Part shown: positions 1 to 64,000 of the stretch, piece after piece
How positions within the stretch are numbered: position 1 is the first letter of the stretch
Layout of the letters: every line of letters begins with the position of its first letter
Virus record (IMG/VR): IMGVR_UViG_2061766007_000327
Length of the DNA: 64,000 bases
Direction: 5' to 3' (one strand)
Origin: an uncultured virus (IMG/VR IMGVR_UViG_2061766007_000327)
Lineage: Duplodnaviria; Heunggongvirae; Uroviricota; Caudoviricetes
Made by a program: the position numbers and the translations under genes
Notes under the pieces: generated by a model
Seen by the model: the letters and a program-made list of their open reading frames with translations, nothing else
Databases searched by the model: none
What the model was told of the DNA's origin: nothing

Positions 1-5
1 GGCGA

Positions 6-407
6 ATGATCATAGAGACCCCCGAGCCGCAGAGGAGGAGAACGCACCATTCAAACGAGGGTAGGATCCAGGCAGAGTGTTTTGCTTGGTTTTGGAATGA
101 ATTTCCCCAATACAGGAAGCTATTGTTCCACGTTCCAAATGAAAACGACAGAGCCGACAGTAATCCCATCCAGGGTGCAATCAGAAAGAGTCTTGGGGTC
201 GTCCCGGGTGTTTCCGACCTTATTTTGCTTGTTCCTCGCGGTTCCCACGGCGCGCTTCTTATCGAAATGAAGGACGAAAAGGGGACTCAGAAGCCTGCGC
301 AAAAGGAATGGCAAACCATAGTGGAGGCCCAGGGATACAAGTACTGCTTGTGCCGTAGTTTGGCACAATTTAAAAATGTGATCTCTGACTATTTGAATCT
401 CAAATAA
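6..407 (+). CDS. VRR-NUC domain nuclease (PD-(D/E)xK)
   Basis: Motifs LFHVPNE, GVVPGVSDLIL, IEMK and Q..WQ typical of phage VRR-NUC proteins. Confidence 0.85.
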   Translation: MIIETPEPQRRRTHHSNEGRIQAECFAWFWNEFPQYRKLLFHVPNENDRADSNPIQGAIRKSLGVVPGVSDLILLVPRGSHGALLIEMKDEKGTQKPAQKEWQTIVEAQGYKYCLCRSLAQFKNVISDYLNLK

Positions 408-422
408 TTATCGCCATCTTTG
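392..422 (+). promoter_or_regulatory. Bacteroidetes-type promoter (near consensus)
   Basis: TTTG 392-395, 19-nt spacer, CATCTTTG 415-422 (consensus TAnnTTTG), upstream of ATG 448. Confidence 0.5.
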
Positions 423-447
423 CCTCATAAATTAGAATGACCGCATT

Positions 448-1458
448 ATGAGATATGTTCTTGATGAGCAAGGGCGTCGTTTCCCGAGCCTTTGGAAAGC
501 CACGAAAGCCAATGGCGCAACATGTGGCGGAGCGTTACTAAAGAGGTTGAACAAAAAGGGTATTGTCAGGTCTGGAGGGCACACCTTCTATCTATATGAA
601 GATGACCAGCCCATAACTCCTACGACGACAAATGTGGTCGTGCAGAAGGACCCTACCATGGAGCGTTTGAGAAAACGTTATTCCGATTCTGAGATAGAGG
701 CCATCGCTAGGGGAGAGGGGATCGAACGTAGGATTATCGTTTTTCCGGAAATTCGGCTTACTGGTAAGCACCATAAGTTTGTAGTGATAAGCGACACCCA
801 CGTCGGCAGCGTCTATTCCCCGTATGAGTGGCATAATGTCGTTTCTGATTATGTTAATAATAATGGTATCGAAGCCGTCCTGCATTGCGGAGACCTTGTG
901 GAGGGGATGAAAATCCAGAGGATAGGCACACAGATATACGAATTGTCGGATATAGGATACGAGGCACAGAAAGCGAGAGCTGCGGAATTGTTATCAAAAT
1001 ACAAAGTTCCTATATATATGATCAGCGGAAACCACGATTTTTACTATCAAGAATATGCCGGGGCTAATATAATAAAGGCGCTATCCGACAGTTTGGATAA
1101 TCTGACATATATCGGGCACGATTCCGCAGATATAGATGTTGATGGTGCCACAATACGCCTTTTCCACGGAGGAGATGGCTCGAATTCCTACGCGGTTTCG
1201 TACCGGCTCCAGAAGTTATGCGAGGCGATTACTGGCGGAGAAAAACCGAATATCCTTATTGCCGGGCACGTCCATAAGTTCTGCTATATATTCGAACGCA
1301 ACATTCACGCGATCTCGGCTCCTTGTATGCAGATGCAGACCAACTTTATGAGAGGGAAGAAGTTGGCAGCGCATACGGGCTTCCTTGAATTAGAGTTCGA
1401 TGTGAACGACAAGAATATCTGTAACCTCGGTGTTAAATTCTTCCCTTTTTACGCTTAG
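448..1458 (+). CDS. calcineurin-like metallophosphoesterase
   Basis: DTH, GDLVEG, GNHD, H and GHVH metal-binding motifs. Confidence 0.85.
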   Translation: MRYVLDEQGRRFPSLWKATKANGATCGGALLKRLNKKGIVRSGGHTFYLYEDDQPITPTTTNVVVQKDPTMERLRKRYSDSEIEAIARGEGIERRIIVFPEIRLTGKHHKFVVISDTHVGSVYSPYEWHNVVSDYVNNNGIEAVLHCGDLVEGMKIQRIGTQIYELSDIGYEAQKARAAELLSKYKVPIYMISGNHDFYYQEYAGANIIKALSDSLDNLTYIGHDSADIDVDGATIRLFHGGDGSNSYAVSYRLQKLCEAITGGEKPNILIAGHVHKFCYIFERNIHAISAPCMQMQTNFMRGKKLAAHTGFLELEFDVNDKNICNLGVKFFPFYA

Positions 1459-1461
1459 AAA

Positions 1462-2013
1462 ATGGCAACACCACTGATTCCATTACGACCACAGGGCTAT
1501 GTGTCTGACCTTAAGCCCGAGCAGCAGCTCGCGCTATCTTGGTTCGTATTGTCGAAATGCACGAGGAAGGAGGCTTTTATCCGCTTTGCCAGACCAGACC
1601 TAGCACTATCTAGCTCTGCACCTGCATTAGATAACCACGTCAAGGAGTTTTTTGCGTCCAAAAGTGCGAAGGAGTATATTGAAGCGTACACGAAAACAAT
1701 AGAAAATTTTCTACACCCCGCTCCTGCCGCGGAGTCAAAGGCGAAGGGCAGTATGGAAGAGCGGAAGGCGAGGGCAAAGACAAAACTGGTAGAGTTCGCT
1801 ATGAGCCTTGCCGATAATATCGAAAACGCTGGCGATCCCGAATTCGTCCTCAAAATAGCCGACAAGGCAGGGCTTCTCGATATGGAGGATAAGGTCGAGG
1901 AGCAGCCGAGGCGATATCTCCCCGAGACATGCGATGGCTGTGCATATCGAAAATTTGTCGAGGAGAACTGCGAAATAGTTGAGGACGGCACAGAAATTGA
2001 AGGGAAAGAGTAA
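1462..2013 (+). CDS. hypothetical protein, possible terminase small subunit
   Basis: Helical 183-aa ORF near terL with a C-terminal CxxC; assignment is positional only. Confidence 0.45.
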   Translation: MATPLIPLRPQGYVSDLKPEQQLALSWFVLSKCTRKEAFIRFARPDLALSSSAPALDNHVKEFFASKSAKEYIEAYTKTIENFLHPAPAAESKAKGSMEERKARAKTKLVEFAMSLADNIENAGDPEFVLKIADKAGLLDMEDKVEEQPRRYLPETCDGCAYRKFVEENCEIVEDGTEIEGKE

Positions 2014-2027
2014 TATTTGTGTAGTAT

Positions 2028-2336
2028 ATGGAAATTATTGGAAAAATCATTGCAGTCCCTCCTGTTGAGAGGGGTATGTCACAGAGGGGACCCTGGGCAA
2101 GGGCGACTGTGGTTGTAGAATATGAGTCCGGGCAGTTCCCGAAAAGTATCGCTTTGCAGAACTCGAAAGATGCTGAAAACTTCGCGAAACTTTCGATAGG
2201 CCAGACTGGAAAATTTTATTTCGACACAAAGACCCGCGAGTATAACGGGAAATACTATACGGACATTAATTGTTGGAAATGGGAGGTGCAGGGGGCACAG
2301 AATACCGCCCCGTCAGTGCCTGGAGCACCTTTCTAA
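2028..2336 (+). CDS. DUF3127 family OB-fold protein (SSB-like)
   Basis: MEIIGKII...W, REYNGKYYTDINCWK and a C-terminal PF tail; family typical of Bacteroidetes. Confidence 0.8.
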   Translation: MEIIGKIIAVPPVERGMSQRGPWARATVVVEYESGQFPKSIALQNSKDAENFAKLSIGQTGKFYFDTKTREYNGKYYTDINCWKWEVQGAQNTAPSVPGAPF

Positions 2337-2378
2337 CAGAAACATACCTCGTACTTAGTTCTGAGTTTGCCATGACCC

Positions 2379-2405
2379 GCCCCGGACGAAAGTTCGGGGC
2401 TTACT
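2379..2405 (+). terminator. GAAA-tetraloop hairpin, probable terminator
   Basis: GCCCCGGAC-GAAA-GTTCGGGGC after the DUF3127 gene; weak U tract. Confidence 0.5.
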
Positions 2406-2406
2406 A

Positions 2407-2437
2407 TTTGCAAACATTGTAATTCTTCCTACATTTG
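2407..2437 (+). promoter_or_regulatory. Bacteroidetes consensus promoter for terL
   Basis: TTTG 2407-2410, 19-nt spacer, TACATTTG 2430-2437; ATG at 2444. Confidence 0.75.
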
Positions 2438-2443
2438 CATTGT

Positions 2444-4189
2444 ATGTTCCGACTCAAGAATAAAGATGCTGTTTTCCCACCTCTTTACGACCACGTAGAG
2501 AGGCAGTTAGCATCTGTTTCCGATAAGGGTTGGGACAAGGTTGGCGATTTTACACTGAGGGAGGGTATCGATTTGATCCCCCAGGTCGGGTTGCAGGAAG
2601 ACGTCTGCAGATGCACGTCCAATTTGATCTTCGCGTGCGGAATGGCGACTTCCGGGAAGAGTTTTAGTATCTTTCTTAAGGCTTTGCAGGGAATCGGTAA
2701 GCCGGGATACACCGGTCGTCTTATTAATGTCCGTAAATTGGACTCTGCAAAGGGTACATCAATGTTTAGGGACGCAACTGCCGTATGGGGAGATTTCTCC
2801 GGATGTCAAGTGACATATGGCGAGCTCCCTACCTTCGCATGGCCACAGTGGAACAACGCAATCCAGATGATCCACGCCAACTTCAATGCGGACAATCCCG
2901 GAGAATGGGCGGAATTCATTGAGTATATAAAGAAACAGCAGGCGTCCTTTATCGCAATAGACGAGGCGACCGCTATCCGCCAGTTTAAGATGTTTACATA
3001 CATCTTCTCGAGAAATAGGGATTCCTCCGGTGTCACTCCTCAGATGCTCCTTACCTTCAACCCGGAATACGAGCATTGGACAACGAGGATGCTGTTGTGC
3101 GCCGGCTATCTGGATGAAAATACTTGGACGATTAAGCCCGAAATGGATGGCGTGGAACGCTATTTCTACATCCAGGGCAACGAGCCGGAAGAAATGGTAT
3201 GGGGAGATTCAAGAGAAGAAGTGGTGCACGCGGCCCATATCAAACTAAACAAGGACGATATCGCAGCGGGACTTAAGGCGGAAGATATGGTTAAGTCCTT
3301 CTCTTGCTTCACTGGGACTGCCGCAGGTAACAGGAAACTGGTATCCGCCACGAAAGGCCAGTCTGTCGCTAACCTGCATAATGTCGGAGGAAAGCAAAGA
3401 GCCGTCCTTGCCGAGGCTTACTTCGGTCCGATCGAGAATGAAGAAATAAGCGTAACCAAGCAGATGGTGCGCTCACTGCCTTCCAATCCGATCAATGACG
3501 ATGAGAATCTGTACGCGACAATGGATATCTCGGGTGGTAATACAGACAGCGATAACTGCCCGATGATTATCTGGAAGGGCCTCCGTATAATCGGGATAGA
3601 GATGTTCCGTGGGGATCCAAAGCAACTCGTTGAATGGATCGATGCTATGTTGGTCAAATATGGCGTGCCCGTCCAAAATTTTGCCTTTGATGCGACTGGC
3701 ATTGGTAACTACTTAAAAGCATATACGAGCGGTTGGCCGATAACGGCAAACAAGACTGCGATGCAAGAATATGACGAGCAGGGCAACCAGGTGGTCTTTG
3801 AACAATACTTCAACCTTCGCTCACAACTTCTCGGCAAGATGAAGGTGCTTTTTGAGACTGGTAAGATCTCCTCGGCTCTTCCGCTTGAAACGCGGATTCC
3901 ATACGGGAAGAAGGGCGAGACGCGCCGACTTGAGGATATCCTATATGACGAGATCGACCTTTTTGCAGTCACCACCCGTAATAAACGTATATATTATAGG
4001 AGTAAGGATGAATACAAGTCCAAACACCATCATTCTCCGGACTTGATGGATGCCATTACACTCCGCTCTGTCTGGGAGTTGGATGCAAGACCGAAAAAGC
4101 AGCCGATGCCCGAGATAGAGGACGATGCATATGATGATATTTTTGTTGACTACGCTGGCGGACGCGCTGGAAGTGTAGTCTGGGTTTAA
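2444..4189 (+). CDS. terL: terminase large subunit
   Basis: Walker A-like GMATSGKS, Walker B IAIDEA, LTFNP motif, nuclease-domain aspartates (MDISGG, FDATGIG, SPDLMDA); lies before the portal gene. Confidence 0.85.
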   Translation: MFRLKNKDAVFPPLYDHVERQLASVSDKGWDKVGDFTLREGIDLIPQVGLQEDVCRCTSNLIFACGMATSGKSFSIFLKALQGIGKPGYTGRLINVRKLDSAKGTSMFRDATAVWGDFSGCQVTYGELPTFAWPQWNNAIQMIHANFNADNPGEWAEFIEYIKKQQASFIAIDEATAIRQFKMFTYIFSRNRDSSGVTPQMLLTFNPEYEHWTTRMLLCAGYLDENTWTIKPEMDGVERYFYIQGNEPEEMVWGDSREEVVHAAHIKLNKDDIAAGLKAEDMVKSFSCFTGTAAGNRKLVSATKGQSVANLHNVGGKQRAVLAEAYFGPIENEEISVTKQMVRSLPSNPINDDENLYATMDISGGNTDSDNCPMIIWKGLRIIGIEMFRGDPKQLVEWIDAMLVKYGVPVQNFAFDATGIGNYLKAYTSGWPITANKTAMQEYDEQGNQVVFEQYFNLRSQLLGKMKVLFETGKISSALPLETRIPYGKKGETRRLEDILYDEIDLFAVTTRNKRIYYRSKDEYKSKHHHSPDLMDAITLRSVWELDARPKKQPMPEIEDDAYDDIFVDYAGGRAGSVVWV

Positions 4190-4209
4190 CATAGAATCGC
4201 GATTTACCT

Positions 4210-5766
4210 ATGAATGTTAGTGATTACATCAATCCCGCTAAAAAGAAGCCTTGGTTGAGGAGGGTAGCCGACGAATCTCCTGCCAGTGCGGGGATTGGCT
4301 TCAGAATGCAGATAATGACGCAGGATGATTTCTTGAACGAGGTCTATTCTGCCGCCCACAAGATCAACTCCCCGATGATGTCGCGGAGACCGATTTACGG
4401 TCCCTCTGGTGTCAAGGACGCAAAGGGGAAGGAGAAGTGGACGATCGTCGGATACGACGATGTCGAAACTGTTCCAATCAGCAAGCAGGAATCCATTATC
4501 AGCAAGAAGATATCACATTTTGCGGCTAATGGTTTCTGGACGGCTTCGGAATCCCCGGACGAAGATAGGTTCAACACCCTTATGTCCTGGGCGGATACCG
4601 TTGGACTGAAAACCGCCTTCCTAGAGGTAACCAAATCTGCGATGAGGACCGGAGATGGCGCGATTTACCTCTACCAGACAGAGGATGAAGCAGACCCTAT
4701 CCAGTATGAGGTCTATGGATACGAAGAGGGCTCGACATTGTTCCCTCACACAACATTCGATGGTAAGAAATCCCTCGCAAGAAAGTATAAATATGAGGGG
4801 CACGATGCGGTCGATATCTTTACGACCCAAAGCATAGAAACCTGGATGATGCTTGACGACAACGGCGACGAAGACATCATCGGTCTTACCGGGCGGGTGA
4901 AAAGCGAAGATGGCTATACCCTTGTAAGGGCTAAAGCAGCGCAGGCGGGTAGCGACCTCTGTCAGTGCATCTATTTCCGTTTCGACGATATCCCCACCGG
5001 ACCAGCCCAGGCACAGATTGAAAAACTGGAAGATGCCAAGACCTATGTCGGGGAACATCTGAAGGGCACGGCTATGCCTATTCTGTTTATGAAGGCAGAG
5101 AAAACAACCAGCCTTCCTCCTTCTAGCCTAGCGAATAAGGCTATCGGCGTCAAGGGTACTGCGGACAGCATTGCTCACGCCGACGCAAAGTGGCTTGCTC
5201 CGCCGGATGCTAGTAATATCGCCGATATGCATATTGACGGGCTTGAAGATGATATCCGCGAAGCCTGCCTCTCCGTAAAGATTGATCCGGAGATTATCAA
5301 GCAGGGGAGCGATTCTTCCGCCACCATGAAAATCCTGTATGCTCCCGAAGTGCAGTGGGCACAGATCCACTGGCCGGAAGTATTCAAATCAGTCAAGCAG
5401 CTTATGCTCGTGTTCAAAACCCTTGTCGGCAAGGTCGAGGGGGATACCGTCGGTTACAATAAGATGAGGATATCTGTTGGACAGAATATTTTTATTCCTC
5501 AAAACGAGTCCGAAGCGCTTAAGATGGAACTGGATCAGGTCTATGCCCGAGTCAAGTCTAGAAGGTCTGCTATGCAGGATATCGAAAATGCACATAAGGG
5601 CGATTATGAGCAGATCCAGAAAGAGTGGGAGGAAGAGTTGCGTATTAAAGCGGAAATTCCGGCAGAAGCGAAGGCTAAGTACGGGGTTGATGCTACTGAC
5701 ACCACCCCAAAAAGCAACCCGGCCAACGTAGATAATAACGCTCCCGGGAAAAGTATACAGGACTAA
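4210..5766 (+). CDS. portal protein
   Basis: 518 aa immediately after terL; SPP1-like features (GDGAIYLY, SSATMKILY). Confidence 0.75.
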   Translation: MNVSDYINPAKKKPWLRRVADESPASAGIGFRMQIMTQDDFLNEVYSAAHKINSPMMSRRPIYGPSGVKDAKGKEKWTIVGYDDVETVPISKQESIISKKISHFAANGFWTASESPDEDRFNTLMSWADTVGLKTAFLEVTKSAMRTGDGAIYLYQTEDEADPIQYEVYGYEEGSTLFPHTTFDGKKSLARKYKYEGHDAVDIFTTQSIETWMMLDDNGDEDIIGLTGRVKSEDGYTLVRAKAAQAGSDLCQCIYFRFDDIPTGPAQAQIEKLEDAKTYVGEHLKGTAMPILFMKAEKTTSLPPSSLANKAIGVKGTADSIAHADAKWLAPPDASNIADMHIDGLEDDIREACLSVKIDPEIIKQGSDSSATMKILYAPEVQWAQIHWPEVFKSVKQLMLVFKTLVGKVEGDTVGYNKMRISVGQNIFIPQNESEALKMELDQVYARVKSRRSAMQDIENAHKGDYEQIQKEWEEELRIKAEIPAEAKAKYGVDATDTTPKSNPANVDNNAPGKSIQD

Positions 5767-5803
5767 TTTAATGTAGCCACTTTTTTTGTAAGTACTTTTT
5801 TCA

Positions 5804-5811
5804 TATTTTTG
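5804..5811 (+). promoter_or_regulatory. -7 promoter element of the head operon
   Basis: TATTTTTG upstream of the scaffold ATG; repeated at 6351-6358 in the duplicate copy. Confidence 0.5.
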
Positions 5812-5846
5812 TCGCTAGAATCCAATTCTAACTTTAATATATATAT

Positions 5847-6227
5847 ATGAAGAAAAAAATCCAAGACGCGTTGGAACTGGCTTATAAGGATANNNNNNNN
5901 NNCGTCAACTCAACCAAGGCCGCTCTTACAGGAGCCCGTGAATCTTTCTTCGGCGGCGATTACGCCAAGAAGTACAAGGACGAAGCGGACTATGCTTGGG
6001 AAAGGGCTGTTGAGGTAAATGAGTTGACCGGGAATAAGATGACCGCCGAAGAGCTGGCAGAAAAAGCCACCGGCTACTTCAATAAGGCTGTCTCGAAGAA
6101 GGGCGTGGATACCTCGAAGCCGTTTAAGGCAGATCCGCCGGAGAACGACGAGGAGGGCACGACCGATTGGAGTGCTGAAAAGAAGCGCCTGCAGGACGCT
6201 GGTCGTCTTCCCAAAGACCAACAATAA
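5847..6227 (+). CDS. capsid scaffolding protein, partial copy (gapped)
   Basis: Same N- and C-terminal sequence as 6391-7134, with SNPs; collapsed by an N gap. Confidence 0.5.
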   Translation: MKKKIQDALELAYKDXXXXVNSTKAALTGARESFFGGDYAKKYKDEADYAWERAVEVNELTGNKMTAEELAEKATGYFNKAVSKKGVDTSKPFKADPPENDEEGTTDWSAEKKRLQDAGRLPKDQQ

Positions 6228-6390
6228 GTTTAACCCAAAATCTATTCAGAAATGAGTAATTACGGAAACGCATTTTTCTCTCCTGAATCGANNNNNNNNN
6301 NATACAGGACTAATTGATGGTTGCTACTTTTTTTGTATCAAGTTTTTTCATATTTTTGTCGCTAGAATCCAATTCTAACTATAATCATAT

Positions 6391-7134
6391 ATGAAGAAAA
6401 AAATCCAAGACGCGTTGGAACTGGCTTATAAAGATAAGCTAGGGCTGACCGACAAAAAAGCCTACGCGAGGGTTGCCGCATTGGGTGAAACTTACGTAGC
6501 AAACGAAGAGGACATCCCTGCATTCGTCGAGAAGGCAGAAGATCTCCTCAAAGGACTTCAGGGCACCGCTGACCAGGGTCGCACTCTTGAAACGGCCAAT
6601 GCAAAGATTGCGGAACTNNNNNNNNNNGGAGAAAGCGGAAGATCTCCTCAAAGGACTTCAGGGTACTGCTGACCAGGGTCGCACTCTTGAAACGGCCAAT
6701 GCAAAGATTGCGGAACTGGAAGGGAAACTCAAGAAGTTCGAAAATCAGGGAGAAGACGAGGACGACAAAGGAGGTTCGGATGACAAGGGCGATATCGCAA
6801 AGACTATCGCCGACGCCATAGCCGCAGCCGTAAAGCCTTTGACGGAGAAAATCGAATCTCTGGAAAATGTCAACTCAACCAAGGCTGCACTTACCGGCGC
6901 CCGCGAGTCTTTCTTTGGAGGCGACTACGCCAAGAAGTATAAGGATGAAGCGGACTATGCTTGGGAAAGGGCTGTTGAGGTGAATGAGTTGACCGGGAAC
7001 AAGATGACCGCCGAACAACTGGCCGAAAAAGCCACCGGTTACTTCAACAAGGCTGTCTCAAAGAAGGGCGTGGATACCTCGAAACCGTTTAAGGCAGATC
7101 CGCCGGAGAACGACGAGGAGGGCACGACCGATTG
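6391..7134 (+). CDS. capsid scaffolding protein (gapped, internally duplicated by the assembly)
   Basis: Acidic coiled-coil protein between the portal and capsid genes. Confidence 0.6.
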
Positions 7135-7323
7135 NNNNNNNNNNNNNNNNNNNNNNNNNNNNNNNNNNNNNNNNNNNNNNNNNNNNNNNNNNNNNNNNNN
7201 NNNNNNNNNNNNNNNNNNNNNNNNNNNNNNNNNNNNNNNNNNNNNNNNNNNNNNNNNNNNNNNNNNNNNNNNNNNNNNNNNNNNNNNNNNNNNNNNNNNN
7301 NNNNNNNNNNNNNNNNNNNNNNN

Positions 7324-7911
7324 AGCGTAATGCCTGTATGGCTCGAGGTTAAGGAGCGCAAGATCGCGGGTGGTACCTTCAGCCTTAGCGGCGTAGCGAA
7401 GGGCACCATCTTCGCTGCCGGAATGCCCGTGCGTCTTGACAAAATGGGTGGTACGGTAACCATCCTCCCGACCTTCACCGTGGTCGGCGCCGTTTCATCC
7501 TCTGCTACCACTCTGGTGCTTCGCCCTCAGTCTGGCGTTGCCCCTGCAGAAGGAATGATCGTCGGCAAAATGACCTCCGCTGGTGTTGCCGCCAAGGCTG
7601 TTGCTCTCGGCGCACCTACCGCGCTGACTGGCACCGACGCTGGCAAGTATCAGTTCACAATCACCGCCAATGACCTTGGCACCCTCGCAGATGGCGACAC
7701 CCTCGTCATCGTCAGCGCTGCCGGTGCGAATAAGGCTGCTACCCTGCCTAACGGTCTGTCTTGGCGCCAGGTCGTCGTCGATTCCGACAACGCTACCTAC
7801 GGCACCATCGCAGTTGTCACCAAGGGACAGGTTCTCGGCGACCGTATCCCGGCTATGCCAGAGGAGTATAAGGCTGCAATGCCTGGCATCACTTTCGAGT
7901 ATGAACTTTAA
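7324..7911 (+). CDS. head decoration/cement protein (5' end in gap; probable start seen at 6252, MSNYGNAF)
   Basis: A/G/T-rich beta protein directly before the major capsid gene. Confidence 0.6.
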   Translation, partial: SVMPVWLEVKERKIAGGTFSLSGVAKGTIFAAGMPVRLDKMGGTVTILPTFTVVGAVSSSATTLVLRPQSGVAPAEGMIVGKMTSAGVAAKAVALGAPTALTGTDAGKYQFTITANDLGTLADGDTLVIVSAAGANKAATLPNGLSWRQVVVDSDNATYGTIAVVTKGQVLGDRIPAMPEEYKAAMPGITFEYEL

Positions 7912-7928
7912 TATAGGAGGAAAGAATT

Positions 7929-9146
7929 ATGGCAAATAAATACAGCGAAGGTTTTTACACCCTCATGGAAGAAGCTGGAATCCTTTCCGCCAAGAGTTTC
8001 AGCACTTATATCAGGGACGTCATCGGATTCGGCAATCTGCAGGATCTGAATCTTGACGGTTTCTCCTGGGACCCCGTTTCATCCCTTACCTTTGACTACG
8101 AGCAGCTGATCGTCAGCAACCGCCTCAAGGTAATGGCAACCTATACTGACAAGGATTCCGAGGCTATTCCTTTCGGAACTGAGGGCTTCGAGGCCGCACG
8201 TGGCGTCGTTCCCCGTCAGAAGGCTCGCTTCATCTGGGATGAGGATGACTATCGTAAGTATCTTGACGCCGTCCGCAAGCTGGACTTCCAGAACACCACT
8301 GCAAAGCAGTATGCTCTTGACCTCCTCTTCAACGGTCTCAGCGACATCAAGAACGCTCACGAGCTGTCAATGACCTATCAGCGTGACCAGATGGTTTCCA
8401 ACCGCGCCCTTACACTGTCGACTGACAATAACCCTCGCGGAATCACTGGACTGACCTTCTCAGCACAGGTCCCCGCCGGCAATGTTACCACCCTTTCTGG
8501 CGACTATCGCTGGTACACCAGCGCTACCGAGAAGGACAGCACTCACGAAGGCTCAAGCGCCGACCCTGTGAAGGATATCCGCACTATTGTCCGCAATATG
8601 CGTCGCAAGGGATACACCGACATCATCCTCGAGGTTGATGAGCAGTCTTGGTATGACGATATGGATCACAGCGCATGGCGTACCGCCATCGGCTATCAGC
8701 TCCGTCCCGACCTTGTGCTTGCCGCCAGCAATGACGCTAACGCACTTGCAGTTGGTAGGGCTGCCGGCGACGACGCTGTCCGTCAGGCCTTCTCCCGTAT
8801 CATCGGCATTCCTCTCGCGAACATCAAGTTCCGCCAGGGTCTCGCCGCTGTCGAGAAGCTCCAGGGCAAGGGTCCGGATGCCAAGCTGGTTCGCACCTCG
8901 ATGCGTACCTTCAACGCGAACACCTATGTGTTCTATCCGGCTGGACCTCTTGGAACCATCAAGTCCGTCCTTCCTCTCGTTCCCGACTCAAAGGCTATGT
9001 ATGCTACCTTCTTCGGCGGCAAGGGCCTCATCCAGTACGAGTACGATGCGAAGTCCAAGACCCAGGATTGGTGGTCTGAGCTGACTGCTCTTTGCGTGCC
9101 TAACCGCCCGCAGGAGATGTTCTACCTTATCACCTATTCCGCCTAA
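7929..9146 (+). CDS. major capsid protein
   Basis: 405 aa, strongly biased codon usage, position after scaffold and decoration genes. Confidence 0.8.
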   Translation: MANKYSEGFYTLMEEAGILSAKSFSTYIRDVIGFGNLQDLNLDGFSWDPVSSLTFDYEQLIVSNRLKVMATYTDKDSEAIPFGTEGFEAARGVVPRQKARFIWDEDDYRKYLDAVRKLDFQNTTAKQYALDLLFNGLSDIKNAHELSMTYQRDQMVSNRALTLSTDNNPRGITGLTFSAQVPAGNVTTLSGDYRWYTSATEKDSTHEGSSADPVKDIRTIVRNMRRKGYTDIILEVDEQSWYDDMDHSAWRTAIGYQLRPDLVLAASNDANALAVGRAAGDDAVRQAFSRIIGIPLANIKFRQGLAAVEKLQGKGPDAKLVRTSMRTFNANTYVFYPAGPLGTIKSVLPLVPDSKAMYATFFGGKGLIQYEYDAKSKTQDWWSELTALCVPNRPQEMFYLITYSA

Positions 9147-9157
9147 TCTGAAGAAGT

Positions 9158-9553
9158 ATGACTGTCGAAGAATATCTGCGTAGTTTAGTTCCCGGGCTGG
9201 ATTTGCAGGACAATGTCATTGCCCGTGCAGCCCGTAGCCCCATCGAGGTTGATTTGGAGCGCCTCGAGATTGACGATGACATCGATGATTACGATGGCGA
9301 CTCGGATTTCCAGATGAGGCTGGACTACGCCTCTTCGACAATCTACTATTCGGTGCTGGGAGTTTTTGCGGGTGGCGGTTATTCCGAGCAGGTCGGAGAT
9401 GTCCGAGCCTCTCGCGGAGGATACACGATCACTATGGCCGACCGTGCAAGGTTCAAGGCTATGGGAGACGCCCTTCGTGCCAAGTGGGGCTGGGAAATCG
9501 AAGACGACGAGTCCTCGAGTGAAATGTACGATGCTACTTATTTGAGACGATAG
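9158..9553 (+). CDS. head-tail adaptor protein
   Basis: Size and position after the capsid gene. Confidence 0.55.
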   Translation: MTVEEYLRSLVPGLDLQDNVIARAARSPIEVDLERLEIDDDIDDYDGDSDFQMRLDYASSTIYYSVLGVFAGGGYSEQVGDVRASRGGYTITMADRARFKAMGDALRAKWGWEIEDDESSSEMYDATYLRR

Positions 9554-9555
9554 TT

Positions 9556-9891
9556 ATGCAGTTCATAGGATTCCGTGATACCTGTACTATCAGCCGGGAG
9601 ACCGGCGAGAAGGACGAGTGGGACAATCCGATAAGGACCACGATATACAGCGGCCCCTGCCTCTATGAGGAAGGCGGTACTGGATACTCAAGGTCGATTA
9701 TCACGAGAGCCCCGACCGTCTACCTTCCGGAAAACGATGTTCTGATCTATATCAACGATGCCGTGACTGTGGTTACAGAGATGGGACGCGAGATTAAGGC
9801 AATCGCTAGGATAGTTAGGGATGTCAATATGCCCTGGAGGGTAAATGTCAGAATCACGAGAATCGAACTGAAACAAGCGCAAGGAGAATAG
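9556..9891 (+). CDS. head closure/stopper protein
   Basis: DTCTISR...DEWDNP...IYSGPC pattern of head-tail joining proteins. Confidence 0.55.
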   Translation: MQFIGFRDTCTISRETGEKDEWDNPIRTTIYSGPCLYEEGGTGYSRSIITRAPTVYLPENDVLIYINDAVTVVTEMGREIKAIARIVRDVNMPWRVNVRITRIELKQAQGE

Positions 9892-9892
9892 T

Positions 9893-10450
9893 ATGGCTAA
9901 TAAGGCGATGGCAGATTGGCGCAATGCAAGCAAGTCTTTTCAAAAAGAGTTGCGATTGCACGGAGAAGTGGCTTCTAAAGTCGCTGTGCCAATCGCTCTT
10001 AAGGCTGCCGAGGATTTCCTAAAATCTGCTGAATCTCGGCCAAAATCATTGGTCCCCTTCTATACTGGCAACTTGATGGATAGCATCGGCGTGAGAGTGC
10101 TTAATGGCAATCACCTTGCCGGCTATCGAACAATGGTCGACACGACGACACAACACGCAATGAAGCCACAGCGAATGCAAGGATATAAGGGAGATATCTG
10201 GGGAGAAGTTGAGTTAATGAGTCGCATCTTGAGGGGATCCCGTCGAAGTGGTACTGGGCTCGCCGTCCAACTAATGATAGGCGTACCGTACGCTACGAAT
10301 GTCGGATTTGACAGCTATACTCTTGAAGCGGCCGACGGGCTCGAAATTAATAGAGAATATTCCCAAGAACTTTTTGAGCTATTCCAGTCTAAGATAGAGA
10401 CTTATATGAAGTTGCTCGAAAAGTATCCGGACATTAAAGTTGTAGTATGA
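9893..10450 (+). CDS. neck/tail completion protein (HK97 gp10-like)
   Basis: PFYTGNLMDSI and GVPYA motifs. Confidence 0.55.
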   Translation: MANKAMADWRNASKSFQKELRLHGEVASKVAVPIALKAAEDFLKSAESRPKSLVPFYTGNLMDSIGVRVLNGNHLAGYRTMVDTTTQHAMKPQRMQGYKGDIWGEVELMSRILRGSRRSGTGLAVQLMIGVPYATNVGFDSYTLEAADGLEINREYSQELFELFQSKIETYMKLLEKYPDIKVVV

Positions 10451-10890
10451 TGAAACCATCTACCATAGAACCCGATGTTGAGTTAAAGAACTACCTTTCC
10501 GGTCAGATCTACGCCGGGAACGGAAGTTCGGCCACTGAGGTTACGGTCTATTCCGACTGGGAGCGGCCTACCAACCAGTTGCCGGAAGACTTCATCGTCA
10601 TCTACATCAACGGCGACATCGAGGGCGTGGGTATGGATACCCCGTTCGCAAGGGGGTATCTGATGGTGAGTCTATACTGCAAGCTGAACGATGATGGGTC
10701 TGTCAAGAAGAACCGCGTCAAACGACTTCTCTCGCAATTCGACGAACTTATTGAGAAGGCTATCACCGCACACTATCATTTCGAATATGACGCTTCCCGC
10801 TTTATAACTCCCACTACACCGAATCAAACTTCAGGTTATTCCGTCACAAGCCTCAATTTGAGGTGGACAACAACGAGTAATTTTAACTAA
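10447..10890 (+). CDS. tail terminator protein
   Basis: Size and position before the major tail protein. Confidence 0.5.
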   Translation: MMKPSTIEPDVELKNYLSGQIYAGNGSSATEVTVYSDWERPTNQLPEDFIVIYINGDIEGVGMDTPFARGYLMVSLYCKLNDDGSVKKNRVKRLLSQFDELIEKAITAHYHFEYDASRFITPTTPNQTSGYSVTSLNLRWTTTSNFN

Positions 10891-10907
10891 AAAAACTATT
10901 CATAGAT

Positions 10908-11489
10908 ATGCCTACTACTAACATTTCTAAAATCGACGCCGCAACCGTACCGTTTGTAGGACAGGGTGATCTCATCATCTTTGCTCCTATTACCGACTAC
11001 TCATCCGCGACCCTCGCGAGCTTTACCGGCGCTCAGTCCCTCGGACAGATTGTTCAGGACAGCACTTCTTGGGAAGGTGAGGATGTGTCCACCGACCAGA
11101 TTCTCGATGAGCAGGGTAACCTCATCACCGCAAAGGTGACCGCTGGTACTCTTTCCTTCTCCTTCGATATCGCATCCACCAGCGCTGAAATGATGGAGAC
11201 CTTTATGGGTGCATCTGGCATCACAGTTGGTTCTCCCGCATGGTTGGCTTCTGGCGCTACCGCCGTTGGTTTCGGTGTTGAACTTCCCGTTTTCACCGTT
11301 CCTATCCTCGTCGCTGACCAGGAGAAGAAGCGCGCGTGGGTCTATCCGAAGGCCAAGATCACCTCGAACCTTTCCCTTTCCGACGGTCTGTATCGTATCC
11401 ACGCTGTGGTTCTCGCAGAGCAGGTCGATACCGCCAACCTGAAGACCGGAATCCTCCTCGAGGGTACTCTCGCCTACGAAACCACTTAA
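10908..11489 (+). CDS. major tail tube protein
   Basis: 193 aa, high-expression codon bias, followed by a terminator and the chaperone/tape measure genes. Confidence 0.7.
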   Translation: MPTTNISKIDAATVPFVGQGDLIIFAPITDYSSATLASFTGAQSLGQIVQDSTSWEGEDVSTDQILDEQGNLITAKVTAGTLSFSFDIASTSAEMMETFMGASGITVGSPAWLASGATAVGFGVELPVFTVPILVADQEKKRAWVYPKAKITSNLSLSDGLYRIHAVVLAEQVDTANLKTGILLEGTLAYETT

Positions 11490-11510
11490 TCAAGGTAATC
11501 TCTCTATACG

Positions 11511-11541
11511 AAGGGGCGGGCATTGCGCCCGCCCTTTTTAA
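11511..11541 (+). terminator. rho-independent terminator
   Basis: GGGCGGGC-ATTGC-GCCCGCCC followed by TTTTT. Confidence 0.75.
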
Positions 11542-11553
11542 ATTAAAAACCGC

Positions 11554-12081
11554 ATGAATAAATCCGAACAGTTTCTCAAAGGAGCATACGACACCATAGT
11601 CGGAGCGCCCTGTCTCGTAAGGGTTGGACGGCACAAATATCACGTCCGCCAGGTCGCACAGGCCGTTAAGTTAAAGATAGCCCTTCTTGAACAAGAGGCT
11701 CAAGTTTTGGAGGCTCAAGGGAAGGAAGGCGTCGCACAGAAGGAAGCGACAAGGCTAACTAAGAAGTTATACTCCCTTCACGCGAAGAAAGCCGCCTATT
11801 ACCTTCTTGGCAACTGGGCGTTGTTCTGCCCCTGGCTTTGGGCTATAAAATGGCGAATCCTTCAGTTAAGGGGGAACGAAACGACATTTAAGATCAACGA
11901 GGCGGGAGTCGTGAGTGCTGATTTGGGTTTTTTCAAGGCCAACTGGGATATCTCAAGGCAGGAACGCGAGCTTTATATGAGACCGGTTGGCGAAGTCGCC
12001 AAGCAGGCGCAAGAGCGGCTGGAGACAGTGATAAATATGTTGGAGACGGACGCTTTGGGGATAAAGGAGGACGACAAGTAG
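11554..12081 (+). CDS. tail assembly chaperone (gpG-like)
   Basis: Between tail tube and tape measure genes; contains in-frame slippery heptamers. Confidence 0.65.
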   Translation: MNKSEQFLKGAYDTIVGAPCLVRVGRHKYHVRQVAQAVKLKIALLEQEAQVLEAQGKEGVAQKEATRLTKKLYSLHAKKAAYYLLGNWALFCPWLWAIKWRILQLRGNETTFKINEAGVVSADLGFFKANWDISRQERELYMRPVGEVAKQAQERLETVINMLETDALGIKEDDK

Positions 12082-12404
12082 GATCTGCCTTCGATTTCTC
12101 CGGGCACAACGAAAAGATCAAATACGTATATGGTAACTACAACTTCTGGTCTTGGTTTCGTTACTGGTATTTGGATTCGTGCAATGTCGTCAATATGATT
12201 CTTGTGGACAAGAGTTATTTTGATTATGACCACGAGAAGGCTGAAAGACCCGCTCCCGTTATTGACTGGGAGAGCACTATCAAGACAGACGAAGAGGTCC
12301 AAGGCATCCTCTCTATGTTTGGTCTAGGCGGCGCGATGAAGACGCCCGAAACTTTGGAAGATATTCAAGAACACATCATAAAGCAAGAAAGTTATGGCAG
12401 TTGA
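11922..12404 (+). CDS. tail assembly chaperone extension (gpT-like), reached by -1 frameshift
   Basis: -1 frame open from 11922 to 12404, with no ATG until 12196. Confidence 0.55.
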   Translation, partial: FGFFQGQLGYLKAGTRALYETGWRSRQAGARAAGDSDKYVGDGRFGDKGGRQVGSAFDFSGHNEKIKYVYGNYNFWSWFRYWYLDSCNVVNMILVDKSYFDYDHEKAERPAPVIDWESTIKTDEEVQGILSMFGLGGAMKTPETLEDIQEHIIKQESYGS

Positions 12405-15400
12405 GATACCTGTAATAATCGATATAGACAAGGCGTTCGAAGATGCCGCGAAAAAAGTGGGGGCTGCGATTCAGCCATTACAGAGAGAAGTGGATGCAAA
12501 CACCTTAAAGCTCGATATTATCGTCGGGCTAGATGACGAGGGTACGCCCATATCGATGAAGTTTAAGGAAATAAAAGATGGTGCGGTAAAGGATATGGCG
12601 ACCCTCCGTAGTGCTATTCGTTCGGTCAATGAGGAATTAATAGAAGTGGCGCAAAGCGGAGACAAGGTTAAGTTCGAGGCCTTATTGGAAGCCAAGCATT
12701 ATATGCAAGATATGGTCACCGCTTCTCAAATCGCAAATCAAGAAATTGATGGACTCGCGCATACTATGCAGGGCTTGTCTGCCCGCGTGGAAGCCGCGAG
12801 GTCGAAGTTGGAAACTTCCCGCATTGGGAGTTCGGAATGGGAGGCCGCTGCCGAAGCCTTAAAAAGGACTTCCCAAGAAGTTGAGAATGTCCAAAGGAAA
12901 TTAGCCGAGATGGGGACTAGAACAGGCAGTCTCGATCAACTTAATCTTAAATTGCAAGAGATAGAGACCAAATGGCGGGCGATGGGCTCTGGAGCGATGT
13001 TTACGTCATCTGGGGGCTTAACCACAGCCGCCCAGCATTTACAGGATGAATACACTAAGATTGCGAATAAAATACAGCAACAGAATAAGTTGCTTTCTGC
13101 TCAGATAGAGAAACAGAGAGAGGCGGAAGCCGCTGNNNNNNNNNNNNNNNNNNNNNNNNNNNNNNNNNTGCCATCAATGACTATATCGCCGCAGAAGAAA
13201 AAAGAGAGGCCGCAGAGCGGAAGCATCGACAGGATCTAGAGATGAATGCTAGGTCTTTGGACGATTTGAATACCAAATTAAGGGCGTGGCAACAAGAGTT
13301 GAACTCATCCGATATCGGTTCGAGTAAATGGAAGGTTGCGGCCGGAGAGGTGGCAGAACTATCCGCGAAAATAAAGGAGGTTACTGACGCATTAAAACAG
13401 ATAGGGGTACACGCGAGAAGCATTGATGGGTTGAATGCAAAAATTCAGTCGCTAAATTCTCAATGGAACCAGATGGGTGTCGCCGCCAAGTATTTGGATA
13501 TCGACTTTAAGGAACTTACCCCAGAGGCTCAAGCCTTATATAACGAGTATAAACAGCATGTATCCGCCCTTAGACAGCACGGACAGACCCTGGACCAAAT
13601 ACTGCAAAAAGAGCAACAGCGAACTCAACTTATACAACGTAATGCGCAAAGGCGTAAGTATGAAAATGCGATTCTTAATGCTTCGGTAAAATCAATTCGC
13701 GTTCTTCAGGAACAGGAAAGAATATTATCTGACCGACTTAATCGTTCCGTGATCGGTTCCGGGAAATATGAGCAACTAAGAAAGCAGTTGGAGGGTGTCC
13801 GTGCAGAACTGAACAAAATAAATGGCAAGTCTATCAGAGATATAGGGGACGAGGCTGGGCGTGCAGAATCAAAACTAGCCTCCTTGGTTAAGAATTCGCT
13901 ACGACTCGTCGCCTTGCATACGGGTACACGGTTTATACGTAACATCCGAGAGGTTACCGCCGAATTTGAACTTCAGCGGATTGCCTTGGGTGCGATTATA
14001 CGCGACACCTCCCGGGCAGAGAGCCTCTTCAGGCAGATTAAGGCCGCCGCAATCGAGTCGCCGTTCCAGATAAAGGACTTAGTTTCATATACTAAACAGT
14101 TGTCTGCATATCAAATCGAGACCGAGAAATTATTCTCCACAACAATGAGGTTGGCCGACATTTCTGCGGGTCTTGGCGTCGATATGGGTCGTCTGATTCT
14201 TGCATTTGGTCAGGTTCGTGCCGCTTCCGTCCTTCGTGGACAGGAATTGCGACAATTTACAGAAGCAGGTATCCCTCTTGTTGATAAATTAGCGGAAAAA
14301 TTCTCAGAATTAAACAACCGAACGGTAACCACGGCAGAAGTATTTGAATTAATCTCAAAACGTGCCGTGCCCTTTAGGATGATTGAGGAAATATTCCGTG
14401 ACATGACCGACGCTGGCGGGATGTTCTATAAAATGCAGGAAAAGCAGGCAGAGACCCTTGCGGGGCAGTGGGCTAATCTTAAGGATTCCGTTAGTATTAT
14501 GTATGACGAGATTGGCCGAACAGACGCAGTCCACGGGGCTATGACCGAACTTATCTCTGACGCACGATGGGTTATGCAAAACTGGCGTTTATGGGCCAAG
14601 GCCATTAAAGTGGTCGGTGCCGCTTTAATAGCCCAGGTAGGTGCTTCCAAACTTGTTGCTGCTTGGACAGCGTTGGTAGCCAAGGCCGAAAAAATGGCCA
14701 GGGCAGAGGAAAGTAAGAGAGAGAGAAATCTCCGTGGTCTAACTGCTTCAGTATTAGGGGAAACTGCAGCAGAAAAAATTTCGACCGTGGCAACTAATTT
14801 ACACACTGCTGCACTAAAGCGTGCTGATGCTGCGGCAACTGTCCTTGGGCGAACTTTTTGGAACTTGGCCGCCGCCTTGGCAAGTAACCCCTTCGGCATC
14901 ATTGCATTAGTGCTTGGCGGGGTAATAGCCGCTTTTGTAAACCTCAAGGGAAAGGTTGTAGACGCCGAAAAGGCAATGACCGACGCCGATTATTCCGTAA
15001 GAAGTCTTCAAAAAAATCGGGAAGAAACAACACGATTAATAGATAGTTATGCGGAATTATCGCAGAAGTCGGAGCTTACTTCCAAAGAGCAAGCGAAACT
15101 GAGAGATACATCTCGCGAATTAGCAAAGGCTTTCCCGAGGGCAACGGAGGGTATTAATCAGCAAACCGGTGCGTTAATCCTCAATGTCGAGAAATTAAAG
15201 GAGTATAATGAGGAATCCAGAAAGACCATAGAAGAGGGTATGCGGGCAGAAATCGCCGAAAACGAAAAGGCGATGAAAAAGAACGAGAAAAAGATAGCCC
15301 GTATTAATAAATTAACTAAACGAGGCTGGGGCTTTGGCCCGGGAGGCTTTTATTATAGTATCAACAATAAGAATGCAAAGGATCTTAAGGATAATCTTAT

Positions 15401-18076
15401 TAAATTGACAGATGAGACGAATTTGTTGTCGGATGCTAATAATAAACTAAACGATGCCTTGAATGGCGTTTTTGAGACCGCAGAAGATGCCGATAGGCTG
15501 ACAATACCTGGAGACGATGGTGGGACTCACGATCGCCTTCAACAGCTAAAACAGGACATCTCGGATATCACAAATGCCTACAAAAAGTACACAGAACTTT
15601 TAGAGTACGAAAGCGCTGAGGCGGCTCGAAAAGATATCGGTGTTTTGTTCCCTTCCCTAAGCGGATGGGAGCCAACATTCGATAATATGATTAAAAAGAT
15701 GGAAGGTATGCTCGCCCAATATAGCGGCGACGCAGACGCTTCGCGGATCATAGAACAAGCCATTGCGAACATCAAGTTCGATAACATAAAAACAACTCTT
15801 ACCAAATCCTTGCAACAATTATCTGAGGATATTAAACGTTCTGAAACCGCAAGGAATTTCTTTAGTGATATTTTGGGGCTTGGGGCGGACGAGTCCCTCG
15901 CGGCTACTCTAACGGCAAACATTTACGGAGATGTAGGGAAGGATTTTGCGGGGAGAGTGCAAGATGAACTTAACGAAGCCCTTAAACACGTGAAATCAAA
16001 ATCCGTGGGCGAGGAGTTGAAAAAGGCTGTCGCTAACCAAGACTTTAAGGAAATATTTAAGTTCTTAGACGAATTTCCGAAAGAGTGGCANNNNNNNNNN
16101 NNNNNNNNNNNNNNNNNNNNNNNNNTCAGGCAGAGGTAGCTAAAGACCTTTTTAAGGCGCTCCAGCGCTCGAAGACTTACTCCGAGCAGCAGGTTGAACT
16201 GGCAAAGCAGACGGCGAAACGCACCGCAGACATCCAGGCGATGAAGATTTCTGATAGTGTCAAGAGCCAACTTCTGAAACAGAATATGCAGAAAGAGGCC
16301 GAAGAGTCTGCTAAGATCGCATACGAGGCGTTTAAGGATACTCCGATGTATGTCGAATTGTTTTCCGACCTGGATCAGGCGTCCGTCCGTATGCTGACCA
16401 ATATGCGGGAGAACCTTGAGAAGATGAAGGAGAATTGGAAAGATCTCCATCCCCGGGAACTCAAGGAATTGCAGTCAAGGCTAAATGAACTGGACGAACA
16501 GATTGCTCAACGAAACCCGTTCAAGGCTCTCGCGAACTCTATTAAGGAGTATTACGATATGCGAAAGGACCGCTCCCGGGTAGAGGTTGAAGAGGCTGCT
16601 ATCGCCNNNNNNNNNNNNNNNNNNNNNNNNNNNNNNNNNNNAATACAGACAGGAATATATGGCGGTCGCCTCGCTCGAAACCGTCGACAAAGCCCTGGTC
16701 GAGATCCTGAAACAAAGGATGGACGAGCAGGCAAAGATTGTCGCCAAAGCAAAAGAAGAGGCCGACGAAGCCCAGGATGCCGCCAATAGCTGGAAAAAGG
16801 TCGCTAAAGAAATAAATGATGCAGCCAACAAGATGCAGGAGTGGGCTGGATATGTGACCGGCTCTCTGGACGGCATACAGGAGATTGTCGGCACGTTCGC
16901 CAGCGACGATTTCGCCGAAACCTTCGGAATTATCGCAGAAGGTCTTGGAAAGACGGTGAGCGGTACTGCCCAGTTGGGTAAGGGTATCGCAGAACTGATG
17001 ACTGGCAATCCGCAAGGTCTGGTCGATACCTTCCAGGGTTTGGGTAATGTGCTTTCGGGTACTTTCGGTTCTGCCAAGCAGTTAAGCATCAAGAAACTCA
17101 ACAAGAAGATCGACGAGCAGCAAGACCTCCTCGACGGCTTGACTTACTCCTACGACCGCCTCGAGAAGGCGATGGCGAAGGCTTTCGGTTCGGACTACAT
17201 CTACAACTACAACGAGCAGTTAAAGAACCTCCAAGCCCAGCAGGCTGCGTACGAGGAGCAGCTCCGCCTCGAGCAGAACAAGGGCAAGAAAAAGGACAAG
17301 GAAAAGATTAAGGATTATCAAGATTCTATTCAGGAGGTTGAAGACCAGATTATGGATATGAGTGGTGGTTTGTCCGAGTTCTTCACGGGCACTGATGTCA
17401 AGTCCGCTGCCGAGGAATTCGCCAACTCTTGGATTGAGGCTTACAAGTCCTTCAGTTCCACGACTGGAGCGATGCGCGAAAAATTCCAGGATATGATAGG
17501 TAATATGGTTACCCAGTCTTTGGCCGGGCAAATGATGCAGAGATTGCTCCAGCCTATTTTCGACGAGATTGACAGGCTTTCGGAGGACGGCGAACTTACA
17601 GCTGCGGAGATCGGCTCAATCAGCGATATGGCCATTGCGGCGATTCCTCAGATCGACAATGCAATGACTGGCTTGGTCAACAATCTCGCTGGGGCTGGCA
17701 TCAATCTCCGCCAGCAAGCCGGGCAGTTCACGGGCATCTCCCGCGACATCGCCGGGGCGTCCGAGGAGTCAATCCTCGGCCTGGCGGCTGCAGTCAACAC
17801 GGCGAACTACTATATCTCCCATGTCCNNNNNNNNNNNNNNNNNNNNNNNNNNNNNNNNCCATCCGCGAGTACCTGACCGGGGAATCCGCTGGCGGCAGAA
17901 GGAATTCCGCTGCGACGAGGGGTGAGGCCGAAGGGCCGACCTACGAGGACCAGATGCTGATATACGCCAGTGCTATCCCGACGATGCGCGACGATATGGC
18001 CGTGATGCGCTCTCTGCTCGAGAGGGTTATCAAGCCCGTCGGCGTATCTGCGACACATTATGTTGCAGTTCGATAA
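12394..18076 (+). CDS. tail tape measure protein (one gene split by four N gaps)
   Basis: Long helical protein with tape-measure domain (ESPFQIKDL...LADISAGLGVDMGRLILAFGQV...LRQFTEAGIP); frames change only at gaps; final stop TAA at 18074-18076. Confidence 0.85.
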
Positions 18077-18091
18077 TCTGTTGTCTTGCTA

Positions 18092-18122
18092 TTTGAACGC
18101 CATCGAAGAATGAGTAATTTTG
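18092..18122 (+). promoter_or_regulatory. consensus Bacteroidetes promoter not followed by a credible ORF
   Basis: TTTG 18092-18095, 19-nt spacer, TAATTTTG 18115-18122. Confidence 0.7.
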
Positions 18123-18125
18123 TAT

Positions 18126-18182
18126 GGTTGTTCATGGCTAAAAACTTTAACGTCGCCGGTTGTGAAATCCGCGGCGTTTCTC
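18126..18182 (+). ncRNA. candidate ~55-nt small RNA
   Basis: Own promoter, then a single-stranded 5' part, then hairpin AACGTCGC..GTGA..GCGGCGTT (18149-18178). Confidence 0.45.
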
Positions 18183-18190
18183 TATCTTTG
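18183..18190 (+). promoter_or_regulatory. -7 element for the fibre operon
   Basis: TATCTTTG upstream of ATG 18208. Confidence 0.55.
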
Positions 18191-18207
18191 TAGCAAATGA
18201 TTTAGAT

Positions 18208-18516
18208 ATGGAAAACCAAATCCCTCTAGGATCTGACATTAAGGTGCTTATAGAGATGACTGCACCGGGATTCAGCATGGCGAACGATGACTGGGAGGTC
18301 ATCTTCAAGTGCGGTGGCAAGGCCGTCGCAACGCGGTCGAAATCCGAGTGCATCCAGGACTACCAGGGTAACTGGTACGCCCTTCTCCGCGGAGCTGATA
18401 TGAAGAACGGGGAACTGAGCATCGTCTTCCACGCCTTCGTGCCTGATTACGACTGGGATGACGGCATAAGGAATGAATACGACAAACAGGTCATAGGACC
18501 GGTGGTGAAGATATGA
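18208..18516 (+). CDS. hypothetical virion protein (beta-sandwich-like)
   Basis: ORF heading the fibre cluster. Confidence 0.55.
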   Translation: MENQIPLGSDIKVLIEMTAPGFSMANDDWEVIFKCGGKAVATRSKSECIQDYQGNWYALLRGADMKNGELSIVFHAFVPDYDWDDGIRNEYDKQVIGPVVKI

Positions 18517-18794
18517 ACTGTCTATCTGCAAGATTCGAAAGGATCGGAGGGGGTACTCTCCGGGCTTCCGTATCGCGCCAGTTCGACGGGAATGCTTCTC
18601 TCCTCGGCGGTCTGGTCGGAGTGGCGAGAAGGATCAAGGAATTTGTCACCCGAGCCAGTTATACGCGAGAGTTTACTTGCCGTGTGGGGATTGTCTGCGA
18701 AACATCTTTCGGCAACGAGGATGTCCTCTGGGCAAGCGACGGCATCGTGTTCAATGTCTACGGTGACAAGATATACATAACATTAAAGTCATAA
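18513..18794 (+). CDS. hypothetical protein
   Basis: ATGA overlap with the previous gene. Confidence 0.5.
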   Translation: MNCLSARFERIGGGTLRASVSRQFDGNASLLGGLVGVARRIKEFVTRASYTREFTCRVGIVCETSFGNEDVLWASDGIVFNVYGDKIYITLKS

Positions 18795-18798
18795 GAGA

Positions 18799-19572
18799 AT
18801 GGCTGACGAAAGATATACATTGCGACAGACGGGAAGCGTAATCCAGCAGTTGCTGGATTCGATCCAGTCGCAGGCTACTGACATCAGCGCCAAGGCCGAC
18901 CGCACTTACGTCGACTCCGCCCTCGCGAATAAGGTCGACAAGGTAACCGGCAAGGGACTGTCCCAGAACGACTATACGACCAGCGATAGGCAGAAACTGG
19001 CAGGAATTGCTGCCGGTGCCCAGGTCAATGTGCCTTCCGATTGGAATGCGACGGTCGGGGACGCCAGAATCCTCAATAAGCCGGATTTGAGTGTTTACCC
19101 GACAAGGACGGAGATGAACCAGGCGATCGCCGGAGTTACGGTTGATTTGTCCGCATACTCCACCACGACCCAGATGAATGCCGCGATTGCGTCCGCCTCC
19201 GCCACCAAGGTCGACAAGATCACCGGGAAGGGGTTGTCGACTAACGATTTTACGACAGCGGAGAAAAATAAGCTCGCCGGGATAGACCTTTCGCAGTACC
19301 CTACCACTGAGCAGGTCCAGGCTATGATAGCCGCCGGTGGCGGAGGGGGGGTCGAATATGTCGTCGTTGACACTCTTCCCACCGCATCCGCAGAAACGAT
19401 GGGGAAGATTTATCTCGTCCCGATAAGCGGCAGTTCTGCAAGGTCTGAATGGGTAACTGTAAAGGACGGTAACACATACACTTGGACGCAGATAGGGACT
19501 ACCGAGGTAGACCTTTCTGATTATGTAAAGCTCGGACCGATAGTAGAATCTAATGTTCCTCTGAATGCCTAA
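18799..19572 (+). CDS. fibre-like protein with KVDKxxGKGLSxNDxT repeats
   Basis: Two copies of this phage fibre repeat; C-terminal LPTAS...GKIYLVP...WTQIG module. Confidence 0.7.
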   Translation: MADERYTLRQTGSVIQQLLDSIQSQATDISAKADRTYVDSALANKVDKVTGKGLSQNDYTTSDRQKLAGIAAGAQVNVPSDWNATVGDARILNKPDLSVYPTRTEMNQAIAGVTVDLSAYSTTTQMNAAIASASATKVDKITGKGLSTNDFTTAEKNKLAGIDLSQYPTTEQVQAMIAAGGGGGVEYVVVDTLPTASAETMGKIYLVPISGSSARSEWVTVKDGNTYTWTQIGTTEVDLSDYVKLGPIVESNVPLNA

Positions 19573-19963
19573 GAGATTAACATACGATACCGACGAGGTA
19601 CAGGCCATCCTTGACCGTGTAGTTGCGGGTGGCGCTGTAGCCAAGGCCAAGACCACGGCGGAATGGAACGCCACTTCGGGATTTGTCCCCGAGGCGGGCG
19701 AGATAATAATATACACGGACTACCAGACCGTCACGGAAGGTGGCGAGACGAGGTACATCCCCGGCGTCAAGATAGGGAGCGGGAACGGCTATGTCCAAGA
19801 CCTCGCTTTCGTGGGTGAGAGGGATTCCGAAATCCTACTTGCTCATATCCACGATGCGGTGCTGCATACCTCCGTTGCGGAGAAAGCCTTCTGGGACAAT
19901 AAGCTGAACGTGACGGATGCCCGGGAAGTAGTTGGAGAGACATTGATATTTAACAGAAATTAG
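19565..19963 (+). CDS. fibre-associated protein (phage hyaluronidase N-terminal-like motif)
   Basis: TTAEWN...P..GEIIIYTD...KIGSG motif. Confidence 0.55.
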   Translation: MPKRLTYDTDEVQAILDRVVAGGAVAKAKTTAEWNATSGFVPEAGEIIIYTDYQTVTEGGETRYIPGVKIGSGNGYVQDLAFVGERDSEILLAHIHDAVLHTSVAEKAFWDNKLNVTDAREVVGETLIFNRN

Positions 19964-19965
19964 AT

Positions 19966-20983
19966 ATGGCAGACATTAGTAAAATCACCTTGCCTTCGGG
20001 CAATTCTTACGACATCAAGGATGCGGTGGCAAGGCAGGCCATCGCGGGAGGTGTCTCGTTTATCGTAGCATGGAACGGCTCTTCCACGCCTGTGGTAGCT
20101 GACATCCCCGCAGGGGTCGTCGTGACCTACAACGAAACANNNNNNNNNNNNNNNNNNNNNNNNNNNCGATTCAGCGCAGGCGGGGGCTTTCTATCTCGTT
20201 CATAGCTCCTCTACGAGCAACGATGTCTATGATGAGTATGTAGCCGTCGGCACTGCGGGAAGCAAGACTTGGGAAAGGCTCGGCAGTTCGACCATCGACC
20301 TGTCAGACCTCGGCGCTTTGGCGTACAAGGACACGGTTACGGCAAGCTCTTCCGCAGTTACTTTCTCTGGTGGGACTACTGACAAGGTCCTCGGCTCTGA
20401 TGCGACCTTCACCACGACAGTAACCCCTACCACGACCAATATAAAGGCTACGGCAAGCGGAACTGCGGTAAGCGCAAGCTCGACTGACAAGTGCCTCGGT
20501 TCGGATGCGACCTTCACCACTACAGTCACTCCTTCAACAAGCAAGTTGGTTACGGCCACAGTCCCCAATGTGACGGCTGCGGGTTCGGCTTCCACTTGGA
20601 GCTTTGCGATGGGTACGGGCGATGATGCGGAGACACTGATTATCTCTGGTGCGAACTCTACCGCTCCTACTCTTGGAACGGCTATCACGGTTGCTACAGG
20701 TTCGCTTAATGCCAATGGCGGTGGGGCATCCGTAGCTACAGGGATTACAAGCGCTTCTACATCTGCCAATAGCAAGGACGAGGTAACGGCTATCACGGGC
20801 ATATCTGTTTCAACCCAGCCGACCATTGCCCTCGCAACGGGAGCGACTGCGGGCACGGGAGTCATCTCGGTTGCCACGGGCATCACCTCGGCCACTACCA
20901 CGACCAATAACAAGGATGAGGTTACTGCCGTTACGAACATAGGAACGGGTACGGCAGCAGCACAGACTCTGACAATCTCCTAA
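19966..20983 (+). CDS. Thr/Ala/Ser-rich fibre protein (one gene across a gap)
   Basis: Internal repeats TDKxLGSDATFTTTVTP x2 and SVATGITSA...KDEVTA x2. Confidence 0.65.
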
Positions 20984-20994
20984 AAAGATAGACT

Positions 20995-21453
20995 ATGGCC
21001 GTCAAGAAAGTAAAGTTACCGAATAACACCACCTTGGATATTAACGATGCCAGGGTGGTGTCGGACGGCATAACCTATATCGGAGAGGATATTGATTCCG
21101 CAACCTATGAAGCACCATCCACAGGCTCGGTGGTGACATGGGGAACGGAGTCGTCCAACCATACCGTGCCTCTCATTGTTGACGGGGTATCAAAGACCGT
21201 TGCACTGAATGGTTACTCCTCTGGAGGAGGCGGTGGTGGCACAGGCGAAGAGAATGTCATCGAGGTCGTCAAGATCAATGGTACTGCTCTTACTCCTGAT
21301 GCAAACAAGGCTGTTGATATTACCGTGCCTACGATAAGCACGAACATAACTACAGATGCCACTTCCGATACCAAGACGGCTTCCCCGAAAGCAGTAAAGA
21401 CCTATGTGGATGGTATAGTCGGAGATATAGAAACCCTTTTAGCAGCTATATAG
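20995..21453 (+). CDS. fibre-associated protein
   Basis: ENVIEVVKING..L.PD..KAVDITVP and SPKAVKTYVD fibre motifs. Confidence 0.6.
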   Translation: MAVKKVKLPNNTTLDINDARVVSDGITYIGEDIDSATYEAPSTGSVVTWGTESSNHTVPLIVDGVSKTVALNGYSSGGGGGGTGEENVIEVVKINGTALTPDANKAVDITVPTISTNITTDATSDTKTASPKAVKTYVDGIVGDIETLLAAI

Positions 21454-21454
21454 A

Positions 21455-22273
21455 ATGTCCGTTTCAAGTGAAATAACCAGGCTTACCAATGCCAAGGCAG
21501 CAATCAAGACTGCGATAGAGGGGAAAGGCGTTACCGTTTCTTCCTCTACGAAGTTGGACGGCTATGCGGATTTGATTGATGACATACAGACAACGCCTTC
21601 GCTCCAAAACAAGACGGTCAATCCTACCACAAGCCAGCAATCAGTCACGGCAGATAGCGGCTATGATGGCTTGGGTACGGTAACTGTTTCCGCCATCCAG
21701 ACGGAGACAAAGACCGCAACGCCTACGACAAGTTCGCAGGATGTCACGCCGACGAGCGGCAAGTATCTCACAAAGGTTACGGTCTCGGCAGTTACATCGG
21801 CCATTGATTCCAACATAGCCGCAGGCAACATCAAGAGCGGAGTGACTATTCTCGGTGTTACTGGCTCATATTCGGGAGGTGGCGGTGGTGCGACCCTTAC
21901 ACCGACTGCCGGGGACTATCCCGTGGTTGCCAACGGAGGACTCGGAGGTGGAGGGAGCGCACTCACCTCCACGGGAGTCTCCGTCACCATCCCCGTATCT
22001 GGAACATATAGGCTCAAGTGGTGCGCTTTCCGAAGGAACAACTCGACCTCCTACACTTGGGGTTCGCAGCTCTACCGAAAGAGGGGTAACACCACCTCCG
22101 CCATCGGTACGGAAAACCAGACATGGACTTCCACTTATATCCAATCCAACTCGCTGGACATTGCTTGTGAGGCAGGGGACATCATATATGTCTATGTCCG
22201 AGGCCGTAGCAGCACATATAGCTGGGGAGGATACCTTATGGCCTGTGTAGCGCAGAAAATGTGGACTAACTGA
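21455..22273 (+). CDS. fibre protein
   Basis: LQNKTVNPTTSQQSVTADSGYDGL repeats and NIKSGVTILGVTG motif. Confidence 0.65.
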   Translation: MSVSSEITRLTNAKAAIKTAIEGKGVTVSSSTKLDGYADLIDDIQTTPSLQNKTVNPTTSQQSVTADSGYDGLGTVTVSAIQTETKTATPTTSSQDVTPTSGKYLTKVTVSAVTSAIDSNIAAGNIKSGVTILGVTGSYSGGGGGATLTPTAGDYPVVANGGLGGGGSALTSTGVSVTIPVSGTYRLKWCAFRRNNSTSYTWGSQLYRKRGNTTSAIGTENQTWTSTYIQSNSLDIACEAGDIIYVYVRGRSSTYSWGGYLMACVAQKMWTN

Positions 22274-22294
22274 TAATAACTAACAATAAACGAT

Positions 22295-23668
22295 ATGTCA
22301 CAATCAACAGCATCAATTAGATACCTCAAGGACAAGGACGAGGAAGTGTTCTTCCCCGTAGCCCATGAAAAGGGCGTCGTGGATAGTAACGGAACGACCT
22401 TGGAGACGAAGCTCGGGCAGAAGCAGGACACTCTCGTTTCGGGTACTAATATCAAGACGGTGAACAACCAATCTATTGTCGGTTCGGGCAATATAACGAT
22501 TGATAGTGGCTCGGACATCGACACCGTTTCTGTATCCGTAGATAACAATACAGGCACTCCCTCGGCAACAGGGAGTGTGTCGGGTAGCACCTTGACGCTC
22601 TCCTTCACCAACCTCAAGGGAGCGACAGGAGCGGCTGGNNNNNNNNNNNNNNNNNNNNNNNNNNNNNNGGGGCCGCAAGGTGAACAAGGGAATACGGGTT
22701 CATCGGTCGCTTATCCCTATGAACTTGTAAATAACCTTTTAACGGACGATGCGACAAAAGGATTGACCGCAGCGCAAGGTTTTTTAATCGGGTTAAAGCT
22801 CAATAACGCTATTAATGTGGCAGAAAACGGCTTTTTTGTCGTTGACGAAGATAACAATATTGGTTTTGCTGTCACTCCAAATGGAACTACCGCCAAATTT
22901 GGCGATATATCCAGGCGTTCTTGCCTTATGGAAAAAAGATTTTACGAAAAATCAGATTTTTCTCCCACAATCTCGCAAATCGGAACCCTAACGAGCGCAA
23001 GTTCAAATTCTCTGCAGGGAGGAGTGAATGTGAAAAATATATTTTTCCAATTTCATAACACCAATGATTTAATCGGAGTTTATGATTTAACTGACCTTTC
23101 GCTAATCACAACAATAGCAACTGGAGATAGTTCTGCAAACTACCATTGTAACGATGTGACACTTGGAGAATATCTCAACGAGGGAGACCGTTTCCCCTTG
23201 TTTTATGTTTCTATGCAAAATTTGCGACAAATAAATGTATATCATATCTCCAACGATTATGTATGCACAAAGGTGCAGACGATTACCATTTCCGGTGAAA
23301 ACGCCGTCAATGGGTGGATAGACAGAGAGGCTGGGTACATCTATTGGGCCGAGGACGCAGCAACTATTTCCAAAGGGCCAATCCCGCCTTTATCCTCTGC
23401 AACTCCAACAATTAGCTCTATTGACGATTATTCTATCGCTGGTGCCTTATTCACCTATGGTTTCCAGGATATTATGACTCATTTCGGTTTCCAGTTGGTG
23501 GCCTTTGGTTTTGCTAATTCAAACCAGCTCCAATTAATTGATATGCTTACCAAGCAAATTATATTTACAATCACAACAAATATTTCTCAAGAGCCGGAAG
23601 CAATCGCTTACTATAAAGATGCGTTATACATTATTGGAATTTATGGTGGAGTATTTAAAATAGTTTAA
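22295..23668 (+). CDS. fibre/receptor-binding protein with a collagen-like segment
   Basis: KQDTLVSGTNIKTVN motif, G-X-Y repeats at the gap, AT-rich C-terminal domain. Confidence 0.65.
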   Translation: MSQSTASIRYLKDKDEEVFFPVAHEKGVVDSNGTTLETKLGQKQDTLVSGTNIKTVNNQSIVGSGNITIDSGSDIDTVSVSVDNNTGTPSATGSVSGSTLTLSFTNLKGATGAAXXXXXXXXXXXGPQGEQGNTGSSVAYPYELVNNLLTDDATKGLTAAQGFLIGLKLNNAINVAENGFFVVDEDNNIGFAVTPNGTTAKFGDISRRSCLMEKRFYEKSDFSPTISQIGTLTSASSNSLQGGVNVKNIFFQFHNTNDLIGVYDLTDLSLITTIATGDSSANYHCNDVTLGEYLNEGDRFPLFYVSMQNLRQINVYHISNDYVCTKVQTITISGENAVNGWIDREAGYIYWAEDAATISKGPIPPLSSATPTISSIDDYSIAGALFTYGFQDIMTHFGFQLVAFGFANSNQLQLIDMLTKQIIFTITTNISQEPEAIAYYKDALYIIGIYGGVFKIV

Positions 23669-23671
23669 AAA

Positions 23672-24568
23672 ATGGGACTTGCGTATAAAATAACCGGAAA
23701 TGTTTTCGCAACATATAATTTCGGGAAAGTGACGCCAATCATAAGGGTGCCTCTTACGGACTTTACGACGACGACGACATCAATTTATAATTCCGGAATA
23801 ATGAATATAATAATCACTCCGGAATATGCCAACCATTATAGTTTTACATTTGTTTCGTCGGACACAACGATTGCGACAATAGATGCTTCTACGGGATTTA
23901 TAGAAGGTAAAGCAAATGGCAATGTCAATATTACCGTTACGGACATAGTGTCGGGCATTACAAAAATCTTCCCTATTGCCGTCGCTATTCCAACGCCTAT
24001 TGCAGACCTAACCGCCCGAATCAATTTTACAGTGAACGAGGGAATATTCCTAACGGATATAATTCCAGAACAGGGTGATTGGTTTAGAGCAAAAGTCGCT
24101 GCTTTTGTCGCTCGTGGTACGGCATTTTTTGGTAGCAGGCAGTTAAGTAATGCTGATGATGACTCCATAATTTTCGAGAGGGACAATACAGGGTTGAATT
24201 ACTATTCCATGCGTGGAAAGATGTATGGTACAAGATACACATCAAGCCAAGCAATGGCGATTAATACCCGTTATGTTGTAGATATTAAACCTACGGGAAT
24301 AACATCCGACCCTTCGGTGGGGACATTCTCAAGCTCAACTTACAATTATAACCAAGCCTATGCGTTGGCCATAGGTGGACTCCAACTCGCAAATGGGACT
24401 TATACTTATAGGCAAGGAGGAATGGATGTGTTTGGCATAGAGATATACAGTTCCAGCAATATTCTTAAACACCGACTTATACCACAGTCCGATAATACAT
24501 TTTTGGACGAAATAACCAATAAGTCATATTCTGCGACAGGTGGCTATGTTACTTATGCCGATGATTAG
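23672..24568 (+). CDS. Ig-like (Big_2) domain protein, possible adhesin
   Basis: TPEYA...FVSSDTTIATID..G.I..KANGNVNITVT matches the Big_2 pattern. Confidence 0.65.
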   Translation: MGLAYKITGNVFATYNFGKVTPIIRVPLTDFTTTTTSIYNSGIMNIIITPEYANHYSFTFVSSDTTIATIDASTGFIEGKANGNVNITVTDIVSGITKIFPIAVAIPTPIADLTARINFTVNEGIFLTDIIPEQGDWFRAKVAAFVARGTAFFGSRQLSNADDDSIIFERDNTGLNYYSMRGKMYGTRYTSSQAMAINTRYVVDIKPTGITSDPSVGTFSSSTYNYNQAYALAIGGLQLANGTYTYRQGGMDVFGIEIYSSSNILKHRLIPQSDNTFLDEITNKSYSATGGYVTYADD

Positions 24569-24618
24569 TAATGGACGGCTCGGCCTAACTCAATCGAAAA
24601 GACCCCTAACTAACTGAC

Positions 24619-24843
24619 ATGGATAAGCTCCTCCATTTCCTTTGCTGCTTCGGCATCGCCCTGGTACTCTTCCCCATAATCGGATGGTGGAGCATCGGGA
24701 CTGCCGTGGCAACGGGTGTGGGGAAGGAACTCTACGACCTCCACGATTACGGTCTGTTCTCCTGGTGGGACATAGTGGCTGACATTGCGGGAACGGCAGT
24801 GTCAATCCCCGTGATACTACTCATAAAAACCATTATATTATGA
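24619..24843 (+). CDS. small membrane protein (DKLLHF...KELYD...DIVAD)
   Basis: Hydrophobic protein with a motif seen in small phage and bacterial membrane proteins. Confidence 0.6.
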   Translation: MDKLLHFLCCFGIALVLFPIIGWWSIGTAVATGVGKELYDLHDYGLFSWWDIVADIAGTAVSIPVILLIKTIIL

Positions 24844-25103
24844 AAGATTTTTTTAAGAGAGCCAGCATTTTCGCTGGGATCAATGCTATCCTTATTGGGC
24901 TTACATCGCTCATCTCGCCGCTTGTATTTGACACTTGCGTCATCGTCTGCTCTTTGTTCTGCATTGTTGTCGGTTTCGGGTATGAACTTTACGACTCGAT
25001 CAAAAACGACCACAAGCCGAGTATGGCGGAGATGTTCGGTGCATCTATCTTTGGCACTCTCGTAGCAGCATTCATCATCTACGGAATTTACCTTCTAATC
25101 TAA
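24840..25103 (+). CDS. small multi-TM membrane protein (holin candidate)
   Basis: Three hydrophobic segments. Confidence 0.55.
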   Translation: MKDFFKRASIFAGINAILIGLTSLISPLVFDTCVIVCSLFCIVVGFGYELYDSIKNDHKPSMAEMFGASIFGTLVAAFIIYGIYLLI

Positions 25104-25109
25104 ATCATC

Positions 25110-25295
25110 ATGAACAAGCACACAAAGTACAACCTTCTGGCGGTATTTCTCGCGTTCGTGGGGATGATAACCCTTGGCGGACTGGGTAATGCCGCGGTCA
25201 AGTCAGCCTCGTTCTACTGGCTCCCATTCGTCCTCAATCTCGGAGTTTACGGCTGGGGCGTATACAAACTTTTTAAGAAGGGAAACGAGGAATAA
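25110..25295 (+). CDS. small two-TM membrane protein
   Basis: Two hydrophobic segments and a charged tail. Confidence 0.55.
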   Translation: MNKHTKYNLLAVFLAFVGMITLGGLGNAAVKSASFYWLPFVLNLGVYGWGVYKLFKKGNEE

Positions 25296-25333
25296 TTTGG
25301 CAAGACCATATTGTGGCTTGTCGCCATTTTCGT

Positions 25334-25341
25334 TATCTTTG
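25334..25341 (+). promoter_or_regulatory. -7 promoter element
   Basis: TATCTTTG ending 7 nt before ATG 25349. Confidence 0.6.
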
Positions 25342-25348
25342 TCGTATC

Positions 25349-25828
25349 ATGGAGAACGAGTGGAAGAAACTATTACGGCGCAAAGCGACAGCGAGCCACA
25401 TGTGTGAGGAAAATCGCACTGCCCTCGGTCAGGTTGAGACCAAGGCGGATGCGATTGCCTTATATATCCAGACTATCGACTGGGCGCTGGAGGAGGATTA
25501 TCCCGGGCTGAATGTCATCCGTCGATATTTCCAGGACTGTGAGCAGTATGGAATATTCGTGGACAAGACATTCTCCGGGGAGACCCTCATAGACCTTCCC
25601 GTTTATGTTTTCCATAACTGTAAGGGATCCATCCGCGTGGGGCTGAATACATCCAAGCGGATCATCCCGATGCTTTATTTTGCTAACGGGTGCGATATGA
25701 CTATCACCTCGTCGAACGATCTCGGTTTGAGGAGCAGGGTGCCGCTGTATGTTTTTGGCGACAACACTGTCATAGCCGAGAGTTCCGAAGACATCATCTG
25801 TCGCACATATAACTTTGATGTGAAGTGA
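25349..25828 (+). CDS. hypothetical protein
   Basis: Start re-assigned to MENEWK, just after the promoter. Confidence 0.65.
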   Translation: MENEWKKLLRRKATASHMCEENRTALGQVETKADAIALYIQTIDWALEEDYPGLNVIRRYFQDCEQYGIFVDKTFSGETLIDLPVYVFHNCKGSIRVGLNTSKRIIPMLYFANGCDMTITSSNDLGLRSRVPLYVFGDNTVIAESSEDIICRTYNFDVK

Positions 25829-26211
25829 TGGAAGGTTCTTTTATTATCGAGATCGCCGAAAAGATTGGGCTGCCCGCCTTGACACTATTCATGGGCTGGT
25901 TCGGCAATGCGTGGAGAACGAAACAGAAGAAGGAACAGGATGTTCTTACCAATGTGACGCAGATCCTCGAGATGCAGAAATCCTACATACAGGAGCAGGA
26001 CGAAGACAAGAAGCGAACCCGCGACATTTGTAAGCGTCTCGAGGCGAAACTTGATAAGAAGAACAAGTCTATCCGTCAGGCATTCAAATGCCAGTATTCG
26101 AACGAGGGCGACGGCTGCCCGGTACTCAACGAGGACGAGAACAGCGACCCTTGCCAGGACAAATGTGCGACCTGCACCATAAAACAAGAGCACGAACATG
26201 TTAACAGCTAG
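25828..26211 (+). CDS. single-TM plus coiled-coil protein (holin-like candidate)
   Basis: N-terminal TM, coiled coil, Cys-rich C-terminus. Confidence 0.5.
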   Translation: MEGSFIIEIAEKIGLPALTLFMGWFGNAWRTKQKKEQDVLTNVTQILEMQKSYIQEQDEDKKRTRDICKRLEAKLDKKNKSIRQAFKCQYSNEGDGCPVLNEDENSDPCQDKCATCTIKQEHEHVNS

Positions 26212-26665
26212 GCTACAGATCGCTGACGGGGCGGTCACAGACACCCAGCAATACGGCTTCATCTATATAGACTCCGACAAACGGGTCGGGGCGGAATCGA
26301 AGGGATTCGAGAGCACATCGTACCCCGAGGAGGAGGGCGAGCATATCATCCCCAAGACCGTGGACAACGCCTTTGATTACAAGGTCAAGTTCTTCATCCA
26401 GGCAGATTCTGTCAACAACGCGAACGACAAGATAGACGCGTTCAACGAACTACTGTACACGAAGGATGCGAACACCGGAGTCAAGACCTACAAGCAGGTC
26501 ACATTCTACAATGATTATAAACGCCACAAGATTGTAGGATATCCCAGCGAGATCTCCGAAGCCACCGAATTCTGGAGGGATAGGACGAACCAACTGCAGG
26601 ACATCGTCATCGTCGAGTGGACGATCCGTGTAACCAAGCCCAGCCTTTGTGATTTCAGCATATGA
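26198..26665 (+). CDS. distal tail (Dit-like) protein
   Basis: Size and position before the large tail tip gene. Confidence 0.55.
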   Translation: MLTARLQIADGAVTDTQQYGFIYIDSDKRVGAESKGFESTSYPEEEGEHIIPKTVDNAFDYKVKFFIQADSVNNANDKIDAFNELLYTKDANTGVKTYKQVTFYNDYKRHKIVGYPSEISEATEFWRDRTNQLQDIVIVEWTIRVTKPSLCDFSI

Positions 26666-29600
26666 TACGGCAGATACAAGAAATCAACTTCCCCGAATAT
26701 GCCACCCTGCACCAGGCTACTGTCACCCTTACGGCGATGGGCGAGCGTACCATAACCACGCAAGTGCGGATTGACGGGGACATCATCCCGGAATTCGGAG
26801 TAACCGAGAACGGCGTGTTCAAGCCTATGGAGCTGGTCTTCAAGGGCGAGAGGTTCGTCCTTCCTATCCGCGAACCGCAGGCGATGAAGGACAACACGAC
26901 CCGCAATTCACTGATTGACCTGACATTCTATTCCTGGCCGATATACCAACTGAAGAGGTATTTCTTCGTGGAGATGACCTCCATAGATTCCAGTACGGCG
27001 ATCGCTGACAAGTATGTCGCATCGCTCGCGCTGAATCTGGAGAATTTCGTAGTAGCCTTCAACAAGGTTCTCAAATACTATTTCAACGAGCAGATAGAGA
27101 TTGACCTCTTCGGCTCTGGGCAGGGATATTACAACGCCGAGCCGGTATTCTTCGAGATCAATTACTCCTATCTCTGGGATGTTCTTTCAAAGATATACGA
27201 GTTGTACGACGCCCGCTGGTGGATAGAGTACGACTCTTCCCGCAATAAGTATATCATTAAGATCGGCTACGAATCTGACGGCATTGAAGACCACGATTTC
27301 TCTTACGGATACGAGGGCGGACTGATCAAGTTCGAAAGGCAGGTCCAGGACGATGATATCGCTAACATCCTTCTGGGGCGTGGCGGGGAGAAGAACCTGC
27401 CNNNNNNNNNNNNNNNNNNNNNNNNNGGCGGCAGATCCCGACGCTATCCCGGAACTCCAGAACATCTATTTCGACAGACTCCACGATATCAATTTCCGCT
27501 GGTATGTCAGGGGATGGATGACGAACCCGAACCACGACCCTTCCTGGGAGCGCTCGGGATACAGATATCCGACCTATACCGAGAACGACTGCCCGCAAGA
27601 GTATCTTTTCGCGTATTTGAGGGGTAAGAACGATGACAACTTCAATCCCGTCGAATATGTCAAGGACGATGAATCTATCCAGAAGTACGGAGAGCGGTGG
27701 GGTGCGCTGGACAACAATGATGACATCTATCCGACGATCCAGGGCGTAGTGCGTCAGCCATATGGAAGGATGGATGAGACGGTGGATATCTCAACGATCG
27801 TAACGGATGATATCGCCGAGTATGCAGCGAATGCGGCTATTGAGATGAGCCTTCCTGATGCGGTCATCCACTTGAGTTCTCAAAATGATCCCTCTTACAT
27901 AATACAATCGAAAGAATTCACCATCGAGGAGGGTAGCGTAGGTAATATAACCTATCGCCCAGTTTCAAAGGAGGAGGTAAATCCCGGGCTGGTTGAGTTT
28001 GATACATCCCGATCATATGTTCAGGCGGAGTTGAGTGGTGCAGGTTCGGTAATCCCCACGACTTATGATTCCGAAACCGGAATGTTTGCAATCGCGGGTC
28101 TTCCAGCTGGCACATACCGGCTGAAACTCACCATGTGCTTAAGGATAGCCCGCCCGGCGACGACTGCCACGGGAACCTTCGGTATCGAGAATATCGTCCT
28201 TTCCACCTCGGCTGTGGACACCAACGCATGGAAGCCTACTTTTGACATCTGGATCAAGAATGTCTGGGAAACGGCACAGGGGGTCGGAGAAAGCGATGCG
28301 GATTATTCTACGAGAGTCTGGACGCCCATACTTGGCGACCGCGTCGGAAATGAGGCGAAAATAGTTTTCTCAACCGGAGCGATGTCTATATCGCAGGACT
28401 ACGAGTTCGTCATCGCGTCCTATCCCATAGTCGACCGCACGAAGACAATAAACGGCGTTCCCTCGGAGTGGAAGGTCACTGTCTATAAGAGCGACGCGGA
28501 ATACCAGGCGACTGGGCTGTACATACCGAACGCGCAGTCTACCCAGCCAGTTGCCGGGGATAAGTTCTTCTTCACTGGCATTGATATGCCATTCATCTAT
28601 GTAAAGTGGGCGGAGGAACGGCTTAATGCGTTCAAGACCACGGAACTGGAGAAGATGGATGATCTTAACCCGACCTGGCTGATTACGCTGGACAAGGTTA
28701 GGGTACATACGATGGAGGATAGCGATTACGAGCAGACTCTCGCAGACCGCCTCAACGCCGGTATCAAGATAAGGACTACCGACCCGCGATTCACTCCCGG
28801 GCGCGTGCTGACATTATATGTGCAGACTATCACATACACTTGGAACGAGCCCTCGGATAAGAGCCCATATCTCGTCCCGGATATAGAGATAGTCCTATCC
28901 GACAAGATCGTAGCGAGTGAGGGCGTACTTTCCCAACTCCAGAACGATATCGATGTCATTTCACAATCATATGTCCAGACCTCGGATGTTGAGGCTACCG
29001 TCCGCAAGATAGCCGGGTCTCTCTATCTGAAGAAGACCGGCGAGCGTGATACATCGGCATCCCCTACCGCCTTCTCCAGCAAGGTGACCAGTACGAACTT
29101 CCGCAAGGGAGGTATAGGCGGGCGTGGCTGGGGAATATATCAGGACAACACTCAGGCATTTGCCGTTCCGGAGACGACGCAGTCTCCTCAGAGAATGCTC
29201 ACGAGAGCGGCTACGTCTGCACCACTCACGCGGGCGGGGGAGACCACACCACAGATCGACACGAAATCCGTGATGGAGGTGGACAAGCTCATCGTCCGTG
29301 ACGAGATGCAGGTCAACAGCCTCGTCGTCAACCAGATCGAGTATCGGGGTGGGAAAGAGATCATCTCCGCGGCACATATAGAGGTTACCCAGGTCATTGA
29401 GAACAACGACTCCTATGTCTGCTTCTTCGATCAAAAACAGGGTAGTGTCGCCAATCTCTTCGAGGTCAACGACATCGCCTACGGTCAGATCTGGACTGCC
29501 GAAAACACCGAACTCCGATACTACAAGATGCTGGTTATTGACAAAGATATTAACAGCATCACATTGTCGAAGACCGTCAAGGACGGCTGGGGCACTCCGA

Positions 29601-32562
29601 AAGTCGGGGATATTATCGTGCAGTACGGCAACATCGCCGATCTCAGCCGCCAGTATGTCATCGTCCGCGATGTCATCGGAGGCGGTTATGAGCGGATGCT
29701 CTCCGGGCTGAATTCGGTGACCGCCAGTGGAGAGGAATACTATTTTGCCGGTACGCAGGTCTCCGAGAATACGGAATTCATCTCTCTGTTCGAAGGCGAG
29801 GATCTTGCATTGTACGAGGGTGCTGACAAGCAACTCGGATACCTTCGCCAGAAGCACTCGCCAAGGTGGTTTGTCGGTGACGCGGAAGGACAGTATGCCG
29901 AGTGGAAGGACGGCGTCCTGAATATCAACGGTGTTCTGGCCGTCACCACCCAGATGGCAAAATCCGACGGTACTTACTATTCGCTTTCTACCTACCTCAG
30001 TAGTATCGAAGAGATGTTGGGGGGAGATTTCGTAGTATGGTATGAAGAAGGCACGCCGACACTCGAGAATTATCCGGCTAACACCTGGGATACCGTCGAG
30101 GTGCTGAATTCGCATATCGACGACCTTTACTTCGACGAACTGACCGGGAATTGCTACATATTCACATTGACTCCCGGGCAGGAAGGCGAGCCTGATGTCT
30201 ATTCGTGGGAACAGATTACCCGGGCAGAGTTCGAGGAGTTGATCGCTAACGACTTGCGAGCTTCCGTCGACGGGCTGAAATATCTTCGCGAGGCTACCAA
30301 CCGGGGCACTCTGGTGCAGGGCGGTTTGGTCTTGACCTCTTTGATCCAGTTAGGCAAGACCGAGAACGACCAGTTCAATGTCTGGGCGGGAATCAACGGT
30401 CTAAGGGATGATGAAGAACCTGGTGGAGGAATTGCGGCGTGGTATGGCGGTCCCATGGTAGACCACGAGAACGACACATCCGCACTGTCATACGCCCAGT
30501 CCTTGTTTAGGATGGATGGATCAGGCTATCTCGCGGGTGGTATGCTCAACTGGGGCATCAATAACGGGCAGGCCTACCTGACTCTTAACGGGGAGTCGGT
30601 TATCGGCGGTATGGGTAATGTTTCCTTGAATGATATCGCCAACCTGATGTTCGAGGTCGTGCAATACTCAAGCGGGCATTACGCAGTCCACCTTAAAGAC
30701 CGGGCATATTATAACGGTTCGCAGGTCAGTATCGACGGCCTATATGCGACTGGCTTCGTGAGCGCTGGAGGTACTGGCGAGGCCGGAGGCGGCGGAGGTG
30801 GCGGTGGAGCCAGTTACCTGGGCGAGCTAAGCGATGTCTCCATCAGTGCATCCCTCTCTTCTGGGCAGGGACTCGTATGGAACGGCTCGGTCTGGACGAA
30901 CGGCACAGTGACTCCTGACTTGTCGGGTTATGTGCCGACATCCCGCACGATCAACGGGCACGCACTGACGAGCAACATCAGTATAACCAAGGCGGATCTT
31001 TCCCTCTCCAATGTCGAAGACACTGCTCTGTCTACCTGGGCGGGAACGACCAATGTAACCACCCTCGGCACGATAGCCACTGGCGTCTGGCAAGGCACTC
31101 CGGTAGCGAATGACTACCTCGCCAACTCATCGATGACGCTCTGGGGGCAGACCGCTGCTTTGGGTGGGTCGGTTACCGGCGACCTGTCCACAGTCGGAAA
31201 GATCGCCTTCGATGTGCAGGATACCATAGCCTCTTCTGGGAATGTGCTGGAGGTCGTGAACATCGGCACGGAGCAGAATCCCATCTACGCGTTGCATTCT
31301 ACGCTCCCTCTCTATTCCGACAGCTGGATAAGTGCCAGCGGTGCGGGCGGATCTGGAGGTAGCATCGCAATGTCTTTGGGCGACCTGGAGGATGTTGACC
31401 TAACCGATATCGGCAACGGCAAGGTGCTGTCTTATGATGCGACATCGCAATTGTGGAAGCCTATTACGATATCTGCGACTGGAGGCGGCCCGGAGAAGTT
31501 GTTCTTTGGAACGAGCTCCACGGCCGCGGGAACAGCGGTAAAGGTTGTCACATGCCCCGAATTCACCAGCGCGGATTTGGTCGAAGGGACGACGATTCAC
31601 GTCCTGATGACGGCGGCAAACGACACGGACTCGGGAAGGAAACTTAATGTTAATGACACTGGTGCTGTTGACATCTATTATTCCTCCCAGAAAAAATGGT
31701 ATGCCTATGAGGTCGTCACATTCGTCTATTATAACGGCGGGNNNNNNNNNNNNNNNNNNNNNNNNNNNNNNNNNNNNNNNNNNNNNNNNNNNNNNNNNNN
31801 NNNNNNGCGGCATCGACATCGGCCCTCGGAGGCGTAATGGTAAGTTCGGTCAGTTCTGCGACAATTGCGACCTTATTGAGCACCCGCGAATCTTCCGGTG
31901 GTGCATCCGGGCAGTACCGCAACTATCCGGTCAATCTGTCGAGCGACAATAAACTTTATGTTAATGTCCCTTGGTATGCCGGCAGTGGTGGCGGTGGAGG
32001 ATCTTCCGTTGCTTGGGGCACGGCCTATTCAAACAATACCGTAGACCTCACTGTTGACGGAACGACGAAACGGGTCTGCCTGAACGGCTACGCTGCCGGA
32101 GGCGGGGGCGGTGGAGACTACCTCCCTCTTTCGGGCGGTACGATGACCGGGACGATAACCGCACAGAACATAATTCCGACATCCTCGACATATACCCTGG
32201 GTACTACGACATCTCCATGGAGCAAAATCTATCTCGGTGCTGATGTCTATCTGGACTATGATGCCGAACATGGATGCGTTTATGTCCACAACGCGGGTCT
32301 GGCCGCTGATGATTTCGTGTCTGCCGGCGGAGCGAGCGACTCCACAATCACGCTATCCCAGATGGAGGATGTCGATGTAGAGACAGTGCTCCCGTCTGAC
32401 GGGCAGTTACTGGGCTATGACAGTGCCACGCAGAAGTGGGTGCCGCTGATCTCCACAGCCCCGCAGAACGGCTATGTCCTGGTCTATAACGCCACGACGA
32501 AGAAATGGGTGCCGACAGATCCGACAACATTATATCCGCCAGTTGAGCCTAATCAAAATTAA
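26662..32562 (+). CDS. large tail tip/central fibre protein (one gene, ~1950 aa, split by two N gaps)
   Basis: Frames change only at gaps 27402-27426 and 31742-31806; hub-like N-terminus; C-terminal fibre motifs (L.EL.DV, YLPLSGGTMTG, poly-G linkers). Confidence 0.7.
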
Positions 32563-32568
32563 CATACT

Positions 32569-32850
32569 ATGGTCGTATTAAGTATAATAGCAATCCTAGT
32601 GGCGTTGGCTGCAGCGGCCTACGCATTCACTACTGCCAAGAAATTGCCATCAATCAAGGAAGATGTGGCAAGACTTTCAACCGATGTCCAACTGATGGAC
32701 AAGGCTGTCAAGGAACTGAAGGAGGAGAAGCAAGACGTGGCGGAACTCCCTAAGGTCTTGACCTACAACGCCCGTAAGAAGACGATAAACATCAAGGGCA
32801 GTCTGACCGTCTCCGGTGGCATTGCTTCCGGAGCAATAGAGGAGGAATAA
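32569..32850 (+). CDS. small protein with N-terminal TM and coiled coil
   Basis: C-terminal GSLTVSGGIASG resembles a motif in the tail tip protein. Confidence 0.55.
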   Translation: MVVLSIIAILVALAAAAYAFTTAKKLPSIKEDVARLSTDVQLMDKAVKELKEEKQDVAELPKVLTYNARKKTINIKGSLTVSGGIASGAIEEE

Positions 32851-32852
32851 TT

Positions 32853-34097
32853 ATGAGCCAGAGTAACGGTAATGTCTACATCGATACCTCGGTGAACCCG
32901 CCGAAAGGTATCTCCATTTATGATGTGCAGACAGCCCTTAAAGACAACCATAGGGACATAGGTGGTCTCTGTACATCGAATAAAATAAACCCCTGGTCTA
33001 AGAGCAAGCCAGTCCGTCAGGGCACGCCCAATCAGGAGGCGAATTGGCAGGCTGCCTGGTCGGGTAATTACGGCATAGTCCCGTATAGGATCGGCACGGG
33101 ATCCAGCGCCTTGAGCACGCTGTACAATTTCTCGTTCGACGGTGCTATGAACGGCTGGACATACGAAAAACCGCGCGGGCTCGCAACCTATAACGAGTGG
33201 TATCGCCTTATGGATTTCAACGGCTACCAGCACAATGCCCCGAATCCTTGGAGCGGTTGGACAGGTGCGTCCAGCGTAGTCCGCGGAAGTTCCGCCTGGT
33301 TCGGGCTTGATGATGTGGTCGAAGACTGGAACGGCACTCCCAGTTCCATCTACTACGGGAACATCCTCCTGCAACTGGGGCAGACGACAACGGCTTACCT
33401 AAGTTCGTGCTATTTCGGCGTCGCTATATTTAATTCTTCCAGGGCTTGCGTAGCTGTCGCGACCTGCCAGAATCAAATTGGGGCATCTCCCTCTGCATCA
33501 TTTATTGATGCAAACTGGAGCTGCGGATTCGATGATGTTTCTTGGAGTGCTGGCAATTACCGAGCAATCCCGTTCTTCTGGATTACCGACACAAACCAGC
33601 CGATGCCCTCGGGATGGACTTCAATCCAGTACGGAGAAATCTATACCATCCCGTACACCCAGCCGAAGACCTTAAGCGTCACAGCGTCTGATGACCCGTC
33701 GGTGGCTACCATCTATCTGACTGGAGGCTGTGGCATCGATGACGAAACAAGTTCTTCGCTCGTAATCGGTCTCTCGCCCATCATCGGCATGAACGGGACA
33801 AATACATACACCTTGCAGAGGGTTCAGATCCGCCTATATCCCGAAAGCGGGTCTGGAGACTCGTATCTCTACGACACCTCCAGCGATTCCGATTATACGC
33901 CCGCGACCCTGTCTGGCGACGGTAATACCTGGTATTTGGTAGACCAGCCGGGCGAGGGGGACGGACTGACCAATTGCCCTTCGCAGGTCACTGTTCGCAA
34001 GATCTCCGGCGGAAGCTATACAGTTAATGTCTTAGCAATAGTCATATCGAATGGCGGCGCCCAGATAACGGTAACAAAGAATTATCCTATTAGTTAA
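32853..34097 (+). CDS. tail-associated protein
   Basis: DIGGLCTS.KINPWSKSKPV and YRLMDFNGY motifs, which I recall from Bacteroidetes phage tail modules. Confidence 0.6.
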   Translation: MSQSNGNVYIDTSVNPPKGISIYDVQTALKDNHRDIGGLCTSNKINPWSKSKPVRQGTPNQEANWQAAWSGNYGIVPYRIGTGSSALSTLYNFSFDGAMNGWTYEKPRGLATYNEWYRLMDFNGYQHNAPNPWSGWTGASSVVRGSSAWFGLDDVVEDWNGTPSSIYYGNILLQLGQTTTAYLSSCYFGVAIFNSSRACVAVATCQNQIGASPSASFIDANWSCGFDDVSWSAGNYRAIPFFWITDTNQPMPSGWTSIQYGEIYTIPYTQPKTLSVTASDDPSVATIYLTGGCGIDDETSSSLVIGLSPIIGMNGTNTYTLQRVQIRLYPESGSGDSYLYDTSSDSDYTPATLSGDGNTWYLVDQPGEGDGLTNCPSQVTVRKISGGSYTVNVLAIVISNGGAQITVTKNYPIS

Positions 34098-34107
34098 TTT
34101 ATATTTT

Positions 34108-34446
34108 ATGGAACGCTTTCAAATTATTAACATTTTCAGAACATTAGGAAGGATCAAGTTGAACAAGATTACGGACAAGCCCACGCGCAATGCCCTTATC
34201 TCCGATCACCTTAAGATGTTCAAGATTGTGAAGGAGAATGACGATTATATCGCCTCCCTCCGCCAGCAGTTTGACCAGGACGCGGTAAAGGAACTCAACG
34301 AGGCATACCAGCGCTACGCCGAAGAGGAAGTCGAGCTGGATCTCGAAAAGATTGACAAGATGACTTTGGCGGATGCAATCGCCGCCGGCGGAGTCGATTT
34401 CTCACTGGATGAGTTTGCCGCCCTCGAACCTCTTTACGCAGAATGA
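34108..34446 (+). CDS. hypothetical protein (possible fibre chaperone)
   Basis: Helical protein after the tail genes. Confidence 0.55.
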   Translation: MERFQIINIFRTLGRIKLNKITDKPTRNALISDHLKMFKIVKENDDYIASLRQQFDQDAVKELNEAYQRYAEEEVELDLEKIDKMTLADAIAAGGVDFSLDEFAALEPLYAE

Positions 34447-34889
34447 CAAGGCAGGAAATACTAACGGCCATACGCCCCTTCTTCGACATAGACGAACTGG
34501 TCTGCGACCACACCTATGCGAAGTGGGGCGAAAAGGCCTGGCAGTTTCTGGACACCGACTACCTTCACGCCCTGCTGATAGTCCGACGCGACATCATTAA
34601 GCGCCCTATGTGGTGCAACGGGTCGCAGAAGAAGCAGCGGGGGCTGAGGTGCAACCGATGCCAGATGGTGCGGGAGAAATCCAGCGTCTATCTTTCAGCC
34701 CACTGCCTTGGGAAGGCCGGGGATTTCTCGATCTCGGGTATGACGGCGGAACAAGCGCGTCAGGCAATCAAGGCGAACGCCCACCTACTGCCCTGCAATG
34801 TCAGACTGGAGAAGGGCGTCTCCTGGCTTCATTTGGATACACTGCCTATGTATGGCGTAACACAGAAAGTATATGAATTCACGGCTTAG
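34443..34889 (+). CDS. endolysin, peptidase M15 family
   Basis: RC...SAHCLGKAGDF...WLHLD zinc peptidase motifs. Confidence 0.8.
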   Translation: MTRQEILTAIRPFFDIDELVCDHTYAKWGEKAWQFLDTDYLHALLIVRRDIIKRPMWCNGSQKKQRGLRCNRCQMVREKSSVYLSAHCLGKAGDFSISGMTAEQARQAIKANAHLLPCNVRLEKGVSWLHLDTLPMYGVTQKVYEFTA

Positions 34890-35319
34890 TTTATTGTTCG
34901 CGGTATGCCTATTGGCGTCCTGCAGTCCGCGCATCATTAAGGAGGTGCATACGGAGATTGAGTATCGCGACAGAGAGGTTCACGACACGGCGACCGTGGA
35001 GATCCCGGTCATCATTGAAAAGAACATCACCCGCGACACGGTCTCACATCTTGAGAATACTTATGCCAAGTCCGACGCAATGGTCAGCCAGGGCTTGCTT
35101 TTCCACTCGCTCGAATCGAAGCCCCAGGTCATAAAGGTCCCGGTCACAGTCCACGTTACCGATACGCTCTATAAAGAGGCTCAGATTGAAGAAAAAATCG
35201 TCGAGGTAGAGAAACCCTTGTCTTGGTGGCAAAAGTTCCGTATGGAGGCTTTTTGGTGGCTTTCCGGGGCTGTCTTGCTTCTTCTCGCCTGGACATTCCG
35301 TAAATTCCTAAGATTTTAA
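34873..35319 (+). CDS. spanin-like lipoprotein
   Basis: Lipobox LLASC and C-terminal TM, directly after the endolysin. Confidence 0.6.
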   Translation: MNSRLSLLFAVCLLASCSPRIIKEVHTEIEYRDREVHDTATVEIPVIIEKNITRDTVSHLENTYAKSDAMVSQGLLFHSLESKPQVIKVPVTVHVTDTLYKEAQIEEKIVEVEKPLSWWQKFRMEAFWWLSGAVLLLLAWTFRKFLRF

Positions 35320-35323
35320 GTAG

Positions 35324-35521
35324 ATGTCAAAGGCCCGCGTAAAGGTAACTGTCAAGAAAGGCGCTCGCAGCGGAAGCAATCTCGTTGCGAGTATGCCTAT
35401 CGCTATAACCAAGAATGCCAGCCCGAGCGGGCAGCGACTCTACCAGACGAAGGCACAACTGCATATGCATCTGTACCGTGGACAAAGACCCCAGACGCCT
35501 CGACTTAGAAGGGCTAATTAA
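35324..35521 (+). CDS. small basic protein
   Basis: K/R-rich 65-aa ORF. Confidence 0.4.
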   Translation: MSKARVKVTVKKGARSGSNLVASMPIAITKNASPSGQRLYQTKAQLHMHLYRGQRPQTPRLRRAN

Positions 35522-35876
35522 GAAACTCCGGCACATAACCCTAGCAACCCAACTGATGCCGTTTATCTATGGCGGTTTTTATATTCTGTCTCTATTCCTT
35601 TATACGGTCGGCACGGAGGAGACGGCGAGACTCTGTGATACCCTCTTCTATGTATCGCCGATAGTCGTGGCAGAATTTCTTGTCCTGTCAAGGCTCTTGA
35701 GATTATGCAAGTGGCATCGCATAGCCTGTTGCGTCCCGCTGATCCCGCAAGTGATGTCTTTGATAGATTATTATATCATAGAATTCAGTGAGATTATCGT
35801 GCAGGTCGATATCTTCATCTATATGTCCTCCATTATCCTTCTCCTAATAGCCGCCTACAAAGTCTTCCTATGCTAA
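35415..35876 (+). CDS. multi-TM membrane protein (start uncertain)
   Basis: Four hydrophobic segments. Confidence 0.55.
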   Translation: MPARAGSDSTRRRHNCICICTVDKDPRRLDLEGLIKKLRHITLATQLMPFIYGGFYILSLFLYTVGTEETARLCDTLFYVSPIVVAEFLVLSRLLRLCKWHRIACCVPLIPQVMSLIDYYIIEFSEIIVQVDIFIYMSSIILLLIAAYKVFLC

Positions 35877-36149
35877 ACCCTAAAACCTACCTTGCCGAGA
35901 TCCTCGACTATTACAAGTACAAACTGGACAACAATCTCTGCACAATGGAAGAGATGAACTCGTTAGCCAAGACAATCCAAGAAAATATGGAAATTCAAGG
36001 AACGATTTCCGATTTTGCACAATTTTACAATCAATCGGAATCATCCATAAGGGCGACCATCTCGAGGAAGTTNNNNNNNNNNNNNNNNCTTCTACCCCTT
36101 CCATACCTTCGCCAGAATAGTGCCAGACAAGTGGCACAAAAAGAAATAG
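35870..36149 (+). CDS. putative HTH DNA-binding protein (gapped)
   Basis: ISDFAQFYNQSESSIRATISR is HTH-like; after the gap it reads FYPFHTFARIVPDKWHKKK* to 36149. Confidence 0.5.
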
Positions 36150-36259
36150 TTAGCATTAATATGTAGCAAACTACCGTCCGCTATTGCTTCTGCCGAACTT
36201 TGTATTGACGATAAGGCCTATCGCGATACAAAGTTTAACTTTTTAATGCTAACTAAATT

Positions 36260-37188
36260 ATGGCGGAAGATTCTAAAACGATAATTTTACCCGATAACCA
36301 GAATAATGGTTGGGGCAATGTGCCGTTCGCTATGACCCTACCCCTGTACGGTGGCTATGGATACGGGAACGGCTTTGGCAACGGACTGTTCGGCGGTGGC
36401 GGCTTTGGCGCCGGCATCCTCGGCGGGATCCTCGGAGGACTGATCCCCGGATTCTTCGGAGGCTGGGGCAACGGCTTCGGCTGGGGCGGAAATGGCAATG
36501 GAGGGGCAGNNNNNNNNNNNNNNNNNNNNNNNNNNNNNNNNNNNNNNNNNNNNCGGACGCCGATGTCAGGCTTCTGGCTACTACCCTTAACAGCGACATC
36601 GACAGCGTAAGGCTGGCCATCAACACTGTTCAAGGTGCAGTCCAGCAGGTTGGCTCTACCGTCGGTCTTACCGGACAGCAGGTCATCAACGCCATCCAGC
36701 AGGGTGATGCTGCCCTTGCCTCCCAGTTGTGTCAGTGCTGCTGCCAGACGCAACAGCAGATTATGGCGCAGGGATACGAGAACCAGATCCGCACCGTCGA
36801 GCAGACCAACACTCTCGGCAACGCTATCAACTTCAACGGACAGCGCAACGTCGACGCGATCGCAGACCTAAAGACCACGATGGTTAAGGAATTCTGCGAC
36901 CTCAAGGAGCGTGATATGCAGGAGAAGATCAATAGCCTGACGGCTAATAACACTCTCCTCAGAAGTCAGATCGATAATGCAGCACAGACCGCCACAATTG
37001 CTGGCCTTATTGCACCCGTAGCAAAAGAGGTCGATGACATCAAGTGCAAGATGCCTCAGACAGTTCCCGTCCAGTGGCCTCAGTTGACCGCCGTGAATAC
37101 AACTCCTTATGTGAGCGGAGGCTTCTATGGCAACAACTGGAACAATTTCGGCTGGGGCGGCTTCGGCGGTAACGGAATCGTTTTCTAA
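36260..37188 (+). CDS. Gly-rich membrane-segment plus coiled-coil protein with CQCCC motif (one gene across a gap)
   Basis: N-terminal G/F/W-rich hydrophobic region, then Q/N-rich heptads and LCQCCCQTQ. Confidence 0.7.
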
Positions 37189-37201
37189 AATAAGGTAGGC
37201 T

Positions 37202-37534
37202 ATGTTCGGATGCGTTAATGTAACAACTAACGTGAACGGCACGCCGTACCTTCGCACCACTGGTGTTACGGTCGGGACCGACTCGGTGGATTTCACTCTG
37301 GGCTTCCGGAGGATTCCGCCGGTTGGTTACCTGACCATCAACATCGCTGACGCGATCCCCGAGGGGACAACAGGTACTCTTCCGGTGCGATTCACGCTGA
37401 ATGGGCAGACCCGCGCCCTTACTTCCTTCGGCGGGGTGGCAGTCACTGCCGCCGACCTCACAGGAACCGGCATAATCCAGGTCTTCTACGACTGGTACAA
37501 CGGAATCCTTCAGACTACATCACCAATTATCTAA
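37202..37534 (+). CDS. hypothetical beta-rich protein
   Basis: Co-oriented member of the cassette. Confidence 0.65.
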   Translation: MFGCVNVTTNVNGTPYLRTTGVTVGTDSVDFTLGFRRIPPVGYLTINIADAIPEGTTGTLPVRFTLNGQTRALTSFGGVAVTAADLTGTGIIQVFYDWYNGILQTTSPII

Positions 37535-37546
37535 ACAATAAAAACA

Positions 37547-38062
37547 ATGCTCAGTAATTTACGTCCTGGAACGCCGGTCTACATTCTTTATAAGAACGGA
37601 CCACGCGTCGCAACCGCAAAGGTCGCGCAACTTAGCAGCCAGTACCCTCCTCAGTTTAACTTCCAGATGCCCCCGAACGGGATGAACCCCGGGCCGATGT
37701 CCGACCTCACGATAGAGGTCGACGGGAAGACGGAACTATATCCCAAGATCCCGACATCGTCGTCCATAGCGGAATTCCCAGACAAGGGCGTCGTCATAAG
37801 CGAAACGAGGGATGGGATAATCAATGAAGTGAACGCAATCAGAAGCGCCAGCGTCACCGCGCTTGAACAGGTAGATGCTCACAAGGGGATAATCGCTTCG
37901 TGCGACCAGCTGTTGCTGGATCTGAACCCGCAATTGAAGAAGGAGCAGGAACAGGCGAACGAGATTGCGACTCTGAAACAACAACTGGCGGGGATGAGCG
38001 AACAGATTGCGGCGATGACCGGACTCTTGTCTAAGTCGCTGGGCAAGAAAAAGGAGGAATAA
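37547..38062 (+). CDS. hypothetical protein with C-terminal coiled coil
   Basis: Co-oriented member of the cassette. Confidence 0.65.
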   Translation: MLSNLRPGTPVYILYKNGPRVATAKVAQLSSQYPPQFNFQMPPNGMNPGPMSDLTIEVDGKTELYPKIPTSSSIAEFPDKGVVISETRDGIINEVNAIRSASVTALEQVDAHKGIIASCDQLLLDLNPQLKKEQEQANEIATLKQQLAGMSEQIAAMTGLLSKSLGKKKEE

Positions 38063-38065
38063 AAA

Positions 38066-38341
38066 ATGTCATACAGAGTAATAAGTATGAGGGGTGACCG
38101 CTACGGGCGGAAGTCCGAAGCCGATGAATTCTTCCACGCTGCAGAGAAGGCTCGTGCTGCCGTCGAGGAGATGCATGACCTAGCCTGCGAAATGGAAGAC
38201 AAATACGGTGAGCGCTATTTCGGCGAACGAGGCCGCTATGGCATGCGTGACGATTACTATGGGCGTCGTGACCACGAAATGTGGGACGATGATATGTACG
38301 GAGAACGTCGGCGCAGAGACAGCCGTGGAAGATATATGTAA
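38066..38341 (+). CDS. R/G/Y/D-rich protein ending RRRRDSRGRYM
   Basis: Low-complexity charged protein. Confidence 0.65.
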   Translation: MSYRVISMRGDRYGRKSEADEFFHAAEKARAAVEEMHDLACEMEDKYGERYFGERGRYGMRDDYYGRRDHEMWDDDMYGERRRRDSRGRYM

Positions 38342-38347
38342 TCATTT

Positions 38348-38371
38348 TGGGGCGGGTTAACGCTCGCCCCT
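38348..38371. terminator. intergenic hairpin
   Basis: TGGGGCGGG-TTAACG-CTCGCCCC. Confidence 0.5.
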
Positions 38372-38385
38372 AAATTTCAAAAGCA

Positions 38386-38787
38386 ATGGCAAGATTAGAT
38401 TCTTACGACAGATTACCCGGCGGAATGCGGGAATACTTGTCTTTCAATGATTATCACTTCTCTAAGCCCATGTATATGTGGGCTGTAAGCATGATGAGGG
38501 ATAAAAACGGAAGCAAGGTCGAGCCGATGACAAAGGAGTCTGTGATGGAAATCCTAAAGCGGAACAATGTCGAAATCGAAAAAGACATGGGCTACGACGT
38601 GCCCTTCGTCTTTATGCGCAAAAAGACGGATTCTCTTGGCGGTTCCATCCCTGATGAGGCTCACCTAGCCATGGCGGTCAAGGAGTTCTTCACGGATAAG
38701 GACGGGTACGACACAATGGCATTTGATGAGTTTCTTACAAAACTCAATGCCCTTGGGATTCCCGTAGACTGGTCAAGTATGCTTTAG
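38386..38787 (+). CDS. hypothetical protein
   Basis: YHFSKPM...DKDGY...IPVDWSSML; member of the cassette. Confidence 0.65.
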   Translation: MARLDSYDRLPGGMREYLSFNDYHFSKPMYMWAVSMMRDKNGSKVEPMTKESVMEILKRNNVEIEKDMGYDVPFVFMRKKTDSLGGSIPDEAHLAMAVKEFFTDKDGYDTMAFDEFLTKLNALGIPVDWSSML

Positions 38788-39362
38788 TCGGCATAGCGGA
38801 AGGTGCAACCATGATGTATTTTTTGAGTCCCCTTTGCGCAACGGACAATAGCATACCGATAAAATCCGTCCGCCTCGGCACAATGAAGTGATTTGTAGTA
38901 GGTTTCATTTCCCGAACTATCGGTACAGATAACCGGACGGCTATACCTGCGATACAGTTCTTTCTTTATGGCCACTGCGTGTGGGTTTCTGGCATTCTCG
39001 CTTCTGCATACCCATCTCAAGTTTTCGGCTCTATTATCGTGCCTGACGGCGTTTATGTGGTCAACCTCTTTCCCGGGTTCCGGGAGGCCGTGAAAGGCGG
39101 AACAAACCAGAATGTGTGCGGTAATGCCTTTCACGAACTTATCTTTAGATAAGTGCAAAGATGGATATCCGCTCTGAGACAGGGACTGCCTCATAATATG
39201 CTCCTTGATTGTCCTGGTTGCGCCATAAACTGTCGGTACCATACGAGAAATAGCCTTTATCCTTCCAGTGTTAGAAGCTTGGTAATAACCTTCCCACCCA
39301 GGGATATCCTTCCAAACCTCGCCTGGCATGTCTTCAAGGGACAGATTTTGATACGGTAACAT
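38784..39362 (-). CDS. NUMOD4-HNH homing endonuclease
   Basis: EVWKDIPGWEGYYQASNTGRIK (NUMOD4), VDHINAVRHDNRAENLRW (HNH), C-terminal NUMOD1-like HTH. Confidence 0.9.
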   Translation of the reverse strand: MLPYQNLSLEDMPGEVWKDIPGWEGYYQASNTGRIKAISRMVPTVYGATRTIKEHIMRQSLSQSGYPSLHLSKDKFVKGITAHILVCSAFHGLPEPGKEVDHINAVRHDNRAENLRWVCRSENARNPHAVAIKKELYRRYSRPVICTDSSGNETYYKSLHCAEADGFYRYAIVRCAKGTQKIHHGCTFRYAD

Positions 39363-39467
39363 ATCGCTGATGATTTATAGTTAGCTGATGAAAATAAAGA
39401 GCGGAAGGCGCATCAGCTTCGCTTTTCGGAAGGTAGCTACTCCATTCCTATCCGCTCTACAAATATA
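39363..39467 (-). promoter_or_regulatory. promoter plus structured 5' leader of HNH gene 1
   Basis: TATATTTG (39467-39460), then stem AGAGCGGA/TCCGCTCT, two inner hairpins and two CATCAGC boxes. Confidence 0.7.
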
Positions 39468-39476
39468 TAAAAAATT

Positions 39477-39881
39477 GTGATAGTACGCAAGATTCATATC
39501 CGGGACTGGAATGTAATGTTTTACTTCTCTTTCGACACATTCGACAAGGGACGCATCTTGGATGCCCTGTTCTGGGCGAACGCGCCCGCATCTGTCACTT
39601 CCCAAGTGTCAGAGAACATCAGTTCCGGAGCCCTTGACGAGGGATTCTGTTTCAGCAATCCAGTTGACCGCCGAAGCATCGTTGCGGTCGGCAAAACCAG
39701 CACCGGGCCAGAATTCCTCAATACGACAATTCACGAGATAGCGCATGTCGCTATGCATATTGCAGAAGAGGACGGTCTTGATCCATACTCTGAAGACCTT
39801 GCCTATCTCATCGGCGATATATCCCACGAAGTCTCAGACATAGTGTGTGAGATGTCCTGCCCACATTGCAGAGGCGACTGA
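39477..39881 (+). CDS. HExxH putative zinc metallopeptidase
   Basis: NTTIHEIAH followed by SEDLAYL (candidate third ligand). Confidence 0.65.
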   Translation: MIVRKIHIRDWNVMFYFSFDTFDKGRILDALFWANAPASVTSQVSENISSGALDEGFCFSNPVDRRSIVAVGKTSTGPEFLNTTIHEIAHVAMHIAEEDGLDPYSEDLAYLIGDISHEVSDIVCEMSCPHCRGD

Positions 39882-39903
39882 GGCAAGTTTCGGTCTCTGC
39901 GTA

Positions 39904-39937
39904 AAAGCCCGTCAGTTTTGCGGTTCTGGCGGGCTTT
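39904..39937. terminator. bidirectional terminator at the convergence point
   Basis: AAAGCCCGTCAG...CTGGCGGGCTTT between convergent gene blocks. Confidence 0.7.
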
Positions 39938-39940
39938 CTG

Positions 39941-40156
39941 TTAGTAGTCGGTCGGTTCGATAGACTCGATGTAGATTCTGGCGATGGGCATATGCGACTC
40001 TTGGCTGAATGCCCTGATCGTCTTTTGCGTCGGCCAACTGCTACCGTTCTCAATCTTCCATAGCGCAGAAGGCGTAAGGCCGAGCCTTGACGACATAATC
40101 TTTAAGGTAACCCCCTCTTTCTGGCGGGTTTGCTTGAATACTTTTCCTATGTTCAT
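39941..40156 (-). CDS. XRE-family HTH regulator
   Basis: TRQKEGVTL..MSSRLGLTPSALWKIENG. Confidence 0.85.
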   Translation of the reverse strand: MNIGKVFKQTRQKEGVTLKIMSSRLGLTPSALWKIENGSSWPTQKTIRAFSQESHMPIARIYIESIEPTDY

Positions 40157-40276
40157 ATCGCAGTGTTTTGGTTATGATGATTCCTTTCCTCCGTAGTCTT
40201 GTGCAACGAGCATGACTGTAATGGGCGTTGCAGTGTGATTCGGCAGAGTTCGCGTCCTCTCCGGTAATGGACGCAT

Positions 40277-40696
40277 TCATCGCATCCTGAATTTGTCGAT
40301 CTCTTCTTTGGTAACATTGACTTCCGGCATTGAGTTAAGCAAATCGAACAACTGCTGTTCCTGCTCCTTCGTGCGACAGCGGTCCATAATGAGGAGGAAT
40401 ATGATCGCCATCTCGCTGGCGGTCGCGAGGAAATTGTCGTATTTCGATCCGTTCTCGTATAGACCGCCCTCGATGGGGAAATCCCCATACAAGAATGTGT
40501 CCTCGAAAAGCCGGCGCACTTCCTCGGTGTCGCGAAGGATCCGGCTGAGTTTGTATTTCTTGTTGTGGACGAAATCAAAACCGAGCTTCTTCATCCTTAC
40601 CTCGGCTTCTTTCCGCATCCGATCCATCACTTCCGCTGCCTGGACGAACGAGTTGACGAATACGGCACAATTTAGCGTTTCTTTATTGATTTCCAT
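40277..40696 (-). CDS. hypothetical protein
   Basis: Start re-assigned to MEINKE. Confidence 0.6.
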   Translation of the reverse strand: MEINKETLNCAVFVNSFVQAAEVMDRMRKEAEVRMKKLGFDFVHNKKYKLSRILRDTEEVRRLFEDTFLYGDFPIEGGLYENGSKYDNFLATASEMAIIFLLIMDRCRTKEQEQQLFDLLNSMPEVNVTKEEIDKFRMR

Positions 40697-40898
40697 AGTC
40701 TTGTAGTAAACTCCTTTTCCACGCCTCGTATATGTGCTTCGGACAGTCAGGGTGGCGTTCGATATTGGCCACCGGAAATAGGTCTCCGTTTGCCTTTTCG
40801 ATGTAGATAGTCTCCATGCCGTCTGTGGCAAGTAACTCCATCAGCTTCTCCTTATTCTCCGTGCTGATGTCAAATGAAAATGAAAGGTCTTGTGTCAT
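40683..40898 (-). CDS. hypothetical protein
   Basis: Tightly packed ORF. Confidence 0.55.
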   Translation of the reverse strand: MTQDLSFSFDISTENKEKLMELLATDGMETIYIEKANGDLFPVANIERHPDCPKHIYEAWKRSLLQDYGNQ

Positions 40899-41128
40899 TT
40901 CTTCAATCTGTTATATTCCTGTAATATCTTCTCCGGGTCATCGTTCCAGAAGGCGATGTCTAAAATGGTCTTGATGTCCTCCACGGTGAGGGATTTTCCG
41001 AGTTCATAGAACTTGTGTGCTATATTCTTTCCCCACTGAAGAATTGGCTCATAGTGTTTTATCATTGGGGATGTTTCAGGACAATCAAGGTGTTCTTCTA
41101 CCCACTTGTCAATCTCTTCGTTTGTCAT
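40895..41128 (-). CDS. hypothetical protein
   Basis: ATGA overlap; FYELG motif. Confidence 0.6.
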   Translation of the reverse strand: MTNEEIDKWVEEHLDCPETSPMIKHYEPILQWGKNIAHKFYELGKSLTVEDIKTILDIAFWNDDPEKILQEYNRLKK

Positions 41129-41622
41129 TGCTTTACGATTATTATCTTCACCTTTATATCCTCATCGTACCCAAGTTTCTCGAGGGACTGGTCAAGTCTT
41201 ATGGATAAGCCTCTCTGATTCCAGTATCCTATCTCTCCTTCCACCGCATCCTTCGTCATCTGCTCCTCCATCGCTTTCTTGCCTTCGTTCACACCGTCCC
41301 AGAAGCATCCGTCACGGTCTTTTAACCATTCGTCCATCATCTGAACCTTCTGCCACTCTGCCCCGGCAAGAAAACCTTCCTTTGATGCCTTTACATCTAC
41401 ATCATCGTAGTAGTTGTTGGAGCCATCATAAGGAACTCTGAACCCGTGCTTATCAGCATATTCTTCCGCTGCTTCCTCCAAGTCCTCGGAAGGCTTTTCT
41501 GGCAGGGAGTCAATGAAATTCAATAATTGTTGCATTGCTGTTGGAACGAAGGTGTAACCTCTATACAAGTAATCAACTTTCAGCCTCTCAATCTCTGCTT
41601 TTATCTTCTCAATGTTGCTCAT
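41125..41622 (-). CDS. hypothetical protein (SEDLEEAAEEYA / FLAGAEWQ type)
   Basis: Start re-assigned to MSNIEK; modular phage accessory ORF. Confidence 0.65.
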   Translation of the reverse strand: MSNIEKIKAEIERLKVDYLYRGYTFVPTAMQQLLNFIDSLPEKPSEDLEEAAEEYADKHGFRVPYDGSNNYYDDVDVKASKEGFLAGAEWQKVQMMDEWLKDRDGCFWDGVNEGKKAMEEQMTKDAVEGEIGYWNQRGLSIRLDQSLEKLGYDEDIKVKIIIVKQ

Positions 41623-41936
41623 TTTGTCATTATTTTTCTGGTAATTCTGGACAAGGCATCCAATAACTTTACTTGCGGGATATTCCACCCATCATAGTCA
41701 ACAATCATTGTCTTGTCAGAGACTATATGAGCGAAACATAGATGACAGGCTATTGGGAGTGTATGACCGTTAGCCTCATTAGTTAATACAATGACTTCTT
41801 CGTTCTCTGGAGGAAGTTTTTCTTTGACACTTATCCACCTTGGAGGCTCTATTATATTTAGTAATTCTACCATTGCAGGATAATATGATTTACCTTTCTT
41901 CTTGTCAATTTCTCTCTGTAACTCTGCTTTTGTCAT
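41619..41936 (-). pseudogene. DUF551-like gene with a frameshift near the 3' end
   Basis: WISVKEKLP is present; YWMPCPELPEK* lies in the adjacent frame after ~41665. Confidence 0.55.
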
Positions 41937-42097
41937 GGCCACATTATCATTTCAATTCGCTGTCCACCCTCATCATCTATAAATTCAAAAGTGACATCAT
42001 CCAATAGGGAGTTTCTATAATTCACAAGTGGTACATCTCCACTTGAAAGTTGCATAGCTAAGGCTTGTGCTTTTCTAATAAGGTCATTGAGTGTCAT
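41933..42097 (-). CDS. hypothetical protein
   Basis: Start MTLNDL. Confidence 0.5.
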   Translation of the reverse strand: MTLNDLIRKAQALAMQLSSGDVPLVNYRNSLLDDVTFEFIDDEGGQRIEMIMWP

Positions 42098-42110
42098 TTC
42101 TTTCCCTCCT

Positions 42111-42821
42111 TTAATCAGTAAATGATGGGTTATGCTCCTTGCCATCAGTAGCAGAAGTATTGCCATGCAAGGTTGCTGTTGATGTTCCAGAAGCCGTATT
42201 GGGTGTTGTGATTGTTCCTCCAGTTGTGAATCTTTGGGGGCAGTTAATGCAATCACCATGAGGATTAGTACAATGTGTACCATCACATCCCCATCCAGAA
42301 GGCGGTGTTGGCATAATAGGGAAATGATATGCTACTGACTCATTATACTGCTTCTCGGCATCCTTGTAGCCCTTGTTATAGCCCTTGGTATGTGCGTTCA
42401 ACTCCTTCTTTGCAATGTCATCCTTGAGCCATTTTGGGAGCTTATCTGGATTGCAGAAATAAGTCCTTTCAAGGTCAGCCATTGCCTCTATTGCTGGGTT
42501 GCTTTCGTCAGCATAGGATAGGAGCTCCCTTCTAGCAAGAGAAAGAAGAGTATTGGCGTGTCTTTTAGCATAGTCAAAAGCTACATTTTCTCCATGTTCT
42601 TTACAATATTCAACAATATCAGACACCTCTTGTTCAAACTCCGTCAGCCTTGAGAGTTTCTTCTTAATGAGTTTCTCAACAACATCATAAGTGCCTCCCT
42701 CAAATGCCTTCTCTATCTTCTCACACTCATAACTTGAGCAGCACATAGTCTCTTCTGGTCTTTCCCTGTCAATGAACTGCACAAGGGCAGTTGTAAGTGT
42801 CTTTGCTAATTCGTGGTTCAT
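42111..42821 (-). CDS. hypothetical protein with C-terminal Cys cluster
   Basis: CDGTHCTNPHGDCINCP. Confidence 0.65.
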   Translation of the reverse strand: MNHELAKTLTTALVQFIDRERPEETMCCSSYECEKIEKAFEGGTYDVVEKLIKKKLSRLTEFEQEVSDIVEYCKEHGENVAFDYAKRHANTLLSLARRELLSYADESNPAIEAMADLERTYFCNPDKLPKWLKDDIAKKELNAHTKGYNKGYKDAEKQYNESVAYHFPIMPTPPSGWGCDGTHCTNPHGDCINCPQRFTTGGTITTPNTASGTSTATLHGNTSATDGKEHNPSFTD

Positions 42822-42822
42822 A

Positions 42823-43065
42823 TTACATTGAGTTTAATTTGTTTACAACTTCTTGAAATGCTAAGTCTCTTACTATCGCATTTTCGTGCGGAATAGCTCT
42901 TGCTTCTTGAATCCATTCCAAGAGAGCATCCTTGCAGATGTATTCTTTCCATCCTTCTACATATTGGTCAATATCCTTACTATCAAACCAATCATCCCCA
43001 AGATGTGTATCAATCCCATCATCATTTGGATAAAATGGTATGTAAATTTTATCTGGTGCTTTCAT
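42823..43065 (-). CDS. hypothetical protein
   Basis: MKAPDKIY...EYICKDALLEW. Confidence 0.6.
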   Translation of the reverse strand: MKAPDKIYIPFYPNDDGIDTHLGDDWFDSKDIDQYVEGWKEYICKDALLEWIQEARAIPHENAIVRDLAFQEVVNKLNSM

Positions 43066-43412
43066 TACCTTTCCTCCTTTGCATTAAGGCCAAGTTCGTA
43101 GAAGTAGTTGGCAATATCTACAAAAGAGAACCAATTCAGCCATACAACTACTTCTGCCCCTTCACTATATTTAGCAATGTGTTTGTTAAATGAATCCCAC
43201 TCCATTTTAATATCAGCATCCAAATCAGCTTCCTTTTGCTCCTGCTGGAGAGAGTCAATGAGAACAATAGTTTCTTCAAGTGAGGCTATCCTTGCTCCAA
43301 GACTTAACTTATCTGTCTTGCTTAAACCTTCTCTTTCTTTTTCTGTGGAGAATAAAGATTTTTGTCTTTCTATCTCGGCAATCAGTTTTTCTGCGTCAAT
43401 ATATTTAGTCAT
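43065..43412 (-). CDS. hypothetical protein
   Basis: MTKYIDAEKLIAEIER...FYELGLNAK. Confidence 0.65.
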   Translation of the reverse strand: MTKYIDAEKLIAEIERQKSLFSTEKEREGLSKTDKLSLGARIASLEETIVLIDSLQQEQKEADLDADIKMEWDSFNKHIAKYSEGAEVVVWLNWFSFVDIANYFYELGLNAKEER

Positions 43413-43432
43413 ATCTAAATCAAATTAAAAAG

Positions 43433-43514
43433 AGGGTGCGTACTCGGCGAAGTAAATTAATGTCCTATATCATGAGAAATATTCGCATCACTGCGATGTG
43501 CCTTTCCGCACCCT
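43433..43514 (-). ncRNA. structured intergenic RNA candidate A
   Basis: Outer stem AGGGTGCG/CGCACCCT, GAA/AGTA loop-E-like juxtaposition, inner CGCA-GTGA-TGCG hairpin, 34-nt unpaired segment. Confidence 0.5.
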
Positions 43515-43519
43515 ATTGG

Positions 43520-44236
43520 TTAACAATCAGGGTCAAAATGTTGATAATACTCTGGCTCTTCTTTCACTCCCAATTTCTTAAGGTCAGCGTAAAGATTGGC
43601 AAGAAAGTCTGCCATATCATCACAATAATCTTTTCTCAATGCCGCAACAATAGAGAAGAGTCTATCTATCTGCTCCTCGCTGGGTTTCCAATGAGGTTTG
43701 AGGGATTTGAGCCAAGCAATATCAGATTTTACGGCCTCTATCTTATCATAGTCGGATTTGCATCCCTTTACATATTCCAACGCTTCTAAAACATTAGCAT
43801 AATGTAATCTATCTTCCTCGCTCCACTCTGGCTTCTGCTCTTTCTGCTTCATAGCATCATCCCACCCACGCCAATATGCAGGAGTATCACGGATGTCCGT
43901 ACCATCAGAATCGCTATGTTTTGGGCTTCTATCCTCGCATTTTGCATCTGCCGTGCAATCTGACGAAATAGAATCAGCGGATTTGGGATTTTCTTTCTGC
44001 TTTTCAAGCCAAGCAATATATCTACTTGCTGCTTCTTCGGTAAATGAAATACCACTATTGGAACGACCAATTTTAATGGCATCAATAAGTTGTTTCCTTA
44101 TCCTCTCATCCTCGCTCTCTGCGAGTTCGGGGAAGATTTGTTCTATCTCGTCTACAGATATGTGCATAAGGTTATAACTATCGTGGAGTTCCTTGGCTCG
44201 TTCAAGAGCCTCTTTGTACTTTTCTTCGTAGTTCAT
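43520..44236 (-). CDS. hypothetical protein (YKEALERAK / ESEDERIRK / WKPSEEQ type)
   Basis: Modular phage accessory ORF. Confidence 0.7.
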   Translation of the reverse strand: MNYEEKYKEALERAKELHDSYNLMHISVDEIEQIFPELAESEDERIRKQLIDAIKIGRSNSGISFTEEAASRYIAWLEKQKENPKSADSISSDCTADAKCEDRSPKHSDSDGTDIRDTPAYWRGWDDAMKQKEQKPEWSEEDRLHYANVLEALEYVKGCKSDYDKIEAVKSDIAWLKSLKPHWKPSEEQIDRLFSIVAALRKDYCDDMADFLANLYADLKKLGVKEEPEYYQHFDPDC

Positions 44237-44345
44237 TTCTTTTCCTCCTTTTGTTGTTTGCCACCCATCCTGCGATCCAGAAGCCGACGCTCCAGAGTCC
44301 GAGAGTGATAAATAATACTTCGTTGGTTGTCATACTTATTTCAAG

Positions 44346-44412
44346 AATAAGGGCGCATGGCTGTAAATAAAAGTTAATTCATAATGTCAAACGGTTGCCA
44401 CGCACCCCTATT
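44346..44412 (-). ncRNA. structured intergenic RNA candidate B
   Basis: 16-bp stem with 3 G-U pairs closing a 35-nt loop; shares TAACCAATAGGG(G)TGCG with candidate A. Confidence 0.5.
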
Positions 44413-44414
44413 GG

Positions 44415-44621
44415 TTATAACTGTGGGGAATCTTCGTCACCGTAGAATCTTGAGTGTCGGGCATAGTACCCTTGCAAGGCAATCGCTATGTCCTTATTTA
44501 GTCTTTCATCGGCATACAAAGGTTCAATCTCATCGTGTGCATCATTGTCAAGGATGATCGCTATCTTGCCCTTGTGTCTGCGGATGTTCTCAACTACATT
44601 CCTATCTAATCTGTCTAGCAT
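44415..44621 (-). CDS. hypothetical protein
   Basis: Packed ORF. Confidence 0.5.
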   Translation of the reverse strand: MLDRLDRNVVENIRRHKGKIAIILDNDAHDEIEPLYADERLNKDIAIALQGYYARHSRFYGDEDSPQL

Positions 44622-44875
44622 ATTTCCTTGTTTAAACGATAGACGAGTCCGTCCTTAACGATAACGCATTTATCATTTTCGGACAGTTGAACATTATCAG
44701 GTCTTGCGATCTGCTCTACTTTCGGTCCACCGAAGAGACCTACTCTATGGACTGCGAAAGATATGTCCTTATTCAAGGCTGTCACTCTCGCACAATGATG
44801 GACAGTGCCCTCAAAGAATCTCTGGGCATCTGCTCTGATAAGGCGTAAACGCCATAACGCTTTTATTCTTCTCAT
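44615..44875 (-). CDS. hypothetical protein
   Basis: Packed ORF with A-rich leader. Confidence 0.55.
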   Translation of the reverse strand: MRRIKALWRLRLIRADAQRFFEGTVHHCARVTALNKDISFAVHRVGLFGGPKVEQIARPDNVQLSENDKCVIVKDGLVYRLNKEIC

Positions 44876-44897
44876 ATTTTATTGTGTTAATTCCTTG

Positions 44898-44995
44898 TTC
44901 CCTCCCGGGGAGTCGAACCCCTATTGATTGGCAAGTTAAGGGTGTTTGATATAGCGTGAAAAAGACTTACAGCCACCCGTGTGGCACAGGAGGGA
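44898..44995 (-). ncRNA. tRNA-like RNA with an expanded 28-nt anticodon loop
   Basis: Acceptor TCCCTCC/GGAGGGA, D-like GCCAC-ACGG-GTGGC, stem GTAAGT/ACTTGC, T arm GGGG-TTCGACT-CCCC. Confidence 0.6.
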
Positions 44996-45013
44996 AGCGA
45001 CGCATCACTGCGG

Positions 45014-45388
45014 TTAATCGTCTATTATATCATCCATATCGTATTTATCCGAATCTACCTCCTCGGCATACGCCTCCAGCACCGCCTTCAGAGCAGCCTT
45101 CCAGGCATCGCTGATATTGGCGGCATCGATAGTCGCGATCACATCATCTGAAACAGTCCCGACATCTTGCATATCGCAATACGGAGCAAGACCGACACTA
45201 GTATCTTCACCGGCCTCGAACGAAGCCTGCACCTTGAATTCCTTGGGGACACAATCCGACACCTCGGCCAGCCTATCGAGGACATCCTCCATATAGACTA
45301 ATGCTTCTGCGGTGAAATCACGCGCCCACCAATAACCACCAACCATTCCGTTGCCATCGTAACTTACTCTTCCACTTCTGTAACTCAT
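45014..45388 (-). CDS. acidic hypothetical protein
   Basis: Start MSYRSG; D/E-rich. Confidence 0.6.
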   Translation of the reverse strand: MSYRSGRVSYDGNGMVGGYWWARDFTAEALVYMEDVLDRLAEVSDCVPKEFKVQASFEAGEDTSVGLAPYCDMQDVGTVSDDVIATIDAANISDAWKAALKAVLEAYAEEVDSDKYDMDDIIDD

Positions 45389-45389
45389 A

Positions 45390-46160
45390 TTAATTTTGCC
45401 TCCTGATTTCTTGAATCCACTTCGACAGCGTGCAAGCATTCATCTTGCAACCCTCACGGGTTGAAAATCCCGTCAGTCCCATCTCGTGGAATTCGTTAAA
45501 CTCTCGTAATATATCTTTTTGTAACCGGCCTTTCTGGACCTGCTTCTTGATCCAGCGGTAGCCGTCATTAGATTCACGCCAGGCACGGGCATCGTCAGCC
45601 TTTATCCTCGCCTGGACTGCTGTAGCGGCAGAGACATCGACGCCCTTATCATTACCGAGATGCTTGCGCCAATGCCCGGACTTGGACATAAAGCCGCCGT
45701 CCTTGGCAATCGCTTTCTTTCGCTCTTCAAGAGCCAGTTTCGTATTAATTCTGCCCATAATAGCCTGGCGTTCTGCAACCGCAAAGAGGACCGTAAGAAC
45801 GAACCTATCGGATGCAGGCACATCGCATATAACAATATTCCTTTCCCCGACAGCATCGAGGATTTCAAGAGCCTCTTGTACATTTCTCAAGCGATCAAAC
45901 TTAGAGATGCACAGAACATAGTTATTTTGCTTACACAATTCAATCGCCTCCCAAAGACCCTTACACTGTTTGAGCTTCGTCCCCGAAAACACATCCGTGA
46001 ACATCGCCACGGGGTCACGCCCCATAAACATCTTCGCAATCGCCTCCTGGGCAGACAATCCCAATCCGCTCCGACCCTGGCGGCCGGTAGATACACGCCT
46101 CCAAAGGACATATGGTCTTTGGTCGTGGAACGGAACTATTTCAACATTCTTCTTCGCCAT
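45390..46160 (-). CDS. serine recombinase (resolvase/invertase family)
   Basis: RVSTGRQ..SGLGL.AQ catalytic motif, SKFDRLR, AERQ...RINTKLAL. Confidence 0.85.
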   Translation of the reverse strand: MAKKNVEIVPFHDQRPYVLWRRVSTGRQGRSGLGLSAQEAIAKMFMGRDPVAMFTDVFSGTKLKQCKGLWEAIELCKQNNYVLCISKFDRLRNVQEALEILDAVGERNIVICDVPASDRFVLTVLFAVAERQAIMGRINTKLALEERKKAIAKDGGFMSKSGHWRKHLGNDKGVDVSAATAVQARIKADDARAWRESNDGYRWIKKQVQKGRLQKDILREFNEFHEMGLTGFSTREGCKMNACTLSKWIQEIRRQN

Positions 46161-46680
46161 AGTCTGATAAATATTGCCATTTGTATCCGTGGTGGGTCTT
46201 AAGTTTCCCCTTACAAACCTTGGAGATTTGATTCTTATTAAAGCCCCCCTCTCGCTTCGCCTCAGCTATGGACGACCAAATTTGTATCAACTGATTATCT
46301 TTGGTCAACTGTACCACCCGGAAAGATTTTGCAGCACCGTATCGCTTGCGTGAGATAGGATTCTTTTGGTTCTCACTTTGGTTACACCAGCGGAGATTAT
46401 CCGCTCGATTATTTCTACGATTAGTGTCGATGTGGTCGACAAATGGCTTATTATCGGGATTAGGGATGAAAGCTATCGCAACCAACCGCGCGACCCTACA
46501 ACTTTGAACAGTAGTCCCTTTACATAGGTGAATATAATCATAATCTTTCAAACTAACCCAGGGCGTCATAATCCTTGTCGCCTTTGTATGGTTGTAGTTA
46601 AGACTCCGAACTCTCCCGAGATTACTCACCTCGTATAAGCCTTCATAGCCCACAACTGGTTTCCAAATTTCTTTTTCCAT
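46141..46680 (-). CDS. NUMOD4-HNH homing endonuclease
   Basis: EIWKPVVGYEGLYEVSNLGRVRS, VDHIDTNRRNNRADNLRW, NUMOD1 tail; start MEKEIW. Confidence 0.9.
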   Translation of the reverse strand: MEKEIWKPVVGYEGLYEVSNLGRVRSLNYNHTKATRIMTPWVSLKDYDYIHLCKGTTVQSCRVARLVAIAFIPNPDNKPFVDHIDTNRRNNRADNLRWCNQSENQKNPISRKRYGAAKSFRVVQLTKDNQLIQIWSSIAEAKREGGFNKNQISKVCKGKLKTHHGYKWQYLSDYGEEEC

Positions 46681-46811
46681 TGAACTGATGTTATCAATTA
46701 TACTGATGAAAAAGAAAGCAGGAAGGGCCATCAGTTTACCTTTGTCGCGAGGGGATCAAGTCTCGCTATCCTGCTTCTGTAAATATAGTCAGAAACATTT
46801 GAATATGCAAA
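46681..46811 (-). promoter_or_regulatory. promoter plus structured 5' leader of HNH gene 2
   Basis: TTTG-N20-TATATTTA, stem AAGCAGGA/TCCTGCTT, two inner hairpins, two CATCAGT boxes. Confidence 0.7.
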
Positions 46812-46935
46812 TTTTCTCAGCGTCTCGCCAACATGTCGTCGGCATATGCTATCAACATTATAAGGAAAAACATAGTCTATCGCTTTTCGTTAAACGCCTC
46901 GGGGATGAATGAAAGCGCACATAGGATGTAGATTA

Positions 46936-47217
46936 TTACAAACATGATACGAACGCTTTAAGATTATAGAATGTCCTGAACCAGTCCGCTTCAGACTGGC
47001 TCTCGTAGAAGTCGGCGCGATGATAATCCGGCTCGATATCGTCCCCTCTGAGGAAGACCGTCACATCGATACTGAATTCATCCGGCTCGTCACCGAGTGA
47101 CGGGTCTGCCTTGTCATAGCAAGACCGAATGATGAATGAATGAACGCCCTTGAGTGTCGCTTCCGTCTGCAACTGTTGCAGATCTTGAAGCATTTTTACA
47201 AACCTTTCCTTTTCCAT
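46936..47217 (-). CDS. hypothetical protein
   Basis: Start MEKERF. Confidence 0.55.
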   Translation of the reverse strand: MEKERFVKMLQDLQQLQTEATLKGVHSFIIRSCYDKADPSLGDEPDEFSIDVTVFLRGDDIEPDYHRADFYESQSEADWFRTFYNLKAFVSCL

Positions 47218-47252
47218 AATATCAGATTTACTTACAAGAAATATGCCATAAC

Positions 47253-47678
47253 TTAAAATGATAGGTCGTAATAATCTGACCTGTAACCAAGGGAAAGAAG
47301 CGTACTCCAATCCCTGCTCGTAGAACCTTCCTCTACCCAGTGGCCATTGCGCCGGAAGGTGAAGATTTTTGTGCAACTGTAAAGACTGTCGCACTTGACT
47401 TGGATCCTTTTGGGAGAAAGAATCTTTTCGACGTGTGCGCCACTGCGGTCGGAATACCAATGTACCGTACAAGGCATGCCGACTTCGGGAATAACCTGCT
47501 TACGCATCTTGTCGCGTGTTTCCGACAGTTCATGGTACTCATCCCACAGGGCATTATACTCCTCGCGATAGTCATCCCATTTGCGCCCTGTCGCACGAAC
47601 CGCCTCCCTCTTCTGTTCATTTTGGGCCATACGGTCCTGGACCGCCTTGAGCTCCGACCACTTATAAATCAAATCCAT
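47253..47678 (-). CDS. hypothetical protein
   Basis: Start MDLIYK; PEVGMPCT..W.SDR and FRRNGHW...YYDLSF motifs. Confidence 0.65.
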   Translation of the reverse strand: MDLIYKWSELKAVQDRMAQNEQKREAVRATGRKWDDYREEYNALWDEYHELSETRDKMRKQVIPEVGMPCTVHWYSDRSGAHVEKILSPKRIQVKCDSLYSCTKIFTFRRNGHWVEEGSTSRDWSTLLSLGYRSDYYDLSF

Positions 47679-47679
47679 A

Positions 47680-47880
47680 TTACTCCCTCCCAGTTTCTTC
47701 AAGCCAAATGTCAACGTCAGTCTCTTCGTCCTGCTCGTAGCGCTTCCCGCACCATTCAATGTATTCGATAATGTCTTCTGCGGTATAATTCTGCAAGAGC
47801 ATGCAAGCAACGGCGTCTGCTTCGTGAAGGCTAAGGAAATACGCCATCACTTTGTACAACTTTTCATAACCGAGTTCCAT
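47680..47880 (-). CDS. small acidic protein
   Basis: Packed ORF. Confidence 0.55.
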   Translation of the reverse strand: MELGYEKLYKVMAYFLSLHEADAVACMLLQNYTAEDIIEYIEWCGKRYEQDEETDVDIWLEETGRE

Positions 47881-47886
47881 AATATT

Positions 47887-48144
47887 CTATTTTAAGTTTT
47901 GAATGTATTCTTTTGCTTTTCTCTCCGTAAACAACTCTATCTCGAGCAAATAGTCCGTTTCCTCCCGCCAATCTTCATCGTGAGACTGCCACCACTGCTC
48001 AAACTCCTCTGCCCAATCGCGGAAGGTCTGAAACAAATCGCGGGAATCCTGGTCATACTGATTATCCTCGCCATAGATTATCGGCCACGCATCAAGCGTG
48101 ATGTACTGCGCATTCTCGCAGAGTAATGATGTCTGTGTGTCCAT
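47887..48144 (-). CDS. small acidic protein
   Basis: Packed ORF. Confidence 0.55.
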   Translation of the reverse strand: MDTQTSLLCENAQYITLDAWPIIYGEDNQYDQDSRDLFQTFRDWAEEFEQWWQSHDEDWREETDYLLEIELFTERKAKEYIQNLK

Positions 48145-48316
48145 GTTAGTTCTTAATATTACTGGTAATCTTGTTTATTCATTTCCCGCCAGATCGATAA
48201 GACCTGCTTGTAAAACTTTGTTTTGGTTCCATTACAGAACGCCTCTTCAAGAAGCGCATCCCTCAGAAGGCCCTTGATGCGGAACAACTCCGCGCGAAGC
48301 ATAGCCTTTGTCATAA

Positions 48317-48577
48317 CTACCTCCCTCTATAATTAACTGTCTCTGCAGGGAATAGTATTCCAATCCCGTCCCACCCTTCGGTATTTAACGGTCTTGCAAT
48401 GCATCCAATGCTCTCCGAGCCGGTTACCTTGTAAAGTACTCCATCGGATTCGAAGATATCTCCCTCTGTAAGGTCCATAGAGTTTGCCTTTCCACCAGGC
48501 TTCGGCGCATCGAGCGTGTGATACGTTGTCTTCCCCGTGCGCATATCTGTCATCGAAATTGTGCGAGTGCGTGCCAT
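48317..48577 (-). CDS. hypothetical protein
   Basis: Packed ORF. Confidence 0.55.
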   Translation of the reverse strand: MARTRTISMTDMRTGKTTYHTLDAPKPGGKANSMDLTEGDIFESDGVLYKVTGSESIGCIARPLNTEGWDGIGILFPAETVNYRGR

Positions 48578-48578
48578 A

Positions 48579-48962
48579 TTATTTCCAAGTTACTATACCA
48601 TTGACTACTGTCCCCTTATCTACCCCCCAGTCGGGATAAATCTTTATCATAGAACCATTCTCCAAGTATGGAGCAATTCTCTCAAAGGCATCCATCATTA
48701 CGCCTTCCCATCCATAGGAAGCATCGAAATCGGAGTCCATCGAGCCGTCTCCCCTTGTCTTAAGATTCCCGCTCCATCCTCCGAAAAAGATTTTAAGCAA
48801 GTCCTCGATTGTATCAGAACCAATACCCAGCTCTTGGTAGTGGCCAAGATTGTAGTTTGTATGTTCTTCTGCAGCCCAGGATATCTTATCATTAAGAGCA
48901 TCCGCTGCTTTTTGCTTATCAGTGAAGTTGACCTTCAAAATTACACTGTAACACTGTCCCAT
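48579..48962 (-). CDS. hypothetical protein
   Basis: Start MGQCYS; FDASYGWE motif. Confidence 0.6.
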   Translation of the reverse strand: MGQCYSVILKVNFTDKQKAADALNDKISWAAEEHTNYNLGHYQELGIGSDTIEDLLKIFFGGWSGNLKTRGDGSMDSDFDASYGWEGVMMDAFERIAPYLENGSMIKIYPDWGVDKGTVVNGIVTWK

Positions 48963-48964
48963 AG

Positions 48965-49210
48965 CTAGAAAATTTTGATCCAGTAATCTTTTGAGTCGAT
49001 GAAATGTGTGAGGCACTGATTGAATGTGTCCTCAAACTCTTGTTCGTCGTAGACACCAATAAAATCGTCCTCGTAACCCGTGTTTCGAAGGAGATAATCC
49101 TGTTGGAACTTAGTCTCCCTTTCTATTTCTTTTTCAGACGCATCGCTGAGTCCATTGTATCCCTCCCAACTTTCTGGAAGCAGATTCCATCTTCCTACGT
49201 AGATTTTCAT
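48965..49210 (-). CDS. hypothetical protein
   Basis: Start MKIYVG. Confidence 0.55.
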   Translation of the reverse strand: MKIYVGRWNLLPESWEGYNGLSDASEKEIERETKFQQDYLLRNTGYEDDFIGVYDEQEFEDTFNQCLTHFIDSKDYWIKIF

Positions 49211-49593
49211 TTCTGTTTCTTTTGTGATTTGACTATCGTAACCTTTTTGCCGGCATCGGCAAGAATTTTGACCGCCTTCCAAATGTCTGCATCCATCTGG
49301 TCTGCGAAGAAGTGGAAGTCATCGGCGCCGTGGTAGCAGTCATCCTTCATCGCACGTTTGAGGTGACCCGTGTCGCACCAGAATCCGATGAGCTGTACTC
49401 TTTTATCCCCTTTCTTTATTTTTGTGCCGAACTCTTCATAGTCCTCCTTGACCTTGTAGAAGTACATGTCCGCCCACAGGTCAACATTGGCGTGACACAT
49501 CCAGTTCTTAAATTTCCTTTCTGGCTCATCCGGCCATTTCTCGGTCTTCGTGTAGTAACCGATACGATTTTTGTAACTTACTCTGAGTGCCAT
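49207..49593 (-). CDS. hypothetical protein
   Basis: Start MALRVS. Confidence 0.6.
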   Translation of the reverse strand: MALRVSYKNRIGYYTKTEKWPDEPERKFKNWMCHANVDLWADMYFYKVKEDYEEFGTKIKKGDKRVQLIGFWCDTGHLKRAMKDDCYHGADDFHFFADQMDADIWKAVKILADAGKKVTIVKSQKKQK

Positions 49594-49942
49594 AATGTTT
49601 TTTTTATTCCGTAGCTTCAAGGTTATCCATAATGTCATCCGGTCCGTAAGCGCCACCTCTGAACGCACCGGCTTCGTCCAGATCGGTTAAGAACTCATAG
49701 AGCCTGTTCTTAAATATCTGATAAGGCAGATCAGGCTCCGCATAGTCTTCGTAGATGTCTTTAAGAGTTTTCATATCTCTTCTGTTTTAAGCATTTGGAT
49801 ATTAATCATTGTGTCTGTAGTTGTCTCGGTCATATCATCATACGCCCCGAGCATCTCCCTGACGGCATCCCATGCGTCTCGCTCTTTCTTGATGTCCTCG
49901 CCCTCAATATAGAGCTCTGCAACAATTCTGAACTTTGCCATA

Positions 49943-50131
49943 TCAATAGTCCCACGCCTCCTTAGCGCCACTTGTGAGTTGAAAATAGATGTTTACATAG
50001 CGGTCGCGTTCCGCGCCTTCCGAATGCATAATGCAATCGAGATATTTTTGAATCGCAAGACCGCGCTCCATCACTTCCTGCTGATTGTAACAGGTCACGA
50101 CCACAAGGTCAACCTTTCTTCTGCGTGCCAT
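49943..50131 (-). CDS. hypothetical protein
   Basis: SEGAERDRY..IY motif. Confidence 0.55.
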   Translation of the reverse strand: MARRRKVDLVVVTCYNQQEVMERGLAIQKYLDCIMHSEGAERDRYVNIYFQLTSGAKEAWDY

Positions 50132-50133
50132 TG

Positions 50134-50439
50134 CTATCCCTCCACGATTCCGATGAACTGTGTCAGCACAAAGCTACGCCACATCTTTTTGTCGAGGTCC
50201 CAGTAGCCCAGCGTGGTCGGGCACTCCGGCTTCCCACTGGTCTTGAACTCGTACTGCGAGCCGTCCTCCTGGACCATCAGCTCGAACTTGCGAGTACCAT
50301 TCGCGTCACGGATCGTACCGTCTTTCTTTTTGAAGCAGAACCTTACCGCTTCATCTACCATCTTTTCCTGCAGATACATAATCTCATCTGCCTTGAAGCC
50401 CTTGATGCCGAGCTCCACCAACTGTTCCTTTGTCTTCAT
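50134..50439 (-). CDS. DUF2693 / WYL-like SH3 beta-barrel protein
   Basis: VRFCFKKKDGTIRDANGT...YWDLDKKMWRSF. Confidence 0.75.
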   Translation of the reverse strand: MKTKEQLVELGIKGFKADEIMYLQEKMVDEAVRFCFKKKDGTIRDANGTRKFELMVQEDGSQYEFKTSGKPECPTTLGYWDLDKKMWRSFVLTQFIGIVEG

Positions 50440-50440
50440 A

Positions 50441-50677
50441 TTACTTTACTTCTTTAATTGTGAAACTTGCGACCGCCATCGGGTCCCTTTTAACTTGTGT
50501 GAACATCTTATCGTGCCAGTAGAGTGCCTCATCCAGCATTGATATTGCTCCGGTTATGCCTTTCTTGATTCTCACTTCAGTGCTACTTGGCGCCGGACTT
50601 GCAAACGGCCAGTAACCACTCTGCGTTATCTCCTCAAGAGTGCTTAAGCACTCAGCTAATTTGTCGTGAATATCCAT
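50441..50677 (-). CDS. hypothetical protein
   Basis: Packed ORF. Confidence 0.5.
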   Translation of the reverse strand: MDIHDKLAECLSTLEEITQSGYWPFASPAPSSTEVRIKKGITGAISMLDEALYWHDKMFTQVKRDPMAVASFTIKEVK

Positions 50678-50679
50678 GA

Positions 50680-50904
50680 TTATCCCTCCAAAAATTTGAT
50701 TTGTTCCTCAAGTTCTGCGATTCTCTCCAAGATTTTCTCCGGAGTGTCGAACACTTTCCAGCCCCTCACTTCCGAGCCCCATCTCTTCGCTTGCTGGACC
50801 GCTGCTACGGTGACTCCCAGTAGCTTAGCTGCTGCATACTCCGATGCTACGGTCTTCCTTTGCCCTTCCTTAATAAGGATAGTTTCTCTTTGTGCTCTTG
50901 CCAT
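50680..50904 (-). CDS. small HTH-like protein
   Basis: SEYAAAKLLGVTVAAVQQA. Confidence 0.55.
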   Translation of the reverse strand: MARAQRETILIKEGQRKTVASEYAAAKLLGVTVAAVQQAKRWGSEVRGWKVFDTPEKILERIAELEEQIKFLEG

Positions 50905-51036
50905 TTTTGATTCTATCTATATAACGTTTCCACTGGGCAGCCGTATCAAAGGTCAGCACTTCCGTGCCAATGACGGAGCGGTAGCCACCCTGCGACCGCT
51001 CCATCAGATTATATCCCTCGTAAGTCAATAGGTACG

Positions 51037-51270
51037 TCATGACTCAGACACCTCCGTGATGTAATCATTGGCATCCTCCATGCTTGACTGCGCATCCTCC
51101 ATTGTAGAGATAAACTCTTCCATCTGCTCGCCCCTCTCACTGTCTTGGATGCCCTCGGGCAGATTGTCATAAGCATCCTGCTCCTCGTCGATAACCTCCT
51201 GCAGTCGATCCATCAGACCGACCAATTCATCGCTGATTTTCTCAAGCTCTTTCCTTCTTTGTTTGTTCAT
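51037..51270 (-). CDS. highly acidic helical protein
   Basis: MNKQRRK...EEQDAYDNLPEGIQDSERGEQMEE. Confidence 0.7.
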   Translation of the reverse strand: MNKQRRKELEKISDELVGLMDRLQEVIDEEQDAYDNLPEGIQDSERGEQMEEFISTMEDAQSSMEDANDYITEVSES

Positions 51271-51617
51271 GATTAAAAGTATTTAAGATTAAACCTCCGG
51301 CAAGACAGAACATCAGAAAGTTCGTAGGCTCGCCCCAATATAGTCCAAGCGCCACTGCCGTGGCTGCTAGGATAAGTTTCACTTTAGCCATCGCTCTTTG
51401 ATTGTTATAACATTCCACTTGAACTCCACCTCCGCAATCTGCTCGCGGATGCATCGNNNNNNNNNNTCCGACCTCACTAAGCCACTCTCCTGAGTATATT
51501 TTGTAGCCTTTCTCGAAGCGGTCTACCTCGGCATACTTGCGCCCGGTCTGCTTATCCCTAAACAGCCAGAACTTGCCGTACGGGTTCTGGCATTCCGTGA
51601 TGATGATTGTTGTCATA

Positions 51618-52337
51618 TCAATGTGCTTCAAATAAGATTGTTTCACCATTCTTTGCGCCCCAACAACCAGTCCATGCCTCGGCGCACTCTTCGCATGAGC
51701 CAGGACACATAAACTGCTTATCGGTGCAGTGCGGTCCTTTAGTCCCGTCCGCCCATAGAGGACTGCTCACAGGCAGGTTGTACGGATTCTCGAATTCCGC
51801 TCCGCGCCAATCCGAAAAGATGATGTGCAGGTTCTTAGGCAACGGTCCTACATTGGTTATGTACTCATTAACAAGATCGTACATCTTCGTGAATGCCAGA
51901 AACTCGCATGTCGGTGTTTGCTCGGCAATGGTTACCATCGCTTCAAGATACGGATGACTGATAATGTCCGCACCGACATGCCATCTAAAGAATCGCAGAT
52001 ACTTGACTGCCTTGAAAATCTCACCGAAATACTTCTGCGGGTCTTGGTGGAATATCGCGCTGTTGTTAGCCCTGCTCTTCTGCACTGTCTTCTGGAAGCA
52101 AACGTTCCTTACATCATAACAACCCCTCGCACAAACCTTGCAGTTCCCGCAGTCGGCCACCGGAATCATACTCACTGAAGGTACAAGCGCACCGGTCTTG
52201 CGGTTGCCATAACTCAACTTGACGTGAGCGTTCTCCACGTCAACTTCGTTTCTAAATTCCAACATCTGCTGAACTCTTCGCTTGATCGCATCAGCGCTGA
52301 ACTCTTTGTAATTGTGCTTAAACTCTGTCTTTGCCAT
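51618..52337 (-). CDS. GP88-like phage protein (Cys-rich)
   Basis: GNRKTG, C..C..C..GCY, FRWHVGADI, AFTK, C-terminal CPGSCEEC. Confidence 0.7.
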   Translation of the reverse strand: MAKTEFKHNYKEFSADAIKRRVQQMLEFRNEVDVENAHVKLSYGNRKTGALVPSVSMIPVADCGNCKVCARGCYDVRNVCFQKTVQKSRANNSAIFHQDPQKYFGEIFKAVKYLRFFRWHVGADIISHPYLEAMVTIAEQTPTCEFLAFTKMYDLVNEYITNVGPLPKNLHIIFSDWRGAEFENPYNLPVSSPLWADGTKGPHCTDKQFMCPGSCEECAEAWTGCWGAKNGETILFEAH

Positions 52338-52339
52338 GA

Positions 52340-52579
52340 TTATTCCTCTATTGTCCTTGTTTGTACCCAGAATCTTTTAACAAGCCTCCCACATTCGAGG
52401 ACCTGGAAATTATCCAAGTCCCCCTCAACCGTGTAGCCTTTCTCTATCGCGTAGTCACGCTCGGCCTTCATAGCATAGAAGGCTCCGTCAAACGTGGCGT
52501 GGAGCGAAAGAAGCGTGTCCTTCCCGCTCAACACTTCACGTCTCATCATGATGTAAACTGTATAGCCTATCATACCCAT
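52340..52579 (-). CDS. hypothetical protein
   Basis: Packed ORF. Confidence 0.5.
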   Translation of the reverse strand: MGMIGYTVYIMMRREVLSGKDTLLSLHATFDGAFYAMKAERDYAIEKGYTVEGDLDNFQVLECGRLVKRFWVQTRTIEE

Positions 52580-52726
52580 TCAATTATTGTTGGTTTACCA
52601 TAAGGCGTGCATATCATATGACGCCCATAATAACAGTCGTCGAAGTACATCATATCTTTCCAGTATACCTCAACTAGATTTCGGCACGCCCGCTCTTTAT
52701 ACACTCCGATGTACTTGCCGACATCC

Positions 52727-52912
52727 TTAGCGTAATACCGTTGCCCTTTCATATGTGTTCACTCTATTTACGCCAGCCATCCAGCTGATATCGCCCAAGC
52801 GATACCCTCCGGCATCTTCAAGCCAGTTCTCAATCTCTTCACTCAGCTCCATCTCCGGAGCCTCAATGATGTCGACCTCGCCGACACTATAATCTAATAC
52901 TGCTATTTTCAT
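52727..52912 (-). CDS. small acidic protein
   Basis: MKIAVLDYS...ISWM. Confidence 0.55.
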   Translation of the reverse strand: MKIAVLDYSVGEVDIIEAPEMELSEEIENWLEDAGGYRLGDISWMAGVNRVNTYERATVLR

Positions 52913-52914
52913 GA

Positions 52915-53352
52915 TTACCTCCTTGTTGTTTCCTCACTTGCAAAACTGAAATACTCGTTGTCCGCGATGATAACGTGGTCGATAAGTTCGATATCCAAAC
53001 ACTTCAGACCGTCCCTCACATCCTTCGTCTGATTGATGTCCGCCGTACTTGGCTTAGCATTACCGCTCGGATGGTTATGCACCAGGATGACTCCGTCTGC
53101 CAGCATATCAACCGCGACCTTCGCGATAACCTTCTTATCAAAGACCGTCGAGTTCGTCCCACCGATACTCAGCAGGAAATGGCCCTTGATGTTCATTCCC
53201 TTGTCCAAAGTCAGCACCCACGCCATTTCTCGCCACTGCTCATCCGTAGGCATGCAGTACAGTTCAACATACTTGACAACATCGCTAGCCGTCAAAACCT
53301 TAAACGGAGCATCCTCCTTGAGAACACTCCGCACCAACTTCAATTCGTACAT
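52915..53352 (-). CDS. radC: RadC-like JAB/MPN domain protein
   Basis: E...LD, GG, VILVHNHPSG..KPS.AD, IELIDHVII...YFSFA; start MYELKL. Confidence 0.85.
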   Translation of the reverse strand: MYELKLVRSVLKEDAPFKVLTASDVVKYVELYCMPTDEQWREMAWVLTLDKGMNIKGHFLLSIGGTNSTVFDKKVIAKVAVDMLADGVILVHNHPSGNAKPSTADINQTKDVRDGLKCLDIELIDHVIIADNEYFSFASEETTRR

Positions 53353-53642
53353 TATACGATTTCGTTTAATTTTGTGTAAACTTTTATTACTAGTTCCCTT
53401 AGTTGTTTCTTGGTCATCCCGTCCAAGCCGTCCTTGCCTACGACACTCTCCATGTGCAGGATGATACCCCAAATTTCCTTTTCCATGTTACATGAAACTT
53501 TGTTCTCCCAAATAATCCTTTTGTTCGTCACTCAGACTGCTGAACTCTTCCCAACTCATATCGATCCAGCCCCAATCGCCCATGCAGTCATCAAGACCAA
53601 CGACCATGATGCCGTCGCCCTTGTCATAGTATTGATACCGTG

Positions 53643-53891
53643 TCATGACTCTTCCCAGATGATTCCGTTCTCGTCTCCCTCAATAACCTCGTCCCAATCT
53701 ACCTCAGAACAGTCGACCTCATTGTTCCAGCACCACTCTTCAATGGCCTCAACAATTTCGTTGTATAAGCTACAGTCCGCCATTCTTAATGGACAACGGT
53801 CGAGCCCCATCCAGCCGAGCGCCACACTCAAACGCTCTTCGTAGAAAACAACATGATTCCGTACATAGACGGCTACTTTACTCTTGTTCAT
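53643..53891 (-). CDS. small acidic protein
   Basis: Packed ORF. Confidence 0.5.
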   Translation of the reverse strand: MNKSKVAVYVRNHVVFYEERLSVALGWMGLDRCPLRMADCSLYNEIVEAIEEWCWNNEVDCSEVDWDEVIEGDENGIIWEES

Positions 53892-54056
53892 AACTCAATG
53901 TCTGTGAAGTCCCAATCGTACTTATCTGGTTCATACAAGCCGTCCATCTTATCTATGCGCTCGTAGTTGTGTATGGCTATCAAAGCCCTTTCGACCGTTG
54001 CATGGTAGCTTACCTGCTCGCCCGATTCCTTGTGAATTACTGCTATCGCTTTCATC

Positions 54057-54755
54057 TTAGCACTCACTTATTATGTCATCACTGTTTAGAAAATACCGCT
54101 CCAAGAACATTTCCTTGTAGTCGGTCTTGAACTTCCCATTCACCCAGGCAAGCACGCTTGCGTAGGTAAACAACTCCTTCGATTCGACACGCTCGTACTT
54201 CGTCATCGGTAGTGCCGGCCTCTCGTTGGTCGGAGCCTTCCACCAACTGCCGTACTTCTCCATCAGCGCATCATAGCGGTCAACATACTCTTTCATCGCT
54301 TGGTCGTTCCAACTCACATCGTAAACCTCGCCATAGAATCCGAGCCGGTCATCTCCGTTGTGGCTCTTGTTGTACCTCGGATGAATCTCGATGAACCACA
54401 CATGGCCCGTCTTGTCCTTGAATGTCGTCCGGATCCGGTAATTACCGATACCATCGTTCACGGTCGGAGGATAGTCACCTCCCATCCGATGCCAAGTCAA
54501 GATCCCCCGCTGCGAGCAATACTCCATTGTTTCGGCCTTGCGTTCCCCGAACCTCTGCATCGCAAACTCGATCTGCCCGTCGCTGATTTCCCATTTCCTA
54601 CGATAATCCGGCCAGTTTACATAGTGACCGTCCGTCACGCTCTCGCCATTGAGCCATCGACCATAGCCGGTCGCGTACCTTGCTTCCCTGATGCCAGCAT
54701 CACTCGACATCATGTCATTGAACAGCTCGTCCGTCAAAATCGGATACTTTGCCAT
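54057..54755 (-). CDS. hypothetical protein
   Basis: GNYRIRTTF.D..G..WFIE motif. Confidence 0.65.
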   Translation of the reverse strand: MAKYPILTDELFNDMMSSDAGIREARYATGYGRWLNGESVTDGHYVNWPDYRRKWEISDGQIEFAMQRFGERKAETMEYCSQRGILTWHRMGGDYPPTVNDGIGNYRIRTTFKDKTGHVWFIEIHPRYNKSHNGDDRLGFYGEVYDVSWNDQAMKEYVDRYDALMEKYGSWWKAPTNERPALPMTKYERVESKELFTYASVLAWVNGKFKTDYKEMFLERYFLNSDDIISEC

Positions 54756-54758
54756 AAC

Positions 54759-55046
54759 CTAAATATTATACAGTCCTTCGATATACCCTTTCCTCGCCTC
54801 GGTCTGCCCTCTGAGGCACGCACCCAGATACACCCAGCCGTTCTCCGACCGCTTAAAGGTGTCGTAAATCGCCCAGGCTGGATGCTCCGCGTCCTGGTCC
54901 TTCGGTTCGCCCACTTGAAACAATCCACCACCCAACCAAGTCGGTGGCACGCAGTTCTTCAACTCATTTACTACCGCATCAGACACTTCCTGCCCGACCG
55001 CGATGTTCAGAGAGCCGTCACGCTCCCAATCAGTCATTGTGTACAT
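54759..55046 (-). CDS. hypothetical protein
   Basis: NCVPP...FQVGEP motif. Confidence 0.6.
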   Translation of the reverse strand: MYTMTDWERDGSLNIAVGQEVSDAVVNELKNCVPPTWLGGGLFQVGEPKDQDAEHPAWAIYDTFKRSENGWVYLGACLRGQTEARKGYIEGLYNI

Positions 55047-55085
55047 ACTGTTGCTTTGTGTTTATTCGTTGTCCTTACGCCTCAA

Positions 55086-55499
55086 TCACAGGCTAGTCGC
55101 CCTTTCATTATATTCCTTTCTGGCATAGTCCATTGACTCTTTGTCAGAGTTGAGTACAATCAGCCCATGAGCGTAGTCGTAGTCGTCGCCGTACATTAGT
55201 GCTTCATGGTTGTACCACAGAAACGCAGTACATTCATATTTCCCGTCCACTATACAAGGGAATACACCATCTAAGAATAAGTATTTGTAAGTTTTTGGCC
55301 CGGCATTCGCGAAGTTGTGCGTTATTTCATGCACATTGTCTTCGAACTCATCCGCGTTATCCGGTGCGCAAATGTCATAACCGACAAGTTGCTCAATTTC
55401 CCCATGTAAATAAACTCCGCAATGCAGAAACCCGACCGCTCCGTCATGATGGTCGCGGTAGTTCTCTGAATAATAAGAGTTGATTTTTAAGGTTTTCAT
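55086..55499 (-). CDS. hypothetical protein
   Basis: ORF with AT-rich leader. Confidence 0.6.
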   Translation of the reverse strand: MKTLKINSYYSENYRDHHDGAVGFLHCGVYLHGEIEQLVGYDICAPDNADEFEDNVHEITHNFANAGPKTYKYLFLDGVFPCIVDGKYECTAFLWYNHEALMYGDDYDYAHGLIVLNSDKESMDYARKEYNERATSL

Positions 55500-55664
55500 A
55501 ATGCTAATTTATCGGTTCAACCTTTTCAAAGCCAAAGAATATCTGATAGACCCCTTCGACTCCGTTAAACTTGGCCTGCACGACCGTTCCTCGTTTGCAG
55601 GTCACAATCATTTCCTTGCCGTCATACATAAAACGGCTGCCTACCGGCATTTCTGATACTGATT

Positions 55665-55895
55665 TCATTTGCACATCTCTTTTAGTTCCTTCTTAATTCT
55701 CCTAGCAGTTTCGCCACGCCAGGTGCTGGCGTTGCATAAGAAGTACAGGACAACACTCTTCGCGCTGTCACAGTAATAGTTGTCGTTGATGCTCTCGATC
55801 GACATCATCGCATCCAAATAGTCCTTCGCATACGGACTCACCTTTGCGCCCCAATCCTTGCGGATTTCGCGGGCAATTTCACAAATCGCTCTCAT
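55665..55895 (-). CDS. conserved small phage protein
   Basis: IAREIRKDW...YLDAM...VLYFL.NA.TWRGE.ARRIKKEL. Confidence 0.7.
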   Translation of the reverse strand: MRAICEIAREIRKDWGAKVSPYAKDYLDAMMSIESINDNYYCDSAKSVVLYFLCNASTWRGETARRIKKELKEMCK

Positions 55896-56101
55896 CTTAC
55901 TTTACTTTTTCAATGAAACAATACTTCCCATAGCGAGCCTTCAAGGCTATCATTTTCCTCGCTCGCTTCTCGCTCTCGTACGTGCCTACTTCGATCCGCA
56001 CGCCACGATACATCCTGTAAACTCTAAACATTGCCGTTCACTTTTTCGTCGCTCGGGAACATTCCCACGACAACCAACATTATTACTAAGACCCACATAT
56101 C

Positions 56102-56284
56102 CTATGCGTTTATCATTGCTTTGTACATCTCAATACTTTCGCGTCCCTCCGCGATTTGATACCATCCGCTTATCCGCGTCCAGAACTCCCCCGCCCTCAT
56201 CGCTCGCTCCGCGGTCGGTCGCTCTTCAACCCGAATAATTACATTGAATCGGTCGTAAATCACTGCTGCGTATTCGTTATGCAT
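56102..56284 (-). CDS. hypothetical protein
   Basis: Packed ORF. Confidence 0.45.
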   Translation of the reverse strand: MHNEYAAVIYDRFNVIIRVEERPTAERAMRAGEFWTRISGWYQIAEGRESIEMYKAMINA

Positions 56285-56406
56285 AATTCCTGTGGTTTTT
56301 CTTGTTCAACTTCGTCCGCTTCGCAATCTTACGACTACGGCGGTCGTCCATCTCGTACATCTCATCCCAAGACATACGATTCCATTCATGCTTTGTCTTC
56401 ATCGCT

Positions 56407-56568
56407 CTACCCTCCAATCGTGTAAGACACTTCCGCCACAGAATAGATATACTCATCTTGGTGGCTCATAATTCGGGCATAATCTTCAGCATCGCTCTTG
56501 TTATCGCAAGTAAACAAAACTGACGGGTTCAAACTTTTGAACCAACGCAATACAACATACTTTTTCAT
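56407..56568 (-). CDS. 53-aa hypothetical protein (not in the ORF track)
   Basis: Read manually as MKKYVVLRWFKS...YTIGG*. Confidence 0.45.
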   Translation of the reverse strand: MKKYVVLRWFKSLNPSVLFTCDNKSDAEDYARIMSHQDEYIYSVAEVSYTIGG

Positions 56569-56595
56569 CGCTAACTAATTTTATAAGGTTATTCG

Positions 56596-57170
56596 TAGCG
56601 AGCGCCCGATTCGATCGGACAGCATCGCGCCTTTCGCTCGCCCATTACTCAGTAGCCAATTTTCTCTGCTTCGTGCCAGATTCTGAAACACGACATAGTA
56701 AACTCATTACTTTCGACTACCTACGGCTGTTCAACTTATATCTATTCGTTCGGTTTGCCATTCCATTGTCGCTCTTCGTCCATTTTATCTCTAGGTATGG
56801 ATACCTGTCAGAACGCTCGTGTCGTGTGTCACTCACTACTGGACATAGTTTCCTCCGAACCTTCTATGTCGTTCCGCTCGTTCCCGCTGGTTCTATACGC
56901 TCCGGTTCCAGCACCGTATTTTATACTCCTTATGAGACCGTCCACAGCAAACTCGTTGCTCGGCTTACATCGTTCGGAGTCCCGTCTACTAAACCCGTTC
57001 GTTCGGGTCGTTCGCTCGGTATTCTCAGTATGTCCTGTCATTCGGCCCGTTCACGTCAATTTGGCGTTTCAAGGTCAAAATTTGAGGGTACAAAGTGCCC
57101 CCATCGGCTACATTCAAAAAGCCGATTGCATGGCAAGCTAAGGGACGCATTCAAGTCCCTTAGCCCGTAT
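56596..57170 (-). ncRNA. candidate large structured ncRNA ending in a tRNA-like minihelix
   Basis: ~570 nt with no credible sense ORF inside a densely coding operon; many hairpins; 3' acceptor plus T-arm mimic. Confidence 0.5.
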
Positions 57171-57188
57171 TGATATGTAACTATTTAG

Positions 57189-57623
57189 TTACTTTGTGGT
57201 TGTCGGTGTTACAATAGTTTGGCTGAATCGGTTGCCCTGCCTATTACTTTCAATGCAATTGATAGCGCATTTTTTCAGCAACCCGCGGGCCGTTACACCG
57301 GACAACCTTGCAACCTTGAAAACAACCTTCCCGTCTTCGGTTCTTACCTTATTGCAGGGCTTTCCGTCTTCGGTTGCATATCTTGAAAAATTCTTGATAA
57401 GCCATATTTCAGGCTTTTCTCCCTTACTGCCTGCAATCCCTGCAATAACGGAATTCAATGCCTTATAAGCAGTGTTTTCCGCTTTCAGTCCATCCCATTG
57501 TAGTTTCAACTGCTTTTCAAAAGAGTCGAAAAACGCTTTCACGCTTTCCTTTGCTTTTCTGCTTTCGTCATTGCTGAATTCATTTATAGTCCTTTCAGCG
57601 AAGACATTTTTTACATCTGCCAT
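57189..57623 (-). CDS. first gene of the leftward early operon, hypothetical
   Basis: 144-aa ORF with A-rich leader. Confidence 0.7.
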   Translation of the reverse strand: MADVKNVFAERTINEFSNDESRKAKESVKAFFDSFEKQLKLQWDGLKAENTAYKALNSVIAGIAGSKGEKPEIWLIKNFSRYATEDGKPCNKVRTEDGKVVFKVARLSGVTARGLLKKCAINCIESNRQGNRFSQTIVTPTTTK

Positions 57624-57864
57624 AACTTTTGTTTTTAAGTGTTAAACTTTGCTTTTCAGTGTTGGTAACGCTTGCAGTGTCTTATCTATTAATAGGTATT
57701 TTCCCGCTTGCGTTATACCTATATAATTACAGATATTATGCCAAATATGCTATAATATATAAATTTATACCTTTTGACAACTTAATTATCGTAAAACGAT
57801 ATGAAAATATATTAAATTTATACCTTTTGAATAATTTTAAGTTTGGCACACCTAAAATAGTACA

Positions 57865-57907
57865 TGACAAAATGTCATGACAAAGTGTCAGGCCTGACAA
57901 AATGTCA
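57865..57907. promoter_or_regulatory. three palindromic TGACA-N3-TGTCA boxes
   Basis: 57865-57877, 57878-57890 and 57895-57907. Confidence 0.7.
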
Positions 57908-58136
57908 TGTTTTATGTCTTATCGAAAAACATTAAAAAATTTACGTTTTACGCTGCTTGTAACCAACATCACAAAGGGACTAAATGCTTGATTGTCAACA
58001 ACTTAAAACGTTTTAAAGGGTGGCGGGGTATGCCATGTAGGCCGAGGGACAGACCCCAGGTGCGTTCCTGAAATTTTTTTTCGAGTGTAATTCGATGTAG
58101 CTGAAACTGTGTAAAACCTACCTAATATCATAAGAC

Positions 58137-58354
58137 CTACACTCTATAAATAATTAATTTTCAACTTATTAATCTTTAAAATGTAGAAGTGTAGTTAAGT
58201 AATAAGATATAAAAGGTAATATGCTCTCTTTATACGTATATAAAAAGAATGGCATTTCAGACTACACTCCTACACTGGATCTTCGTAACTGCGATGATTA
58301 TCAATGTGTTGCACCGATGTACCCCTGAATGTAGGGTGTACACTGCCCTACACT
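58137..58354. repeat. CTACACT/AGTGTAG iteron-like repeats around an AT-rich tract (putative origin)
   Basis: CTACACT at 58137, 58262, 58270 and 58348; inverted copies near 58182-58194 and 58330-58341. Confidence 0.5.
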
Positions 58355-58402
58355 GGCATTACATTTGCAGCGGACGACCTTCCGAGAAATCATTCAAATG
58401 TT

Positions 58403-58558
58403 ATGGACAAGCGAGAATTGAGATTGGGCGACGAGGTGCTCTGGAATGGGCAGGTCGCAGTGGTCGACACCCTGACGCAGACATGCGTCGCACTGGTATG
58501 CGTGGATAACAATGACTACGTGATCGTGAGCTATGCCGACATTCAGCGGAAGAATTAA
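58403..58558 (+). CDS. small hypothetical protein
   Basis: MDKRELRLGDEVLW; TACATTTG promoter element at 58360-58367. Confidence 0.5.
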   Translation: MDKRELRLGDEVLWNGQVAVVDTLTQTCVALVCVDNNDYVIVSYADIQRKN

Positions 58559-58929
58559 GGAGGAGCGGAAGGCGCTCTTCGGAAAGTACGAGGTCAGCGA
58601 CCGCGGGATCGTCTACAGCGACGGGATGCNNNNNNNNNNNNNNNNNNNNNNTCGGGGTCAACCTGCGAGGGAAGCGGGTGAAGATCTGCGAGCTGGTGGC
58701 GAAGGCGTTCTTGGATGGGGGCGGAGAAGGTCGCTGGGTCCGGCATAAGAACGGCGATGTAAAGGATAACCGGGTGGAGAACCTGGAGTGGTCGGAAAAG
58801 AAGGAAGAGAGAAGGGGCCGGAAGAGCGCGGAGAGGATCGTAAGGGNNNNNNNNNNGGTGAGCGAGGAGGGGATTAGGTCTTGCCTGCGGGGTGTGCAGA
58901 AAAGTGCCGGGGGACTCTTGTGGTTTTGA
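58533..58929 (+). CDS. HNH endonuclease-like gene (gapped, possibly degenerate)
   Basis: KYEVSDRG, LVAKAF, VRHKNGDVKDNRVENLEW. Confidence 0.6.
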
Positions 58930-58953
58930 CGGAAGTTTCGTAGCTTTGCGTTC

Positions 58954-59133
58954 ATGGGAAATGCAGAGATCTTAAGAGGAATGAGCAGGGAGGAGCTGGA
59001 AAGGCTCTTCGCGGAGCGGCGGATGCTGCTCCTGGAGGTGCGTGACGAGATTGACCGGCGTGACCGCGAATGGGGAAAGCCGGGTGTCGATGTGGACTTC
59101 ACGAAGTATGTAGGTGACGGCATCGAGGGCTAG
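58954..59133 (+). CDS. 59-aa hypothetical protein (not in the ORF track)
   Basis: MGNAEILRG...GIEG*, starting 5 nt after TAGCTTTG (58941-58948). Confidence 0.5.
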   Translation: MGNAEILRGMSREELERLFAERRMLLLEVRDEIDRRDREWGKPGVDVDFTKYVGDGIEG

Positions 59134-59178
59134 GCACGCGATTTGTAGCGAGGGACAACTTTTAGAAATCGAGATATT

Positions 59179-59424
59179 ATGTTTGCTATTTGTGACAAGG
59201 TAGTGTACTTGAACACTGCGACGCGGAAGTTCGACACCGCGGTTATCAAGGGAATCCAGATCGTGCCGACCGGGATCAGCAAGAATGAGGAGGGCGAGGA
59301 TGTCCTGGACGGTAGCGTTGTTTTGTACCAGACGAAGGAGGGGCCGGTGCTTGCGGAGGCTGAGGTCTTCGCGAGCGAGGAGGAGGCTAAGAAGGTCTGG
59401 ACCGATGTGATTGCAAGTCTTTAG
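59179..59424 (+). CDS. hypothetical protein
   Basis: 81-aa ORF; VFASEEEA motif. Confidence 0.6.
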   Translation: MFAICDKVVYLNTATRKFDTAVIKGIQIVPTGISKNEEGEDVLDGSVVLYQTKEGPVLAEAEVFASEEEAKKVWTDVIASL

Positions 59425-59509
59425 GTTTATGAGAATATCCCGCAGTGATGCGCGTACCGTGTTAGTTTTTCATTGTGATTGTTTTACTGGCAGCCGGGAA
59501 AGACCGGCA

Positions 59510-59565
59510 GGCGGGGAAGCGGCGGTTTAGGGCCGCGGTCGGAGGTTCGAATCCTTCCCCCGTTT
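59510..59565 (+). ncRNA. D-armless tRNA-like element
   Basis: GGCGGGG/CCCCGTT acceptor, GCGGC-GGTTTAGG-GCCGC arm, GGAGG-TTCGAAT-CCTTC T arm. Confidence 0.6.
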
Positions 59566-59611
59566 CAAAATTGGAAATGCGTTAATGGGTACGGCGCATG
59601 AGTGGAATAGT

Positions 59612-59678
59612 AGGCGAGTCCTCGTCGGGTGTACCCACCCTCCCCTGGCGGAGGTGCCCGATGGGGGCTTGCCTTTTT
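59612..59678 (+). terminator. long G-U-rich hairpin plus U tract upstream of the helicase gene
   Basis: AGGCGAGTCCTCGTCGGGT pairs with GCCCGATGGGGGCTTGCCT, followed by TTTT. Confidence 0.6.
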
Positions 59679-59698
59679 AGCTGAAAAACCGCAGTTCA

Positions 59699-61177
59699 GT
59701 GAGATACGACAACATAGTAGAATATCTGTGCGAGACAGTTGGTCCGGCGATTCAAGGCGCGGGAGCGACTGATGAGAGGGTAAATAAGCGCACGGAGGCA
59801 GGTATGGCGATCGCGTTCCGGCGTTACGTCTGTGGGATAGACGGCGATAGCGGATGCGATTTCTTCAAGGTTGATGACGACGATCAGCTGTTCCTCTTCA
59901 ACGGCATGCATTACGAGGTCGTGAAGGAGGAGATCTTGCAGGAGATCATCATCGAGGTGATGGAGGAGATGGAGGTCGGGATCGTCTATCTGGCGAATTC
60001 GGCCAAGGGTATCAAGGATTTGTGCATGAATAAGCTGAAGACGGACGAGAGATGCCGCTTCGTGGCCGACCGGAGGTACGTCTGTTTCCGTAACGGGGTG
60101 TTCGACTGTGAGACCGGGAAGCTCCTGGCTCACGATGTGAGGTATAAGACTGACATCATCTTGGATTTCGACTACCGGGCCGATGCGGTGAGTGCGTTGT
60201 GGGACAAGGTTCTCGCGCAGACCGTGCCGGATATCAGCATGCGGGAGACTTTCCACCAGTTCTGCGGGTGCTTTTTAGCGAAGAGGGAGCAGTACAAGAT
60301 CGAGTATATCTGTTTCATAGTGGGCGAGGGTCAGAACGGCAAGAGCATCATCTGCAAAGCGGTTATCAATACGCTGGGCAGGGGTGTCGCCAGTGCCTAC
60401 TCGCCGGAGCAGTTGTTTAAGAGCAGCCAGGCGGAGTATCATCTGGCGGATGTGAACGGCAAGATCGTGAATTACTGCGATGATGTGAGCAAGAAGGACT
60501 TCTCCGGGGGCGATTTCAAGCAGTTCGTGAGCGGTGGGGAGTTCACGGGGAGGCATCCTTATAGCAAGAGGCCGACAAAGGTCAACAAGATCCCGCTGAT
60601 GCTGTGCTGCGCCAACAATATCCCGCCGACTACTGATGACACTGAGGGGTATTTCAGGCGCTTTTTGATTATATTGGCCCCGAATCATATAGATGAGAGG
60701 GACAAGGATGTCACTCTGGAGGCGAAACTGCAGGCGGACGATGTAAAAGCGGCTATTTTCAACTGGATTTATGAGGGGTATAAGGCTTTTGTGGCGAATG
60801 GCGGCAAGATCGACATCGCGTCGACCGTCAAGGATGTGATAGAGGAGATGCGAGCGACCAGCAACTCGCTGCGGAGGTGGATTTCCGAGTTCAATTATGG
60901 GAAAGTCGAGCCGGAGGGGTCGAGCGATCCGAGATGGAAGCCTTTGAAGGCCTGGTGCAAGGAGTATATCGAGTACTGCCAGGATTTTGGGGAGCAGCCG
61001 AAGAACAAGAATGCCGTCACGGAGATGTTCAAGAAGATGGGATTGGCGAAGACGCGCCGGAGTGACGGAATGTGGTACTGCATGGGTACTGTTGAGGAAA
61101 AGAAGGAGCGGAAGAAAGCCGAGAAGGAGGAGGATATGCCTAATTTTGTTGAACCTTTGAATTTTTTGCCGTTCTGA
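59699..61177 (+). CDS. D5/P4-family SF3 helicase (primase-associated ATPase)
   Basis: FRNGVFD (D5_N), Walker A GEGQNGKS, Walker B YCDD, CANNIP, GYFRRFLI. Confidence 0.85.
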   Translation: MRYDNIVEYLCETVGPAIQGAGATDERVNKRTEAGMAIAFRRYVCGIDGDSGCDFFKVDDDDQLFLFNGMHYEVVKEEILQEIIIEVMEEMEVGIVYLANSAKGIKDLCMNKLKTDERCRFVADRRYVCFRNGVFDCETGKLLAHDVRYKTDIILDFDYRADAVSALWDKVLAQTVPDISMRETFHQFCGCFLAKREQYKIEYICFIVGEGQNGKSIICKAVINTLGRGVASAYSPEQLFKSSQAEYHLADVNGKIVNYCDDVSKKDFSGGDFKQFVSGGEFTGRHPYSKRPTKVNKIPLMLCCANNIPPTTDDTEGYFRRFLIILAPNHIDERDKDVTLEAKLQADDVKAAIFNWIYEGYKAFVANGGKIDIASTVKDVIEEMRATSNSLRRWISEFNYGKVEPEGSSDPRWKPLKAWCKEYIEYCQDFGEQPKNKNAVTEMFKKMGLAKTRRSDGMWYCMGTVEEKKERKKAEKEEDMPNFVEPLNFLPF

Positions 61178-62106
61178 TGGGTAAGGAGGATAAGTTTAGA
61201 GCCATGTACGACCCGGTTGCCGCTCTGCGGAACGCCCCGCGGTTGATGGGGATGGAGTTGACTGAGCACGGAGCCGGCTTGCAGGGCGGATATTACCTCA
61301 ACGGAGACCGCCACGCATATAGGCGGGACAAGTTGAAGGTCTTCATTGGTCGCGGAAGTGTCTGGGTAAGCGAGGAAGGTGGAAGATGTGTCAGTTTACC
61401 TCAGTGGTTGGTTGAATTCGGGGGCGCCGAGAGTTATAGGGATGCCTTGAGGATGATAAAGGGCGAGAGGCAGGCTATCGACTGGAATCGTGAGGTCAGG
61501 CAGAGGTCGCAGATGGAGTTGCGGTATGTGAGCCCGGATGTACTTGAGGGAGCGAAAGGATATGACTTGAAGAGATGCGCCCTTTTTAGGTGGATGTGTG
61601 GGTTGTTTCCCGAGGAGAAAGTCCGCGAGGCGTGGGATCTGTACAATGTGACGACGGACGCGAACGGGAACGCGGTTTTCTGGTATGTGGATCAAAACGG
61701 AAAGATATTATATGACAAAAGAATTTTATACAAGGCCGACGGCCACCGAGACAAGTCCTTCTTCCCTGCTCGACGCTATCGTGTCGCGGATGGGTATTCC
61801 GGCAAGTGTTATTTTGGCGCATGCCTGGCTGGTGACGGCAAAAGAGCTTTCATCGTTGAAAGTGAAAAGTCAGCCCTGCTCGGATGGCTCTACTACGGAA
61901 GGCGATTCCTTGCGTGCGGGGGCAAAGGCAATCTTCGGGAAATTGAGCAAGGGATGATGCTTGTGCCTGATATGGATGCGAGGGACGAGTGGGCTCAGAA
62001 GGGCGAGGTCTTCCGTTGGTGGGAGAAGTGGGGTTTGCCGGAGAGCGAGATCGGCGACCACGCTGACATCGGGGATATGATTGTTTATAAAAAGGGTGCG
62101 AAATGA
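61177..62106 (+). CDS. Toprim-like primase (Bacteroidetes DUF6371-like)
   Basis: VFWYVDQNG, CYFGA, IVESEKSA, LACGG, PDMD, DIGD. Confidence 0.7.
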   Translation: MGKEDKFRAMYDPVAALRNAPRLMGMELTEHGAGLQGGYYLNGDRHAYRRDKLKVFIGRGSVWVSEEGGRCVSLPQWLVEFGGAESYRDALRMIKGERQAIDWNREVRQRSQMELRYVSPDVLEGAKGYDLKRCALFRWMCGLFPEEKVREAWDLYNVTTDANGNAVFWYVDQNGKILYDKRILYKADGHRDKSFFPARRYRVADGYSGKCYFGACLAGDGKRAFIVESEKSALLGWLYYGRRFLACGGKGNLREIEQGMMLVPDMDARDEWAQKGEVFRWWEKWGLPESEIGDHADIGDMIVYKKGAK

Positions 62107-62759
62107 TGAGGGACGCTTGGGAAGGGATCTGCAACGCCTATCTGAAGGAGTTTTGCGACAAGCATCTGCTGGATTTGAGTGAGGCGTACTGGGGGCACGA
62201 CGATCCCGGGACGATTGCGTGCATAGAGGGCAATTTCATCTCGATGGATGTCATCCGTTATGACATCGACCACGATATCCCGCCGGAGATGTTCTGGGAC
62301 TGGTACGAGTACGACCTGGATATCTGCGAGATCGAGGCGGATTACCGCTATTATAATGATTTGAGGAAATTCACCCATATCAACTACCCGAGTTTCTGTA
62401 AGGGTGTTCCGCTCCCGTATTCCTCGGAAGAAATAGCCCTATTAAGGAAGGAACTGAGTGATATTGAGGGTCCGGCGGACAACAGCGACAGGTATATAGC
62501 GGTGATGTCGGAGCTGACGGGACTTGACATAATGGAGAATTCCCGCCGGGTGTCCGTGGCCTGGCCCAGGTATATGGTTATGTACCAGATGCGGAAGGAC
62601 GGGCTTACCTTCAAGCGGATCGGTGACCGTTTCGGGAAGGACCACACGACAGTGATGTATGCGGTCAAGGTGATGAAGGACATGCTGGATATGCCGAAGA
62701 TGTATCCGGATGAAATCAAGTTGTGGCAACAATTCCAAAAAATAATCAAAGATGAGTAA
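62103..62759 (+). CDS. protein with a C-terminal DnaA domain IV-like HTH
   Basis: RYMVMY...TFKRIGDRFGKDHTTVMYAVK. Confidence 0.7.
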   Translation: MMRDAWEGICNAYLKEFCDKHLLDLSEAYWGHDDPGTIACIEGNFISMDVIRYDIDHDIPPEMFWDWYEYDLDICEIEADYRYYNDLRKFTHINYPSFCKGVPLPYSSEEIALLRKELSDIEGPADNSDRYIAVMSELTGLDIMENSRRVSVAWPRYMVMYQMRKDGLTFKRIGDRFGKDHTTVMYAVKVMKDMLDMPKMYPDEIKLWQQFQKIIKDE

Positions 62760-63234
62760 GTTTTCAGACAAGGTGAGGGCATTCTGGATGTTCAATTTCC
62801 GGAATCCCGTTGTTCGCAAGGGCGAGCAAGGCGCATTCAAGTGGGTCTTCAAGAGGTTTTGGCTGTCGATAGAGACGGTCAGTGGCAATTTCAAGGCCAG
62901 GTTCACTGCGGCGGAGCATCCGTACGCGTATTTGCTGGCGGGGAAGGACGACAGTAACATCGTCGGGTTCTGCCAGATGCTGTACCAGACCGGTATGCTG
63001 CTGACTACCGACCAGAAGTTGGTGGACGACATCAACAAAGCGTTTACCAGCTACGATAAGAGGCTTGTCTCGGAGGTCGAGGAGGACAAGGGTGAGGAGA
63101 TCGCGGCGATCAAGGAAGTACAGGCCGTCCAGGAGCATATTGAGCTGCCTAAGAAGGAGCGTAAGCAGAGGGAGAGGGACATCAACGGCAGATTTAAGAA
63201 GGCGGTGAAGGAAGCGGAGAAGTATGAAGGGTAG
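62752..63234 (+). CDS. hypothetical protein
   Basis: Overlapping packed ORF. Confidence 0.6.
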   Translation: MSKFSDKVRAFWMFNFRNPVVRKGEQGAFKWVFKRFWLSIETVSGNFKARFTAAEHPYAYLLAGKDDSNIVGFCQMLYQTGMLLTTDQKLVDDINKAFTSYDKRLVSEVEEDKGEEIAAIKEVQAVQEHIELPKKERKQRERDINGRFKKAVKEAEKYEG

Positions 63235-63433
63235 CGGTAGCCTGATCGGAGAGATCTGCAAGCTCCAGCGCCACATCGATATGATGGAGAGGCTGATGGG
63301 GGATTGCATAATCATCCTGTCGAAGAGGGATCCTGGACATTTTACTGTCGATTATGACGAGGAGGATGTCGGTATCGGGAAGAATCTGATAGAGTTGTGT
63401 TATAAGACTGTCGAGGATTCGGCGTCGATTTAA
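63224..63433 (+). CDS. hypothetical protein
   Basis: Packed ORF. Confidence 0.5.
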   Translation: MKGSGSLIGEICKLQRHIDMMERLMGDCIIILSKRDPGHFTVDYDEEDVGIGKNLIELCYKTVEDSASI

Positions 63434-63445
63434 ATTAATAGTTTT

Positions 63446-63994
63446 ATGGAAGATCAAAGAAACATTCATTACCGCGTGGGTGGGAAGCTCACTCACTGTG
63501 GTGTCGAGGTCCTTCCCGGCGGGAAGGACATCGAGAGAATTATCATTGCTCGTATTGAATACAAGGAGAGCGAAATGATCAATGGTAGGACGGAAAATGG
63601 CGTGTGGGTGGCGCATTTTGCACAGAACCCTTACACCTCGCTTCCGTTGATTCTGAATGCGACCAACCGGAAGAGGCTGGTTAAGTTATTCCCGGACTGT
63701 GACGGCTACATCGCGAGGCTGGAGAATGTACCCGTGAGGCTTACGAAGGAGCGCACTAGGGACGTACAGGATGGCGGGGAGACCTGGGGGCTGCGAATCA
63801 GTAAAATTCCGGCTTCGCCGGAGACTGCTGCGCCCCAGAAGAAGGTGATTACCGCCGACAAGGTCGATATTATCATAGAATGGGCTAAAAATCAAGGCTA
63901 TACTATTGACAATGTCGCAAAAATGTACGATTTTGCGGATGATTCCGTTAGACAGAAGATTAATGACGCTTTAATTGATGACTTACCCGAATAG
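63446..63994 (+). CDS. conserved phage protein (PLILNATN motif), possibly recombination-related
   Basis: PLILNATNRK...GLRI motif in the replication module. Confidence 0.55.
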   Translation: MEDQRNIHYRVGGKLTHCGVEVLPGGKDIERIIIARIEYKESEMINGRTENGVWVAHFAQNPYTSLPLILNATNRKRLVKLFPDCDGYIARLENVPVRLTKERTRDVQDGGETWGLRISKIPASPETAAPQKKVITADKVDIIIEWAKNQGYTIDNVAKMYDFADDSVRQKINDALIDDLPE

Positions 63995-64000
63995 TTATGG

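Follow-up and report, generated by a model that had tools for sequence, protein, structure and literature searches.

What is the role of a 620-nucleotide stretch without recognizable genes in the midst of a tightly packed early operon of a tailed phage? The window, by which we mean the whole stretch of 64,000 nucleotides of phage DNA analysed here, encodes on its plus strand the terminase, portal, major head and tape-measure proteins (2-16 kb) and, from 59.7 kb, a primase, a DUF6371 protein and a DnaA-C-like HTH protein. An operon of small genes runs leftward on the minus strand from about 57.6 kb down to 40 kb, and the public sequencing runs that contain DNA of this phage are bovine, sheep and goat gut or rumen metagenomes. 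A previous sequence-only reading had singled out the one long gap in this operon as a candidate large, structured non-coding RNA. Its description of the setting holds. The gap (56569-57188, 620 nt, with the minus strand as sense) follows the gene that opens the leftward early operon, which encodes a 144-aa protein (57189-57623, minus strand) and stands directly upstream of the element, and it precedes a 53-aa open reading frame (ORF; 56407-56568, minus strand) that is outside the element. Once a 70-aa ORF within it is disregarded, the gap has no equal in 40000-57900, where stretches free of minus-strand ORFs of at least 45 aa otherwise measure 206 nt at most.

Three kinds of relatives could be compared with the window. 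Close relatives are represented by contigs X3, X7 and X8 from three related rumen phages found in three studies, which were compared over 55800-58200 and are available as differences only. More distant DNA comes from IMG/VR, which holds one related contig (L002, the same as L053, L056 and L065), and from JGI metagenomes, which hold the same contig again (L054) and a 1-kb fragment, L055. The relatives designated P0033, P0035, P0038 and P0039 are known only through ORFs mis-called in their gaps, and the comparisons of P0038, P0039 and the N-terminus of P0033 combine tool alignments with hand reading. GTDB genomes contained no related contigs, and GenBank phages showed no DNA similarity to the gap and none to the 144-aa protein. 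Searches by shorter signatures added little: an 18-mer from the most conserved part of the gap had no match in viral contigs and a single genome match (L057), a chance hit inside an unrelated gene, and a three-part motif pattern returned 16 loci, 15 of them by chance. We compared 51 loci that encode the neighbouring 76-aa protein (phrog_13953); of these, L002 alone has a gap or motif cluster of this kind. Within the 64-kb window itself we found neither a second copy nor an antisense target of the gap, the best match being 13 nt long with an E-value of 0.45, as expected by chance.

One answer to our question would be that the gap is coding after all, whether in the 70-aa ORF on the minus strand, in one of the plus-strand ORFs (166 or 128 aa) or in several small ORFs side by side. 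The gap is indeed tiled by ORFs of 166 and 128 aa on the plus strand and of 70, 41, 39 and 36 aa on the minus strand, and gene callers have annotated such ORFs in relatives. The relatives do not, however, keep a reading frame. Against the plus-strand frames of the window, the 150-aa ORF of P0033 passes from frame A to frame B and back to A with a 4-residue gap, that of P0038 from A to B and into the third frame, and that of P0039 from B to A, and the 99-aa sense-strand ORF of P0035 moves from frame 0 to frame 1 across a TAG of the window. Where a coding signature on the overlapping ORFs was looked for, therefore, what we found were ORFs that jump between the frames of the window; letters that are kept while frames shift are what marks a non-coding element. 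Beyond the gaps of the relatives themselves, there were two weak, low-complexity matches to the 70-aa ORF and none to the plus-strand ORFs, and the gaps of the near relatives, about 1-2% divergent, show no third-position pattern. Long spurious plus-strand ORFs are, moreover, common opposite this purine-rich operon, as exemplified by one of 278 aa at 54300-55136.

Other searches agree. No Pfam or PHROG family was found for the gap ORFs, three of which were scanned against PHROGs, and a tblastx comparison of the window gap with that of L002 gave no match. Each sense frame contains TAA, TAG and TGA alike; reassigning any one stop would therefore leave all three frames closed, and stop-codon recoding of the gap is ruled out. 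The gap at 56569-57188 is non-coding, and we regard a protein-coding role in any of the above forms as exceedingly improbable.

The gap is also a real conserved element under constraint, with recent recombination of the segment carried by the close relatives as the rival account of its low divergence. In X7 and X8, for which the totals per piece are complete, it differs from the window at 10 of 517 and 8 of 463 positions, whereas the 144-aa gene together with its promoter region has 53 differences in 934 positions (X7) and 24 in 470 (X8). In X3, where per-site lists provide lower bounds, there are at least 3 differences in 56640-57160 and at least 29 in the 144-aa gene, and 24 of the 29 among those listed fall on third codon positions. 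Two gene fragments downstream diverge by 6.6% and 6.3% in X7, 5.2% and 4.2% in X8, and 4.1% and 3.1% in X3. Taken over the three close relatives, the gap is thus about 1-2% different, whereas the coding DNA on both sides differs by 3-7%. All three contigs cease to resemble the window at 56591-56604, where we place the 3' edge of the element; beyond it they join 56402 to 56591/56604 and skip the 53-aa ORF, which has no counterpart in them.

On the rival account, the gap would be an ordinary intercistronic spacer in which only the hairpins just past the 144-aa gene matter, as a terminator, pause or stabiliser, and the rest was recently exchanged by recombination. Most departures from the window are common to X3, X7 and X8, so that a single recombination event could account for the low divergence of their gaps. 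The region is a mosaic, too: the 53-aa ORF is missing in the relatives, X3 has 504 nt in place of 253 nt, and the flank of an RNA-derived contig described below is unlike the window. The phage furthermore encodes at least two HNH homing endonucleases. Against this stand the gap divergence itself, which lies below that of the coding DNA on both sides with the shift falling near the stop codon, and the intermediate relatives of the P0033, P0035 and P0039 types, which are more distant than X3, X7 and X8 and nevertheless keep long blocks despite frameshifting indels. In the P0033 and P0035 relatives, definite differences are concentrated in two segments, 56716-56768 and 56817-56847, with few in 56848-57040 or 56648-56715. 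The first of these segments is a variable stretch (56716-56768, minus strand) in which P0038 also changes frame, and the conserved block 3' of it on the sense strand (56648-56715) holds one definite difference in P0033 and three in P0035.

At a greater distance, both sides of this argument find material. L002 encodes a homologue of the 144-aa protein at 71% identity, followed by an ORF-free gap of 822 nt, and L055 one at 56% identity, again followed by an ORF-free gap, in which the contig stops after 326 nt. The bodies of the window and L002 gaps are barely alignable, as the spacer account would have it: a chain of collinear 7-mers between them scores 89, compared with 62 +/- 11 in 200 shuffles (maximum 94). 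Amid these diverged letters, however, L002 and L055 keep the position and orientation of an array of short motifs. Weighing this together with compensatory changes outside the first hairpins, set out below, we consider the spacer account unlikely.

The array, which the sequence-only reading did not contain, is made of the motif GA[AG]CGA, often preceded by CC, on the sense strand. Nine of the 45 copies on that strand of the 64-kb window lie in the gap. The window, L002 and L055 (a fragment) carry 9, 11 and 3 copies in their gaps, where 1.26 (+/- 1.09, from 1000 dinucleotide shuffles), 1.54 and 0.38 are expected, and the observed counts were reached by 0, 0 and 4 of 1000 shuffles, respectively. 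None of the three gaps contains an antisense copy, and in all three lineages the main cluster sits 150-230 nt past the stop codon of the 144-aa gene. Successive copies in the window gap are irregularly spaced, at 4, 9, 29, 92, 9, 100, 23 and 112 nt. The motif is not a general signal before the start codons of the operon, and among 52 fetched loci a cluster of it occurs in the L002 contig only. Direct repeats in one orientation are also compatible with a DNA site.

Six of the nine motifs, often in the form CCGAACGA, fall in the most conserved core of the element (56864-57024, minus strand), in which relatives have few definite differences. This core is present in an RNA library. A 194-nt contig from the RNA-seq run X20 matches 56864-57024 with three differences; beyond 57024 its loose end diverges from the window, as does the ORF of P0039, and reads like the latter, so the contig is no chimera but derives from a relative of the P0039 type. 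Strand and level cannot be read from the contig, which may also stem from DNA carried over into the library; the stretch of the gap that it leaves uncovered and the depth figures are likewise uninformative on expression level. Across 2.4 kb, the same run otherwise yielded nothing but a weak 37-nt match.

Well-supported secondary structure is found at the start of the element. Among 160-nt windows, those within 57280-57001 alone stand out, with z-scores of -3.3 to -4.8 on both strands. This stretch contains H1 (57135-57166, minus strand), which begins 22 nt past the stop codon and has a stem of 10-12 bp and an 8-nt loop, and H2 (57103-57126, minus strand), with a 7-bp stem and a U-rich 10-nt loop. 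The earlier proposal of tandem hairpins at the 5' end is borne out: H1 and H2 together reach a z-score of -5.20, matched by none of 200 shuffles. The corresponding pair scores -5.00 in L002 and -4.19 in L055, again with 0 of 200 shuffles each, and the stem letters are unrelated among the three lineages. Since MAFFT misaligns such unrelated stems, which makes RNAalifold unusable here, each lineage was folded singly. H2 keeps a U-rich loop of 10-11 nt in L002 and L055 on stems that differ from that of the window. A third hairpin, H3 (57084-57102, minus strand), is replaced by unrelated sequence in P0039-type relatives, and a change at 57083 common to X3, X7 and X8 would turn a possible U-A pair at its foot into U-G. 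That H1 to H3 alone fold better than chance is what the spacer account would predict, although compensatory changes do exist outside H1 and H2.

We found no terminator-like site in 56569-57188 and no U runs after H1 and H2 in the window, L002 or L055; a canonical intrinsic terminator, with a GC-rich hairpin and a U-tract, is accordingly rejected.

Whether these hairpins act in RNA or DNA can be approached through their pairs. H1 and H2 together have sense and antisense folding energies (in kcal/mol) of -35.1 and -33.1 in the window, -27.2 and -27.7 in L002, and -28.4 and -21.6 in L055. On the sense strand, two G-U pairs each occur in H1 of the window, H1 of L055, H2 of L002 and H2 of L055, and H1 of L002 has one sense A-C mismatch, which corresponds to a G-U pair on the opposite strand. 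L002 and L055, whose H2 stems contain the G-U pairs, form that hairpin weakly or not at all on the opposite strand. Hand reading of a P0039-type relative further shows a change from A to G at 57156 opposite an unchanged U, by which the pair is kept on the sense strand only.

These pairs bear on a second alternative, in which the gap would be a DNA-level cis element and the GA[AG]CGA motifs iterons or centromere-like sites of an origin, partition or recombination site, bound by a phage protein such as the 144-aa one. Such an element would fit a same-orientation motif enriched in three lineages, its constant inheritance with the gene of a small basic protein and a conservation that is independent of reading frame. 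It would also fit the location: the divergent control region, like the primase and DnaA-C-like genes, is 1-3 kb away, and the minimum of the cumulative GC skew is near. The spacing of the motifs is irregular, however, the gap is not AT-rich (47.7% GC), and no cluster of DnaA-box-like sequences is present, with 15 in the 64-kb window against 13.4 expected and none in the gap. In addition, H2 is held on the sense strand only in L002 and L055 through G-U pairs, which are not selectable on double-stranded DNA. A DNA-level role therefore appears improbable to us, and the sense (minus) strand RNA is probably the active form of the element.

The remainder of the gap does not fold in a comparable way. 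Folded whole on the sense strand, the gap does not surpass its shuffles (z = -0.97), the L002 gap gives a z-score of -1.68, and 160-nt windows across the body (57120-56600) range from -0.9 to +1.1. The hairpins and long-range complementarities that the sequence-only reading had listed in the body are thus at chance level; by simple arithmetic, inverted repeats of 9 to 12 nt are expected about 0.4-0.7 times per 620 nt. The minimum-energy fold of the window was also compared with base sets back-translated from P0033 and P0035, by which 10 of the 77 and 13 of the 69 covered pairs, respectively, are definitely broken. Among these are long-range helices of the sequence-only reading, around 56841-56821 with 56650-56694, and the proposed helix ACACGACA/UGUCGUGU and its neighbours are definitely broken in the relatives as well. 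The purine richness that the earlier description mentioned is 59.4%, equal to that of the flanking coding DNA (58.8-61.4%). As a caution, the hairpins and complementarities picked by eye in this purine-rich gap were mostly at chance level.

Two small hairpins in the body carry evidence of another sort. Hp-A (56842-56870, minus strand) combines a 7-bp stem with a purine-rich 15-nt loop, and Hp-B (56791-56807, minus strand) is smaller still; taken alone, neither folds significantly better than chance (z = -1.35 and -0.66). Each has one compensatory pair, taken from degenerate back-translations of one or two relatives: in the P0035 relative, the pair 56865/56847 of Hp-A changes from A-U to G-C, and 56803/56796 of Hp-B from U-A to C-G. 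Tandem repeats in the gap are limited to a 10-nt repeat of 2.6 copies at 56869-56893. A type III toxin-antitoxin RNA, defined by tandem repeats of about 30-40 nt by an endoribonuclease gene, was rejected given this short repeat.

At the 3' end lies a minihelix (56597-56642, minus strand) in which a 7-bp outer stem is stacked directly on an inner hairpin (z = -0.89, not significant alone). It had been described as tRNA-like. The structure does exist at 56642-56597, and its inner hairpin allows a reading as a 5-bp stem closing a 7-nt loop, six letters of which agree with the T-loop consensus; ARAGORN, however, does not call it, and reports no tRNA or tmRNA anywhere in the 64-kb window. Hand reading gives U-A in both P0033 and P0038 for the pair 56637/56602, which is G-C in the window. 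Insertions are present in the linker of the close relatives.

Could the gap nevertheless be a large, globally folded, ornate RNA of the ROOL or GOLLD kind? According to PMC5737381, ROOL RNAs have a mean length of 581 nt, were first found in cow rumen data, often lie near tRNAs and occur in prophages, and the gap is of similar length (about 570-620 nt) in a phage from bovine rumen or gut samples. The structural evidence goes the other way, with a whole-gap z-score indistinguishable from shuffles, body windows near zero and predicted long-range helices broken in relatives, and the 64 kb hold no tRNA. Rfam 15, with its ROOL and GOLLD models, gave no match at gathering score over the 64 kb; at E <= 10 it gave a single chance match to a snoRNA (13.9 bits) over 56300-57400, and chance matches only in the L002 gap. 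The ROOL/GOLLD-type reading is largely refuted, and an ornate global fold of any such kind seems very unlikely. Of the large structured RNA first proposed, what endures is a conserved non-coding element that is probably a sense RNA; what does not is the single large and ornate fold.

The gene that precedes the element is its constant companion: in all three lineages for which DNA was seen (window, L002 and L055), the gene of the 144-aa protein is followed by an ORF-free gap. We found 32 relatives of this basic protein, with identities of 51-98%. It belongs to no Pfam or PHROG family and had no usable match in the ESM Atlas. An AlphaFold2 model (pLDDT 85.8) comprises four helices, a β-hairpin and a further helix. 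Comparison with solved folds gave none that corresponds (Foldseek against the PDB, E >= 0.23; VIA-align wide, Z <= 4.1), nor did Foldseek and VIA-align reveal a recognizable nucleic-acid-binding fold; ribosomal protein S7 and ANTAR proteins, with Z of about 3.3, are within noise.

The explanation that we tentatively favour, although with less than firm confidence, is a non-coding RNA that is transcribed and built of modules, perhaps as a platform for protein binding, in place of one large fold. This explanation builds on the covariation of the hairpins, thinly sampled with two distant DNA relatives, the enrichment and single orientation of the motif, and the presence of the core in an RNA library. 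The element, from about 57166 to 56597, would be part of the leftward early transcript and comprise three modules. The first would be the two covarying hairpins directly past the stop codon of the 144-aa gene. The second would consist of about 400 nt of conserved, weakly structured RNA bearing the GA[AG]CGA array and the two small hairpins, and the third would be the minihelix, resembling an acceptor and T-arm, that closes the element. We would guess that the hairpins and minihelix define where the RNA ends or shield those ends, acting by pausing, processing or stabilisation, and that the single-stranded array offers a platform on which many copies of one protein could bind. Candidate binders are the co-inherited 144-aa protein and a host RNA-binding protein.

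Carried one step further, these features might define a new class of phage non-coding RNA: early, about 450-570 nt long, capped by hairpins, ending in a tRNA-like minihelix and displaying about ten sites of the CCGAACGA type as a protein sponge or assembly platform, either forming a ribonucleoprotein with the 144-aa protein or titrating a host regulator at the start of infection. We put this forward as a speculative and, on present evidence, rather unlikely extension. To our knowledge, functional non-coding RNAs encoded by phages are few and hardly any come from rumen phages. The element is conserved more than its coding neighbours and is paired with a protein without a family, and its motif can be tested directly. 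If the array binds a protein, it would be a phage counterpart of bacterial sponge RNAs or part of a new early-infection ribonucleoprotein; should it instead prove to act as DNA, it would point to where replication begins, or to a partition site, in a group of uncultured phages.

How does such an element compare with known systems? With ROOL and GOLLD it shares length, rumen habitat and phage context, and it differs in having no Rfam match, no nearby tRNA and no sign of a global fold. In lambdoid phages, a regulatory non-coding region, nutR/tR1, follows cro, and the satellite P4 produces CI RNA by processing of a leader. Like these, the element lies directly past the first small early gene, and its hairpins and tRNA-like 3' end could direct processing; unlike them, it is much longer, matches no corresponding sequence or model and has no U-tract terminator. 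A Rho utilisation site is a poor parallel, as the sense RNA is G-rich and C-poor.

Iteron origins and centromere-like arrays likewise consist of short repeats in one orientation adjoining the gene of a small basic protein, but the spacing here is irregular, the sequence is not AT-rich and the hairpins favour one strand through G-U pairs. Protein-sponge RNAs of bacteria, such as CsrB/RsmZ and CrcZ, are a few hundred nucleotides long, poorly paired and filled with many copies of one short motif in one orientation; made as transcripts of their own, they titrate a defined RNA-binding protein. Our element, a putative sponge, departs from them in its motif, GA[AG]CGA in place of GGA or CA-rich sequences, and in its place within a phage operon, with neither a promoter nor a terminator of its own found. 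It resembles them in its general design, with many copies of one short motif carried on the sense strand only.

The early operon downstream of the conserved non-coding element (56569-57188, minus strand) forms a hot spot for gene exchange. Compared with three related rumen phages, the window carries an extra 53-aa ORF within the segment 56403-56590, and further downstream 253 nt of the window (56023-56275) are replaced in X3, the contig of one of these relatives, by a different segment of 504 nt. HNH homing endonucleases may be a driver of this local mosaicism: the window encodes two free-standing enzymes with NUMOD4, HNH_3 and I-HmuI-like domains on the minus strand (38784-39362 and 46141-46731), and a third, HNH-like ORF on the plus strand (about 58560-59130) contains two N runs (58630-58651 and 58847-58856) that hide part of its sequence. 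In total, 17 masked runs lie between 5893 and 58856, the longest at 7135-7323, and none falls within the element. The neighbouring 76-aa protein (55665-55895, minus) belongs to the PHROG family phrog_13953, of unknown function; its relatives, 45-77% identical, occur at 51 IMG/VR loci in phages that differ widely.

Stop codons are scarce on the plus strand because the sense strand is rich in purines, and this gives rise to long plus-strand ORFs of 126-278 aa (54300-55136, 55858-56238 and 56673-57173) opposite real minus-strand genes. ORFs of this opposite-strand kind have been called as proteins by gene callers in public data, as with P0033, P0038 and P0039 in the gaps of relatives.

Directly upstream of the element, the first gene of the leftward early operon (57189-57623, minus) encodes a 144-aa protein with a confidently predicted fold (pLDDT 85.8) and an invariant C-terminal block (consensus ALNCIESQR.GNRF). 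Searches against solved folds (Z ≤ 4.1) and against families returned no match, and the protein is a candidate new fold.

An 18-nt repeat is present in two copies (57760 and 57813). The two early operons are separated by an AT-rich divergent region, which holds three copies of a 15-nt palindromic site, TGACA-N5-TGTCA, at 57865-57909, spaced by 13 and 17 nt; these copies look like operators of the repressor/Cro type.
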